Source: Patescibacteria group bacterium
Lineage (GTDB): Bacteria > Patescibacteriota > Gracilibacteria > BD1-5 > UBA2023
Assembly (NCBI GenBank): GCA_036170735.1
Contig: JAVHPT010000028.1
Span: 1-44,384, forward strand
Length of the DNA: 44,384 nt
Direction of reading: 5' to 3'
The translations under genes and the position numbers were made by a program. The notes under the pieces are model-generated. The model made no database searches. It had not been told where the DNA came from and worked only from the letters and a program-made list of their open reading frames with translations. Within the stretch, counting starts at the first letter, position 1; every line of letters starts with the position of its first letter. This document shows, one piece after another, positions 1 to 44,384 of this stretch.

Positions 1-241
1 TGACACCGATGGAGAAATATGAAAAACTTTTGGAACTAAATCTTGTTTGTATATAGTTTCCTAAAGCTTGTGATATCTTACGAAGTAACTTTTCTACACA
101 ACCTGCCATAATTGTACATTGAAGATATATAAAATAAGCTCATATATGGAGATGAATTAGTGGTGCAGCTGATGCTGCAATAGGTTCATCATACGTCAAT
201 GATAGATCTTGGGGTTTTAATTACTGCAAACCCAAATAATC

Positions 242-274
242 ATAGCACCTATCTTTGACAGGTGCTATTTTTTT
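242..274 (+). terminator. Terminator-like hairpin plus T-run upstream of the J-protein gene
   Basis: ATAGCACCT (242-250) pairs perfectly with AGGTGCTAT (260-268) and is followed by a run of T. The GC-containing stem stands out in an AT-rich spacer. I found no convincing upstream + strand CDS, so what it terminates is unknown. Confidence 0.4.
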
Positions 275-307
275 GATAGAATATCTCTATTCTAAAATAT
301 ACCTACT

Positions 308-1000
308 ATGGCAAACAAAGATTATTATTCTACACTCTGAGTCAACAAAACTGCCACTGATGCCGAAATCAAAAAAGCCTACAAGAGAAAGGCGATGCAA
401 TATCACCCTGACCGGAATAAGAACGACAAAGGTGCTGAAGCAAAATTCAAAGAAGTCAATGAAGCCTATCAGACTCTCGGAGATAAAGAGAAGAGAAAAA
501 ACTATGACCAGTTTGGTTCTATGGAAGGAAATCCCTTTGGTGGAAGTGGAAGGGCAAGTCAATCGGATGGAAATGCAAATTCTTGAGGTTTCGAGGATAT
601 CTTTTCTCAATTCTCTGGTATGGGATGATGAAATCAGAGATTCGAATTTGATCTTGGTGATATGTTTGGTAGACGTACAAACAAGCAACAACAAACACAT
701 ACCCAAAGAGAGGAACCAAAGAAAGAAGCTCCAAATCTCGACGTCACAGAAATCATGGAAATCCCATTTCTTGATTTTCTCTTTGATACGAGTATCTCCA
801 TCAAGACTGTCTATGGAAAACATCTAACTCTCAAGATAAAGGCGGGAACAAAGCCAGGAACAAAGTTCAAGATATCTGGGAAATGAAGAACAATCGACGG
901 AAAAACAGGAGATATGTACGTTATCGTGGATGCGAAAATGCCGAAAAGTTTAGATCCTCAAATCATGAAAATGATCGAAGCAATTCGTTACCAGATATAA
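308..1000 (+). CDS. J-domain co-chaperone, DnaJ/CbpA-like, without the Cys-rich zinc-finger domain (230 aa)
   Basis: From ATG 308 the translation is [38 protein letters not shown]..., a canonical J domain with HPD. TGA 338-340 sits at the invariant Gly of LGV. The same frame continues through TGA at 584-586, 626-631 and 884-886 into a DnaJ C-terminal-type segment ([27 protein letters not shown]) and ends at TAA 998-1000. There are no CxxCxGxG repeats. Confidence 0.9.
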
Positions 1001-1134
1001 TCCTTACAAAAAGTAAACTTTTCTCTTGCTTTTTTCTGGTAATTTACAATAATCCCCAAATCTTTTTTATCATGGTATTTGCATGAAAGTAGATTTTGTG
1101 GTAGATTAATTACATATTATTACCTTTTTATCAT

Positions 1135-1515
1135 ATGAAGACTCATTCTAAATTAACTAACACTCCCAACCATCTCAATAATATTTCCACCGATACCCTA
1201 AAACTAAGAGAAAGTTCTGTGGATATTTCTGAAGTTTTTGATTGTAGCAACAGGATAAAGGAAGAAACGAACGAGATAAGTCAATCGTTGGCAAAATCGT
1301 GAATCATCTGAGAATTGGTACCATTTCAATCAGAACTATTGCAACTTGGGGAAAGTTGAGTAAAATGCCTCAGAGGTGCGATCCTAGTAATACTTGAGTG
1401 AGCCGAACACCGACCAGGAATTCCACCTTTCCATCTAAGCGAGATTCTCACTACAGAGCCCCTCCCGAAAACGATGAGAAGCTCATTCAAACAGCCTAGG
1501 AAGATTAGTGTTTAG
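1135..1515 (+). CDS. Hypothetical protein (126 aa)
   Basis: The frame from ATG 1135 to TAG 1513-1515 is open under code 25, with 4 in-frame TGA and no TAA/TAG over 127 codons of AT-rich sequence. I recognised no family. Confidence 0.45.
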
Positions 1516-1539
1516 ATATTTTTCCTTCTTATAAAGATT

Positions 1540-1860
1540 ATGAAGAATTTCCGCCTCCAAATTCTTCTTGAGAAAACGCCACTCACTGAAGCAGATAAAT
1601 ATAATATTTGCATTATTTTTGATGCTCTTTCCTTTTCTAGACAACAACAAATCTTGGATAACTGGCAAAGTTATCTAGAAAAAATCCTTGCTGAAAGAGT
1701 TGCTTTGGATGCTACATATTTGGAAGATGCTACTAATGCCCTCAAACAAGCCAATACGCTCCTCGATGAAACTATAATTCGGGAACAAGAGAAAGAAACT
1801 TATAAAGAGTATAAAAAACAACAAATCCGTTCTGAGCTTGAGAGTACCGTCGCCTACTGA
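1540..1860 (+). CDS. Hypothetical protein (106 aa), predicted helical
   Basis: The ORF is intact in the supplied track (MKNFRLQILLEKTPLTEADKY...). I recognised no family. Confidence 0.45.
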   Translation: MKNFRLQILLEKTPLTEADKYNICIIFDALSFSRQQQILDNWQSYLEKILAERVALDATYLEDATNALKQANTLLDETIIREQEKETYKEYKKQQIRSELESTVAY

Positions 1861-2101
1861 CAGATGCAGCGACTCAAACACATTAAAGAAATCAGTAAAA
1901 TCTCTACATAAATGGTGGAGATTCTTTATGTGAACGAATGATATGAAAAAAACAAGAAGAAAACGTTCATGGATTTGCTCTCATGCTCATTTTTTGCTAT
2001 ACTCATGTATATTCCTTGGTCAGGGATACTTCGTAGATAGTTTGCCTATGGCAAGATATGATCGTCTCTCGAACGATCGTTTTGCATTTCTATAATAAAG
2101 A

Positions 2102-3664
2102 ATGGAACAGCAACAAATAAATACATGAGCCGAAGAGCTTCATGAAAAGGAGGTCGAAGATAATCCTGTAGTTATATCAATTCAGACGTGACTTGATGGA
2201 TATAGACTTCGGAATTTTTATCTTACCAACTCATTTCAATGATTCACCTGGATGATGTTCCACTTTTCAGTGATGTACTTTTTTACCTTTCTGTTGCACA
2301 ATATTGCTCTCGTGGGAATCTTTCTCTGATTCGCAAATCTCATAGCTTTTTTTCTTGATATTCCTCTTGGGACTATCCAGAGATATATCTCAACAAAGCG
2401 CATGTTTATTATAGGTGTTATATCCCAACTTATTGCCGTTGGAATATTTTTTGGTTTTATATTCAAAATCTTTACCTTCATTCATGTCGCAAGCGGGATG
2501 ATTACACCAGATTCTCTTAAAACAGGAACGGATTGGTTTTTCTGAAGTGCATTAAACTGGATTGGTGTTATTATTGCATCTGTCTGTTATGGGCTTACCA
2601 AAGAAATCAATGATGTATCAACTTATGGGTATATCCTTTCTCGTGCCAACCCAAGTGACTATGGAGTTATCCTTTCTCAGAACAACATTACCTTCTGAAT
2701 AGGTGCAGTAACATGACTTATTCTTTCAGGAATTGTACTATGAACGAATAATATGGTTGCTCTTGTTATCCTGATTATTATTCTCATTAGTTTACTATTA
2801 TTCACAATACGGTTTTTTGATAACTCAGATGATTCTTTCACCCTTCAAGATATTCAGGACTTTAAGGTATCTATACAAAGGTTTAACATAGAAAATGTAA
2901 AAGAATATGTCGTTGAAACCGTACGAAAAGCCGATCTTGAGAAAATAGTCCAGGGAGCAAAATATCTCATCATGAAACCGAAGCAAAAGATAAATGAGAA
3001 GATTCCTTGGAAAGATATGGTTACCTCAACGAAAAAGGAATTTGGGATCATATGGAACATCATCTCTCATAAGCCACTTTACATGAATCTTGTTTGGACT
3101 GTTTCTCTTGTTCTTATATTTGGATTTTGGGATACATTTGCATCGAGTTTCCTTCTTGGCTTCTTAGATGATATCAAACATGGATGGAGCTATATTCTCC
3201 TTGCAATCATCGGTGTACCATGAATACTTCTTCAAGCACCAGCGAGCAAACTCTGACAAAAGATATGAGCAAAGACCGTTGGAATCATTGGACTCAGTTT
3301 ATCTGGGTTTTCTCTTATTCTTATGGGAATCATCGCTGCAACTCACGTACAGAATCCACTTATTGTTATCGTGGTTGCCCTTATCAATAGCCTCTGATTC
3401 GCTTTCGGTATGTCAACTGGGCAAAATTGATTTCTAGATATCTATAACCGGGTATATGCAAAACATGAGAATCTCATGGAAATAGATGCCAACGCCTCCT
3501 CTGGGCCAATAAAAATCGTTCAAAACTTCGCTAATGTTATTGGTCTTATATTCGGAGGATTTCTTGTGGATCTTGGATTCTCCCTTTTCTTTTTTATTTT
3601 TGGATGAATAGTTATTGGGGTACTTACTTGGACAATACTCAAAAAAGAAGAGATCATCCTATAG
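2102..3664 (+). CDS. MFS-type membrane transporter (520 aa)
   Basis: A single frame runs from ATG 2102 (preceded by two TAA) to TAG 3662-3664 with about 12 in-frame TGA. The translation is a series of hydrophobic helices with Gly-rich loops (FGIGAVTGLILSGIVLG, GIIGLSLSGFSLILMGIIA, GLIFGGFLVDLGFSLFFFIFGG), typical of major-facilitator proteins. The track fragment 2753-3223 is the middle of it. Confidence 0.7.
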
Positions 3665-3665
3665 A

Positions 3666-4643
3666 TTATCTCCACTCAAGTGTCACGGAACGATTCCGTA
3701 CAATCTCGACCTCAAGTTGATTGATAAGGCAAGAAAGATTCTTGTCTTTGAGAACAATCTTTTGTACCCACTCTCCTGCATATTTCTCCCATACATCGCG
3801 ATCAAAGGCCAAAAATGTAGAATCATCTTTTATCTGAGATATCTTATTTACAAGACGTCCAAGCATATCCTGAACTTTTTCCTTTTTTTCATCATGGATA
3901 CGGATGGTAGCAAGCTCGGTAAAGGGCGGATATTGAAAGTTCTTTCGTTCTTCCATGAGATACTGCAGAAAAGATTGATGATTGCCAAAGAGAATAATAT
4001 CAAGGAGTGGATGATCTGGAGTATATGTCTGAATATAGAGAGGGAATCCTTGTTTTTTAAAATATGAGATCTCCCCGAAAAGATGTTCTTCAAGGTCGTA
4101 TTCAGGTATGGAAAGGTTTACCTCAAAACAAAGAAATACTACAGCCCCGATATCATCACAAGGAAGCATCATAGCAATATTGGTTGCAATAATTACATCA
4201 CTTCATGCAACACTATGAAGCATATTTTCTGTTTTTTCACGAGCATCAGAATCAATACGAATGAGAGAAATTCCTTCAGGGAGGCTTGCTCGTAAATCTC
4301 ACTCTATTCGCTGAATTCCCACACCAACAGGGGTAAAGTGACTTCCCTTACAATTGGGACATACAATTGGATATGCCGTAGCCATATTGCACTGATGACA
4401 TATGAGCCGTTTTGTAGGTTCTGTGTGATATGCGAGAGCAATATCGCAATGCGGACACTTTTCAAAATGCCCACAATCTTTACACATCCAAGCACGAGAA
4501 TTTCCTCTTCGACTATAGAAGAGAAGTGTCTTCTTTCATACTTCCTTTTGTGATTGAATAATAGAGAGTAATTGGTCAGATATGTATGGCCCATGAAGGA
4601 AACTCGTAGCAAGCGGGATGATGGTAATAGTTGAGGGTGTCAC
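3666..4643 (-). CDS. priA: PriA-like C-terminal fragment (about 325 aa): helicase lobe 2 with an intact 4x CxxC zinc-binding region plus C-terminal domain; no helicase lobe 1
   Basis: Track fragments 3666-4172 and 4299-4487 are in one frame, joined through TGA. The translation reads ...LLFYSRRGNSRAWMCKDCGHFEKCPHCDIALAYHTEPTKRLICHQCNMATAYPIVCPNCKGSHFTPVGVGIQRIEG..., which is the PriA Cys-rich region. The frame is closed upstream by the nrdR stop codon at 4674-4676, and the only in-frame start is GTG 4641-4643. There is no Walker A/B region anywhere upstream. Confidence 0.65.
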
Positions 4644-4673
4644 GGGTGTTTTGTTTAGGGTTTGATTCGAGTT

Positions 4674-5120
4674 TTATCCTAGTTCATCTTCCATAAAATG
4701 GATAAATCCTTTTACGCTCTCATGATTATGATATATTGATGCGTAGCGCAAGAACGCTACCTCATCGAAATCTCGGAGCTTCCGAAGTATATCACGCCCA
4801 ATTCTCTTTGAAGTAATTCCCTGCTTATTTTGTGCCCACTCATTCTCAAGTGAGTTAATAGTATTCTCTAGTCTTTCTGGATTAAAGTCTCTTTTCGTAA
4901 GGGCCTTCATCATGGAGCTTGCAACTTTCGCACGATCATATTGTTCACTCTCACCTGATGATTTCGTTACCATGAACGAAACAAATTCAAGGCGCTCAAA
5001 CGTCGTGAAACGTGCACCACACTTTTCACACTCACGCCTTCGGCGTATTGCTTTCCCATCTTCGCTTGCACGTGAATCAATCACTTTGGTATCGAGATTA
5101 CGACATTTCGGACATTTCAT
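4674..5120 (-). CDS. nrdR: Transcriptional repressor NrdR (148 aa)
   Basis: The ORF is intact: MKCPKCRNLDTKVIDSR...CEKCGARFTTFERLE (zinc ribbon) followed by an ATP-cone-like segment. This is the NrdR family architecture from end to end, with no internal TGA. Confidence 0.92.
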   Translation of the reverse strand: MKCPKCRNLDTKVIDSRASEDGKAIRRRRECEKCGARFTTFERLEFVSFMVTKSSGESEQYDRAKVASSMMKALTKRDFNPERLENTINSLENEWAQNKQGITSKRIGRDILRKLRDFDEVAFLRYASIYHNHESVKGFIHFMEDELG

Positions 5121-5188
5121 AAGTAGGAGAAATAAGAAATAAGATTTTAAGAGATTTTGGAATATAGATATTTGAAAAACTACACTAT

Positions 5189-8100
5189 TTATTTCACTAG
5201 TATCTTTTCATATTTTCCAAGAGCAAAGACCTCTGGACGATATATGAAGTATGCAGTCACTGGTGGAAGAAGATAGGTACCAGCAAATTCTGGGCGAAAA
5301 TAATAGGTATATGTATGTTTATCTCCATACCCCCACTCTGCCATTGCTAAGATGCGATCATCTTTTGCCTCCACATGAGACCATACATTCCAATAATCAT
5401 ATCCATTTTGTCATGAATCTGAATTCAGTGCGCTCTCAGTCTTGAACACTCATCGAATTGGACGCCAACCACCTGGAACAAAGTCTTCGAGAGCAAGATG
5501 ATGCCAAGAGGTATGAGTATAGTCAGGTAAAGAAACTTGAAGTGTAACACGGTAGAGTTGTCCTTCCATAAAGGTATTCCCCGAGACAGGACTTGCGGCA
5601 AGAAATGTTCCATCACTACTCACTCATCGAGATTCATCGATACTCTCAAACGTACGGGAAACAGAAATATTTCCTTTTTGTATTGGTTTCATCGTAAAAA
5701 TATCAGATGGAACGTCATGAACAAGGAGCTCATAAAATGTTGGTACTGGAGCATCACGAGTAACTTCTATACTTTCGCCCACCTTTGATCGAGTTGTATC
5801 AACTTTTTGCCATGTATGCTCTGGGGAAAGTGAGAGATCAGCTATAAGGCCTTGGGCTCGTATAGCAATTTGCGAAGTGCCCTTTATGGGATTCATTGCT
5901 GTATGCTTTATAAGAGCATAGAGGAGTTGAATCTTCTCCTGCGTCGAAACATAGTATGATGAGAGGTCTGTGTCCCGAAGAAGTCCATCAAGTACATTCG
6001 CAGCATCTGGGGTACGACCACTGTCAAGGAGAAGCTGAGCATAGATAGCATTGTCAGCTCCCCTATCCCAATACCAATAATCCGTATCCTGTGGAGCGTT
6101 CATAAGAAGTGTAAGTCGCTTATCCACAGCATCAGAATATTGCCCAAGATACTGAAGTCCATAAGCATAGGCGAGATATCCATGACGTGATAATTTGGTT
6201 GGATCAATAACTTTTTCTAGTATTTTTGCTCTATCATTTTTCGCTCGTGCAAGCGTCCAGAAGACTTCTGCACGAAAATCTGGATCTGTCTCAAAAACGG
6301 TAGATCCGTTATCAAGAAGTCCGATAATAAAGTTAATACCATTATCGATATTTGCTTGCGGAATATCTACGCCAAGATCTCTAAAGGTAAATAGGCTCCT
6401 GATAACATATGGTGTCACATGATCATTTGCAAAATCATCATCTTCCCAATACTTCCATCCTCCTGAATAATGCTGCATTCGGAGAATCTTTTTTACTCAT
6501 GCATCAAGGTTTTCTTTTGCTTGTTTTGCATCGATAGTCGTGCTAACGAGCGATTGGAACTTGAGAGCAATCCCATTTGGGAGAGTACTCGAGACTGTTT
6601 GCTCAATACATCCATATGGATACTGAACCAATGAACGGATCGCAGTATCTGCATTAACAAGGAGTGATGAAGAGACTCGAAGAGAAACACGAGACTTATC
6701 AAAGTCCATTCCTACAGCCTTTGGAAGTGTGATCTCTGTCTTCGCTCCTGTCATAACGCCAAACTCTCTGGAAGTCGCCTCAAGAAGTGGGATTTCAGGA
6801 ATATGAATGGTTTTTGTAACACTATCAAGCACGTTTCACTGTTCAACAAGGGAAAGTGTATATGGAACAGTATCCTTCCAAGATGCTGGAACCGTGAGTA
6901 TAAAATCAGCACTCTTTGATTCACCAGGATTCAAGATCAGACTACGCTCTTGCTTGATCATGTTTCCTCATGTTCCCATAACAAGGGTCAATGTTGTACT
7001 TGTAACTTTTTTGGTTGAGTTAAAAGCAGAAGCCGTAATGGTTGTTGTATCACCAGGATAGGCAATATATGGAATGTGCGACTCGAGTGTATAATCTCGA
7101 CGAACCTGAATTGGTTTTTCAGCTACAGCAAAACGAGAATCCTTTGTCTGAGCAATGGTGATGATACGATAATCAGTTACGTTATCAGGAAGAGTAAAGG
7201 ATATCTTGGCATGTCCGGCCGTATCAGTAATCACAGAAGGATTATAATAAGCGGTATCTTTGAAGAGAACACGGGAAGAGATCTCCGTTCCTCCACCACC
7301 CTTATCTCCACTTCATCCATTCGAACCTTTTCGTGAAAGGAATCTATTTTGCTCCATACCGATAGCCGAGAGGGATGTTTTCATGGTGAATGGAAACTTC
7401 TGGAAAAACTTTGGTATAATATCAAGATCGATGTTTCCAAGGAGACGAATCAAGCTCTCATCAACCACCATAACAGCTACTTCACCTTGAAGTGGATTAC
7501 CAAACCTATCAGTAAGTGACAGACCGACATTCACTTGCTCTCGGTTTATATACTGTTCTTTATTAGGAGTAACTTGGAGTTTTGCCTTCTTATCACTCAG
7601 ATCTGTGACGATCTCCCCATATCCGACAGCATAGGAACGATTCCCATAAGTTGCACCTGGAGCAAATGCCGCAGCACCAATATAGACATTTGGGATGTCA
7701 CTATCATCGATGGTATATTCGCGAATGAGGGTATTCCCTGTCATCTGGATATATTCATGATCTATCACTCCTCCTCGTTCACGAGTAAGATAGAGATATC
7801 CTCCTGTAAATGGCGTTGTAATAAAGACTCTTGCCTTCTCGCCAAGTCGATAGACGGTTTTTTCTGGGATAACTCGAAGTTGGCTATCCTTGTTTACAAA
7901 GTCTCAAGCAACATAGAGAAGCGTGTCTGAAATACTCGAATCTGGAGGTGCCTCTTTTCCATCTGAGTTTGGAATAATCTTGAGATGGTATTCACCTGGA
8001 GATATTCAACGGGTTTCGATATCTAGTCCAGAACTCGTGAGAGATCCGCTTGCCACAATATCATCCTGCATTACTGGGATCATCGTTGCAGACATACGAA

Positions 8101-11005
8101 GATCATCCACTTTTACATTCTGATAGATGCGATGTATGAGCTCATAGGTATATTTTCCAGCAAGACTCAGATCCCATTCTCCATAGTGTGGCTTGACACT
8201 TCCAGTGATCTTTTCTCCAGGCTTGATAATCTTCTTCGTCGGAGTGAAGTCGAGTGGATTATCATATGCAAAAGTCTTGTAAGCGGCAGGCATCTTCGCA
8301 AGAAGTGTTGCTGGAGTCACCACCTCCTCTCCCGTCATTGGGTCTGCAATCGTCACCTCAGCGGTATACATGTAATCTCCATAGAATGAAGAAAAATCTA
8401 CAGGAATACGGAAAAATCCCATACCCTCGCTATCTATTACCCCTGTTCACTCAGTGTAAAACTCTGGTGTTGGCTCGAAATAACATCACCAAAAACAGTC
8501 ATTCCAATAATCATCCAGATAATGTTCATTTCGATAGATTCGATAGCTAAATGGGGCTCCCTTGATCTGTGCTCCATTGTAGTAATGTGCCTTCACAACA
8601 CCCTCAAGTGCAATAGTAGAAGTATAAATATCAATATACCAAGGAGTATTTGGGTCTGTATTGACCTTCTTTCTAAGGCTCGTCACGACACCATTCTCAA
8701 CATCTGGACTCTTCAAGGAAACGTCTGCTGTAAATGTTGGATTTTTGAATACTTCAACTTGGAAACTTGTATTACCATTACCTATATATCCATCCGCGCT
8801 TGCAAATGGGGTTACGGTGACATTATATGAACCAAGGGAAGCCTCTTTATTAAGGTCAAAATCAAAGGAAAGTGTACCATATTCATTCGGGTGCATGGTA
8901 GTATTTTTTACTTCTGTTCCAACAGGATCGGTTATGCTGACAACAAAACTTGCATCCGTTGGAATGGTGAGTTTGGTATCATTTTTTCGGAGGATGGCAT
9001 GTACATATACCTTTTCTCATGGAAGATAGAGACGGCGATCAGTATGAATATATGCGCTGTAGAGTGGTCGTGTCTCCCAAGAATAATCAGAGTCCTTGAG
9101 CCCAAAATTCCATCCCGTAATTCCATCATTCCATGTACTCACGACATATCCAAAGTGCCCATCACTAATGGATGTTGCCACAAAAGAACTGTATCGTCCC
9201 TCATATTCCCGCCATGGATATTCATTGGAGAGTCCATATGGAGTATTGTAATCATCTGCCTTAAGCTTGTCCTTTTGTGTCGAAAGAAATCCACCAACAT
9301 CTGTCTGTCAAACCATCACTCCTGGGGCAAATGATGAGGTTGAAAGAGGAAGATATATGATATCATATTTTTGTGTTGTTTTATTCCATTGCTCATTATA
9401 GGTACGAGAGATATTCTGAGAAAGGGTTATTGTTTGATTCTCTCGTGGTTTTCCTGTACTCAGATCCGTAACAAGGAAGCTCATCTTTCCGCTTGCATCA
9501 ACCTTCATAGTAATCTGACTATCTACAATAGAAAATACTCGTGGCGCGACAAACCGATCAAATCCACCAACATCTTCTGCATTACGGAATGCGAGGATAT
9601 AGAGTCAAGGGGAAAGAGACTTGGTTGGAGAAAAGTCCCGAACATCAAATGGAGCCATGAGAGCACCTGAATCAATGACAATATCCTTCTTCGTACACGA
9701 TGAAGTATCGCTTGAAGAAAGGAGACTATAAAGAGATGGCGTATATTCTTGTTTTCCCTCTTCTACCATTCGTTCAACCTTTGCATACCACTCAATGGAT
9801 ATTTTGCAGAGCTTGAGTGTATACTCATTCTTTGGAATTTTAAGTGCATAGAGCTTGGCAGGAAGCGGTTCATCGGCACGAAAGATAGTTCGATGATTTT
9901 CTAATCAAAGAGAAAGGAATGGTTTCTGAACTGGAGTAAAATCCATTTTCATATTTACCTTTCGTCCATAAATATCAGGAACATCATGGAGGGTGATTGT
10001 ATATTTTTGTCATTCACGAAAAGCTCCTATGAGACTTGCTCGGTTTGGAGTAAGAGCAATATTTGCTTCGGTGAGAGGAACACTAGGGGATATATCTAGC
10101 TCCTTTAGAAATGCCAATTTTGCATCACTTCGGTTCTTCATATATTCTGGACTATAGAGCTTCCCACTATCAGCATAGATATCTTCAGAAAAGTTGAACT
10201 CAATACGACTCTGTATGTCATACTCCGGTGAGAGCATATCAAGTACTAGTCCCGTCGCGGAAAATGGGGAAAGTTGTCGATCGACAATCGTATGAAAATC
10301 TCCTCAGACTCAAGCAATAATACATACCCGGAGATTATTCCTATCATAATCAAGGGTATAAGTTGCCTTGTCTATCTGGCCCATCTTACTTTCGGAAACT
10401 TTCAGAGTTTTGAGTTTCTGGAACTGCAATGAATCCCATGCTTCAGATATCTCACAACTTTGCTTTGGGTTGGTGTGGATATACCAGTGTATATAATCAG
10501 GATTAAGTCATGGGTATCCATACATATTCACACTATACGTACGTTCTCGAGGAAGTCAGGTGGGACTAATCTCTATATCACGAGGAAACTCGCTCTGAAC
10601 AAGCGTGATATCCCGGGGAAGACGGTACTTAGTCATCCGTATATCATTATATTTATCTGCATCAATCCTGAGGGTAGCAGACTTTTTCATATTATTTACA
10701 CTCACTCTCACATATTCCCCACTCACTACAAGTTGTCATTCGGATGACACGGTGGGATTAAAAGGATTCCCATCTAAGAAAAGTGAGTTAAGAATTGCTC
10801 AGGAATCAAGGATATTTCCGTCGTAGGTATCTATGAGAAAGTATGGCTTCGCCACAACAAACTGCATCACATTCCCCGATTGTTTCTCCTGTCTGGCAAA
10901 AGGAAAAGAAAGCGTCTCTGTCTCAAGTATGTAAGCATAATATCCGAGAGCCCCAACAGATACAAACGCAAGAAGCACGAGTAGTCATCGAAGTATTGCT
11001 TTCAT
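5189..11005 (-). CDS. Bacterial alpha-2-macroglobulin family protein with intact thioester motif (1,938 aa)
   Basis: Nine track fragments (5189-5374 up to 10010-10237) share one frame. I scanned every gap and found only TGA, never TAA/TAG. The N-terminus MKAILRGLLVLLAFVSVGALGYYAY is a signal/anchor helix. It carries YPYGCIEQTVSSTLPN (thioester), HYSGGWKYWEDD...HVTPYVIRSL (thioester domain) and a C-terminal ...DYWNVWSHVEAKDDRILAMAEW...FRPEFAGTYLLPPVTAYFIYRPEV (A2M C-terminal domain). Confidence 0.9.
6599..6610 (-). other. Thioester CxEQ motif (CIEQ) of the alpha-2-macroglobulin
   Basis: The reverse complement of 6599-6610 is TGT ATT GAG CAA (C I E Q), within YPYGCIEQ. Confidence 0.85.
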
Positions 11006-11263
11006 AGATTAAATGGAGTAAGGAACAGAACTTGCTTGGATTTCCGAGCGGGATGCAGACCTTCCCGAAGGATAGGTCAAATAGGGTGAGAAAAGTAAAG
11101 TGGAATTTTAGCTTTACGAACGACAATGCGGATCTTCGAGAGCAGAGCTCTCATATAAAAGGAAAATGGCTGGTAAAGTTGAAGGAATTATAGTAGTTTA
11201 TATCGACTTTGCAACACAAAATATGGGATTTGCGAAAAAGGGAAACATGAGTATATTCGTGAA

Positions 11264-12691
11264 GTGAAAAGCAAAAAAGTACCTACATTCCCTTGGTGAA
11301 TCCTCCTTGATTGGTATAAAAAAAATGGACGTCATGATTTACCATGGCGAGATTACTCATTTGAAAGTTCTAAATTGCTCCTTGCAAGATGAAAATATGA
11401 AAATGGGGGTTCGAGGGGAAGACACTGTCCGAATGGGGATGAAAACAGTATAATGGAGAGCGAAGCCAATATTGAGTGAGTTTGTTTTTCCTATGAGACC
11501 TTTGGTACTTTCGATCACGAAAGTACGGAGAATTGTGTCTGGAAAGAACAAGAAATACTCGTCTATCGCGTCTGGCTTTCCGAGATACTCCTCCAACAAA
11601 CTCAAGCTAGTCGTGTCGTTGGGTCTTTTGATCGAATGATCGAGAGATTCCCAACTATCAAGGATCTTGCTGAAACGGATTATGAAATTTTCTTTCCCTA
11701 CTATCAGTGACTCGGCTACTATTCTCGCGCTCGTAATATCCTGAAAACTGCAAAAATCGTACATGAACAATATAGTGGAATATTCCCAAACGATAAGAAT
11801 ATTTTGATGAAACTCCCAGGGGTATGACCATACACCGCTGAGGCAATACAGGCATTCGGTTATGGCATCCCGACTCTCTCTTGGGATACCAACTTAGAGA
11901 AAGTCTTCGCAAGATATTACAATGGAACGAAAGATACACGACTCGCGAAAGAGGAGAAACAAATAATTCAGAAGGACCTACTTTCTTTCCTATGCTGAAA
12001 ATGTGAAAATGGGGGTTCGAGGGGAAGACACTGTTTGAGCGATAATGAAAACAATAATTCGGTCGAGCAAAGCGAGGAGGAGTGAGTTTGACTTCCCCTC
12101 GAGACTTTTGGTACTTTTGGTCACAAAAGTACAGAAATCTGTGTATGAGGAAGTCTTATTCGTTCCATCAACAACGCTCTCATGGACTTCGCTGCACTCG
12201 TAGACTTGAAAAATCCTGCCAACATCGATTGGAGCAATTACCCTATCAGATCAGGGAGGTTCTATGAAACACGAGGAGGTCTTGAGAAAGTTGAAACAAA
12301 GAAGCAAATAGCCTTTCCCATTCCTGATGCGACTATCATCGTAATTCTCCATAAGGACCACAAGGTGTATTATAGCTCTGGTATCCGTCATCCTGAACTT
12401 GTGAAGGATCCAGAGTTCCAGAAACATGGATTCTTCGTTCCTCAGAATGACGGAAATAGAGAAATCTGAAACTGATATGAACCTTTCATACTTTCCCCGT
12501 CTCTCACTCGAAATACAAGAGAGTATGTCCAATGATATTTCCGTGAGAAATATGCCCTCGAACTCTCAGTACGTCCAGTTCATAAGAAATGGCTTTCCGA
12601 AGATGGAAAACCATATATTGCTGTAAACGCACAAGTGCAAGTTGGCGAGATACAGTTTGAGAAGTGGAACAAGAAGGGAGAGAAGATATAG
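11264..12691 (+). CDS. mutY: A/G-specific adenine DNA glycosylase MutY (about 475 aa) carrying two in-frame ~50-65-aa insertions
   Basis: One frame is open from 11159 to TAG 12689-12691. It contains LLDWYKKNGRHDLPWR, VYRVWLSEILLQQTQ, YYQGLGYYSRARN, LPGVGPYTAEAI (HhH-GPD) and a C-terminal NUDIX-like half. TGA falls at the Gly of GLGYY (11707-11709) and of GVGPY (11825-11827). The only in-frame canonical start before the LLDWY motif is GTG 11264, so the start is uncertain. Confidence 0.85.
11390..11538 (+). repeat. Intragenic structured repeat, copy 1 (inside mutY)
   Basis: A 149-nt block aligns without gaps to 11996-12144, at roughly 73% identity by eye. It begins with an in-frame TGA. It contains the hairpin GTACTTTCG-atca-CGAAAGTAC (11505-11526) and an outer stem TCGAGGGGAA (11411-11420) pairing with 11486-11495 using G-U pairs. 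Confidence 0.8.
11996..12144 (+). repeat. Intragenic structured repeat, copy 2 (inside mutY)
   Basis: It has the same length and codon phase as copy 1. It contains the hairpin GTACTTTTG-gtca-CAAAAGTAC (12111-12132), where C-G is changed to T-A relative to copy 1. Its outer 11-bp stem is TCGAGGGGAAG (12017-12027) with CTTCCCCTCGA (12092-12102). Confidence 0.8.
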
Positions 12692-12708
12692 TTAGACTCT
12701 CTTGAAAA

Positions 12709-13320
12709 TTAGAATATTTTCTTTACAAGGTCCTTTCTTGCATAAAATGCCCTTGTATTGCTTCCATGTCCAGCTCATTTTGTTCGGGCTTGTACCCATT
12801 TTCCGTCTTTTCACGTTAAGCTTGCCCAACCATACTTAATATATTTCTCACGAATAAAATCATAATCTGCTTTGATTTCATAAATAAGATCTTGTTCTGT
12901 TTGCAAATCAAAGGAAGTTACATCGATAAGTACAGCATCAACTTGATTATGTCCTGTCCAAAGGACAGCACAAAAGACAAGAGACTTCAACTTATTCCAA
13001 CAGTGACTCTTAAAGAATTCTTGTTCTGATAATTCACCCGGATTTATCATAGTAATCGCCATGGTCTCTTTTGGTTTAAGTGAACCTTCTTTCTCCGTGA
13101 AAGAAACTGATTTAAGCTCAAATCAGAGACCATTTGGAGCACGAGAATTGTTATTGGAAAGTCCCGCACACCGCTCAAGAACTAATCATTTCCATCACTT
13201 ATTTTGCTTTCAATTAACAAAAACAGAAATTCAAAATTCATCTGCCAGTTCTCGAAGATCTTTTCAGATATACTTTTGAAGATTTTGAATCGCTATTACG
13301 CGAGTAACCATAGTGGACAT
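12709..13320 (-). CDS. MutH/Sau3AI-family type II restriction endonuclease candidate (203 aa)
   Basis: The frame from ATG 13318-13320 to TAA 12709-12711 is open through several TGA. The translation reads ...KQNKGWGKLVLERCAGLSNNNSRAPNGLGFELKSVSF...KPKETMAITMINP...WVQARTKGAGHGSNTRAFYARKDLVKKIF. This follows the MutH pattern (KGW.G.LLE, G.ELK, PLET, Q.R.K, R.FYL.K). The start lies 5 nt after the methyltransferase stop. Confidence 0.65.
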
Positions 13321-13325
13321 ATTTC

Positions 13326-14117
<792 letters not shown>

Positions 14118-14414
14118 AAAAAGGCGTGTAAAGTATAAACACGCCAAAAGTTACAGTCTATAAAAATGGATCGATCCCACCTTTTGGGTGGGATACGGAA
14201 AGTTTTGGCAAACAAAAAGGAGGATTCGCTCACCTTAATGTTCGCCAAAACTACAACTTCTTCCAATACTTGAAAGCACAGAAGAGAGGAAAGGATTTTG
14301 CAAATCCTCCTACTCACCTTCAAATATAAAAAGAATATGAAGTATGTAATTTTGGCTCGTCTATAGTATAGATTCCGTGGAATAGATCAAGAAGAAAGAT
14401 CTACTTTAAGTTTG

Positions 14415-14446
14415 AACTAAAAATCCTCCATAAACTGGAGGATTTT
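14415..14446 (-). terminator. Rho-independent terminator of ftsH
   Basis: On the minus strand, AAATCCTCC-agtttat-GGAGGATTT is followed by a T run and starts about 15 nt after the ftsH stop. Confidence 0.7.
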
Positions 14447-14461
14447 CTCTATTTTCATGTA

Positions 14462-16429
14462 TTACATTCCCACCTTCTGTGGTACACCAGCCACACCTTC
14501 GAAGAGAGCATCGAATTCCTCTTGTATGAGCTCCTCTTTCTCTAGAAGAACATTGGCGAGTTTCTCGTGGAGGTCCTTGTTATTCGTGATAATCTTCTTT
14601 GCAAGCGCATATGCATCGGTGAGGAGCTTGCGTACCTTTTCATCGATGAGCTTACGAGTGTCATCAGAGATAACTTTTTCTTGAGCCTGTCCACCGAGGA
14701 AATTCCCTTCGATAGCATCTGGAGCATAGTTCTCCGCTCCGAGATCGGCATCAAATCCGAATCGCATCACCATGGCACGAGCAATCTCTGTTGCGCGCTC
14801 AATATCACTGGAGGCACCTGTGGTAATATAATCAGAACCGAAGAATACCTCTTCTGCTACACGACCACCATAGAGTGTTGCAAGCTCATCGAGATACTTT
14901 GCCTTTGAGGTATAGGTTCTATCCTTTTCTGGAAGGAACCAAGTCACTCCACCAGCCCCACCACGAGGAAGGATAGATATCTTGTGAACAGGATCAGTAT
15001 GAGGAAGCATCTTTCCCACAAGAGCATGTCCAATCTCATGAAGTGCCGTGAGACGCTTTTCATGTTCTGTCATACGAAGTGACTTCTTCTCATTTCCCAT
15101 GACAACCTTTTCGATGGATTTTTGTATCATCTCCTGAGAGATACTTTTCTTACTTTTCTTACCAGCAAGAATTGCAGACTCATTGAGTAGATTCCCAAGC
15201 TCAGCACCAGAGAAGCCAACCGTAATAGCTGCGATTGTTTGAAGATTCACATCCTCATTAAATGGCTTTCCCTTTGAGTGAACTTCAAGGATTTTTCTGC
15301 GATCTTCGAGAGTTGGAAGACTGATTGTTACTTTACGATCGAATCGTCCTGGACGGAGAAGAGCTTTATCAAGGACATCTGCGCGATTGGTTGCAGCGAG
15401 AATAATTACATTAGTTTCGTTATCAAATCCATCCATCTCCGTCAGAATCTGATTGAGTGTCTGTTCACGTTCATCATGTCCACCACCAATACCAGGAGAA
15501 CGACGTTTCCCGATAGCATCAACCTCATCGATGAAGATGATAGAGGGGGCTTTTTCACGGGCTTCTTTGAAGAGGTCTCGAACACGAGCAGCACCGACAC
15601 CAACGAACATCTCGACGAACTCTGAACCAGAGATAGAGAAAAATGGTACATTGGATTCTCAGGCAACCGCACGAGCAAGAAGTGTCTTTCCACATCATGG
15701 AGGTCACTGGAGGAGGATACCACGAGGAATCTTGGCACCGAGATCTTTATACTTTTTTGGATTCTTGAGGAAATCAACCACTTCCTCAAGATCAGATTTC
15801 TCTTCTTCAGCTCCAGCAACATCTACAAATGTAATCTTCTCATCATTTTCTGGATCATAGACACGCGCACGAGAACGAATGAATGCCATAGGACCACCCA
15901 TACCTCCTCCTCCCATTCGAGATATGACAAAGAAAAGAATGATCACAAAGAGAACAGTACCAACTACACTTGGAATAATGTCCCAAAAGGCACGAGCAAA
16001 GTCAGTATTCTTAATCGTAACTTTTGTTGGATTTTTTGGATCTGACAGACCAATATCCGTAATCTTCAGATTATCAGGAAGAGTTGTTCGGTCAACTTCT
16101 CGAGAACTTACCTGCACTCCATTGACGAAATTGGTAGTCTTTTGTTTTTTTGCTTCGATCTTATTTCCATCCACAACTATCTCTTCATATGTGCCAGATT
16201 CATATCGTGCTTGAATCTCATTGAGTCCAACCGTATTATTGTAGGTAACCTTTTCAGGGCCATATCCTGACCAAGACGAATACACTGCCCATATGAGTGC
16301 TATAATGAGAATCGGAAGAAGTAATGTACGAGGGGTAATCTCAATACTCTTCACATTTGCATCTTTTGGAAGTCCTGGAATCTTTGGAAGCTTCTTTTGT
16401 GGTTTATTGTTAGTTGGTTTCTTTGCCAT
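14462..16429 (-). CDS. ftsH: ATP-dependent zinc metalloprotease FtsH (655 aa)
   Basis: Track fragments 14462-15610 and 15704-16429 are in one frame. The junction reads [51 protein letters not shown], with the three dashes-flanked G encoded by TGA (15704-06, 15695-97, 15659-61), restoring Walker A. Downstream are the SRH and the HEIGHA zinc site. The N-terminus has two TM helices. Confidence 0.95.
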
Positions 16430-16511
16430 TCGTAAAATAGAGTTAAAATGTCGTAAGAGTATACGAAAACGCTCGTAAAAATCAAAAAAATACGACCAAA
16501 ATATATGGACA

Positions 16512-17492
16512 CTAGGGATTATATGGTGTATATGAAGTAACCGAAGTTACTTTCCATGATGGATCATGTCTCTCTAGGGCCGCAAAGACTCACTCAAAAT
16601 GAAGAGCACCATAGGCTATGGCTATCTTTTTTTCTGGATGAGCAAGGATATATTGAATAAGAGTTTCATTGCGCTTATCGAGAATGGCTGAGAACACTCG
16701 AGGATCTGTTCCAATCATCATAACATCTTCAATTGTGGCAGTTTGTTTGAGGACAAGATTCATGAAAGAGCGGATCACAAATCCTGCAAAGAGTCGCTCA
16801 TTGGTACCTATTCCCTGTAGATCGGCGAGTTGGTCTTCAATATTTACAATCGTTCCCGTACCAGAAAGGGATCATGTTCCAATTATCTGCATAAAATCAT
16901 CAATAGATACATCCACGGAAACGAGAACACCACTTGATATACCGGAAAAGAGTTCCTTATTATCCTGTGCCTGTAGATCGATAAAAGATGCAATAGTTGT
17001 ATAGAGCGTCGGTGTAAACTCAAAGCCAAGAGACTCTGAGAAACTCTTCTCGTTCGCTTGCGAACCAGGTCGTACTCACTCAACTAAGAATGTATATCAT
17101 TGCTTCTCAAGACTCTGAAGTTTCTTTTGTTTCTCTTGATAAAACTCTGGAGTAGCAATATGAGACATCTGGAGAAATACCACTGTTTGTTTCCCATTAG
17201 AAACGGTAATATCTGAAAGCTTCCCTGGAACGAAGGTGTGATAACTCGTGAATACGAGAAAGATACTCAAAAAGAAACCTATTGTTGCGGTGGTGAAGAT
17301 CGCCATACGTTTCACAAGCTCGGAAAATGCCTGTTTCTTCCCAAAAGGAAAGGCCTTCATAACCATTGCTGAGATAACCGCTATGAGTATAACTTGTATG
17401 AGAAAACTTACTATGCTAAATATTCAAAAATATGTCTCAAAAATAATTGCTACAGAAACAAAGAGTAAGTTGAGGATATTTTTTATCTTCAT
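16512..17492 (-). CDS. TraB/GumN-family protein with N-terminal TM segments (about 326 aa)
   Basis: One frame runs from ATG 17490-17492 (6 nt after the der stop) to TAG 16512-16514 through several TGA. The translation reads ...[15 protein letters not shown]...[38 protein letters not shown], which resembles the TraB/GumN pattern (GT.H....; R...M; G.GHL.G). ATG 17366 is an alternative start. Confidence 0.5.
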
Positions 17493-17498
17493 AAAAAT

Positions 17499-19022
17499 TT
17501 ATTTATTTCGTTTTTTCTTGGAATTAGCTCTCGTAGATGCTCTATTTTTTTCCTTTCCTTTCTTTTCAGGCTTTGTCTCCTTATCTGTTCTGGATCCTAT
17601 CTCTGCACTTGGTTTAGTTTCATCATCGAGATAGTCCTCTCGCGAACCACCTTTTTCTTTTGGCTTGAACATACTCTTTCGTGACTTCATCTCAATATCA
17701 ACTGGCGTTCCTTCAAATCCAAAGAACTCTCGAATCTTGTTCTCGATATAGCGAACATATGAAAAGTGGAAGTGCTCGGCGTTATTTACAGAAATGACAA
17801 ATCTTGGAGGATTCACATCAACCTGAGAACCATAATATATCTTTGGCTTATGAGATTTGCGACTTCCAGTTGGAGCATGCTCATAGGTAATTTGCTCAAG
17901 GAACTTATTGAATATAGCCGTTTTTACTCGTTTATGACGCTCGATCTGGATTTTCTGTGCATGTTCGAGAACGAGATCGATGCGACGATTTTCTATCGCT
18001 GTCGTGAAAACAACTGGAGCATATGAGAGGAAATCAAACTTCTTTGAAAGATAATGCATATACCTATCGAGGATTGTGTCTGTATTCACTCCTGGTTTTG
18101 CAAGAACGATATCCCACTTATTGAGAACGAGGATAATCCCCTTCTTAGCTTTGAGTGCCTCTCCAACAATATGTTCATCTTGGTGAGTGATACCCTCAAA
18201 AGCGTCAATCACTACCGCAACAACATCAGAGCGTTCGATCGAACTATCCGCACGGAGTACACTCCACTGTTCGATATTGGCACTTCCAATCTTCCCTGAA
18301 CGACGGATTCCAGCCGTATCAATAAGGCAGATTTCCTGTTCATTAAAAGTAATAATCGTATCAATCGCATCTCGGGTTGTTCCAGGAAAATCTTTTACGA
18401 TCGAGCGAGTTTCTCATGCAATTGCATTCACAAGAGAAGATTTTCCAACATTTGGACGACCGATGATAGCGAGCTTCAGAATTCCATCATCATTAGACTT
18501 GTTTTCTTGGTAACTAAATCCCTGCAACTTGAGTTCTGCTGCAACTTTTGCCTTCATCTCACTAAAACCACGATTCTGGATAGCAGAAACAGGAATCACA
18601 TCTCCAAGACCAAGAGTAAGAAGATTGTATGACTCAACTGCCCGTTTTGGATTATCCGCTTTATTGGCTATAATAAGAACTGGTTTTCGTGAACGACGAA
18701 GTTTTTTAACGATAAATTCATCGAATTCTGTAATCTTATCATATTCAAGAACGAGTAAAATCAGATCCGAACGACCGATTGCCTCATCTACACGAGCTCG
18801 AACATCCACAAGAAGTGTCTCATCATCAGCACTCACAATACCACCACTATCCGAGAGAATATAGGAAATATCGTTTTCTATATCATCGATGTGATATTCG
18901 ATGATGTCTCGAGTCGTATTCTCAATATCTGAGACGATCGCAATCCGATGGCCAGAAAGCGCATTAAAAATACTGGATTTTCCGACATTTGGACGACCGA
19001 TAATGGTAACATGAGGAAACAT
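17499..19022 (-). CDS. der: Ribosome-associated GTPase Der/EngA (507 aa) with a basic C-terminal tail
   Basis: It has two GTPase domains (IIGRPNVGKSSIFNAL and IIGRPNVGKSSLVNAIA-G-ETRS, the G encoded by TGA 18414-16) and a KH-like domain. It ends in a Lys/Glu-rich tail ...KEKGGSREDYLDD...KKGKEKNRASTRANSKKKRNK. Confidence 0.93.
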
Positions 19023-19077
19023 TTTTACAAAAATTACTGAGTCTGGTGATTATAGGAAAACGAGAGAAAAAGCAAGT

Positions 19078-22000
19078 TTACTTTGCGGTATAGAAGAAGT
19101 CAATCTTATACCATACTTTTGCCACTGGAGTTCCTACTGAGAGAACTGAGATGAGCATATATCCATCTTGATATCCATACCCGAGAGTGACATCTTTCCC
19201 AAGAGCGTATATATTTCCATCTCGTCCGATAGCGGCTAGTGGTTGATACAGATTGTCTGTAATATACATTCACCCTGAAATCGACGGATCTGTGGAAGTT
19301 GCGGGTACAACACGATACAGGTCATCTGGTGTTATGATCACTTTTCCTGTTCCTGTGTCTGGATTTTTTGAGGCATCAAGCATCTCCGCATCTGAAGGAA
19401 GGGTGATAAACTCTGAATAGAGCGAACCTGATGAACCCATGATATTAATACGCATTGGATTATCATGGTTTGCTCAGGATACGGATATTGAGAGTCAATT
19501 TGGAAGACTTTGGAATACTCCATGCTCTGACATGGTAACTTTTTTACCTCCAAGAGTGAGCTCAACTCCGTTTCATGTAAAGAACGTTCCACTCATAAAG
19601 GCACCATTGATATTCGTACGAAGAGCTCAGGTGTTTAGGCGGGTAATATCTGTATCTGGTCGAACACGGAAAAGATGAATCGGTTCAAAAGGAATCTTCT
19701 CATCAAGTGTTCCGAGTACGAAGCCAGTACTAGTAACCTCGTTAATCTGGGGAATTGGGGAATATACCTCTATCGTAAGCACTTTTGTCGAGGTGTTGTT
19801 AAATGCATCGGTAACCTTGAGTTCTGCGGTACGCCGGCCAATAACATCAAATGAACCAAGTATGAGAGAATCGCCCGTGATCTGCACTCCACTTCATCAA
19901 AGTGAAAAATCATCATCAACTATGCTATCCTCATTCGTATCCACCGTAATATCTGGATCAACGATGACCGAGTAGGTATTCGTCTCCGTGATGAAGTCCT
20001 TGAGTTTGAGAGTTTTCTCTGTATAGACTGGGATCCTGATACTGTCTGGAATATCAATTACCGGAGCACTATGATCACTTGAAGCCTGTGGTGCAAAGAG
20101 GACAATTCCTGCATGAACACTGGTATCATCTGCGAGATTTCGGAGTCGTGCGGAATAGTACCCATTCGGATAGTCGATATTAAAATTGTAGACGTCACTG
20201 ATACTTCCAAGGTTGAGTATCATATAGTCGGCACCTCCCGCAATCTTTATTGAAGTGCCTTTTACTGGATCTTGGACAGAGAATCATCCTACACTGGAAG
20301 TAAGTTGCATATTATCAAGTACCGGCATTCCTATCATATCATCATTATATGTATATGGTTCGGTTGCAACCGATTCAGTCATGATATACAGTTTTCCATT
20401 TTGGAGTTTTGCTTCTATAGGTTCACTGAATCTGTATCCCTTATGGGCATCAAGTTTGAGGAAACTATCCGCATTTGTCCCTGTATGATAGAGGATAGTA
20501 GCAGGATCATTCCCCGTATAGAGGGTTCTTCCTGGTGAAAGAGCAAAGCTCGTCGCCTCAGTAATAATCGTCATCTTCGGTCATGAGATGACGAATGATG
20601 TGCTATCATAGACTCTATCGAGTGATCGTTTGACAGGGATTACTTGAATACCATGAAAAGATGCAATTGGAGCTGTATTCTCATTGGTAAAAAGATCTAC
20701 TATTCTCTTTGGAGTTACTGTTTCATCATGAGTTCAGATATTGACAACATCCCACTCAAGATACCGATCAAAGAATTCCATGCGCCATGCCTGTTCTTCA
20801 CTCTTCGCACTTGCAAAAGTTACAGAGAGACTTTCTGGTGTATTGAGACTCTCATGAAAAAAGTTTGGAGCACTAGGAATTTCGCCAGTTGGACCGAGAG
20901 TTTTAATAATCACTGTATCATCTTGAATCTTCGTTGGAGTTTGTGTGTGGTTGTATTTGACGTAAATAACACCATCAAGGAGAAAGAGGTAATCTTTATC
21001 TCCATCTTTATCAATATCAACGGTATCTACTTTCTCCTCTCACGTCAGAGAATCAAGATAGTCAAAGAGCCGAGTCTGAATCCCCGAAGGAGTCATGATA
21101 TAGATTCCCTGGAATACTGGAGCATATCATGCTGCAAGGTTCGATGAAGATGAAGGGGATACTGTTGTTGTAGCATCCACAAGACGTCCTATGCGGGCAA
21201 GGATATTCTTCGCTCCTGGAACTGAACTTGGATTGAACGAAGAAGCCTCTGAAATAGTATCTGTTGATTTAGGATTAAATTGGGTGTTGTATATATCTCT
21301 AAGGTTTGTTGTCTTCGAAGAAGGGATATCCGCAACCATCTCCCTTCTTGTTATATCAGGGGTGTATACGAGTTCTTGTGGTTTTTGTTTAAGGAGATCA
21401 ATAACATGCTGCATCTTCGCGGTATCATCATACTCTGCCTGGATATACTTGCGAAGAGAAGTAAACCGATCATTGTTATATGCAAGCAGTTCGCTCGTGA
21501 ACTTGGTTTGGTATTCCTTTGCAGATGGGAGATCCTCAGTGAGAGACTTCCCAAAAGTAGAAGCAAAACCATTTTTGGTAAATTCACTCTGGATAAAACT
21601 GGTAAATTGGTCTCACTCAAGAGTTTCTGTATTTTCATTTTGGAATGTCTCAATAATGTCTTTAAGCGCAGCAATCGATCCTGTGTGTTTATCCAGACTT
21701 GATTGCGCTTTGATATTCACCCTTCCTCATTGTATATTTACGTCTGTTCCGATTTTTCTTGGCATTCATCGGGTAAGATCTGTTGTGAAGTTGTTGATTG
21801 GCTTTACTGCTGCCCGCGCAAACTCGGTGATAAAGTCAGAGCGAAGTTGAAAGTTCACATGAGTGCTCACTCGAATCTCTTTTATTGCTGAGATCGAAAT
21901 ATTTGGGAATTGGATATTGAGGAAATCAAAAGGAGAAACTCCTTGGCGTTCTGTACGTTGTGCTATCACATCTCAAACTTGCCATTCTGGAATGAGATTA

Positions 22001-25000
22001 GTATTCTGGTACCAGCAATACATCGTAGAAATGAGCTTAAAGATCTTGAGAATTCCACTCAGTGCACCGAGTATTTTTGGAATCTTTGGTGGAGGAGGGA
22101 GATTTGGGAGAACAATCTTCGGGAGGGATGGAAAATCCGGAAGGTCTGGAAGATTTGGGATTGCTGGAAGAATCGGGAGGGATGGAAGTGTGATATTGAG
22201 TCAGAAGTTCGGAAGAGAGAGATCTGGAAGGTCTGGAAGCTTGATAGGAGCAAGGTTGAACTGGAATTCTGGAACAGATATATTGATGCCAAGCTGTATA
22301 TCAGAGAGATCGAGGATGATATTTGGCCAACGAGGGAACTTGATAACTGGTATCGATGGAATAATCATGGAAAGAAGTTTGTATTTCCAATATTGTAAGT
22401 TATATCGCTCATTGTGACACACTCCACACTTCGCACTCGTGTCGAAGAAAATATCAATAATTGGTTGCCATCATTCTGCAATTGCCTTGAGAAGTACATA
22501 GAGTTCTGCCCACTTACGGAATCGGATACCATTGTCCTTGATCCATCAGCCTGTGAACTGTGCGATGGTGTTGATATTACAGAGAATCTGTGACATATAC
22601 CGTTGCTTCCATGTCACATATTTCTGGAGTTTTATCGGGAACTGTTTGTATTCTTCTATCCGCTTAAGGTTCTGCGTGATACTGTTGAGAAATCCTCCTG
22701 CATTCAGTGTGATCTTCGCATTGGCACACTCAGTTGCTGATTTTCCTACACACCAATTGCTCATCGCCTGATCTATTTCCCGCTTGTAGTTATTGATTGC
22801 TCGAGCGTATCGATCCAGTTCTCCTGGGAGAATCCAAGGAACATTGATAGCGATATTCCTCGTGGAGAGTGTGATAAATGGGAGTTTTCCGATAAACTTG
22901 TATGCGGCTCGCATCGCGTTGAGTCAAGATGCAACAGTATTGATAACTTTCCCGGCACTTCCATTTAGCTGTTGCTGTTGCCATGCAGCAAAACCCTTTC
23001 CAACTCATGAAGTCACACCAAGTTTTGCTGAAAGTGCCTTCGTGGCATTGGTATTATCATATGCACTTCCCATCTTTGTCTTGAGATTATCATATCATTG
23101 AGAGATCGATGCTGCACTAAACTTCGAGAGGAAGTCTTGAAATGAGCCATCAAACTGGGCATGTTGTCCAAGGGTTGTCGGTGTAAATATAGTAATACTT
23201 GGCGGAGTAAAAAGTGCCTTCACGATCTCATCTCCTTGTCGCTGAAGCCAGTCCATAACAAAATCAGGAAAAGCGGCAATACGCTTATTTTTCACCTTGA
23301 TGATGTTCCCAAGATTGAATGGTTTTGAGCTATCAATCTCAATCCCGATCTCTGTTCCACTCTCTCAAGAACCAATACGAAGAAGTGGTCATCCCGTAAA
23401 ATTCTGGGGTCCACGGCTGGAAAGTTGAGTATAGATAGCATTCCGTCTTGTTGTATTAGGATTTTTTAGGTATGCTATCACATCACTAGTAAAGCTTGCA
23501 TTTTGTATACTTGTTGTCGTTGTTGCTTGCATATTACAACTTCATGCATTCCAAGTATCAGTGATATCTCCAAGTCATGAAACGCCTGTCACATCACCAT
23601 CACCTTCTGAGCCATCTCACTTGCAGAACGGCATTGGTGCAGCAACAACAATACAGTTTCCTCATGGAACAAGAGGAGAGAGTCCTGGTGGTGGAATATA
23701 TCACTTTAGAAGAGCTGGAGCAAGACAAACCGCCATCCCCATTCAAAGAGTAAGAGTTGGTGTTACATATATACGAACCGTATTTGTTGGATCTTGTATT
23801 CAGAGATATCAACCAGCTCAAGGAACAGGCGCTGAACACACTGTACTAAGTCCAAGAGGAGACGCTGGATAAACTGTAGGAATAGGAATACATCCCCAAG
23901 GTCAGTAGAGAGGAAACCCAGTAAGTGATGAAAATTGTGGAATACCTGTAGCTGGTGTAAGTGTTCCAAGTGGTATCCCAAAGAGAGTTGGTACACTTCC
24001 AGGAGCAAGTGGTGCCCAGTTAAGAGGAAAACTCATACACGAACCTCATCCGAATCAGCATCTAAGCCCATTCACGAGATTCCCCGCCATATCACTGAGC
24101 TCCTGAACTGATGAGGTATCAAAGCCAATATCGAACGAATTACCTCCAGAATTCAAGGTTGCATGTATCAATGATCACGATGGTGTTCCAGCATTGCTAT
24201 TTACTAGCTTATCGAGCATTTGTTGTCGATCGTCATGTGTCATGACCGCATCATCTGGTTTCCCATCCCCATTCGTATCCACTGTTTCCATACTATCAGG
24301 AATTCCATTGTGATTGTTGTCGATAATCTGAGAGGCGATACCTTCTGGAAGTTCTGCGGAGGTAAATGTGCGAGATCCCTTCACATAGTCCCGCGCGCCT
24401 GGTCATGATCGCCAGAGAATCATATCAGCTCAACAGGTTGTTGAGTTCTTGAAACCGACATCTCCATAGATATCTGCTCCAGATTCTCACTTTTCAAAAT
24501 CCCCTACCAACATCTCACCATAACTTGCAGGAAGCGCCTTGAGTTCATACGTGATAGTAAGTGTCTGCCCAGCTGGTATATCTCGACCAGCAAAATAGGC
24601 GTCATAGTCCCCTGTTTCAAGATAAGAAAAATCGCGTGTGACGGTTCCATCTCATAAGGTCACTTGATATTTTGTGGTATCTTCCGATGAAAAGATTGCT
24701 GGGATTTTATCAAGATACTCTATATTTTTCGCTGTTTGATTTCAAGTATTTTTGAGTGTAATACTGACTTGTATCCGATCTCATGAGTGAATCGTTGAGT
24801 TTGAGATATCATGGAAACTCCGTGCAACCTCCACTCAAAATGCTGGTGCATACTCGCTTTTTATATACGTATCCATACTTACTCCCGCCGATGAAGTCTC
24901 TGCAGAAGAAAGAGTGGTACCAAATTCATCCGTAATATGAGATAGGTTCTCAGGATTACTTATATCGAGAGGAGATCCATCTCCTGTCGGAAAATCTGGC

Positions 25001-28000
25001 CGAGGGTACTGATAATATACCTCACTCTTTAGTTGTGTATCATCTGTTCCTGTATTAGTTGTTGGAGAAACTCCGAGCGTTCCTGCTGGAATCTGCGGGA
25101 TACTATCCATTTTCAGAGCTCCACCGACTGACTCAGATTGAGCTGAGAGAGTGATTCAAAGATTGGAATCAAGAATCTTCTTTTCAAATACCCCATGTGA
25201 GGCCGTACCATAGAGGACCCCAAGCTCTCCTCATTCAGTGAGATAGACGATATCATCCCGCCCATCAGCATCCATATCATGGATTTTGAACTGGGAGATT
25301 CCCGATGGAACACCACCGCTTACCCCAGGAACCTGTATATCCATCCGCGTAAATTGCCGCTTATTATTATCAATATATATGAGACTTCATGAGTCATTCA
25401 CACCCACTATATCTGCATATCCATCATGGTTAAAATCTCCGATTGAGATTCCCCGATTCACAAGATCAGGAACATAGGAAATGCTCTCCCGAAAGTTAAA
25501 TTTCCCACGATTGTTGAGAAGAAGATCGAGATACCCATCTGTATGAAGTGCTATGAAATCCTCATAACCATCATTATCCATATCACGATGTGCAAAGGAG
25601 GTAACAGGTGATGCTGTTGCTGATGTCAGTTCTGTTCCTATAGTTTTATCGATTCCATCTTGCTCTGTTTCTGGAGCATGTTCATCAACATGGGCAACAG
25701 GATCTCAGAGATTCACAAAAGTAAATGTATGAAACCATTTTGTGGCTTCACCAACAGTATCTCAGGCGGCATAAGAGAGGAGCATGCGATTCTTTCCTTT
25801 CCAACCCACTCATGGAGTCTCAGGAGTAATCGCAAGCGAATCTATGGTATTTGGTCCATTCTTGACTGTATCAATTTCTTTGGTGGAAGAATCCTCTGTA
25901 AACCGATATCAGAAAGTGTCCAAAGAAAATGTACTCTCAGAAAATTGCAAGCTAGAGACACTGGACGTAGCATCAATAGTGGGAGTATTGTAGGTATTCG
26001 CATGGAATGGATCAGCTGCTTTTTCGATTGATTTTTTCTTATCGGTGGCATAGATGAGTTTTCCGATAATTATCCCTCAAGCATTGATATCCATCACAAG
26101 TGCTTTGGAAGAATCCTCTGTATCTGGAGTCAATGAAACTCATGATGCAAGCAAGAGTCGTCAATCTTTCCATACCGTTACAATTGCCTCACTATTTCTC
26201 GATAAGATAAGATTATTTCCAACTACTCACGTCGTAAATCCAGAAGTGTTATCAAGTGCAAGGCGAATATGTCCATCATGAAGCGTGGAGAGGCAAGAAG
26301 AGATGTCGGAGTATATACCTCCCGAATACGAACAAGTATCCAGGAGCGCATTATCCATATGATATACCGCTCGAACAATCGAAGCGTGTGAAACCGTATC
26401 AGTGACGCCAAGTACAGGAAATCATTGTTCAACAGTTATCTTGGGAGTAATAACATTTTCTATTTGACTCGCGGCAGAGAATCCACCTCAAGGGATAATT
26501 GAAAAGAGAGTGGTTGTTTTATATGGAGAATCAAGGAGGGTACTAACTGCAAGGCTCTGTCCAGAACCTGGAAGAGTATTGAAGAGGATATCCTCACCTT
26601 CTCGTAGGAAGTCTCCTCAGGCGAGTACGGTATAACGAGCATTGTAATCGGGAAGAAAATCGAATTGTTCTCGAGCTCATTCGATATACGTCGCATAATA
26701 TGGTATCCCCTTTATACTATGTTCTCAAACAGCATCCGTATAGGTAATAGTTGATGATGCAAGCTCGGGAACCTGCACGATATAATAACCACTTCTCTCT
26801 GGTACTCTATATTCCCCATTTGCAAAGGTTACTATTGTCGGAGATTCGTTATTACGTTTTATGGTTCCAACAAGTGAAGTATGGGTTTGATTGCTATATC
26901 GATCACGAACAGAGAAAACGAGATTTCCTCACTCTTCCTTGTGGGTTATGTACATCGGCATTCATGGAGCAAGAGAGAAGGTAATATCAGGAATCTTCCC
27001 AATACCTGGGATATCTGCAACGAGTTCATGATCTCCTGCACGAGTTCATGGAGTATATGTAAATGATGCGATACCATTTTTAATCGGAATTGCCTCTGAA
27101 TCAAAATACCCAGCATCTTCTGGAAGAGAAAGTGCAGCAACAGAATTGAATCCTGTGAGGATATTACTGGCACCATCGACAATTCGAAGGGTCATAGACA
27201 TGCCAGTTCCTCATACTAATGGGGTATTTGGTCGTGCAAGGATGAGTCGTGCCTCTTGAACAACAGTGATAGTTGATGTTGCATGAATATTGGAATCCGC
27301 AGAAATATTAATAGAAATTGTTCCCGCACTATCTGCACCAAGGAATAGTGGAATCTGTGGCTCCATAGCATCAACGTGGATGGATGTTTTGTGATCTCAA
27401 ACCGCATCGATGATATATCCACCATTCATCTCGATATCGACACTATGAAGGTTTGGGGAAACAAGATTTCAGAGCACATCTTCCAACTCTACCATACCGA
27501 GCGTATTTGATCCGCGTACGATCATGGATGAGATGGGAGTGAAAGATATCTTCGTAAGTGGACCTGACTGAACTGCGAAAGTTATATCACCGCTTTTCCC
27601 GTCTGCATCCTCGAAAAGAAGATGATATACTCATATCTTTTTACTGTATTTTTCTGGAAGGGTAAATTGCGAAGATGAAACCGTGATTCATGACTCTATC
27701 AGAGTGGCATCTACACTATCATAGATATCCATCTTAAGAGGAAATCTTGCAGCAAAAGTATCACCGCTTCCATTTTTGACAAAAAATTGGAATGAAGCTG
27801 GAGAGGTAGAGGTAACATCGATAGACGAATCTCAAGTTGGAAGAACTTCAAGATATTTATCAGAAACATGGATAGGAAACGTATCACCAGTAACAGTATA
27901 AAAGTCCCCTCATGGAAGTGGAATTTTGATGACAGGTTGGAGTGTTACATCAGCAATATTATCTCCACTTGAGAGAACAAATTTTGCTCCAGCATCGTTC

Positions 28001-31000
28001 ATCTCGGAAACACTTGGTGATACTGCAAGATATACCAATCATGGACTCCTCACTGGCGTGAGTGTCACTTCTGTTCCTTCTGGCATGAGGAGACGGGACC
28101 CATTTTTCGTATAGTACACCTGAACATCCAGAACATCATTCATCCCCATACTTGTTCGTGGCATGGCATAAACAATCTTTCCTCATTCGTAAAACTGTTT
28201 TGTGAGGGTAGCACTCGCGCTCGCACTTAGTGGTGGAGCACTTGGAGAATCTTTTCCTAGGGTGCTCGATCCGCAGGAACCCGCAAAAATACGTGGAGGA
28301 AGGAGAGATTGTATCCAACACAGAATTGCCTGTGGCCACTGAAAAAGATTCACTCCATCTGGAGGTCAACATTTATCAGAGTCTCGGTACGGATTATTAT
28401 CACCTCAATCATATGGATCTGAAGTATTGAGTCCGTTGATCTCTGCAAGGTGTATATTATAATCATTTTCAATCTGGTTTACTTCACTATTATCAGTCGA
28501 GGACGGAAAAAATGAAGTCAATCCTAGGTACGCGATCTCATAGGAATCAGAAAGCGTAGGCAACTTTGGTGGACTCGCATATTCTGGTTGCCCAGGATAC
28601 TCATGGGAATATGAAAGCGACGTTTCTATAGCCTGCTTATATTTTACAGTAACATCTGGATTGAGCCAATTCTTTGCCTGAAGCACTTTTACGATAAACT
28701 CATCTGAAACATATTGATTCCAGTCGATAGGAGCGGGTGGCAATATTCATCATGAAAGATATCAATTTGCCTCAATATCCATAGCGGAAAGAGATGTGGA
28801 GTTTTCTTTTGCAAAGATAGTCTGCCACTCGCTATCCGAAACTGTCTTGAGCCACGCACGAACAGAAGCCACGTCCGTTCATGGAGTGTTAAAAAAGTTA
28901 GGATATGTGAGATGAGCGATATTCCCTTTTGGTGTCAAAAATTCAACGTAACGAATCATATCTACTGGAAGCGATGGCGTTACTCCATTCTGTTTTGCAG
29001 CAGCAATCTCATCATCAGTTGGAGATATATGGTGAAGTAGTGATGGTATAGTATGAAATATCTGGTTCTCATATGTTGTTGTGTCAACGGATGATTCTGT
29101 ATCTCCTCCAATCATGATACATGTACGGGCAATCCTTTTTATTACCTGCCCATCAAGAGTGAGCATCCCTGCATAACATGATTTTTTACTATTTTGAGAA
29201 TCATAATCAAGTAGACTTCCTGTAAAAGTTGGAACAACTGGAAGAATATCATGCTGCGTCAGACATGTATATCGTGGCGGATGTGGAACAATCTTAGATC
29301 AGCAAGCTCAAAAAAACATTGATCAAAATCTATTTAACGAAGACCATTCTTTCGGAAATATATCGAAACAGGAGTTCCCAACTCCAATGGCTCATGAGAT
29401 TCATGAATCACCATCTGGGTTAGGATATGAAAACTCATGAGGAGGTGCGAGACCATACTGATATTTTGTATCGAAACAATCCTGAAGAGATGCTGGATCC
29501 ATGCGTGGAGTCTCTTTCATTCCCCCAAGAGAAAATATCGGCTGACTAAATCCTGAAAGGCTTGTTGATCCGGGAACTTCGTCCAAAACGTTTGTAGCAT
29601 CCGAAGATCCTGCCACTCTGAGAATAGAGTTTCATCACCAGTATGACTGCAACCTTGCCTTCCCAGTATTTGGATCAAAACATGAGTATTTGCTATCCCT
29701 ATAGACATTTACGAGTTCTTCTGTGTCATCTTTCATTTTCTGTATCTGCCCTGATACTGACATAACATCATACGCAGTATTTGCCTCTACCAGGACATCA
29801 CGACCAAACTGAGATGTTGCGATATTGGATCAGCGAGCAATAGTACATTGTTCTGGAAGTGTTACTCAGGTACTCATGGTTCCAAAAAAGTAGTTGTTGT
29901 ATATCTGAGGAGCACCAGTAGCTGTTCAGGAAGATAATGGGGAATATTCTGAACCACTGAGAGCTACTCACGTAGACGTTACTACCTGATCAAATATTGG
30001 TATCCTCTTTGCAATCTTTTCATCTATAATAGCCTTATCGATACTTGTTTCTATTACATCATTGGCTGCACGAAGGGTAGAACGGGCAACTTCATCCATG
30101 AGAGTCATGGAAACTGGAGAGAGATCTACATGCACTGTTGAGCCACTCGTATATCTTCCAGCATTGTGAACAAACAACATTGCATCACCAAGTGTTTTCT
30201 CATTGATGATACTCTTGAAGTCTTTTAAAAATGATTGAATAGGAATCTGTGTCTGGATATCAGGCGTCTTCATGATCGTTCCGCTATCAAATCCATCCTC
30301 TCATGGAGCGATACCAAGAGATGCAAGCGTATCATTATTTTCTTTGTTGTTTACCTGATTATATTGTAATAATGCCGTATTGATATCTCCCAGAAGATAC
30401 TTTGTAAACCGCTTATAAGCAACATTCTCGGCATTTTGCATGGAAAGTCCATACTGGAAAAGGCTACGGAGATTTACACTTTTTGACTCATAAAAACCAT
30501 CATAATAGAATACCCTAGGGGGTACCGTAGATGGTGTGAACTTTCCACTCTTCGTATAGAAGTCATGTGTTTTATCGAGGAAGTTCTTGATCTTTGGGAT
30601 ATCTTGACCTATATCCCATGAACGTCAGACAGATGGATTGATAACACCATGCCATATCTCAGCTTCAACATTATTTCGTGTTGCACTCGGTACCGTCTCA
30701 TAGTGAGCAGAACGATCATTGTAAACAAACTGCTTATCAACAAAGTCTACGTACGGATACATGCTCGGGAAATATTCGCCGTCTTGTCCAACCATAGGAA
30801 TAGGAATATTCCCGATCAGCACGGTACCAACAAGATGAGAAACTCAGTTCTGTCCATCTCACTCATAATAAAGTCGCTCATTTTTCGCAGCTATCACTGC
30901 TACAGGAGTATCCTTATCCACAACAAAAAGTGAAACTCGTGTTCAGCCAAGATATCACTCAATATCCTTTGCATACCGTAATACTTCCCCATGATCCGCA

Positions 31001-31170
31001 TTGTACGTCGCTGTATCAACAAAAATCGAGACAATATCCCGATAATTCTCTGGTTGTGCCTCCGCGACATCAAAAAAATCTACTCGAATCGTCTGAGAAA
31101 CAAGTAAACTAAAGATAAGAAATCCCGAAATGTACTTCGACCAAGGAAATGAAAACCGGTTTTTTCGCAT
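19078..31170 (-). CDS. Giant secreted/cell-surface multidomain protein (4,030 aa)
   Basis: About 20 track fragments from 30955-31170 down to 19078-19269 share one frame. I scanned all 202 sequence lines in that frame and found about 95 TGA but no TAA/TAG between ATG 31168-31170 (TAA six codons upstream) and TAA 19078-19080. The N-terminus MRKNRFSFPWSKYISGFLIFSLLVSQ is a signal/anchor. Internal Ig-like, DUF11/CARDB-like, FG-GAP/VCBS and Ca-binding motifs are listed separately. Confidence 0.85.
22066..22245 (-). repeat. Leu-Pro short tandem repeat (coding) within the giant protein
   Basis: Translation: IKLPDLPDLSLPNFGLNITLPSLPILPAIPNLPDLPDFPSLPKIVLPNLPPPPKIPKI. At the DNA level it is an imperfect CTGGAAG/CTTCCAG periodicity. 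Confidence 0.7.
23560..24060 (-). other. Cys/Gly/Pro-rich hydrophobic module within the giant protein
   Basis: Translation: CGFGGGSCMSFPLNWAPLAPGSVPTLFGIPLGTLTPATGIPQFSSLTGFPLYGPWGCIPIPTVYPASPLGLSTVCSAPVPGAGGYLG...MAVCLAPALLKGYIPPPGLSPLVPGGNCIVVAAPMPFCKGDG. It has 8 Cys, a very high P/G content and about 20 TGA codons. I recognised no family. Confidence 0.5.
24247..24327 (-). other. Thrombospondin-type-3-like Ca-binding motifs within the giant protein
   Basis: The translation DNNHNGIPDSMETVDTNGDGKPDD contains tandem DxDxDGxxD motifs. Confidence 0.55.
24540..24790 (-). other. DUF11/CARDB-like adhesion domain within the giant protein
   Basis: Translation: GDRIQVSITLKNTGNQTAKNIEYLDKIPAIFSS...AGQTLTITYELKALP. 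This follows the pattern of the conserved repeat domain found in bacterial surface proteins. Confidence 0.5.
25240..25590 (-). other. FG-GAP/VCBS-like repeats within the giant protein
   Basis: The motifs are DMDNDGYEDFIALHTDG, GDFNHDGYADIVGVNDSG and HDMDADGRDDIVYLTEGG. Each is a D-x-D/N-x-D-G-x-x-D Ca-binding loop spaced as in integrin-alpha/VCBS repeats. Confidence 0.7.
26900..28100 (-). other. Bacterial Ig-like (Big-type) beta-sandwich repeats within the giant protein
   Basis: My translation includes ...IPIKNGIASFTYTPGTRAGDHELVADIPGIGKIPDITF..., ...GDITFAVQSGPLTKISFTP..., ...ADSAGTISINISADSNIHATSTITVV.... These resemble the invasin/intimin-type Ig repeat signature. Boundaries are approximate. 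Confidence 0.5.
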
Positions 31171-31434
31171 AGAGATTTGCGATCTTTAAGAATCTTTTAA
31201 GCCACGATATTTTATGCCGATAAATATATGCTTTTTCACCGCTAAAGCAAAAGGAAAATGAAGAAAAGGTGAAAAAAAATTCGACAAAGTAATGATTTTG
31301 TATATTATGCGCCAGCTGATGGGATTATTGGGTATTTTGTATGGAATTGTAGGGATGCTTTTCTCTTACAATACAAAAGTTTGCCCGAGACTTTCTCACA
31401 CTAAATAAATACCAATACTCCTTGTGTGGAATCT

Positions 31435-31510
31435 GGGAATGTAGCTCAGTTGGTAGAGCAGGGCCCTTTTAAGGCCAAGGTCGCGGGTTCGAGCCCCGCC
31501 ATTCCCACCA
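31435..31510 (+). tRNA. tRNA-Lys (anticodon UUU), CCA encoded
   Basis: The sequence GGGAATG-TA-GCTC-AGTTGGTA-GAGC-A-GGGCC-CTTTTAA-GGCCA-AGGTC-GCGGG-TTCGAGC-CCCGC-CATTCCC-A-CCA folds as a cloverleaf. The 7-bp acceptor and 5-bp T stems are perfect, the T-loop is TTCGAGC, and the anticodon TTT is at 31468-31470. There is one G-A mismatch at 27:43. Confidence 0.92.
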
Positions 31511-33139
31511 TATCTCAGAATTTCAGCTCTCTTTTGACGGTTCTTCCGTTAACGGAGAGCTTTTTTGGTTCGATCACTCTGTTTTTCTGGAAAGATTTTT
31601 CGGGTCGAACCGAAGTATAACCTTTGCCTCGATATCCTCTCTGGATCAAGTCTTTTTTATAATAACCTCAACTTTCTCTACAAGGATATTTATAAGCGTT
31701 TGTTTCTGTGTATTGGAAAGATTCTGAATATTCATATCCAGATTCTCTGAAAATGCTTCTAGTTCTCACTTTGTTGCTTCAGCTTTCACTATAACATCAA
31801 GCAGAGCATCAATCTCACATATACGCAAATCGAGAGAATGTCTTTTTTCTACTTCAACATTTACGAGCCTATCTCGTTTCTCTTGGGAATATGTTCCAGC
31901 GAGAAACATTTTTTCAATGGTAAATTCTATATTTTCACTCTCTTCCATTGCTCGATTCTTCTTCTTTCTCTCTTCAAGGAGTTCTCGATAATTGGTGTCA
32001 TTTATTGATTGTTTTCGATATACCTCAAATAGCCTTTCAGGTTGCTTGATAATATCATAAATGTATCAGAGTACATAGCTATCAAGTGCCTCTCAAGCAA
32101 TTTCTGTATTCTTATGCCATACTTCGTTCAGCCAAAACCCTTTTCTTCGATATCCGTGTCACCCTTTAGTTCTTTTATATCCAACAAAGCCCCTTCAGGT
32201 GGCTATATCCGTAAGCTTCCCTGATAAGAGATAGGAATTTGCACCTCATCCTCTCTGTGTATTTTTTGTGATTCTCTCTAGTGCCTTTTGTGCAATCTCG
32301 AATCTAAGTGGATGAATTATTTCTGGAACAGGAATAGGTATTGGTTCAATTTCTCCTTTTTCATTTTTTGGGTTATATATTGCATTACCTATGTAGGAAG
32401 TATCTTCGAGCATATCACGGACATACGTACCATACCATTTTGTAAATTTTGACTTCTTCACACCTCATATTCATTTAGCAACTTTATTATCGTTGAGCAT
32501 CTGTGCAATTCCATTGAGTGACATTCCATCTATACAGGCATCAAATACTCGACGAACCCATTCAGCCTCAACTTCAATGATACGTAAACCTTTTGTTATC
32601 TTGCCTGTCATTTGGATTTTTTCGTATCAGAATGGTGGAGAACTGATCACGAAATTACCCCTTCGAGCGGAAGCATTTTTTCATTCACGTGTCCGCATCT
32701 TAATTGTCTCTCTTTCAAATTCGGCTAATGCTCCAAAAATTTGGAAGGTTAACTTTCCAATGGGTCAAGAGAAATCAATATTTTCCTTGAGCGAGAAAAA
32801 TCCTACCTTATGAGTCTGAAGTTCCTCAAATGAAGCTAACAGGTGCGAAAGGTTTCGGGATAGCCGATCTATTTTCCAAACTGCTATAATATCAAACTTT
32901 CCTGCCTTAGCATCTTGCATCATACGCTTATATGCAGGACGATTTAGGTCTGATCCTGTATAGCCATTATCGACATACTCCCAACTGGTATCGTGAGTCC
33001 ACTCGTGGTGTTCTCATCTGTACTTCATCATTCACTGAAGATCATTCAGCTGATAATCAAGTCAGAATCAGTCCTTTGCTTGCTCATCAGTTGATACACG
33101 AGTATAGAAAGCGATACGAAATTTTTTATTATTTTCCAT
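31469..33139 (-). CDS. Large serine recombinase (up to 556 aa as an open frame; true C-terminus uncertain)
   Basis: From ATG 33137-33139 the translation is MENNKKFRIAFYTRVSTDEQAKDGFGLDYQ... (catalytic Ser motif; two Gly are TGA), ...IIAVWKIDRLSRNLSHL..., ...FGALAEFERETIKMRTREG..., then a recombinase domain (WYGTYVRDMLEDTSYIGNAIYN) and a coiled-coil tail. The frame has no TAA/TAG until 31469-31471, which lies antisense inside the tRNA-Lys anticodon loop. Confidence 0.85.
31525..31566 (+). terminator. Rho-independent terminator after tRNA-Lys
   Basis: AGCTCTC (31525-31531) pairs with GAGAGCT (31555-31561), with an inner ACGG/CCGT stem, followed by TTTTTT. Confidence 0.65.
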
Positions 33140-33218
33140 AGGTTATTTTTATGGTAAGAAACTCTAAACAGTATATCAAAAAGTATTACGAAATAAAATG
33201 AAAATTTATACTGAAGGT

Positions 33219-33252
33219 TAAAAAAATAAGAGATCCCTATTGGGGATCTCTT
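33219..33252 (-). terminator. Rho-independent terminator ending the minus-strand cargo operon
   Basis: A 10-bp perfect stem AAGAGATCCC/GGGATCTCTT (33228-33237 / 33243-33252) is followed on the minus strand by A-TTTTTTT. Confidence 0.7.
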
Positions 33253-33267
33253 GGAAATATCAAAAAA

Positions 33268-33417
33268 CTAAGCTCAAAGCAAACAACGTAGTAGATTCTT
33301 ATCTATTTCTTCAGACTCTGAGGAAGATAAGTTCTTAAACTCCACCGAAAAAGTGATAGTACCTTTTCTTTTTGAATTTTGAGGGATTACGTATGTATTT
33401 GGTTGGAGTTTTTTCAC
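33268..33417 (-). CDS. Possible small protein (49 aa, GTG start)
   Basis: An open frame ends at TAG 33268-33270, 16 nt before the terminator hairpin. It has no ATG start and no family. Confidence 0.25.
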
Positions 33418-33468
33418 AGTGTCTACAAAGGAATTAAATCTTTGAAAACACTGTACCCGAAGGAAGGA

Positions 33469-34530
33469 CTAAATCGGATTAAAACTTGGACTATCCTCTA
33501 CTATAACAAGATATTTTTGATTGAAAGATATTTTTCAGCCAGCTATATCAAAGAGATCTGGATATCACTTTTCTGCAAGCTTACGATTAATATTTCAGAA
33601 TGTATTGGAGAGATATTTATATTCTCAGCTTTCCATATCTTCGAGATCCGAAAACTCTGGATCTTCGATAATATCTTGAAATGTAATATTTTTCTGATCT
33701 ATCTGATCAAACACAAAGTCTATGATTCTTGCTTGTTGGTTCTTAAATATAACTTCCACGCCATCAATCCAAAGAGTTTTATTTGCAAAATCATAGTAGA
33801 GCTTAACTACCTTTGCATCCTTAATAAGATCTATGCTTCCCATTATCTTTACTCGGAAAGATTTACGAATCTCATCATCATACGCCTGATCCTCAACAAA
33901 CTGATCTTTCTCTACTTCTCAAGAAAGAATAATAACTTCTCGTCTTTCGAGAAATAAGAGAAGTGGAAAGAAATCAAAGGTTTCTCAAAATTCTGCTTCT
34001 CGAACACTGAACCACTGATCCACAAATGCTTTCTTGTAGGTAGAGAGGTGATTAATCATTTCTTTTAACTGCACACTCACAGGATAAAGAATCTCTCTTG
34101 GGGAAGAGAAATTATTATGCCACCATCGAAGCAAATAGGTATCAATAATTTTATTGATCTTATCTATACGGATTTTTAGGTAGTAGATGCGTGTAATATA
34201 TCCTTCTGAAAGAGCGTGTCGGATATATCCCAATTCAGTCTGATCTGCATTAAAAATAGTAGTCTTCTCTGCTTCTCCATTGGTACTTCCCTCTGGTATG
34301 ATATAGGCAGTAATTTCTGTGATAATACCTGCTCGCATCAATAGTAATAATGAATCCAGAAAAATACAATCACTTCTCATATCTCCTAATTTTGGTAATA
34401 TGTGAGCTTCTCCAGAATTTATTCCATTTCATCCTCAGTTTTTACCTTTTGAATACTCTCTAAGATACCACATTAAATAAAGTGGATAACTCCTGAAGCA
34501 AAATATCTTTTTTTCTATTAATTTGTCCAT
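33469..34530 (-). CDS. Hypothetical protein, possible C-terminal winged-helix DNA-binding domain (303-353 aa)
   Basis: Track fragments 33625-33843 and 33985-34380 are in one frame, open from 34560 to TAG 33469-33471. The C-terminal ...QQARIIDFVFDQIDQKNITFQDII...NTFGNINRKLAEKGYPDLFDIAGGKISF resembles OmpR/PhoB-type winged helices. The start is ATG 34530 or 34380. Confidence 0.5.
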
Positions 34531-34823
34531 AAGGACAGGGTGAGTGGTAAGTGATTGTATTTATAATCATAGGGCAGAAAAACACAAGAGAGAGGCTTGC
34601 ATAAAAGAAGTTTTTGTATACTATACGGGGGCTAAAATGTCTCAGATTTTTATTCCAATTAATGGAAGTAAAGGGCGATTTATTATCGTCCAGCCCTTTT
34701 TCCTTTTCTTAATTGGAATCAGAGACGTTTTAGTGAACAGGACAAATAGGTCGCCCTTTTTTTCTTGTTTGCTAAAACTCTCCTGAAATATTCTAGCGTT
34801 ATTTACCCATAACGCTTTTTTAT

Positions 34824-35486
34824 ATGAAAACTTGTCCATATTGTTCCGAGCAGATTCAAGATTCTGCTAAAAAATGTAGGTTTTGTGGAGAATTTCTCTC
34901 AGAAACATTTTCTGATAATTCAGAAAAAATAACTTCCGAAACATATCCACAAAAAAACATAAAAAATAGCTGGAAAAAGACCTTTCATTGGACTTTTGGC
35001 ATCGGAGTAGCAGGAGTAATATCAGGTATCGCCAATATCTGAAAATGAACTGATGGGATGATTTCTTTCTATACTGGTATATGAGTAATTCTTGCTTCCA
35101 TAGGCTACTATTTTATTCAAAAAAGATATACAAGTGGTTGAAAATATTCAATATGAGAAGGAGCTATAGGGGCTTTACTTATTATTTCAACACTACCATT
35201 CTTTTCTGATAAGACTTTTTCAACAAATCCAATCCTATTTATAGGAATACCTCTTTTTCTTTCATACTATACTTACCCTTTCCTAAATAGAAAAATCACC
35301 AATAAGTGGTGACGAGTTTTTGCAAAAATATGAACAGTGATAGTGCTCTTATTTATAACAGGGATCATTGGAGTATATGCAATAAAGTTACTATGATGAA
35401 ACTCTGAATGAGCTCATAGTATGAATATAAAGGATCGAGCCGAATTTGAAGCGACTATGAAAGAAGTTGGTATACCTGTACGATAA
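34824..35486 (+). CDS. Zinc-ribbon domain membrane protein (220 aa)
   Basis: The N-terminus MKTCPYCSEQIQDSAKKCRFCGEF has CxxC...CxxC. The frame continues past TGA 35040-35042 through about 9 more TGA and 4-5 hydrophobic helices to TAA 35484-35486. Confidence 0.6.
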
Positions 35487-35509
35487 TTTTTATTCATTAC
35501 TTTTCTCTT

Positions 35510-35863
35510 ATGATACCTCAGGCATTTTACTGACTCTTATTATCCAGTTTTATAGGTTCTTACGCTATTTCCGCACTTACTTTCGCCCTCACGGGGTGAG
35601 AGCTACAGTTATGGTGGATCTTCATCTTTATCATAATTTTCCCTATTATCTGGAAAATAGGAAAAAAATACTTTCCACAGGAAAACAAAACAGAATGGAA
35701 TAAGATCAAGAAATGGTTTTGGTTAGCCATAATTTTTGGAAATATCCTTATGTTTCTTGTGATTCTTATTTGTCTTGCCATTGGATGAGACGCCCTTATG
35801 CAGAAATGAAAATACCCAATACCTACATCTGGAACTACTAACACTAATTTTGCTGACTTCTAA
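35510..35863 (+). CDS. Small membrane protein (117 aa)
   Basis: The frame from ATG 35510 to TAA 35861-35863 is open through 5 TGA. It has three hydrophobic segments (LLLSSFIGSYAISALTFAL, LWWIFIFIIIFPII, WFWLAIIFGNILMFLVILICLAI). Confidence 0.5.
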
Positions 35864-35905
35864 AACTATGGAAATTCTCGTTATTTTAGTATTTATCATC
35901 CTCGG

Positions 35906-36700
35906 ATGAGGATATTGGATCATCTCAGAAGAAAAAACCTCGCTATGAGCAAAAGAATGGAGAATATGGAGGATTTTCTTGCAGGAAGCTATAAATATTC
36001 CTTTGAAGTAGGAATGTCTGTCGATTGGCACAAGTTTTTTTCTCAAATCAATCCACAAAAGTCAGAAAAAGAAGTATCTGATTTTATAGAACCCTTTCGA
36101 AAAGATCCTGATAGTTTGCTATCTATCAATCAAATCGAATGGGAATTTAATACGGACAATATATACAACTTTTCCACACTAGGTAGAAAAATCTGGAGAC
36201 ATAATCAGCCAACAGAAGAAGTTCAAAAGAATGTATCCTATGAGTGACTCGGGTATCACGGAACACTTTTTTGAGATCAAAAGTCTTATGAAAAACATAT
36301 TCATCTTATTCAGGATTTTTTCCAGTATCAAAATATTCCTGAGGAAGTGACAACTAGTTTTCGTCCATTTCATTTTATCCTACACCCAGAACAGATAGGC
36401 TGGTATTCTCAGGAGAAGAGTATAGATCCACTTGAGACAAGCCTCCTAAGTAGGATGAGTGACGAAACTTTTTCAGAAATCCCATTTTGAACTTTTATTG
36501 TGACTTGTATAGAGCAAAGACATAACACCTTTGACCCAGATAAGATTATCAATAGAGTTCGTCAGAAGAGATCAGCATACACTTATGATATTTCATATTT
36601 TGATAAAATATGAGGTTTTCAGGATTCTTTTGAAATGAAATCAGGAGCAGTAAAGCTCTCAGTGCATATAGATTTCTTCAATGCAGATACGCCATTCTAA
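35906..36700 (+). CDS. Hypothetical protein (about 264 aa)
   Basis: Track ORF 35906-36247 continues in frame through 4 TGA to TAA 36698-36700. I recognised no family. The start is uncertain, because an overlapping 49-codon TM-like ORF begins at 35868. Confidence 0.5.
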
Positions 36701-37236
36701 TAATGGTGTTTTACTGCCTGTCTCGGTTTTCTGATATATTTCCCTGTACGAAAATCTGGATCTGTTTTCTGGAGTACATACATTGTAGCTTTTGGATCTC
36801 ACTTTTCCAAAAGAAGCACGAGAGACATATGAGCGAGATAGGATAACATATGTCTTTCTACAATTCGTGCAATTTCGTTGCGAAACTCGGGATTTTTCTT
36901 CTGGAAACGATAAAATCCAGCAGGTGAAAAACCGCATACAGGAGCTGTTTCCTCTATATTGAATCCTTCCGATAAAAGACAGAGGAATTTCGAGAGTTTT
37001 TCTGGAGTGATTTCACTCGGTCTCCCTGCTCAGTGAACAGGTGAGTATATGAAAGAATGTGTACTAAGAACAAGTTTATAGAAAGAGAGTTTGAGTCTTG
37101 CGAATTCCTCTTCTGAGATTTTAACTCTCTTCTTTTTCACTTTTGAGAAAGTAGGAAGTTTTCAGAAAATCTCTTCAAGATCCCTTCTTGGATCATCTGA
37201 GAAGATAGGATTCTCTAAAAAAGTGGGAATTATCAT
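36697..37236 (-). CDS. HTH DNA-binding protein resembling phage terminase small subunits (179 aa)
   Basis: The frame from ATG 37234-37236 to TAG 36697-36699 is open. The translation ...ITPEKLSKFLCLLSEGFNIEETAPVCGFSPAGFYRFQKKNPEFRNEIARIVE... matches the HTH pattern (G.s...a....Gis..tfy.W......F) seen in TerS-type proteins. Confidence 0.45.
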
Positions 37237-37252
37237 AGTTACTCTTTGGGTC

Positions 37253-37702
37253 TTACAGGTTCGCAACCGTACTATGTACCACTATGCCAGATTGAGCCAC
37301 CTTCTCAATATCCATCGGGAGACCCCGAAAAACTGCGTCATCAGATGGAGAATTTATATCAAGATAAGGACGCACAGCAATAAGAAGATATGATGCATTA
37401 TCAATCTGGTAATCTGCAAGAATCTCGGGGAATTTAATTTGCCCAAACTGTTTTCATTCTCACATAGAAAATACATAGTCTCGATATGAATCCCGTTTTT
37501 CTTCAGTATCAAATTTCAATACAAACCACATATTTGTTCCTCCTGTCGGAATAAGGGATATATTATTTATTACTGTAATGGGTTTATGGAGCATTTCTAC
37601 AGTTTCAAGGTATCAAAGTCACCCATCTATAATATTGTTTTTATATACTCAAAACTGTATATTATTGATTGTACGTGATTGTGGAGAATTGATTGTTGAC
37701 AT
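37253..37702 (-). CDS. Hypothetical protein (92-149 aa depending on start)
   Basis: The frame ends at TAA 37253-37255. Candidate starts are ATG 37702, 37591 and 37531. I recognised no family. Confidence 0.4.
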
Positions 37703-37721
37703 AGTGTTATTATTATACGAA

Positions 37722-39509
37722 TTATTTTGTTCTTGCAAAGTCGATTATATAGTAATTTCCATCCCTTCAGAGCATATAGTTTCCACCATTTGGATCTTTG
37801 ATGGAAATTGGCGGGTTTTGAGAAGATAGGAATTTTTCAAACCTGCCTATATCAGATGCTGACATATTTCGATAATCTCTCACTTTATCAATAAGATCAT
37901 TTCCATAGTTCTCTATAATACTCTGAAAGTTAGCATTATATTTCCTATCTAAGAATTCTCTCACTTGAAAATCATTCATCTGTTTTATCCATTCCAAATC
38001 AGTCATATCAAATCCACGTTGCTTACTTACTCGATCTATTACGGTAAGTGTATGGTAACTTTGTCACTCAACCTTTGTCATCTGTAGTACCTGTTTTCAA
38101 GCCAAGGTACTTTCTTGTAAAATGAAAGGTATCCTTATATTGATAGCATCTGGTGAGGATTTATACCATTCTGGCATAATCTGAGCTACACGACTATGAT
38201 TCACTACCTCACCATCAAGTTTATCAGCGGGTCAATTCCAATGAAATTCTGATCTCTCTTGTGCAATTTTGAGTACAAGGTTTGGATTGGTAGGATCTGT
38301 CACAATGATGGCATTATTTCCATACCCCAGAATTCTCTCACTTGATAATTCTCCAAGCTCATTTTTGTAATGAATCAGATCCTTGAATCTTTTATCTGCG
38401 TAGAGCTCTTCACTTGGAATATCTATATATTTTTTGATTTCTGGTGGAAAATCTGCAAGTGAACGGACTATTATTTTTTCGGGTACTCAATGATTGATTT
38501 TTTCTATATCTCCAACAGCCCCTATCTGTCCCTTAAGTCGAGAACTTGCCTCTACTCCATCCTTTGATCATACAAGAATCGGTACAGATGCGATTGCGAG
38601 TGCTTCTTTCGCTCGTTCTTTGGTGGCTGTGATAACTTTCTGTGCACCATCTGAGAGTTTTTCTATTCACTCAGAAATAGCCCTTCGAGCAGGTTCAGTC
38701 ATCTTTTGTACTTGTGGCATATTTCAGATAGCTTCACTTCCAGCCTTCACTCCATCTTTTATAACTCATCATACCTTCTTCACTCCTGCTTCAACTGCAT
38801 TATATGGGGCTTGTACCACTTTTCCTACTCATTCGGTGGCTCGTCATCCTATTTGAAGTCACCCAGATAGTACAGTGTTCTTTCCTGCATTTACCGCCAC
38901 TCGTTCTCCTGCTTGGATTGCTCACTTTCAGACTCTCTTCAAGACAAAACCTCACGCCCCAGATCATACGGTTATGAGTCCAAGTTCTCAGAGTGATTTT
39001 CCTGTCTTATAGGCATCGCCAGAAAATACTCCCATTACACTTTTTCAGAGTCATTCAGCAATCTGTTTGAGTCATTCCCAAGAAAAAATCTGAGCAATCA
39101 TATCTTCCAAAATCGCTCACTTCGTCTCTATAATCTTCAGAGCAAGCTCACTATTTTCTATGATGATGGAATCTATAATTCCTTTGATAAACTTTTCCTT
39201 TGTTCCGTTTCTATCTGTCTCTGGATGAATATCCACAAAGGCATATATCTCTTTTTGCATTTTCGCAACTCACTCATCTTCAGAAAGCTTTATAGGATTT
39301 AAATCTCGGACTCTTTCGTATTCTGTATCTCAAAGCAGTTTCCGAAGAAGTGGCTCTGTCTTAGGATTCTTCTTTATTTCTTCTGTCAGTGTATGCGGAT
39401 TTTCTTGGGCAAGTTTCAAATATTTCTCAGATTGTCTCTGAGATTCATTTTGTTTTATGGCTTCGGGATTGTCAGGAGGCAATGATCGCCTATCGAGAGA
39501 TTCGGACAT
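37722..39509 (-). CDS. Gly-rich protein with C-terminal protein-kinase-like (APH/ChoK-type) fold candidate (595 aa)
   Basis: One frame is open from ATG 39507-39509 to TAA 37722-37724 with about 24 TGA. The central part reads GSGAGGFVLKRVGKGAIQAGERVAVNAGKNTVLSGGLQIGGRATEGVGKVV...VKKVGGVIKDGVKAGSEAIGN. The C-terminal part has ILGYGNNAIIV (G-loop-like), LVLKIA (beta3 Lys), ISIKDPNGGNYML (D-x4-N catalytic loop) and NYYIIDFARTK-stop (DFG-like). Track ORF 37767-38006 is its tail. Confidence 0.55.
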
Positions 39510-39542
39510 AGAGTATTGATATTTGTTTTGTATTTGATCGGA

Positions 39543-39827
39543 CTATAAACCTGCAAGGAGTGTATCTATAGTAGCATTTTCTGATTTTCGTGTACCTGCC
39601 TCTTCCGTTTGTATCAGAAATTTTCGAAATAAGATATTTTCTATTTCGAGCTTTCATTTCTCAGTATCTATTTTTTGCATTCCACCCCATAGTATAGCTG
39701 TAAGTTCAGCAATTTGCTCTGACGAAATATCTCCACTTTCGATTCTTTTTCGAATGAGCGAAGCATATTCCCAGTCTTTCCCAAGAGAATCGAGAATTTC
39801 TATGAGTGGCGACACATTTGTACTCAT
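39543..39827 (-). CDS. Small hypothetical protein (94 aa)
   Basis: The frame from ATG 39825-39827 to TAG 39543-39545 is open with one TGA. It lies 33 nt upstream of the next gene in the same orientation. Confidence 0.45.
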
Positions 39828-39865
39828 AGAAAAAGTGTAGCAGAATACCTCAGAAAAGGCAAAAA

Positions 39866-40495
39866 CTATACCTTTTTACTATTTTCAATCTTTTTAAGGC
39901 ATCTTACTATGCGTTTTTCTCAATCACACCACCATCATTGTTCCAATGCTCTATTACATAGATCAACTACTTCTTGATACTTTTCTTGCTTTTCGAGAAT
40001 GATTGCAAGTTGCTCATAGCCTGTATGAGTAGGGAGATCTGAATCAGCGTACTCTTCTTTGAAAGCAATTTTTGCTTTTGGGGCAATAGCAATTTGTTGA
40101 CGACACGCCTCAACCGCTTTATCAAAGGCAAAGCTATCTATATTTCTAAAACGATAAAAAGTTTCCACTTTGCTATGATAAAAGAAATGGATATCTAAAA
40201 TAGGAATTTCAGGAGTTATCATCTGCTCTCATTTTTCGAGCATTCGATAAGCAATTGATCTATCCTCTTCTTTTCGAAACCATCACGAGAGAGCAGAAAA
40301 GAGGCTCACGGCATTTTCAGAAGTCCAAGAAAGATCCCCTTCGATGAGATCTTTTCCGTCTCATCAAAGTGGGCTAAATACTTCTATGATATGATTCCTC
40401 TCATTCTCAGAAAAAGTGGATAACCACCAATCAGCCAATCATAGATATCCAATCGTTCCTTTTATTTGTGGTTGTTTCTTGAAAAAATTAAACAT
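39866..40495 (-). CDS. Hypothetical protein with TPR-like C-terminal helix pair (209 aa)
   Basis: From ATG 40493-40495 (MFNFFKKQPQIKG...) the frame passes through 6 TGA to TAG 39866-39868. The C-terminus is ...GYEQLAIILEKQEKYQEVVDLCNRALEQGWWCDGEKRIVRCLKKIE. Confidence 0.5.
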
Positions 40496-40557
40496 AGTTG
40501 AAAAGTTATATACGAGTCCATTATAGGAAAGTTTATAAAAATACCACTTTCAGTGAA

Positions 40558-40923
40558 CTAACTAACCTCCTGCATTACTAAAGTATCAATAGAATCTTTT
40601 CATACCTCTTCAAGATAGCTCTGTACAGGACTTTTCTGCCTTTTTTCAATTGCAAAAGCCTTCTGGATTTCAAACTCTTTTACTTCGCTTGGGGATAAAA
40701 GCTCACAATATGTTCTCCAGAGATTTCCATACTGAGTGGTTTTTACTCTATGGTAAAGGGCTAGTGAGAATGTAACCTTCGCTTGGGAGTATCACCATTT
40801 GTCATAAAATCGAACTTTTTCGGATTTCGGTCCGAAAATACAAAAACTGCCCTCTGCGATGAAGGCGGTTTTTTTGTGTAATGGCTTTGGGATGTAGAAG
40901 TAAAATTTCAGCTTTAGTGCCAC
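40558..40923 (-). CDS. Possible first gene of the minus-strand cargo operon (121 aa, GTG start only)
   Basis: The frame is open from 40941 to TAG 40558-40560, and the C-terminal half looks protein-like (QYGNLWRTYCELLSPSEVKEFEIQKAFAIEKRQ). However, it has no ATG and spans two strong hairpins. Confidence 0.25.
40847..40875 (+). terminator. Terminator-like hairpin plus T7 run, about 145 nt upstream of the sigma factor gene
   Basis: CTGCCCTC-tgcgat-GAAGGCGG forms 7 of 8 pairs and is followed by TTTTTTT. A second hairpin, TTTTCGGA-tttcgg-TCCGAAAA, is at 40817-40838. Confidence 0.35.
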
Positions 40924-41020
40924 GGAGGAGGTAAAGAAACTTTAGCGGTGTTGGGAAAGTCTCCAGCTTGCTATGAATAATTCTGAATAAAAATTCTCGC
41001 ATTTTCCGTATTCTCATATA

Positions 41021-41614
41021 ATGACAGGGGTTTTTACCATGTTTTCATTTATGGATATACGTTCGCTCATACAAGAGATTAACCAAAATCCCGATGCTTT
41101 CGGGGAAATTATCGATGCGTACGAAGGAAAGCTTATTCGGTATATCATGGGTATTTCGGATACTTCCTACGAGGATGCGGAGAATATTCTGCAGGAGGTA
41201 TTTTTGAGGGCTTACAGGCATATAAATGAATATGACTTAAAATGGAGTTTCTCAAGTTGGATATACAGAATCGCTCACAATACGACGGTGGACGAGTTTC
41301 GGAAAAACAAGAAAGACATATGAAACATATCCATCGACGATGAAGCCTATTCCGCCATTATTCAGTCTATCACGGACGGGAATTCTCCAGAGAAGGACCT
41401 CGTGAAGAAAGATATGAAAGACTGTGTCCAAAACGCGATTTCCCATCTCTCGGGCGAATATCGCGAAGCGATAATGCTCCGATGCATAGAAGGGTATTCC
41501 TACGAGGAAATCTCCGATATACTGCGTATGCCGACCGGGACAGTCAGCACGCTCGTCAATCGTGCCCGGAAACAGTTCCGAATCCTTCTGGAAAAATTCC
41601 ATTGTAATCACTAA
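41021..41614 (+). CDS. ECF-type RNA polymerase sigma-70 factor (about 197 aa)
   Basis: Track ORFs 41021-41323 and 41402-41614 are in one frame joined through TGA 41321-41323. Region 2 is LQEVFLRAYRHINEYDLKWSFSSWIYRIAHNTTVDEFRK. Region 4 is LSGEYREAIMLRCIEGYSYEEISDILRMPTGTVSTLVNRARKQF. The start may be an internal ATG (41039 or 41051). Confidence 0.85.
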
Positions 41615-41625
41615 TCCGTTTCCCT

Positions 41626-42345
41626 ATGAAATCAACTACCGCAAAAGATTCCGTTCTTTCCCAGATACAAAAAGAACACCTCCGTCCTATTCCGAGGATA
41701 TATTTTCAAGTGGCACGTATCATTCTCTGGAGCATTATCGCCAGTATCCTCTTTGTCGCCATATTTTTCGGACTCTTTCTATTGAATGATGCAACGGATC
41801 TCTTTCGTCTGGGGCGATACGGTACCGACGGCATGATCCCGTCTTTGTTCCCGAGCTTCTTTTGGGGTGTTCTCTTCCTGTCTTTTATACTCATCGGAAT
41901 ATTTTCCTTCCGCAAAACCACGAACGGATACCGATATACGATTCTGAAAAATTGTATAATCTTCTTGGGAATAGTTCTCCTCGGAGTCGGAATTTTCCGG
42001 TTCCTCGGAGTTGGGCCTCTTATGCACGCCTACCTTGCGGAAAATATCCCATTCCTTTCCGATACGGTCTATCGAATGTCCTCATGGAACGAACCGGAGA
42101 ATGGACGAATCGCCGGAACGATTCAATCTCGCGACACAGATAGTATTCTCTTACAAAGTCTGGATGGAAAAACCTGGAAAATATATATCGCGACTGCCTC
42201 TCGCGGAGAGTTGGTAAAAATAGAAATGGGAGAAAAAGTGAGAATTTTCGGTACTATGAAATCGACCGATTCTTTCGAAGCGGATCGTATTTTCCCATGG
42301 TTCGGACAAGGAGGAAAAAAAAGATTTTTTCAATTTTTTGAATAA
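41626..42345 (+). CDS. Membrane protein, candidate anti-sigma factor (239 aa)
   Basis: The ORF is intact and starts 12 nt after the sigma gene. It has several TM helices followed by a soluble C-terminal beta-rich domain. The anti-sigma assignment rests on position only. Confidence 0.45.
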   Translation: MKSTTAKDSVLSQIQKEHLRPIPRIYFQVARIILWSIIASILFVAIFFGLFLLNDATDLFRLGRYGTDGMIPSLFPSFFWGVLFLSFILIGIFSFRKTTNGYRYTILKNCIIFLGIVLLGVGIFRFLGVGPLMHAYLAENIPFLSDTVYRMSSWNEPENGRIAGTIQSRDTDSILLQSLDGKTWKIYIATASRGELVKIEMGEKVRIFGTMKSTDSFEADRIFPWFGQGGKKRFFQFFE

Positions 42346-42425
42346 AATTTAAAGAGGGTTTCGTATAAAGAAGTGAGCAAAGGAAAAAAACCTTTCTCAT
42401 GATTTACTTCTTTATTTTAAAATAT

Positions 42426-43244
42426 ATGAAAACCAAAACTTTTATAATTTCTGGTATAGTAGCTGGATGACTTCTTATTAGCACCGTCTTCGTGACATTT
42501 GCTACAGGGTACAACAGATTCTGAACCATGGTGAATGGCAAAAATACGCAAGCGATTCATTATAATTCTGGTTCAGTTCAATCACACTCAGAATTACTGG
42601 CAAGTATTCCTACATCCCCCTTATCCGAGGCGGAGAAACTCGCACTTTCCTACGGATACAGCGAAGAAATGGTCGCACGGGACGCGTATAATTATTTCTA
42701 TTCTCTCTACAAGATCGAGACTTTCCAGAGAATCGCAACTTCCGAACAACAACATATGGACGCGGTAAAAACACTTCTGGATCGATATTCTCTCCCTATC
42801 CCAACCGGATACGGAACACTAGAGAGCACATTTGATACACTCAAAGCCGAAGGGGAAAAATGAGCGAAAGAAGCTCTGGAAGTCGGACTCAAGATCGAGA
42901 TGCTCGATATCGACGATATCGCGAATACTATCAAAAATACCGATAACGATGATCTAAAAGCAGTATTTCTCAATATCGGAGGAGCTTCCTACAACCACCT
43001 CCATGGGTTCTCTAAAGGACTTTTCACTAACGGTTACACTCAAACAGTCGATATTTCGAAATACCTCTCAAATGAAGAATTATCGAGCAAAGGGCCACTC
43101 CAATACAAGCTTGCCGATACACTTACAAAAGAGGGTGTAAAACTTCCTGAAATATCCGCATCAATGAACAAGGATCAATGAGTAGGACATAAGGGAAACG
43201 GCGGACAAGGGCAACACGGAAACTCTCGTGAATATAAGCAATAA
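42426..43244 (+). CDS. DUF2202-like ferritin-fold protein with N-terminal TM/signal helix (272 aa)
   Basis: Track ORFs 42528-42863 and 42900-43181 are in one frame from ATG 42426 to TAA 43242-43244. The translation LSEAEKLALSYGYSEEMVARDAYNYFYSLYKIETFQRIATSEQQHMDAVKTLLDRY...ALEVGLKIEMLDIDDI matches the DUF2202 pattern. Confidence 0.65.
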
Positions 43245-43316
43245 TTTATCAGAAGAATAGGTGAGATAATATACCCTCGCCTATTTCTTCTTTCTATCTC
43301 ATAACTTTTATCTTCT

Positions 43317-44216
43317 ATGAAAAATCTTGCAAATCTTTGACTTATAGATCGATTCGTTCGATTAATACTTGCCGAAGCACTATTTATCGGGGCATTTTTC
43401 TGGACATTCTGAGTTCTGCAATTCGTCGGGTATACCCTTGTGGGAATATTACTCATAACGGGTATATCAGGGTTCTGTCCGCTCTATAGCTTGCTCAAAA
43501 TACGAACCGATAGTACTGTTTCCAGGACACGTCCATGACTCATAACTTTTATGATTATCGTCCTCGTCGGAACTCCTATTGCCGGAGTGTATGCGAGCGT
43601 ATTTTTCACAAAAAAAATCTTCATCGAAGATTACAATATAATGAATCAATATTACAAGCAGACGTTGTTTTATTCTGGAAAAGAAAAACGAGATGAAACC
43701 ATATCGAATTATGAGTTACTCATCCCGAATTTTGCTCAGTTTCAGCAGAAGTATTCCAAATATCGTCCCTATGTACTGCGAGAGGATACTCAATTTGGAA
43801 GCGATATAGAGAAAGCCCAATCTCTCATCCTCACGCTCGATACGGCGGTACATACTGGAGATCTCATTGCGACACACAAGACACTCGAACAAGTTCGTCC
43901 TATATTTCAAGATATTTTAAAACGAAATGGATTTTCCATGCTCGCCGTGGCACTGGTAGATTTTCATGACTCTATGGAAAAAGTTATCGATGCTGCAGAC
44001 AAAAAAGACTCTCTTCTACTGCTTGAAACCTACAAAGAAGCAGATGAGAAACTCAAGGCGGTCGAGACGGAAGTAAATGACACGGAAATTGTTCAGATAC
44101 GCACGAATCTCGAAAAACTCAAGAGTTCCGCGGAGGCTGGAAAAAATGATATCCTCTCCGAACAAGCCCAAGAATTGAAGGCAAGTTTTGTAAAAGTGTA
44201 TCTGAAACGTGGATAG
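43317..44216 (+). CDS. DUF2892 (YgaP-like) membrane domain fused to a helical C-terminal domain (299 aa)
   Basis: From ATG 43317 the translation is MKNLANLGLIDRFVRLILAEALFIGAFFWTFGVLQFVGYTLVGILLITGISGFCPLYSLLKI, which follows the DUF2892 pattern. It continues in frame through 3 TGA into track ORF 43551-44216. Confidence 0.6.
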
Positions 44217-44270
44217 TGGGTAGGTAAAAAAATGTCTGACGAAGTTGGATGAGCCACCATTTGCATATAG

Positions 44271-44300
44271 AAAGTCCCGTCCGAAAAGATGGGACTTTTA
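44271..44300 (+). terminator. Terminator-like hairpin after the last gene
   Basis: AAAGTCCC (44271-44278) pairs with GGGACTTT (44291-44298) and is followed by T-A-T. The T tail is weak. Confidence 0.3.
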
Positions 44301-44384
44301 TGTGCGTGTTCATCAAATTTTTACACTTCGAAATCAACTAACCCCGCAGCAAGCTGTCCCCTCACTCATTCGACTTCACTCAAG

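Follow-up and report, generated by a model that had tools for sequence, protein, structure and literature searches.

The mutY gene and its two inserts

The window (the whole stretch of DNA that was analysed, 44,384 nt) carries on its + strand, at 11264–12691, a gene for MutY, the A/G-specific adenine glycosylase, recognised from PF00730 homologues (best E 1e-272) and from MutY structures in the PDB that match the protein at E of about 1e-28. The gene has a GTG start and, read in code 25, 475 codons counting both inserts. The class features of MutY are present, namely the HhH-GPD glycosylase core with MutY motifs and the C-terminal domain; the Fe-S cluster cysteines are missing, from this protein and from its clade. 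TGA is a sense codon in the window, and reading it as glycine restores the MutY motifs GLGYYSRARN and LPGVGPYTA. The mutY frame is open from 11177 to 12688.

Within this frame lie two related blocks, 11390–11538 and 11996–12144, which align ungapped with 109 of 149 positions identical (73%), including 38 of the first 39. The likeness reaches to 11541 and 12147, so that we place copy 1 of the element at 11390–11541 and copy 2 at 11996–12147 (both +); the repeat unit adds exactly 150 nt. One 30-mer common to both blocks has exactly two occurrences in the window (0.00 expected). Each block begins with an in-frame TGA, at 11390 and 11996; these are 606 nt (202 codons) apart and therefore in the same codon phase. 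Copy 2 is bracketed by in-frame TGA codons at 11996 and 12146, and the codon downstream of copy 1 is TGG. The first-pass annotation had described two equal-length blocks of roughly this identity that open with TGA in one phase and stay open, and this description stands.

It had also placed the inserts where other MutY proteins have only short loops, and that too is borne out. At site 1, 73 aa separate LPWR from YRVWLSE, against a linker of about 4 aa in Geobacillus MutY. The site 2 insert precedes the R.INNALMD helix by about 8 aa, and several orthologues have no insert there. An AlphaFold2 model (P0001, whose first residue falls within copy 1 and which carries W where the gene has TGA) has a mean pLDDT of 83; insert 2 appears in it as coil with pLDDT <50, flanked by two confident helices.

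Both copies can be folded on the + strand. The outer stem, P1, has its arms at 11411–11426 and 11479–11496 in copy 1, where the cmsearch alignment and MFE fold give G-U pairs, a bulge and two non-standard pairs, and at 12017–12032 and 12085–12102 in copy 2, where complementarity, MFE fold and cmsearch alignment support a near-perfect stem (12017–12030 with 12089–12102, 93% over 14 nt). The 9-bp hairpin P3 spans 11505–11526 in copy 1, with fully complementary 9-nt arms GTACTTTCG (11505–11513) and CGAAAGTAC (11518–11526) around ATCA in the MFE fold, encoding ...FGTFDHEST..., and 12111–12132 in copy 2, with arms GTACTTTTG (12111–12119) and CAAAAGTAC (12124–12132) around GTCA, encoding ...FGTFGHKST.... 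Between the copies P3 differs by a C-G to T-A double change. Both stems and this double change were already in the first-pass annotation and were seen again. Folding z-scores of the two blocks on the + strand are -2.6 and -4.0 relative to shuffles.

The present analysis adds a 3-bp pseudoknot, together with a family of copies outside the window. The window strands of the pseudoknot were mapped from family columns 113/115/116 with 133/132/131 via the cmsearch alignment. In copy 1 the 5′ strand GAC (11497–11499) faces loop positions 11514–11516, with two of three pairs standard; in copy 2 GAC (12103–12105) faces GTC in the P3 loop (12120–12122), with all three.

A dispersed family with a covarying fold

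A pattern scan of metagenomes found at least 120 loci with the repeat, which measures about 125–150 nt and occurs in TGA=Gly (Gracilibacteria-type) genomes. Covariance model R1 was built from 53 copies, with the window copies left out, and gave 111 matches at E<=1e-9 over all searched loci, counting the window and its relatives; about 100 lie beyond the window. R1 recovers both window copies at full length, copy 2 at 11998–12140 (90.6 bits, E 3e-18) and the more degenerate copy 1 at 11392–11534 (72.9 bits, E 2.5e-14); its best score elsewhere in the window is 12.8 bits. A search of this kind had been proposed at the outset, and with more than 100 further copies the covariation was upheld, double changes occurring in 17 of 27 family pairs.

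The family fold consists of the 15-bp P1, a conserved internal domain, the 9-bp P3 and the 3-bp pseudoknot, in which the P3 loop pairs with three bases 5 nt upstream of P3. Across the family alignment 97.0% of cells pair, compared with 82.6% in shuffles and 42–55% in slid registers. P3 is invariant in the family because the search pattern required it. An unbiased scan over every pair of columns ranks the three pseudoknot pairs highest by mutual information, with four pair types at each position. G·U exceeds A·C by 38:9 in alignment A3 and 80:16 in alignment A4, and the + strand is therefore the folding strand. Stems are swapped wholesale among copies with pairing kept, and pairing is retained in ORF copies (96.5%) and intergenic copies (97.3%). 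Two single-stranded boxes, ACUGUYUGAGCGGGAUGAA and UAUAGCGAGUUU, show no variation across the family; such boxes and a covarying pseudoknot would be out of the ordinary in a MITE and are what a functional RNA typically has. Chimeric and broken copies also occur. Conservation reaches about 12 nt beyond P1 on the 5′ side and 3 nt beyond P3 on the 3′ side, and the conserved sequence outside the P1 arms comprises CAGAAA at the 5′ end and P3 at the 3′ end.

The family matched nothing described. Rfam 15, which includes self-cleaving ribozymes, introns, riboswitches and omega/bridge RNAs, gave no match at gathering thresholds in the window and 13 loci, and at E<=10 only chance-level matches to eukaryotic families. 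We found no report in the literature of such repeats in Gracilibacteria or CPR. An 18-mer from the 5′ core of the window copies had 13 chance matches among genome contigs, in GC-rich genomes. Scans of viral contigs with the repeat patterns gave 0 matches, hence no phage link. The element-encoded peptide had no match in a collection of 5.8 billion proteins, only one candidate having a word in common with it. Comparison of copy flanks revealed no promoter or terminator common to the family unit. Three candidate identities were rejected: a diversity-generating retroelement with template and variable repeats (the mismatches between copies are not adenine-specific), GGTTCGA as a T-loop or tRNA-like motif (GGTTTTTAGGGG stands at that place in the commonest subtype), and a riboswitch or leader (downstream genes are diverse and orientation toward genes is random).

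Hosts, orthologous sites and polarity

Gene calls around the copies, made with a codon-model caller validated on locus L020, place 66 copies between genes, 24 in ORFs in the sense direction and five in ORFs in antisense. The intergenic copies show no orientation preference toward flanking genes, and 21 are antisense between two co-directional genes. In-frame sense hosts belong to at least 10 unrelated gene families, among them MutY, Nth, DnaX, RNase R, Dus, AAA ATPases and glycosyltransferases; Pfam confirmed the hosts RNB, GT1/GT4, AAA (two), DnaX, HhH-GPD and Dus. The heading of the first-pass annotation tied the element to mutY; it is not a mutY element, the family being dispersed and the closest relatives of copy 2 lying in dus (82%), dnaX (77%) and a miaA-like gene (76%); copy 2 is nearer to the dus and dnaX copies elsewhere than to the mutY copies of other species. 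A syntenic relative holds an intergenic copy (L017:777-910).

The ORF-embedded copies, both window copies among them, fall into a stop-depleted subtype (type D), and every one of them is open in its host frame. The rate of open sense frames in type D is 0.46 per frame (0.11 in shuffles). Stops are present in the commonest subtypes, which are intergenic, and 31 of 66 type A–C copies are closed in all three frames. In type D the stem pair UUUUUAGGGG/CCCCUAAA is replaced by UUCGAGGGG/CCCCUCGAG or by UUUGGGG/CCCCAAU, with loss of the TAG/TAA motifs of the intergenic consensus. The paired motifs being stop-free, in-frame residence inside genes becomes possible, and since stem pairs were exchanged for pairs that remove stops, folding and coding are both kept.

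Among mutY orthologues, only the gene in the window has a copy at site 1, L023 keeping a decayed remnant. Five proteins (P0007, P0009, P0027, P0028 and P0118) have no insert at site 2, whose orthologous position holds copies in L014–L022. In L014, L015 and L019 the 5′ half or core of the element is read in another frame than in the window and the 3′ half in the same frame. Insert lengths differ between orthologues, always with the frame preserved. These frame differences, together with the stems replaced under retained pairing, support the earlier proposal that nucleic-acid structure is selected and not only the peptide. The site-2 copies retain the fold across orthologues of only 40–56% protein identity, which calls for purifying selection at the site, replacement again and again, or gene conversion. 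The comparison of mutY orthologues, proposed earlier to define the ends and any target-site duplications, delivered the empty sites. Type A flanks show no duplication.

Comparison of the element ends with each other gave no terminal inverted repeats. In ORF-type copies a TGA often stands near the start and ..CTGA at the end; this may be a 2–3-nt duplication or belong to the element itself. No filled and empty pair of near-identical sites occurs among the loci searched. Within 4 kb on either side of the copies there is no recurring protein beyond clusters explained by synteny, no associated transposase, reverse transcriptase, nuclease or HUH enzyme, and no related autonomous IS element sharing the family ends. 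As for the features of IS200/IS605 PATEs, P3 is the sole hairpin of that sort, the 5′ flanks are not conserved, and the flanks hold no TnpA.

Copies are polar with respect to the chromosome. On all 11 multi-copy contigs every copy has the same orientation. GC skew in the element orientation is negative in 49 of 64 contigs, and its gene-strand-independent component in 39 of 45; some contigs come from related genomes and are partly non-independent, so p-values are approximate. On the usual assumption that the leading strand is the G-rich one, the folding + strand is part of the template for leading-strand synthesis. This bias does not fit simple IS200/IS605 or group II intron models, in which the active strand is expected on the lagging-strand template.

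Interpretation and comparison with known systems

Both blocks are members of a previously undescribed, dispersed family, which we consider likely to be a non-autonomous structured repeat resembling the RPEs, translated through as disordered loop. An RPE-like palindromic element that colonises ORFs was among the earlier suggestions, and it is the one that the further copies, their strong covariation and their placement both in-frame and between genes have strengthened. The family is presumably mobile, and the mutY elements are probably translated with the gene. Type D copies, with stop motifs exchanged for paired stop-free ones, would settle in-frame inside genes; two of them may have come to occupy MutY surface loops and to be transcribed and translated with mutY, each contributing a disordered loop of about 50 residues. 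The fold would be kept for the element's own propagation and not for any need of mutY. As to how the family spreads, the fold may be read by a trans-acting enzyme, or copies may be renewed by gene conversion from one another, possibly in connection with replication.

The other readings each explain part of the record. The family could be a functional non-coding or cis-acting RNA (protein-binding, processing, catalytic or that of a retro-element) kept in many copies for the cell or a partner enzyme, with the ORF copies as by-products or acting within mRNA. Selection of folding on the + strand only, the strongly covarying pseudoknot with its several pair types, the invariant boxes, pairing in ORF copies as good as in intergenic ones, and the persistence of the fold at one mutY site over deep divergence all speak for it. 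Yet intergenic copies are unoriented toward genes, with antisense positions between co-directional genes, and orientation tracks replication-type skew, not transcription; the unit has no conserved promoter or terminator, its flanks no associated protein gene, and Rfam no match beyond chance even at E<=10, while chimeric or broken copies exist. We regard this RNA reading as rather unlikely. A structured regulatory or recoding element had been offered as well; such a role, specific to mutY, is not supported, since most copies are intergenic and without preferred orientation toward genes. Less likely than the RNA reading are oriented DNA sites, which would signal recombination, replication or segregation or be a protein-binding architectural repeat like REP/BIME, their polarity being what is selected. 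Such sites would account for the co-orientation of copies, for an orientation that follows GC skew apart from gene strand, for the lack of gene-orientation bias, and for the likeness of P3 to a recombinase core, with 9-bp inverted arms around a 4–6 bp spacer; double-stranded DNA would not, however, favour G·U over A·C or need a pseudoknot, the stem sequences vary freely as protein-recognised DNA arms do not, known polar sequences are short oligomers, and presence and absence at orthologous sites resembles insertion.

That the blocks are intervening sequences is very improbable. They would be cut from the mRNA like introns or bypassed by the ribosome, the flanking TGA codons 150 nt apart serving as take-off and landing sites; T4 gene 60 and the 'byp' elements of yeast mitochondria are precedents for programmed bypass. 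The exact 150-nt unit, the TGA codons that bracket copy 2, the TGA and ..CTGA at the ends of many ORF-type copies and the strong structure would suit this idea, part of which (removal at the RNA level) was in the first-pass annotation. Excision or bypass would demand neither the open host frame that every ORF-embedded copy has nor a subtype that has lost TAG/TAA motifs, and we therefore disfavour it; moreover the codon after copy 1 is TGG, not TGA, insert lengths vary among orthologues with the frame always kept, the majority of copies are intergenic, and the element is unlike any self-splicing or self-cleaving RNA in Rfam. The window itself, where the only two copies in 44 kb are both in mutY, might suggest that a piece of the MutY peptide was simply duplicated within the gene, with incidental stems; this is refuted by the mostly non-coding copies elsewhere (more than 100), by the different frames of the 5′ half among orthologues and by the strong covariation.

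Should the dispersed-repeat reading hold, this would be a second, independent and unusually clear case of selfish structured repeats inside protein-coding genes, coming from the little-studied, uncultured Gracilibacteria. The repeats would account for unusual length differences among CPR proteins and for inserts in them that look disordered, and they can fragment assemblies and misdirect gene callers; the covariance model is usable for masking and annotation. The dual constraint of folding and coding is visible in the type D stem exchanges, and a pseudoknot, selection of one strand and replication-linked polarity, with no associated enzyme found in the flanks, pose a mechanistic problem. A bolder view, which we hold to be rather unlikely, would see more than selfish DNA in the family, namely a novel kind of folded RNA with a pseudoknot (or an element of single-stranded DNA) confined to TGA-recoded CPR bacteria. 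It would be the non-coding partner of an enzyme that mobilises it or uses it as a guide, or else a small RNA with a catalytic or processing role, and its polarity would reflect a new replication-coupled mode of spread able to enter essential genes in-frame.

Several known systems invite comparison. Integron attC sites are imperfect palindromes of 60–140 nt, conserved in structure over sequence, with one active strand and an orientation tied to replication. The window family shares the palindrome size and the other three traits; it differs in having no cassette array, integrase or R/L box organisation, and in its strongly sequence-conserved internal loops and its pseudoknot, which attC lacks. 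Elements of the IS200/IS605 type reportedly show an orientation bias relative to replication, as does the window family. Further likenesses to IS200/IS605 PATEs and REP/RAYT are the absence of terminal inverted repeats and, as far as type A flanks show, of target duplication, strand-specific folding, and a hairpin in subterminal position toward the 3′ end. The window family has, however, no matching left-end hairpin or conserved target tetranucleotide, and no TnpA, TnpB or RAYT gene near its copies. Its bases upstream of the hairpin covary with the hairpin loop and not with a cleavage site, as they would in PATEs, and its folding strand is the C-rich one, opposite to the simple lagging-template expectation.

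With MITEs (Correia/NEMIS, ERIC, BOX, QMITE, bcr1) the family has in common that it is short, non-autonomous, AT-rich and interspersed. It differs in having no terminal inverted repeats, the P1 arms being internal with conserved sequence beyond them, and in showing no target-site duplication in type A flanks and no related IS element within 4 kb of the copies. Transcripts of MITEs form stable secondary structures, and MITEs sometimes fuse in-frame with ORFs (PMC10969869).

The paradigm of selfish structured repeats inside genes is the RPEs of Rickettsia. RPEs are not known to have a transposase, and none was found in the flanks of the window family. RPEs are of about 150 bp, form a stable stem-loop, are multicopy, and lie between genes as well as in-frame in unrelated housekeeping genes, where they add a conserved peptide apparently compatible with the fold of the host protein (PMC10969869). 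The window family is alike in size, stem-loop, copy number and the combination of intergenic and in-frame placement, as far as the published description of RPEs goes. The phylum differs (Gracilibacteria-type CPR, code 25), and for this reason we claim no membership in RPE-1 to RPE-10. Set beside the RPEs, the window family has a covarying pseudoknot and invariant single-stranded boxes; it may differ from them further in that only one subtype, the stop-depleted one, resides in ORFs, and in an orientation tied to GC skew.

Two structured repeats in a code 25 mutY gene

With TAA and TAG as sole stops the window yields ORFs of 4035 aa (19081-31185 (-)) and 1939 aa (5192-11008 (-)), which are seen only when TGA is sense. 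In ORF 11177-12688, whose start is likely the GTG at 11264, reading TGA as Gly recovers two MutY motifs, GLGYYSRARN and LPGVGPYTA. The genome uses code 25, and synteny and source labels point to a Gracilibacteria origin. The residues after INNALMD (window 12150-12300) lack the four Fe-S cluster loop cysteines, both here and in all close orthologues, indicating a cluster-less MutY clade.

The two repeat blocks, copy 1 (11390-11538, between LPWR and YRVWLSE) and copy 2 (11996-12144, before the INNALMD helix), are as the first-pass annotation described them: equal in length, about 73% identical without gaps (109/149), each opening with an in-frame TGA in the same codon phase (the two TGAs lie 202 codons apart), and both holding an outer stem and a 9-bp hairpin with a C-G to T-A double change. 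Identity reaches 38/39 over the first 39 nt, the resemblance runs on to 11541/12147, and a 30-mer common to both occurs exactly twice in the window (0.00 expected). Folding of the + strand gives z = -2.6 and -4.0 for the two blocks against shuffled sequence. The proposed insertion at a short MutY loop is borne out at site 1, where the LPWR/YRVWLSE spacing is 73 residues versus 4 in Geobacillus MutY. In the AlphaFold2 model of P0001, the database call of this MutY (mean pLDDT 83, pTM 0.73), insert 2 is coil with pLDDT <50, flanked by confident helices 166-186 and 230-250, which fits a tolerated surface loop.

Elsewhere in the window, a tRNA gene (31435-31507 (+), 72.6 bits) and the end of a 557-aa ORF (31472-33142 (-)) overlap, and the N-terminus of this ORF appears serine-recombinase-like by eye (YTRVSTDEQ); a lower-GC stretch (0.33-0.36) follows at 33000-38000, and the region may be an integrated mobile element. 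ORF 17502-19049 (-) looks like EngA/Der by synteny with the relatives' tandem-GTPase gene (MMR_HSR1 x2, KH_dom-like); inside it a 44-nt direct repeat of 82% identity (18424-18467 and 18961-19004) may represent duplicated G-domain motifs and is probably ordinary.

Family size, fold and covariation

The repeat belongs to a large dispersed family and is not a mutY element. Its conserved 3' module was found at at least 120 metagenome loci, with 2-3 copies on several contigs; TGA is apparently sense in 117 of 131 contigs by a crude measure of ORF gain. A covariance model, R1, built from 53 non-redundant copies (alignment A3) with the window copies left out, matches copy 2 (90.6 bits, E 3e-18) and copy 1 (72.9 bits, E 2.5e-14) at full length, every site-2 mutY copy of the relatives, and an intergenic copy at L017:777-910; it finds no further element in the 44-kb window. 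Such a search had been suggested as a check, and it gave 111 matches at E<=1e-9 among the searched loci, window and relatives counted, with the covariation upheld. Rfam gave no credible match to the window, the region or 13 related loci, and we found no description in the literature on such repeats in Gracilibacteria or CPR, in agreement with the earlier statement that no described family with this sequence is known.

RNAalifold recovered the outer stem P1 (15 bp) and the hairpin P3 (9 bp). When all column pairs were scanned without bias, the three that ranked highest join P3 loop bases to 3 nt located 5 nt upstream of P3: 115-132 (100% standard; GC 25, AU 18, UA 6, CG 4), 113-133 (98%; UA 34, AU 11, GC 4, CG 3) and 116-131 (94%; CG 31, AU 10, GC 8, UA 1). 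Together they form an H-type pseudoknot. Over the whole structure 97.0% of cells are paired versus 82.6% in shuffles (0/500 attain the observed value) and 42-55% in slid registers, and both sides have changed at 17 of 27 pairs (190 cells); invariance of the P3 core is a product of the search pattern, which did not impose P1, the pseudoknot or the closing pairs. The ratio of G·U to A·C is 38:9 in A3 (p = 2.5e-5) and 80:16 in alignment A4, so it is the + strand, the mutY sense strand, that is selected to fold. Within an internal domain, the strands ACUGUYUGAGCGGGAUGAA and UAUAGCGAGUUU are invariant and flank a variable middle.

Among MutY relatives (40-56% identity), protein length varies from about 330 to 515 aa, and many have an insert exactly at site 2, ending in the hairpin-encoded peptide F[GD]TFxxKS[TMI]; the sources of a few of these proteins label them Candidatus Gracilibacteria. 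At the DNA level the outer stem has been swapped wholesale with pairing intact (arms GGGGAAGAC/GACTTCCCC, GGGGAGAG/CTCTCCCC, GGGGGGCGAAA/TTTTTTGCCCCCC, GGTGGCAA/TTGCCACC and AAATTTCAAA/TTTGAAATTT), and the hairpin changes from GGTAC/GTACN to GATAC/GTATN. Three loci (L014, L015 and L019) read the 5' core in another frame than the window does, with the 3' hairpin frame unchanged. Stem replacement with pairing kept, together with this change of frame, shows that nucleic acid is conserved and not peptide; the first-pass annotation had argued from two copies that nucleic-acid structure is under selection, and not only the peptide. Simple peptide duplication is refuted. The overall frame through the orthologue inserts is still open, and because it is always kept open, excision or ribosomal bypass of the inserts is unlikely, including the earlier suggestion of an intervening sequence removed at the RNA level. 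The covarying pseudoknot and invariant loops would suit a functional RNA, a reading to which we give a low but real probability.

Several variants were seen. In the closest relative of the window, site 2 (L023:10830-10990) is occupied by a hairpin-rich insert unrelated to the element (CCCCCTTGATAAAGGGGG, GTCACACGGTGAC, CCCCCTTTCTCAAGGGGG), and site 1 by a decayed element remnant (ETIETLDSSLHSE versus ETFGTFDHESTEN). Chimeric copies at L083:1486-1619 (-), L111:106-238 and L134:1071-1250 (-) have another hairpin (GGAGGTTTGCCTGAATGGCAAAACGAG) in place of the P1 5' arm, breaking P1. A mini-version, with a short local hairpin and the same P3/pseudoknot module beside a GATTC...GAATGAC motif, lies at the end of three contigs that come from a standard-code organism (GC about 0.57), near accA/accD/accC/fabZ (L049:12-90, L063:7513-7591 (-), L085:3207-3285 (-)); these could reflect wider distribution, horizontal transfer or chimeric assembly.

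Genomic context and the ORF subtype

Codon-model gene calls, which agree with an independent gene table for locus L020, place 66 copies between genes, 24 sense in ORFs and 5 antisense in ORFs. Intergenic copies have no orientation preference relative to neighbor genes: upstream genes share the element strand in 30 cases and oppose it in 32, downstream genes in 24 and 34, and the strand holding most gene bases is the same on 35 contigs and opposite on 34. Conservation breaks off ~12 nt upstream of P1 and 3 nt downstream of P3. The copies share no promoter, and no protein recurs in the flanks (+/-4 kb) beyond the effect of locus synteny. Besides MutY, Pfam-confirmed unrelated hosts are RNase R (RNB), two AAA ATPases, DnaX, endonuclease III, Dus and two glycosyltransferases, one with an antisense copy.

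Subtypes A, B and C are the typical intergenic forms, and all three frames are closed in 31 of their 66 copies. Type D, the ORF type to which both window copies belong, is stop-depleted, with an open sense frame in 25/27 (0.46 per frame vs 0.11 for shuffles); the intergenic consensus carries stops in its stem motifs UUUUUAGGGG/CCCCUAAA, which type D replaces by stop-free, still paired UUCGAGGGG/CCCCUCGAG or UUUGGGG/CCCCAAU. The nearest relatives of copy 2 are in dus (82%), dnaX (77%) and a miaA-like gene (76%), closer than other species' mutY copies (<=72%) or copy 1 (71%), suggesting that ORF-type copies spread or homogenize among genes within a lineage.

Other repeats accompany the element. 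The glycosyltransferase gene at L092:927-2735 (-), with its antisense in-frame copy, also holds at least 10 copies of another short in-frame repeat peptide, IQNTK[YD]KVQNGE, a second ORF-colonizing repeat family. A palindromic repeat that is REP-like, of the form CCTGGATTC-N(8-14)-GAATGACGG, often adjoins the element, lying directly 3' of intergenic copies at many loci (e.g., L026:4470-4510, L044, L052, L102). In L033 (-) it is nested in the P1 3' arm, some 60-110 nt upstream of the hairpin starting at reverse-complement position 548, so it is probably mobile too.

Strand polarity and relation to known elements

Copies are co-oriented on 11/11 multi-copy contigs. Of 64 contigs, 49 have negative flank GC skew in element orientation (p = 1e-5), and the component independent of gene strand is negative in 39/45 (p = 5e-7), these p-values being approximate since contigs of related genomes are partly non-independent; the coding-strand effect on skew in the clade is small by trusted gene calls. 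Orientation thus tracks a replication-type asymmetry and not transcription. The leading strand is by usual convention the G-rich one; assuming this here, the folding strand would lie on the leading-strand template, a placement that does not fit simple IS200/IS605 and group II intron models.

The evidence best supports a new family of RPE-like repeats, non-autonomous, structured, interspersed and usually between genes, whose stop-free subtype would insert in-frame and then be read through with the host gene. The first-pass annotation had offered an RPE-like palindromic element colonizing ORFs in-frame, and the dispersed family with 24 sense copies in diverse genes favors it. The data demonstrate membership in the family, the fold with its covariation, which strand folds, the range of hosts and the polarity; mobility, translation through the element and its mechanism of spread are inferred. 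The family does not qualify as a classical MITE: it lacks terminal inverted repeats at its ends, has no clear target duplication, and showed no partner IS element in its flanks. The closest analogue is the Rickettsia palindromic elements (PMC10969869).

Follow-up and report, generated by a model that had tools for sequence, protein, structure and literature searches.

The giant gene and its genetic code

The window analysed here, the whole 44,384-nt stretch of contig JAVHPT010000028.1 from a Patescibacteria group bacterium, carries on its minus strand a 12.1-kb gene for a protein of 4,030 amino acids. The features of this locus are as follows.

19078–31170, minus strand: complete CDS of the giant protein, 4,030 aa under code 25 (ATG at 31170, TAA at 19078–19080)
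31057–31170, minus strand: predicted Sec signal peptide, aa 1–38, read from the sequence
29911–31038, minus strand: family-defining N-terminal domain, aa 45–420 (alignments A1–A3, AF2 model of homologue P0001)
28171–29910, minus strand: Cys-containing region, aa 421–1000, with 11 of the 28 Cys of the protein
26671–28170, minus strand: probable Ig-like β-sandwich stalk, aa 1001–1500, via homologue alignment
25171–25593, minus strand: FG-GAP/VCBS (integrin-alpha-like) repeats, aa 1860–2000 (Pfam FG-GAP_3)
24541–24807, minus strand: DUF11/TIGR01451-like β-sandwich, aa 2122–2210, sub-threshold
24253–24324, minus strand: paired D-x-N/D-x-N/D-G loops DNNHNG and DTNGDG, aa 2283–2306 (motif scan)
23521–24123, minus strand: conserved core part 1, aa 2350–2550 (conservation 0.28–0.46)
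21751–22938, minus strand: conserved core part 2, aa 2745–3140 (alignment A8 invariants, AF2 model of homologue P0192)
20971–21063, minus strand: isolated conserved DxDxDG loop DTVDIDKDGDKDYLF, aa 3370–3400 (motif)
19081–20970, minus strand: C-terminal region without recognisable domain, aa 3401–4030 (no SLH, LPXTG or RTX)
17499–19022, minus strand: der/engA GTPase, directly downstream and separate from the giant protein, a conserved neighbour

The frame comprises 4,030 sense codons, exactly 95 of them TGA, and is free of internal TAA and TAG, as a sequence-only reading of this DNA had counted (about 95 and none) in proposing a single 12.1-kb ORF. The remaining two minus-strand frames of the same interval contain 92 and 113 TAA/TAG codons, and at those rates 4,030 codons free of both would occur with a probability of about 4e-41 to 2e-50. 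Upstream of the ATG the frame extends just 5 codons before closing, and the N-terminus MRKN.F.FS... is common to the giant protein and the starts of its homologues. Translation with table 11 leaves 19 in-frame pieces of at least 60 residues that span just 1,576 of the 4,030, so the description of the gene as hidden in about 20 fragments was correct. The accompanying statement that all long minus-strand fragments share one phase is inexact: these 19 do, but of the 34 minus-strand ORFs across the gene that reach 60 aa, 15 lie in other frames, the longest such being 107 aa.

UGA encodes glycine in the source organism (code 25). TGA occupies invariant Gly positions in the Walker A motif GPPGCGKT of FtsH (gPPgCGKT, lower case marking TGA), in YYSTLGV of DnaJ (YYSTLgV) and in DPFSGSGTT of a methylase (DPFSgSGTT), which excludes code 4, in which UGA is Trp, and supports the earlier choice of table 25. 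The other gene-sized ORFs of the window contain 0–24 TGA each, versus 95 in the giant gene, and G or W accounts for 40% of homologue residues at its TGA positions, 39% at its GGN positions and 4% elsewhere. The proposed origin from a Gracilibacteria-type CPR bacterium is likewise supported, the top relatives being Ca. Gracilibacteria MAGs.

Family and genomic neighbourhood

A profile search with the N-terminal domain recovers a family of 789 clusters at 50% identity, many of them 3,400–5,860 aa long, and places the domain at residues ~2–600 in every match. A search with a profile of the core returns nothing but fragments of the same giant family. The sequence-only reading had suggested looking for orthologues in Gracilibacteria; collinear homologues were found in many assemblies of this group, and collinear orthologues of the gene are present in at least 66 species genomes, chiefly of Ca. 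Gracilibacteria. Within the polypeptide ~2,300 aa separate the conserved core from the N-terminal domain that precedes it, and in 66 loci the two lie on the same strand, 6.1–10.3 kb apart; the spacing in the window, 6,900 nt, is inside the 6.1–8.1 kb seen in most. Residues 7–3853 align collinearly with relatives at 39–43% identity. Identity to the full-length representatives examined is 24–29%, and the nearest genomes reach up to 62% in the N-terminal domain. Of 60 related loci, 50 keep the read-through frame open over more than 3,700 codons, as far as the fetched sequence extends, and a further 3 reach a stop after 3,766–3,838 codons. In standard-code relatives (Peregrinibacteria where named) the gene is an uninterrupted ORF of ~3,600 or more codons with 0–1 TGA. 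Most genomes scanned yield one locus each. The der gene lies 3' of the giant gene in L022, L023, L031 and L033, that is, in all four related loci with a visible 3' end, and a promoter and terminator scan gave no signal better than that of shuffled sequences. These alignments show the whole polypeptide to be kept collinear across a class-level lineage of Gracilibacteria and standard-code relatives.

Since orthologues are collinear in at least 66 species genomes and the ORF is uninterrupted in standard-code relatives, the comparison shows that the gene is not a mis-join; the 12.1-kb frame is, as first proposed, a single real gene, from a Gracilibacteria-type bacterium that uses code 25. That the contig is instead chimeric, or that the frame is a pseudogene or several adjacent genes continuous only via TGA read-through, is extremely improbable and effectively refuted already: table-11 gene callers do break the region into many pieces and a few related loci (L022, L057, L075, L080, L081) show an early in-frame TAA/TAG, but a frame open by chance has a probability of only ~1e-41, TGA columns behave in the family alignment as Gly columns do, the same collinear gene recurs in independent assemblies of many samples, it forms a single TGA-free ORF in standard-code relatives (L069, 3,596 aa with a TAA end; L076, L077, L084), and GC content is uniform along its length.

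Full-length members of the family are already in NCBI, and the novelty claimed from the sequence was overrated. MDD2487531.1 (4,224 aa, 'hypothetical protein') aligns in a single segment over 4,019 of the 4,030 residues at 28% identity; it, MCD5380636.1 ('VCBS repeat-containing protein', 4,004 aa) and MBI2464194.1 ('S-layer homology domain-containing protein', 4,699 aa) are true homologues that share with the giant protein the N-terminal domain, the FG-GAP block and the conserved core in the same order, but the giant protein lacks the C-terminal SLH/TSP3 extension that the Peregrinibacteria protein carries. Public names of members are 'hypothetical', 'VCBS repeat-containing' and 'SLH domain-containing', and two relatives are labelled 'TIGR01451 family' at JGI. 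No sequence link was reached between the family and the 'VCBS' protein of the Wallender Born metaproteome. In many of the public full-length entries UGA has been translated wrongly, as Trp. Shredding by table 11 and such Trp-for-Gly entries together leave the family poorly represented in protein resources.

Domain architecture

The predicted signal peptide consists of a basic n-region (MRKNRFSFPWSK), the hydrophobic core ISGFLIFSLLV and then AEA/Q. Over the entire protein, hydropathy in 11-residue windows peaks at aa 14–24 (2.56), and no 19-residue window anywhere reaches 1.6. Because the hydrophobic stretch is just ~11–15 residues long, the N-terminus is predicted to be a better fit for a cleavable signal peptide than for an anchor, so that only the first half of the 'signal/anchor helix' once proposed is retained.

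The N-terminal domain has nearly invariant motifs, including PYxDF, EIWHG and NAGRY. Two AF2 models were available, both of homologues ~50% identical and of moderate confidence. That of P0001 (50% identical at the N-terminus, residues 25–370 mostly at pLDDT >70) gives this domain an α/β sandwich plus a helical subdomain. Pfam finds nothing in it in 33 members, and Foldseek no PDB match below E 0.05, the best (E 0.05) being generic α/β sandwiches. A gingipain (Peptidase_C25) identity was rejected, as no C25 match appeared in the 33 members at E up to 10 and no gingipain fold was among the top Foldseek PDB matches. The region that follows, aa 421–1000, has a conserved block near aa 700–750 and no Pfam family match.

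Support for the middle modules is uneven. Ig-like repeats, reported from the sequence, are seen in homologues but have no direct Pfam match in the giant protein, where Big_1 and Invasin_D3 are absent at E up to 1. Residues 1203–1393 align to 1120–1317 of P0096, a 4,699-aa Peregrinibacteria homologue (E 1.5e-5), in which Pfam places Glyco_hydro2_C5 at 1125–1221; this family occurs in 4 of 11 members, and Big_1 and Invasin_D3 in 2 of 11 each, at unmapped positions. On this alignment aa 1001–1500 probably form an Ig-like β-sandwich stalk. The FG-GAP/VCBS assignment is firm: FG-GAP_3 matches two stretches within aa 1863–1990 (E 1e-13, 52.1 bits versus a cutoff of 26.9), DxDxDG Ca-type loops lie at aa 1863, 1912 and 1965, 9 of 11 members have the domain, and a PDB search with a 12-member family profile matched just this part, to 8w20. 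The suggested DUF11/CARDB-like domain is matched as DUF11 (E 2.4e-4) but below cutoff, at 21.8 versus 24.6 bits; TIGR01451, the sole NCBIfam match of the protein, is also sub-threshold (18.8 versus 24 bits). The supposed TSP3-like Ca sites do not hold up: TSP3_bac has no Pfam match in the giant protein and among relatives is confined to the C-terminal extension of P0096, and the D-x-[DN]-x-[DN]-G loops are of FG-GAP type, the pair at aa 2283–2306 matching FG-GAP_3 weakly (E 0.039). Self-BLAST detects no internal repeats.

Family conservation is mostly 0.15–0.25. Part 1 of the core is Gly/Pro/Cys-rich and nearly uncharged, with PLNWAPLAPG, TPTLT and PGGNCIV and invariant Cys and Pro columns, and has no family or structure match. 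Part 2 is conserved more strongly than any other segment of the family (0.42–0.55 at aa 2851–3100) and combines long helices, an invariant CxxC (CGVCHNER), an FPKWPDIILD hairpin, an LPxLP/PPPPK proline run, an amphipathic helix and an LTER motif. The proline run is encoded by an 18-nt tandem repeat at 22119–22188, a weak array and the sole one reported by TRF. The AF2 model of P0192, 49% identical over aa 2509–3262, contains one helix of ~76 residues and in Foldseek drew just coiled-coil noise from PDB and BFVD. With no Pfam, NCBIfam, PDB or Foldseek match, the core (aa ~2350–3140) and the N-terminal domain are both novel, the latter in accord with its first description as belonging to no nameable family.

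Beyond the core, a conserved block (aa 3351–3400) surrounds the isolated DxDxDG loop, and aa 3401–4030 align with the region preceding the SLH domain of P0096. We found no wall or membrane anchor: Pfam detects no SLH domain, the sole LP.[TSA]G is at aa 1533 rather than at the C-terminus, no C-terminal TM segment is present and RTX GGxGxD nonapeptide repeats are lacking. The C-terminal ~1,600 aa had been described as without a nameable motif, which was borne out against Pfam, NCBIfam and PDB sequences, with the family profile also and, for part of the region, by Foldseek. A PDB sequence search with the single giant sequence returned no matches, and the bulk of the protein is without a Pfam, NCBIfam or PDB match, in agreement with its being called mostly uncharacterised.

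Proposed role

We read the giant protein, with a probability of roughly 0.55, as a fibrillar adhesin or scaffold that is secreted and remains associated with the envelope of an episymbiont. The product (4,030 aa, ~440 kDa, acidic) would be exported by Sec and form a long fibre of modules that stays on the cell envelope. After cleavage of the signal peptide the C-terminal part may hold it at the wall, the Ig-like, putative propeller and DUF11 modules would form a Ca2+-stabilised stalk, and the N-terminal domain at the distal end could touch the surface of a partner or host cell; it is from this arrangement of wall-held C-terminus, stalk and distal domain that the function is deduced. The signal-like N-terminus, the Pfam FG-GAP match and the Ig-like modules of homologues support the earlier view of an exported protein with adhesin-type modules, and a role in host attachment is plausible. 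No enzymatic, toxin, lytic, peptidase or pore-forming domain was detected with Pfam (11 members) or NCBIfam, nor an adhesive 'head' domain of known type in the giant protein. Some relatives attach to the wall via SLH domains.

Alternatively, the protein may be an essential envelope or S-layer-like structural protein and not a host-recognition adhesin, its core and N-terminal domain serving self-assembly or attachment to the cell's own wall. We regard this as possible but doubtful. Collinear conservation, fixed der adjacency and a strongly conserved core are commoner in housekeeping structural machines than in host-specific adhesins, which evolve fast, and the collinearity extends across Gracilibacteria and standard-code relatives, with der next in all four informative loci, a single locus in most genomes, SLH domains in 2 of 11 relatives and a core at 42–55% identity versus ~20% for the rest. 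Yet the giant protein itself has no SLH or other wall-binding domain, adhesins typically carry FG-GAP, Ig-like and DUF11 modules of the kind assigned to it, and S-layer proteins are mostly far smaller.

Two further readings assign the core a more active part. That the ~750-aa core is a previously unseen module that contacts or inserts into the envelope of a partner cell, the family being a lineage-wide docking or feeding device of Gracilibacteria and of Peregrinibacteria-type and possibly Absconditabacteria-type relatives, seems to us unlikely; it leans on the uncharged Gly/Pro/Cys-rich segment, the CxxC, the proline run and the long helices. Quite unlikely is outright attack, in which the hydrophobic Gly/Pro/Cys-rich segment and the core helices would penetrate the host envelope, or fuse with it, and open a feeding conduit. 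The two most hydrophobic 19-mers of the protein do both lie in the core (aa 2469–2487 in part 1, and aa 3033–3051), which is nearly uncharged across ~150 aa, has invariant Cys and includes the ~76-residue helix of the P0192 model, and predatory relatives consume host cytoplasm (PMC8080830). However, their hydropathies of 1.54 and 1.45 are under the usual TM threshold of 1.6, no pore-former or fusogen emerged from Foldseek against PDB or BFVD, toxin, lytic and peptidase domains are missing, and the idea derives solely from composition.

Comparison with known systems

As a candidate adhesin or scaffold, the giant protein resembles Ig-stalk (intimin/invasin Big_1) and FG-GAP/VCBS adhesins in its predicted signal peptide, probable β-sandwich modules, FG-GAP Ca repeats, acidity and great length. 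Unlike those fibrillar adhesins, it has no tandem repeat stalk by self-BLAST, no LPXTG, no RTX/T1SS signal and no autotransporter domain, and its best conserved parts and most of its length have no counterpart in them. Giant surface proteins of the SPEARE type, defined by protease and nuclease domains and proposed to act in host contact, are found in the DPANN Nanohaloarchaeota, which are ultra-small episymbionts. The likeness to SPEAREs is one of analogy, as there is no sequence relationship and the giant protein lacks their protease and nuclease domains.

Little is known of the ways in which CPR/Patescibacteria episymbionts attach to their hosts and exploit them, and the giant gene, which occupies 12 kb of a presumably small CPR-type genome, bears on that question. 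Its 12-kb cost, its collinear conservation and the lack of any known fold or family for its two best conserved parts mark these proteins as a concrete and widespread candidate for a cell-contact apparatus, and as a target for structural work and for localisation in the few relatives that can be cultivated.

Earlier papers have dealt with giant surface proteins in this lineage (PMC8080830, PMC13059738, PMC6851277). The longest proteins of Vampirococcus lugosii are VAMP_16_20, a 4,163-aa hypothetical protein, and alpha-2-macroglobulins of ~1.9–2.4 kaa, taken to be surface proteins (PMC8080830), and Strigamonas methylophilicida has large proteins with adhesion domains (PMC13059738). Integrin and DUF11 domains have been reported in Absconditabacteria giant proteins, for which a fibrous cell surface and host attachment were deduced (PMC8080830, PMC13059738), their function likewise being an inferred one. 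The giant proteins of these predators share lineage group, code 25 and size class with the one described here, VAMP_16_20 being likened to it by description only. The window, too, pairs alpha-2-macroglobulin with the giant protein, as Vampirococcus lugosii does.

Reading frame and genetic code

The giant gene, on the minus strand at 19078..31170, runs from ATG to TAA through 4,030 sense codons in which TGA stands in frame 95 times, in line with the count of about 95 made in the sequence-only reading, and TAA or TAG nowhere before the terminal stop. The two remaining minus frames of the span contain 92 and 113 TAA/TAG, and at those background rates the probability of 4,030 codons free of them is ~4e-41 to 2e-50. 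Read with table 11, the region falls apart into 19 ORFs of this frame (60 aa or longer) that account for just 1,576 residues, which agrees with the earlier "about 20 fragments"; the accompanying statement that the long minus-strand fragments share one phase holds for 19 of 34, the other 15 lying in other frames. Because the frame is open for just five codons upstream of the ATG and homologues have the same N-terminus (MRKN.F.FS..), the start codon is well assigned.

Across the window TGA acts as a sense codon, and no gene-sized ORF appears unless TGA is read through. The two invariant glycines of the Walker A motif in FtsH (gPPgCGKT) are both encoded by TGA, as are the glycine of DnaJ YYSTLgV and that of the methyltransferase motif DPFSgSGTT, which rules out a tryptophan reading. 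Of the homologue residues aligned to TGA positions of the giant gene, 40% are G or W, against 39% at GGN positions and 4% elsewhere, W being counted with G since it arises where pipelines applied code 4. The window uses code 25 (TGA = Gly), the code of Gracilibacteria and Absconditabacteria.

Conservation of the gene and its family

A search with the N-terminal 494 aa of the giant protein returned 45 protein fragments, none of them named, with identities as high as 60%. On the contigs of two of these, the read-through frame runs on without a stop until the fetched DNA ends, a length of at least 3,957 codons in one and at least 3,826 in the other, and the translations are collinear with aa 7-3853 (39% identity) and 8-3813 (43%) of the giant protein. 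The sequence-only reading had suggested looking for orthologues and synteny in Gracilibacteria, and both were found. When one genome was scanned for each GTDB species, the N-terminal domain turned up in 99 stretches (best identity 62%), most of them from 'Candidatus Gracilibacteria' MAGs and some labelled Peribacteria or Peregrinibacteria. Among 60 loci examined, whose frames contain 0 to 225 TGA, the frame stays open for >3,700 codons, as far as sequence was fetched, in 50, and stops after 3,766-3,838 codons in 3 more. Standard-code relatives carry the gene as an ordinary unbroken ORF, either of 3,596 aa with no TGA and a TAA stop (locus L069) or of >3,700 aa with 0-1 TGA (L072, L073, L076, L077 and L084). 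The conserved core (aa ~2350-3140) is encoded on the same strand as the N-terminal domain, 6.1-10.3 kb downstream, in 66 of 84 loci (most 6.1-8.1 kb; 6.9 kb in the window), and the gene after the giant one is der, for a GTPase, both in the window and in 4/4 related loci with a visible 3' end. Collinear homologues, intact standard-code ORFs and ORF statistics bear out the single giant gene proposed earlier; taken with the uniform GC content along the gene, they effectively exclude a mis-joined contig, a pseudogene or several genes in a row.

A profile of the N-terminal domain, searched exhaustively, returned 789 50%-identity clusters at E <=1e-3, 392 of them at E <=1e-30. Many representatives are full-length (3,400-5,860 aa), the domain always stands at the extreme N-terminus, and all 76 full-length representatives that a length filter on the core alignment let through have the core. 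One NCBI entry from Ca. Gracilibacteria, the 4,224-aa 'hypothetical protein' MDD2487531.1, aligns in one segment over 4,019 of the 4,030 residues at 28% identity. Public names for the family are 'hypothetical protein', 'VCBS repeat-containing protein' and 'uncharacterized repeat protein (TIGR01451 family)', and a 4,699-aa Peregrinibacteria member is called 'S-layer homology domain-containing protein'. The giant protein adds a member to a family that is visible in databases yet uncharacterised; the literature searched contains no description of that family as such (N-terminal domain, core, lineage-wide collinearity). Many full-length public entries (e.g. P0057, P0063, P0069, P0059) contain 6-7% Trp and ~1% Gly and are wrong at every UGA because they were translated with code 4, not code 25, and table-11 pipelines break family genes into unnamed fragments.

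Domain architecture

Regions of the giant protein, N- to C-terminus
aa 1-38: predicted Sec signal peptide (basic n-region, 11-15-residue hydrophobic core, 'AEA|Q')
aa 45-420: family-defining N-terminal domain, from a homologue model and family alignments
aa 421-1000: Cys-containing region, with 11 of the 28 Cys of the protein
aa ~1000-1500: probable Ig-like region, via homologues
aa 1860-2000: FG-GAP_3 repeats (E 1e-13, above the Pfam cutoff)
aa 2122-2210: sub-threshold DUF11/TIGR01451 match
aa 2283-2306: two D-x-N/D-x-N/D-G loops
aa 2350-2550 and 2745-3140: conserved core
aa 3401-4030: C-terminal region without recognisable domain

The first 38 residues look like a cleavable Sec signal peptide; the anchor helix proposed as the other possibility suits so short a hydrophobic core less well, and the mean Kyte-Doolittle hydropathy stays below 1.6 in every 19-residue window of the protein. 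In an AF2 model of the homologue P0001, residues 25-370 are predicted with confidence and form an alpha/beta sandwich followed by a helical subdomain. Foldseek found no PDB match to this N-terminal domain below E 0.05, the top matches being generic flavodoxin- or periplasmic-binding-protein-like sandwiches, and with the E limit raised to 10 Pfam still gave none across 33 members.

The FG-GAP/VCBS repeats predicted from sequence alone were recovered by Pfam, and occur in 9 of 11 family members. The predicted Ig-like repeats are seen only by way of homologues, aa 1203-1393 aligning with a Glyco_hydro2_C5 beta-sandwich of P0096 (the Peregrinibacteria member) and Big_1 and Invasin_D3 each occurring in 2/11 members, but aa ~1000-1500 gave no direct Pfam match. 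The DUF11/CARDB-like domain is represented by its match below threshold, and the TSP3-like Ca sites by loops that gave no TSP3 match. The protein is acidic (448 D+E vs 305 K+R), and searches of it brought up no domain of catalytic, toxin or secretion-system type. SLH, LPXTG and RTX are all absent from aa 3401-4030; some relatives have SLH wall-binding domains at the C-terminal end.

Per-position identity to 26 homologues, mostly 0.15-0.25 across the family, is higher in the N-terminal domain (0.37-0.45), at aa 2351-2550 (0.28-0.46) and at aa 2851-3100 (0.42-0.55). The core begins with ~150 nearly uncharged, Gly/Pro/Cys-rich residues (PLNWAPLAPG, TPTLT, PGGNCIV). Next in it come long helices, an invariant CxxC (CGVCHNER), FP(K/R)WP(D/N)IILD, a proline run ending LPPPPKIP, an amphipathic helix and LTER; a weak 18-nt tandem array at 22119-22188 codes for the proline run. 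The core holds the two most hydrophobic 19-mers of the protein (hydropathy 1.54 and 1.45), both under the usual TM threshold. The AF2 model of P0192, a homologue corresponding to aa 2509-3262 (49% identical), is of moderate confidence (mean pLDDT 59.9) and shows a ~76-residue helix and two beta-hairpins; Foldseek found no counterpart of it, with best E values of 1.9 in PDB and 0.3 in BFVD and SMC/Rad50 coiled coils as the weak matches. A 12-member full-length profile matched PDB sequences at the FG-GAP block only, and a core profile run against 5.8 billion proteins retrieved only unnamed fragments of the same family. By every test applied here the core qualifies as a new module, and, fold-less and conserved, it is the most interesting part of the finding.

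Proposed role

The gene encodes one giant polypeptide, exported by a predicted signal peptide, with adhesin-type modules as judged from sequence: the FG-GAP repeats are confirmed, DUF11 matches below threshold, and Ig-like domains are seen in homologues. We favour, at a probability of roughly 0.55, a Ca2+-stabilised fibre on the cell surface that would be held at its C-terminal side and present the conserved N-terminal domain at the distal end, where host contact could occur. The host-attachment role proposed earlier is in this respect reasonable, if unproven. Giant CPR surface proteins have been discussed for these bacteria before: in Vampirococcus lugosii the ten longest proteins measure 1,392 to 4,163 aa, the longest being a 'hypothetical protein' and three of the ten alpha-2-macroglobulins, and its giant proteins were inferred to build a fibrous surface and mediate host attachment (PMC8080830). 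VCBS-repeat proteins of groundwater Gracilibacteria were seen in a metaproteome (PMC11452946); a sequence link to the present family was looked for and not obtained.

An envelope scaffold or S-layer-like structural protein is a less probable role, although the unusual end-to-end conservation and fixed synteny fit it better than a fast-evolving adhesin. The composition of the core might instead speak for a host-attack or bridging device acting via this hydrophobic region, which we regard as improbable and to which the structure comparisons lent no support. That the gene is an artefact is scarcely credible.

Other features of the window

3666-4643 (-): 325-aa ORF with the PriA Cys-rich zinc-ribbon region only
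5189-11005 (-): bacterial alpha-2-macroglobulin gene, 1,938 aa in code 25, 23 in-frame TGA
11264-12691 (+): MutY-like ORF (HhH-GPD glycosylase gene)
31435-31510 (+): tRNA-Lys(UUU)
31469-33139 (-): large serine recombinase ORF, directly upstream of the giant gene, its 3' end overlapping the tRNA
37722-39509 (-): 595-aa ORF, 24 in-frame TGA, no Pfam match

The alpha-2-macroglobulin has MG2, bait-region, A2M, TED and bMG10 domains and the thioester motif GCIEQ; V. lugosii similarly pairs a ~4.1-kaa hypothetical protein with A2M proteins of ~1.9-2.4 kaa (PMC8080830). The tRNA and recombinase (31435-33139), with the next ~6 kb of lower GC (0.34-0.35; 32000-38000), may form an integrative element at the tRNA; against this counts the presence of the recombinase (68% identical) and the 595-aa ORF (61%) at the same position in the related locus L005, and of the recombinase also in locus L039. 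Two ~150-nt element copies at 11390-11541 and 11996-12147 (78-85% identical, 606 nt apart, no Rfam match) each contain a hairpin-like inverted repeat and lie in frame in the glycosylase gene, giving Cys/Gly-rich protein inserts. At 12709-14147 (-), a MutH/Sau3AI-like endonuclease adjoins an N6/N4 DNA methyltransferase, probably as a type II restriction-modification pair. The ORF at 3666-4643 looks like a truncated or much reduced PriA, because it has the zinc-ribbon region alone and nrdR lies directly upstream.
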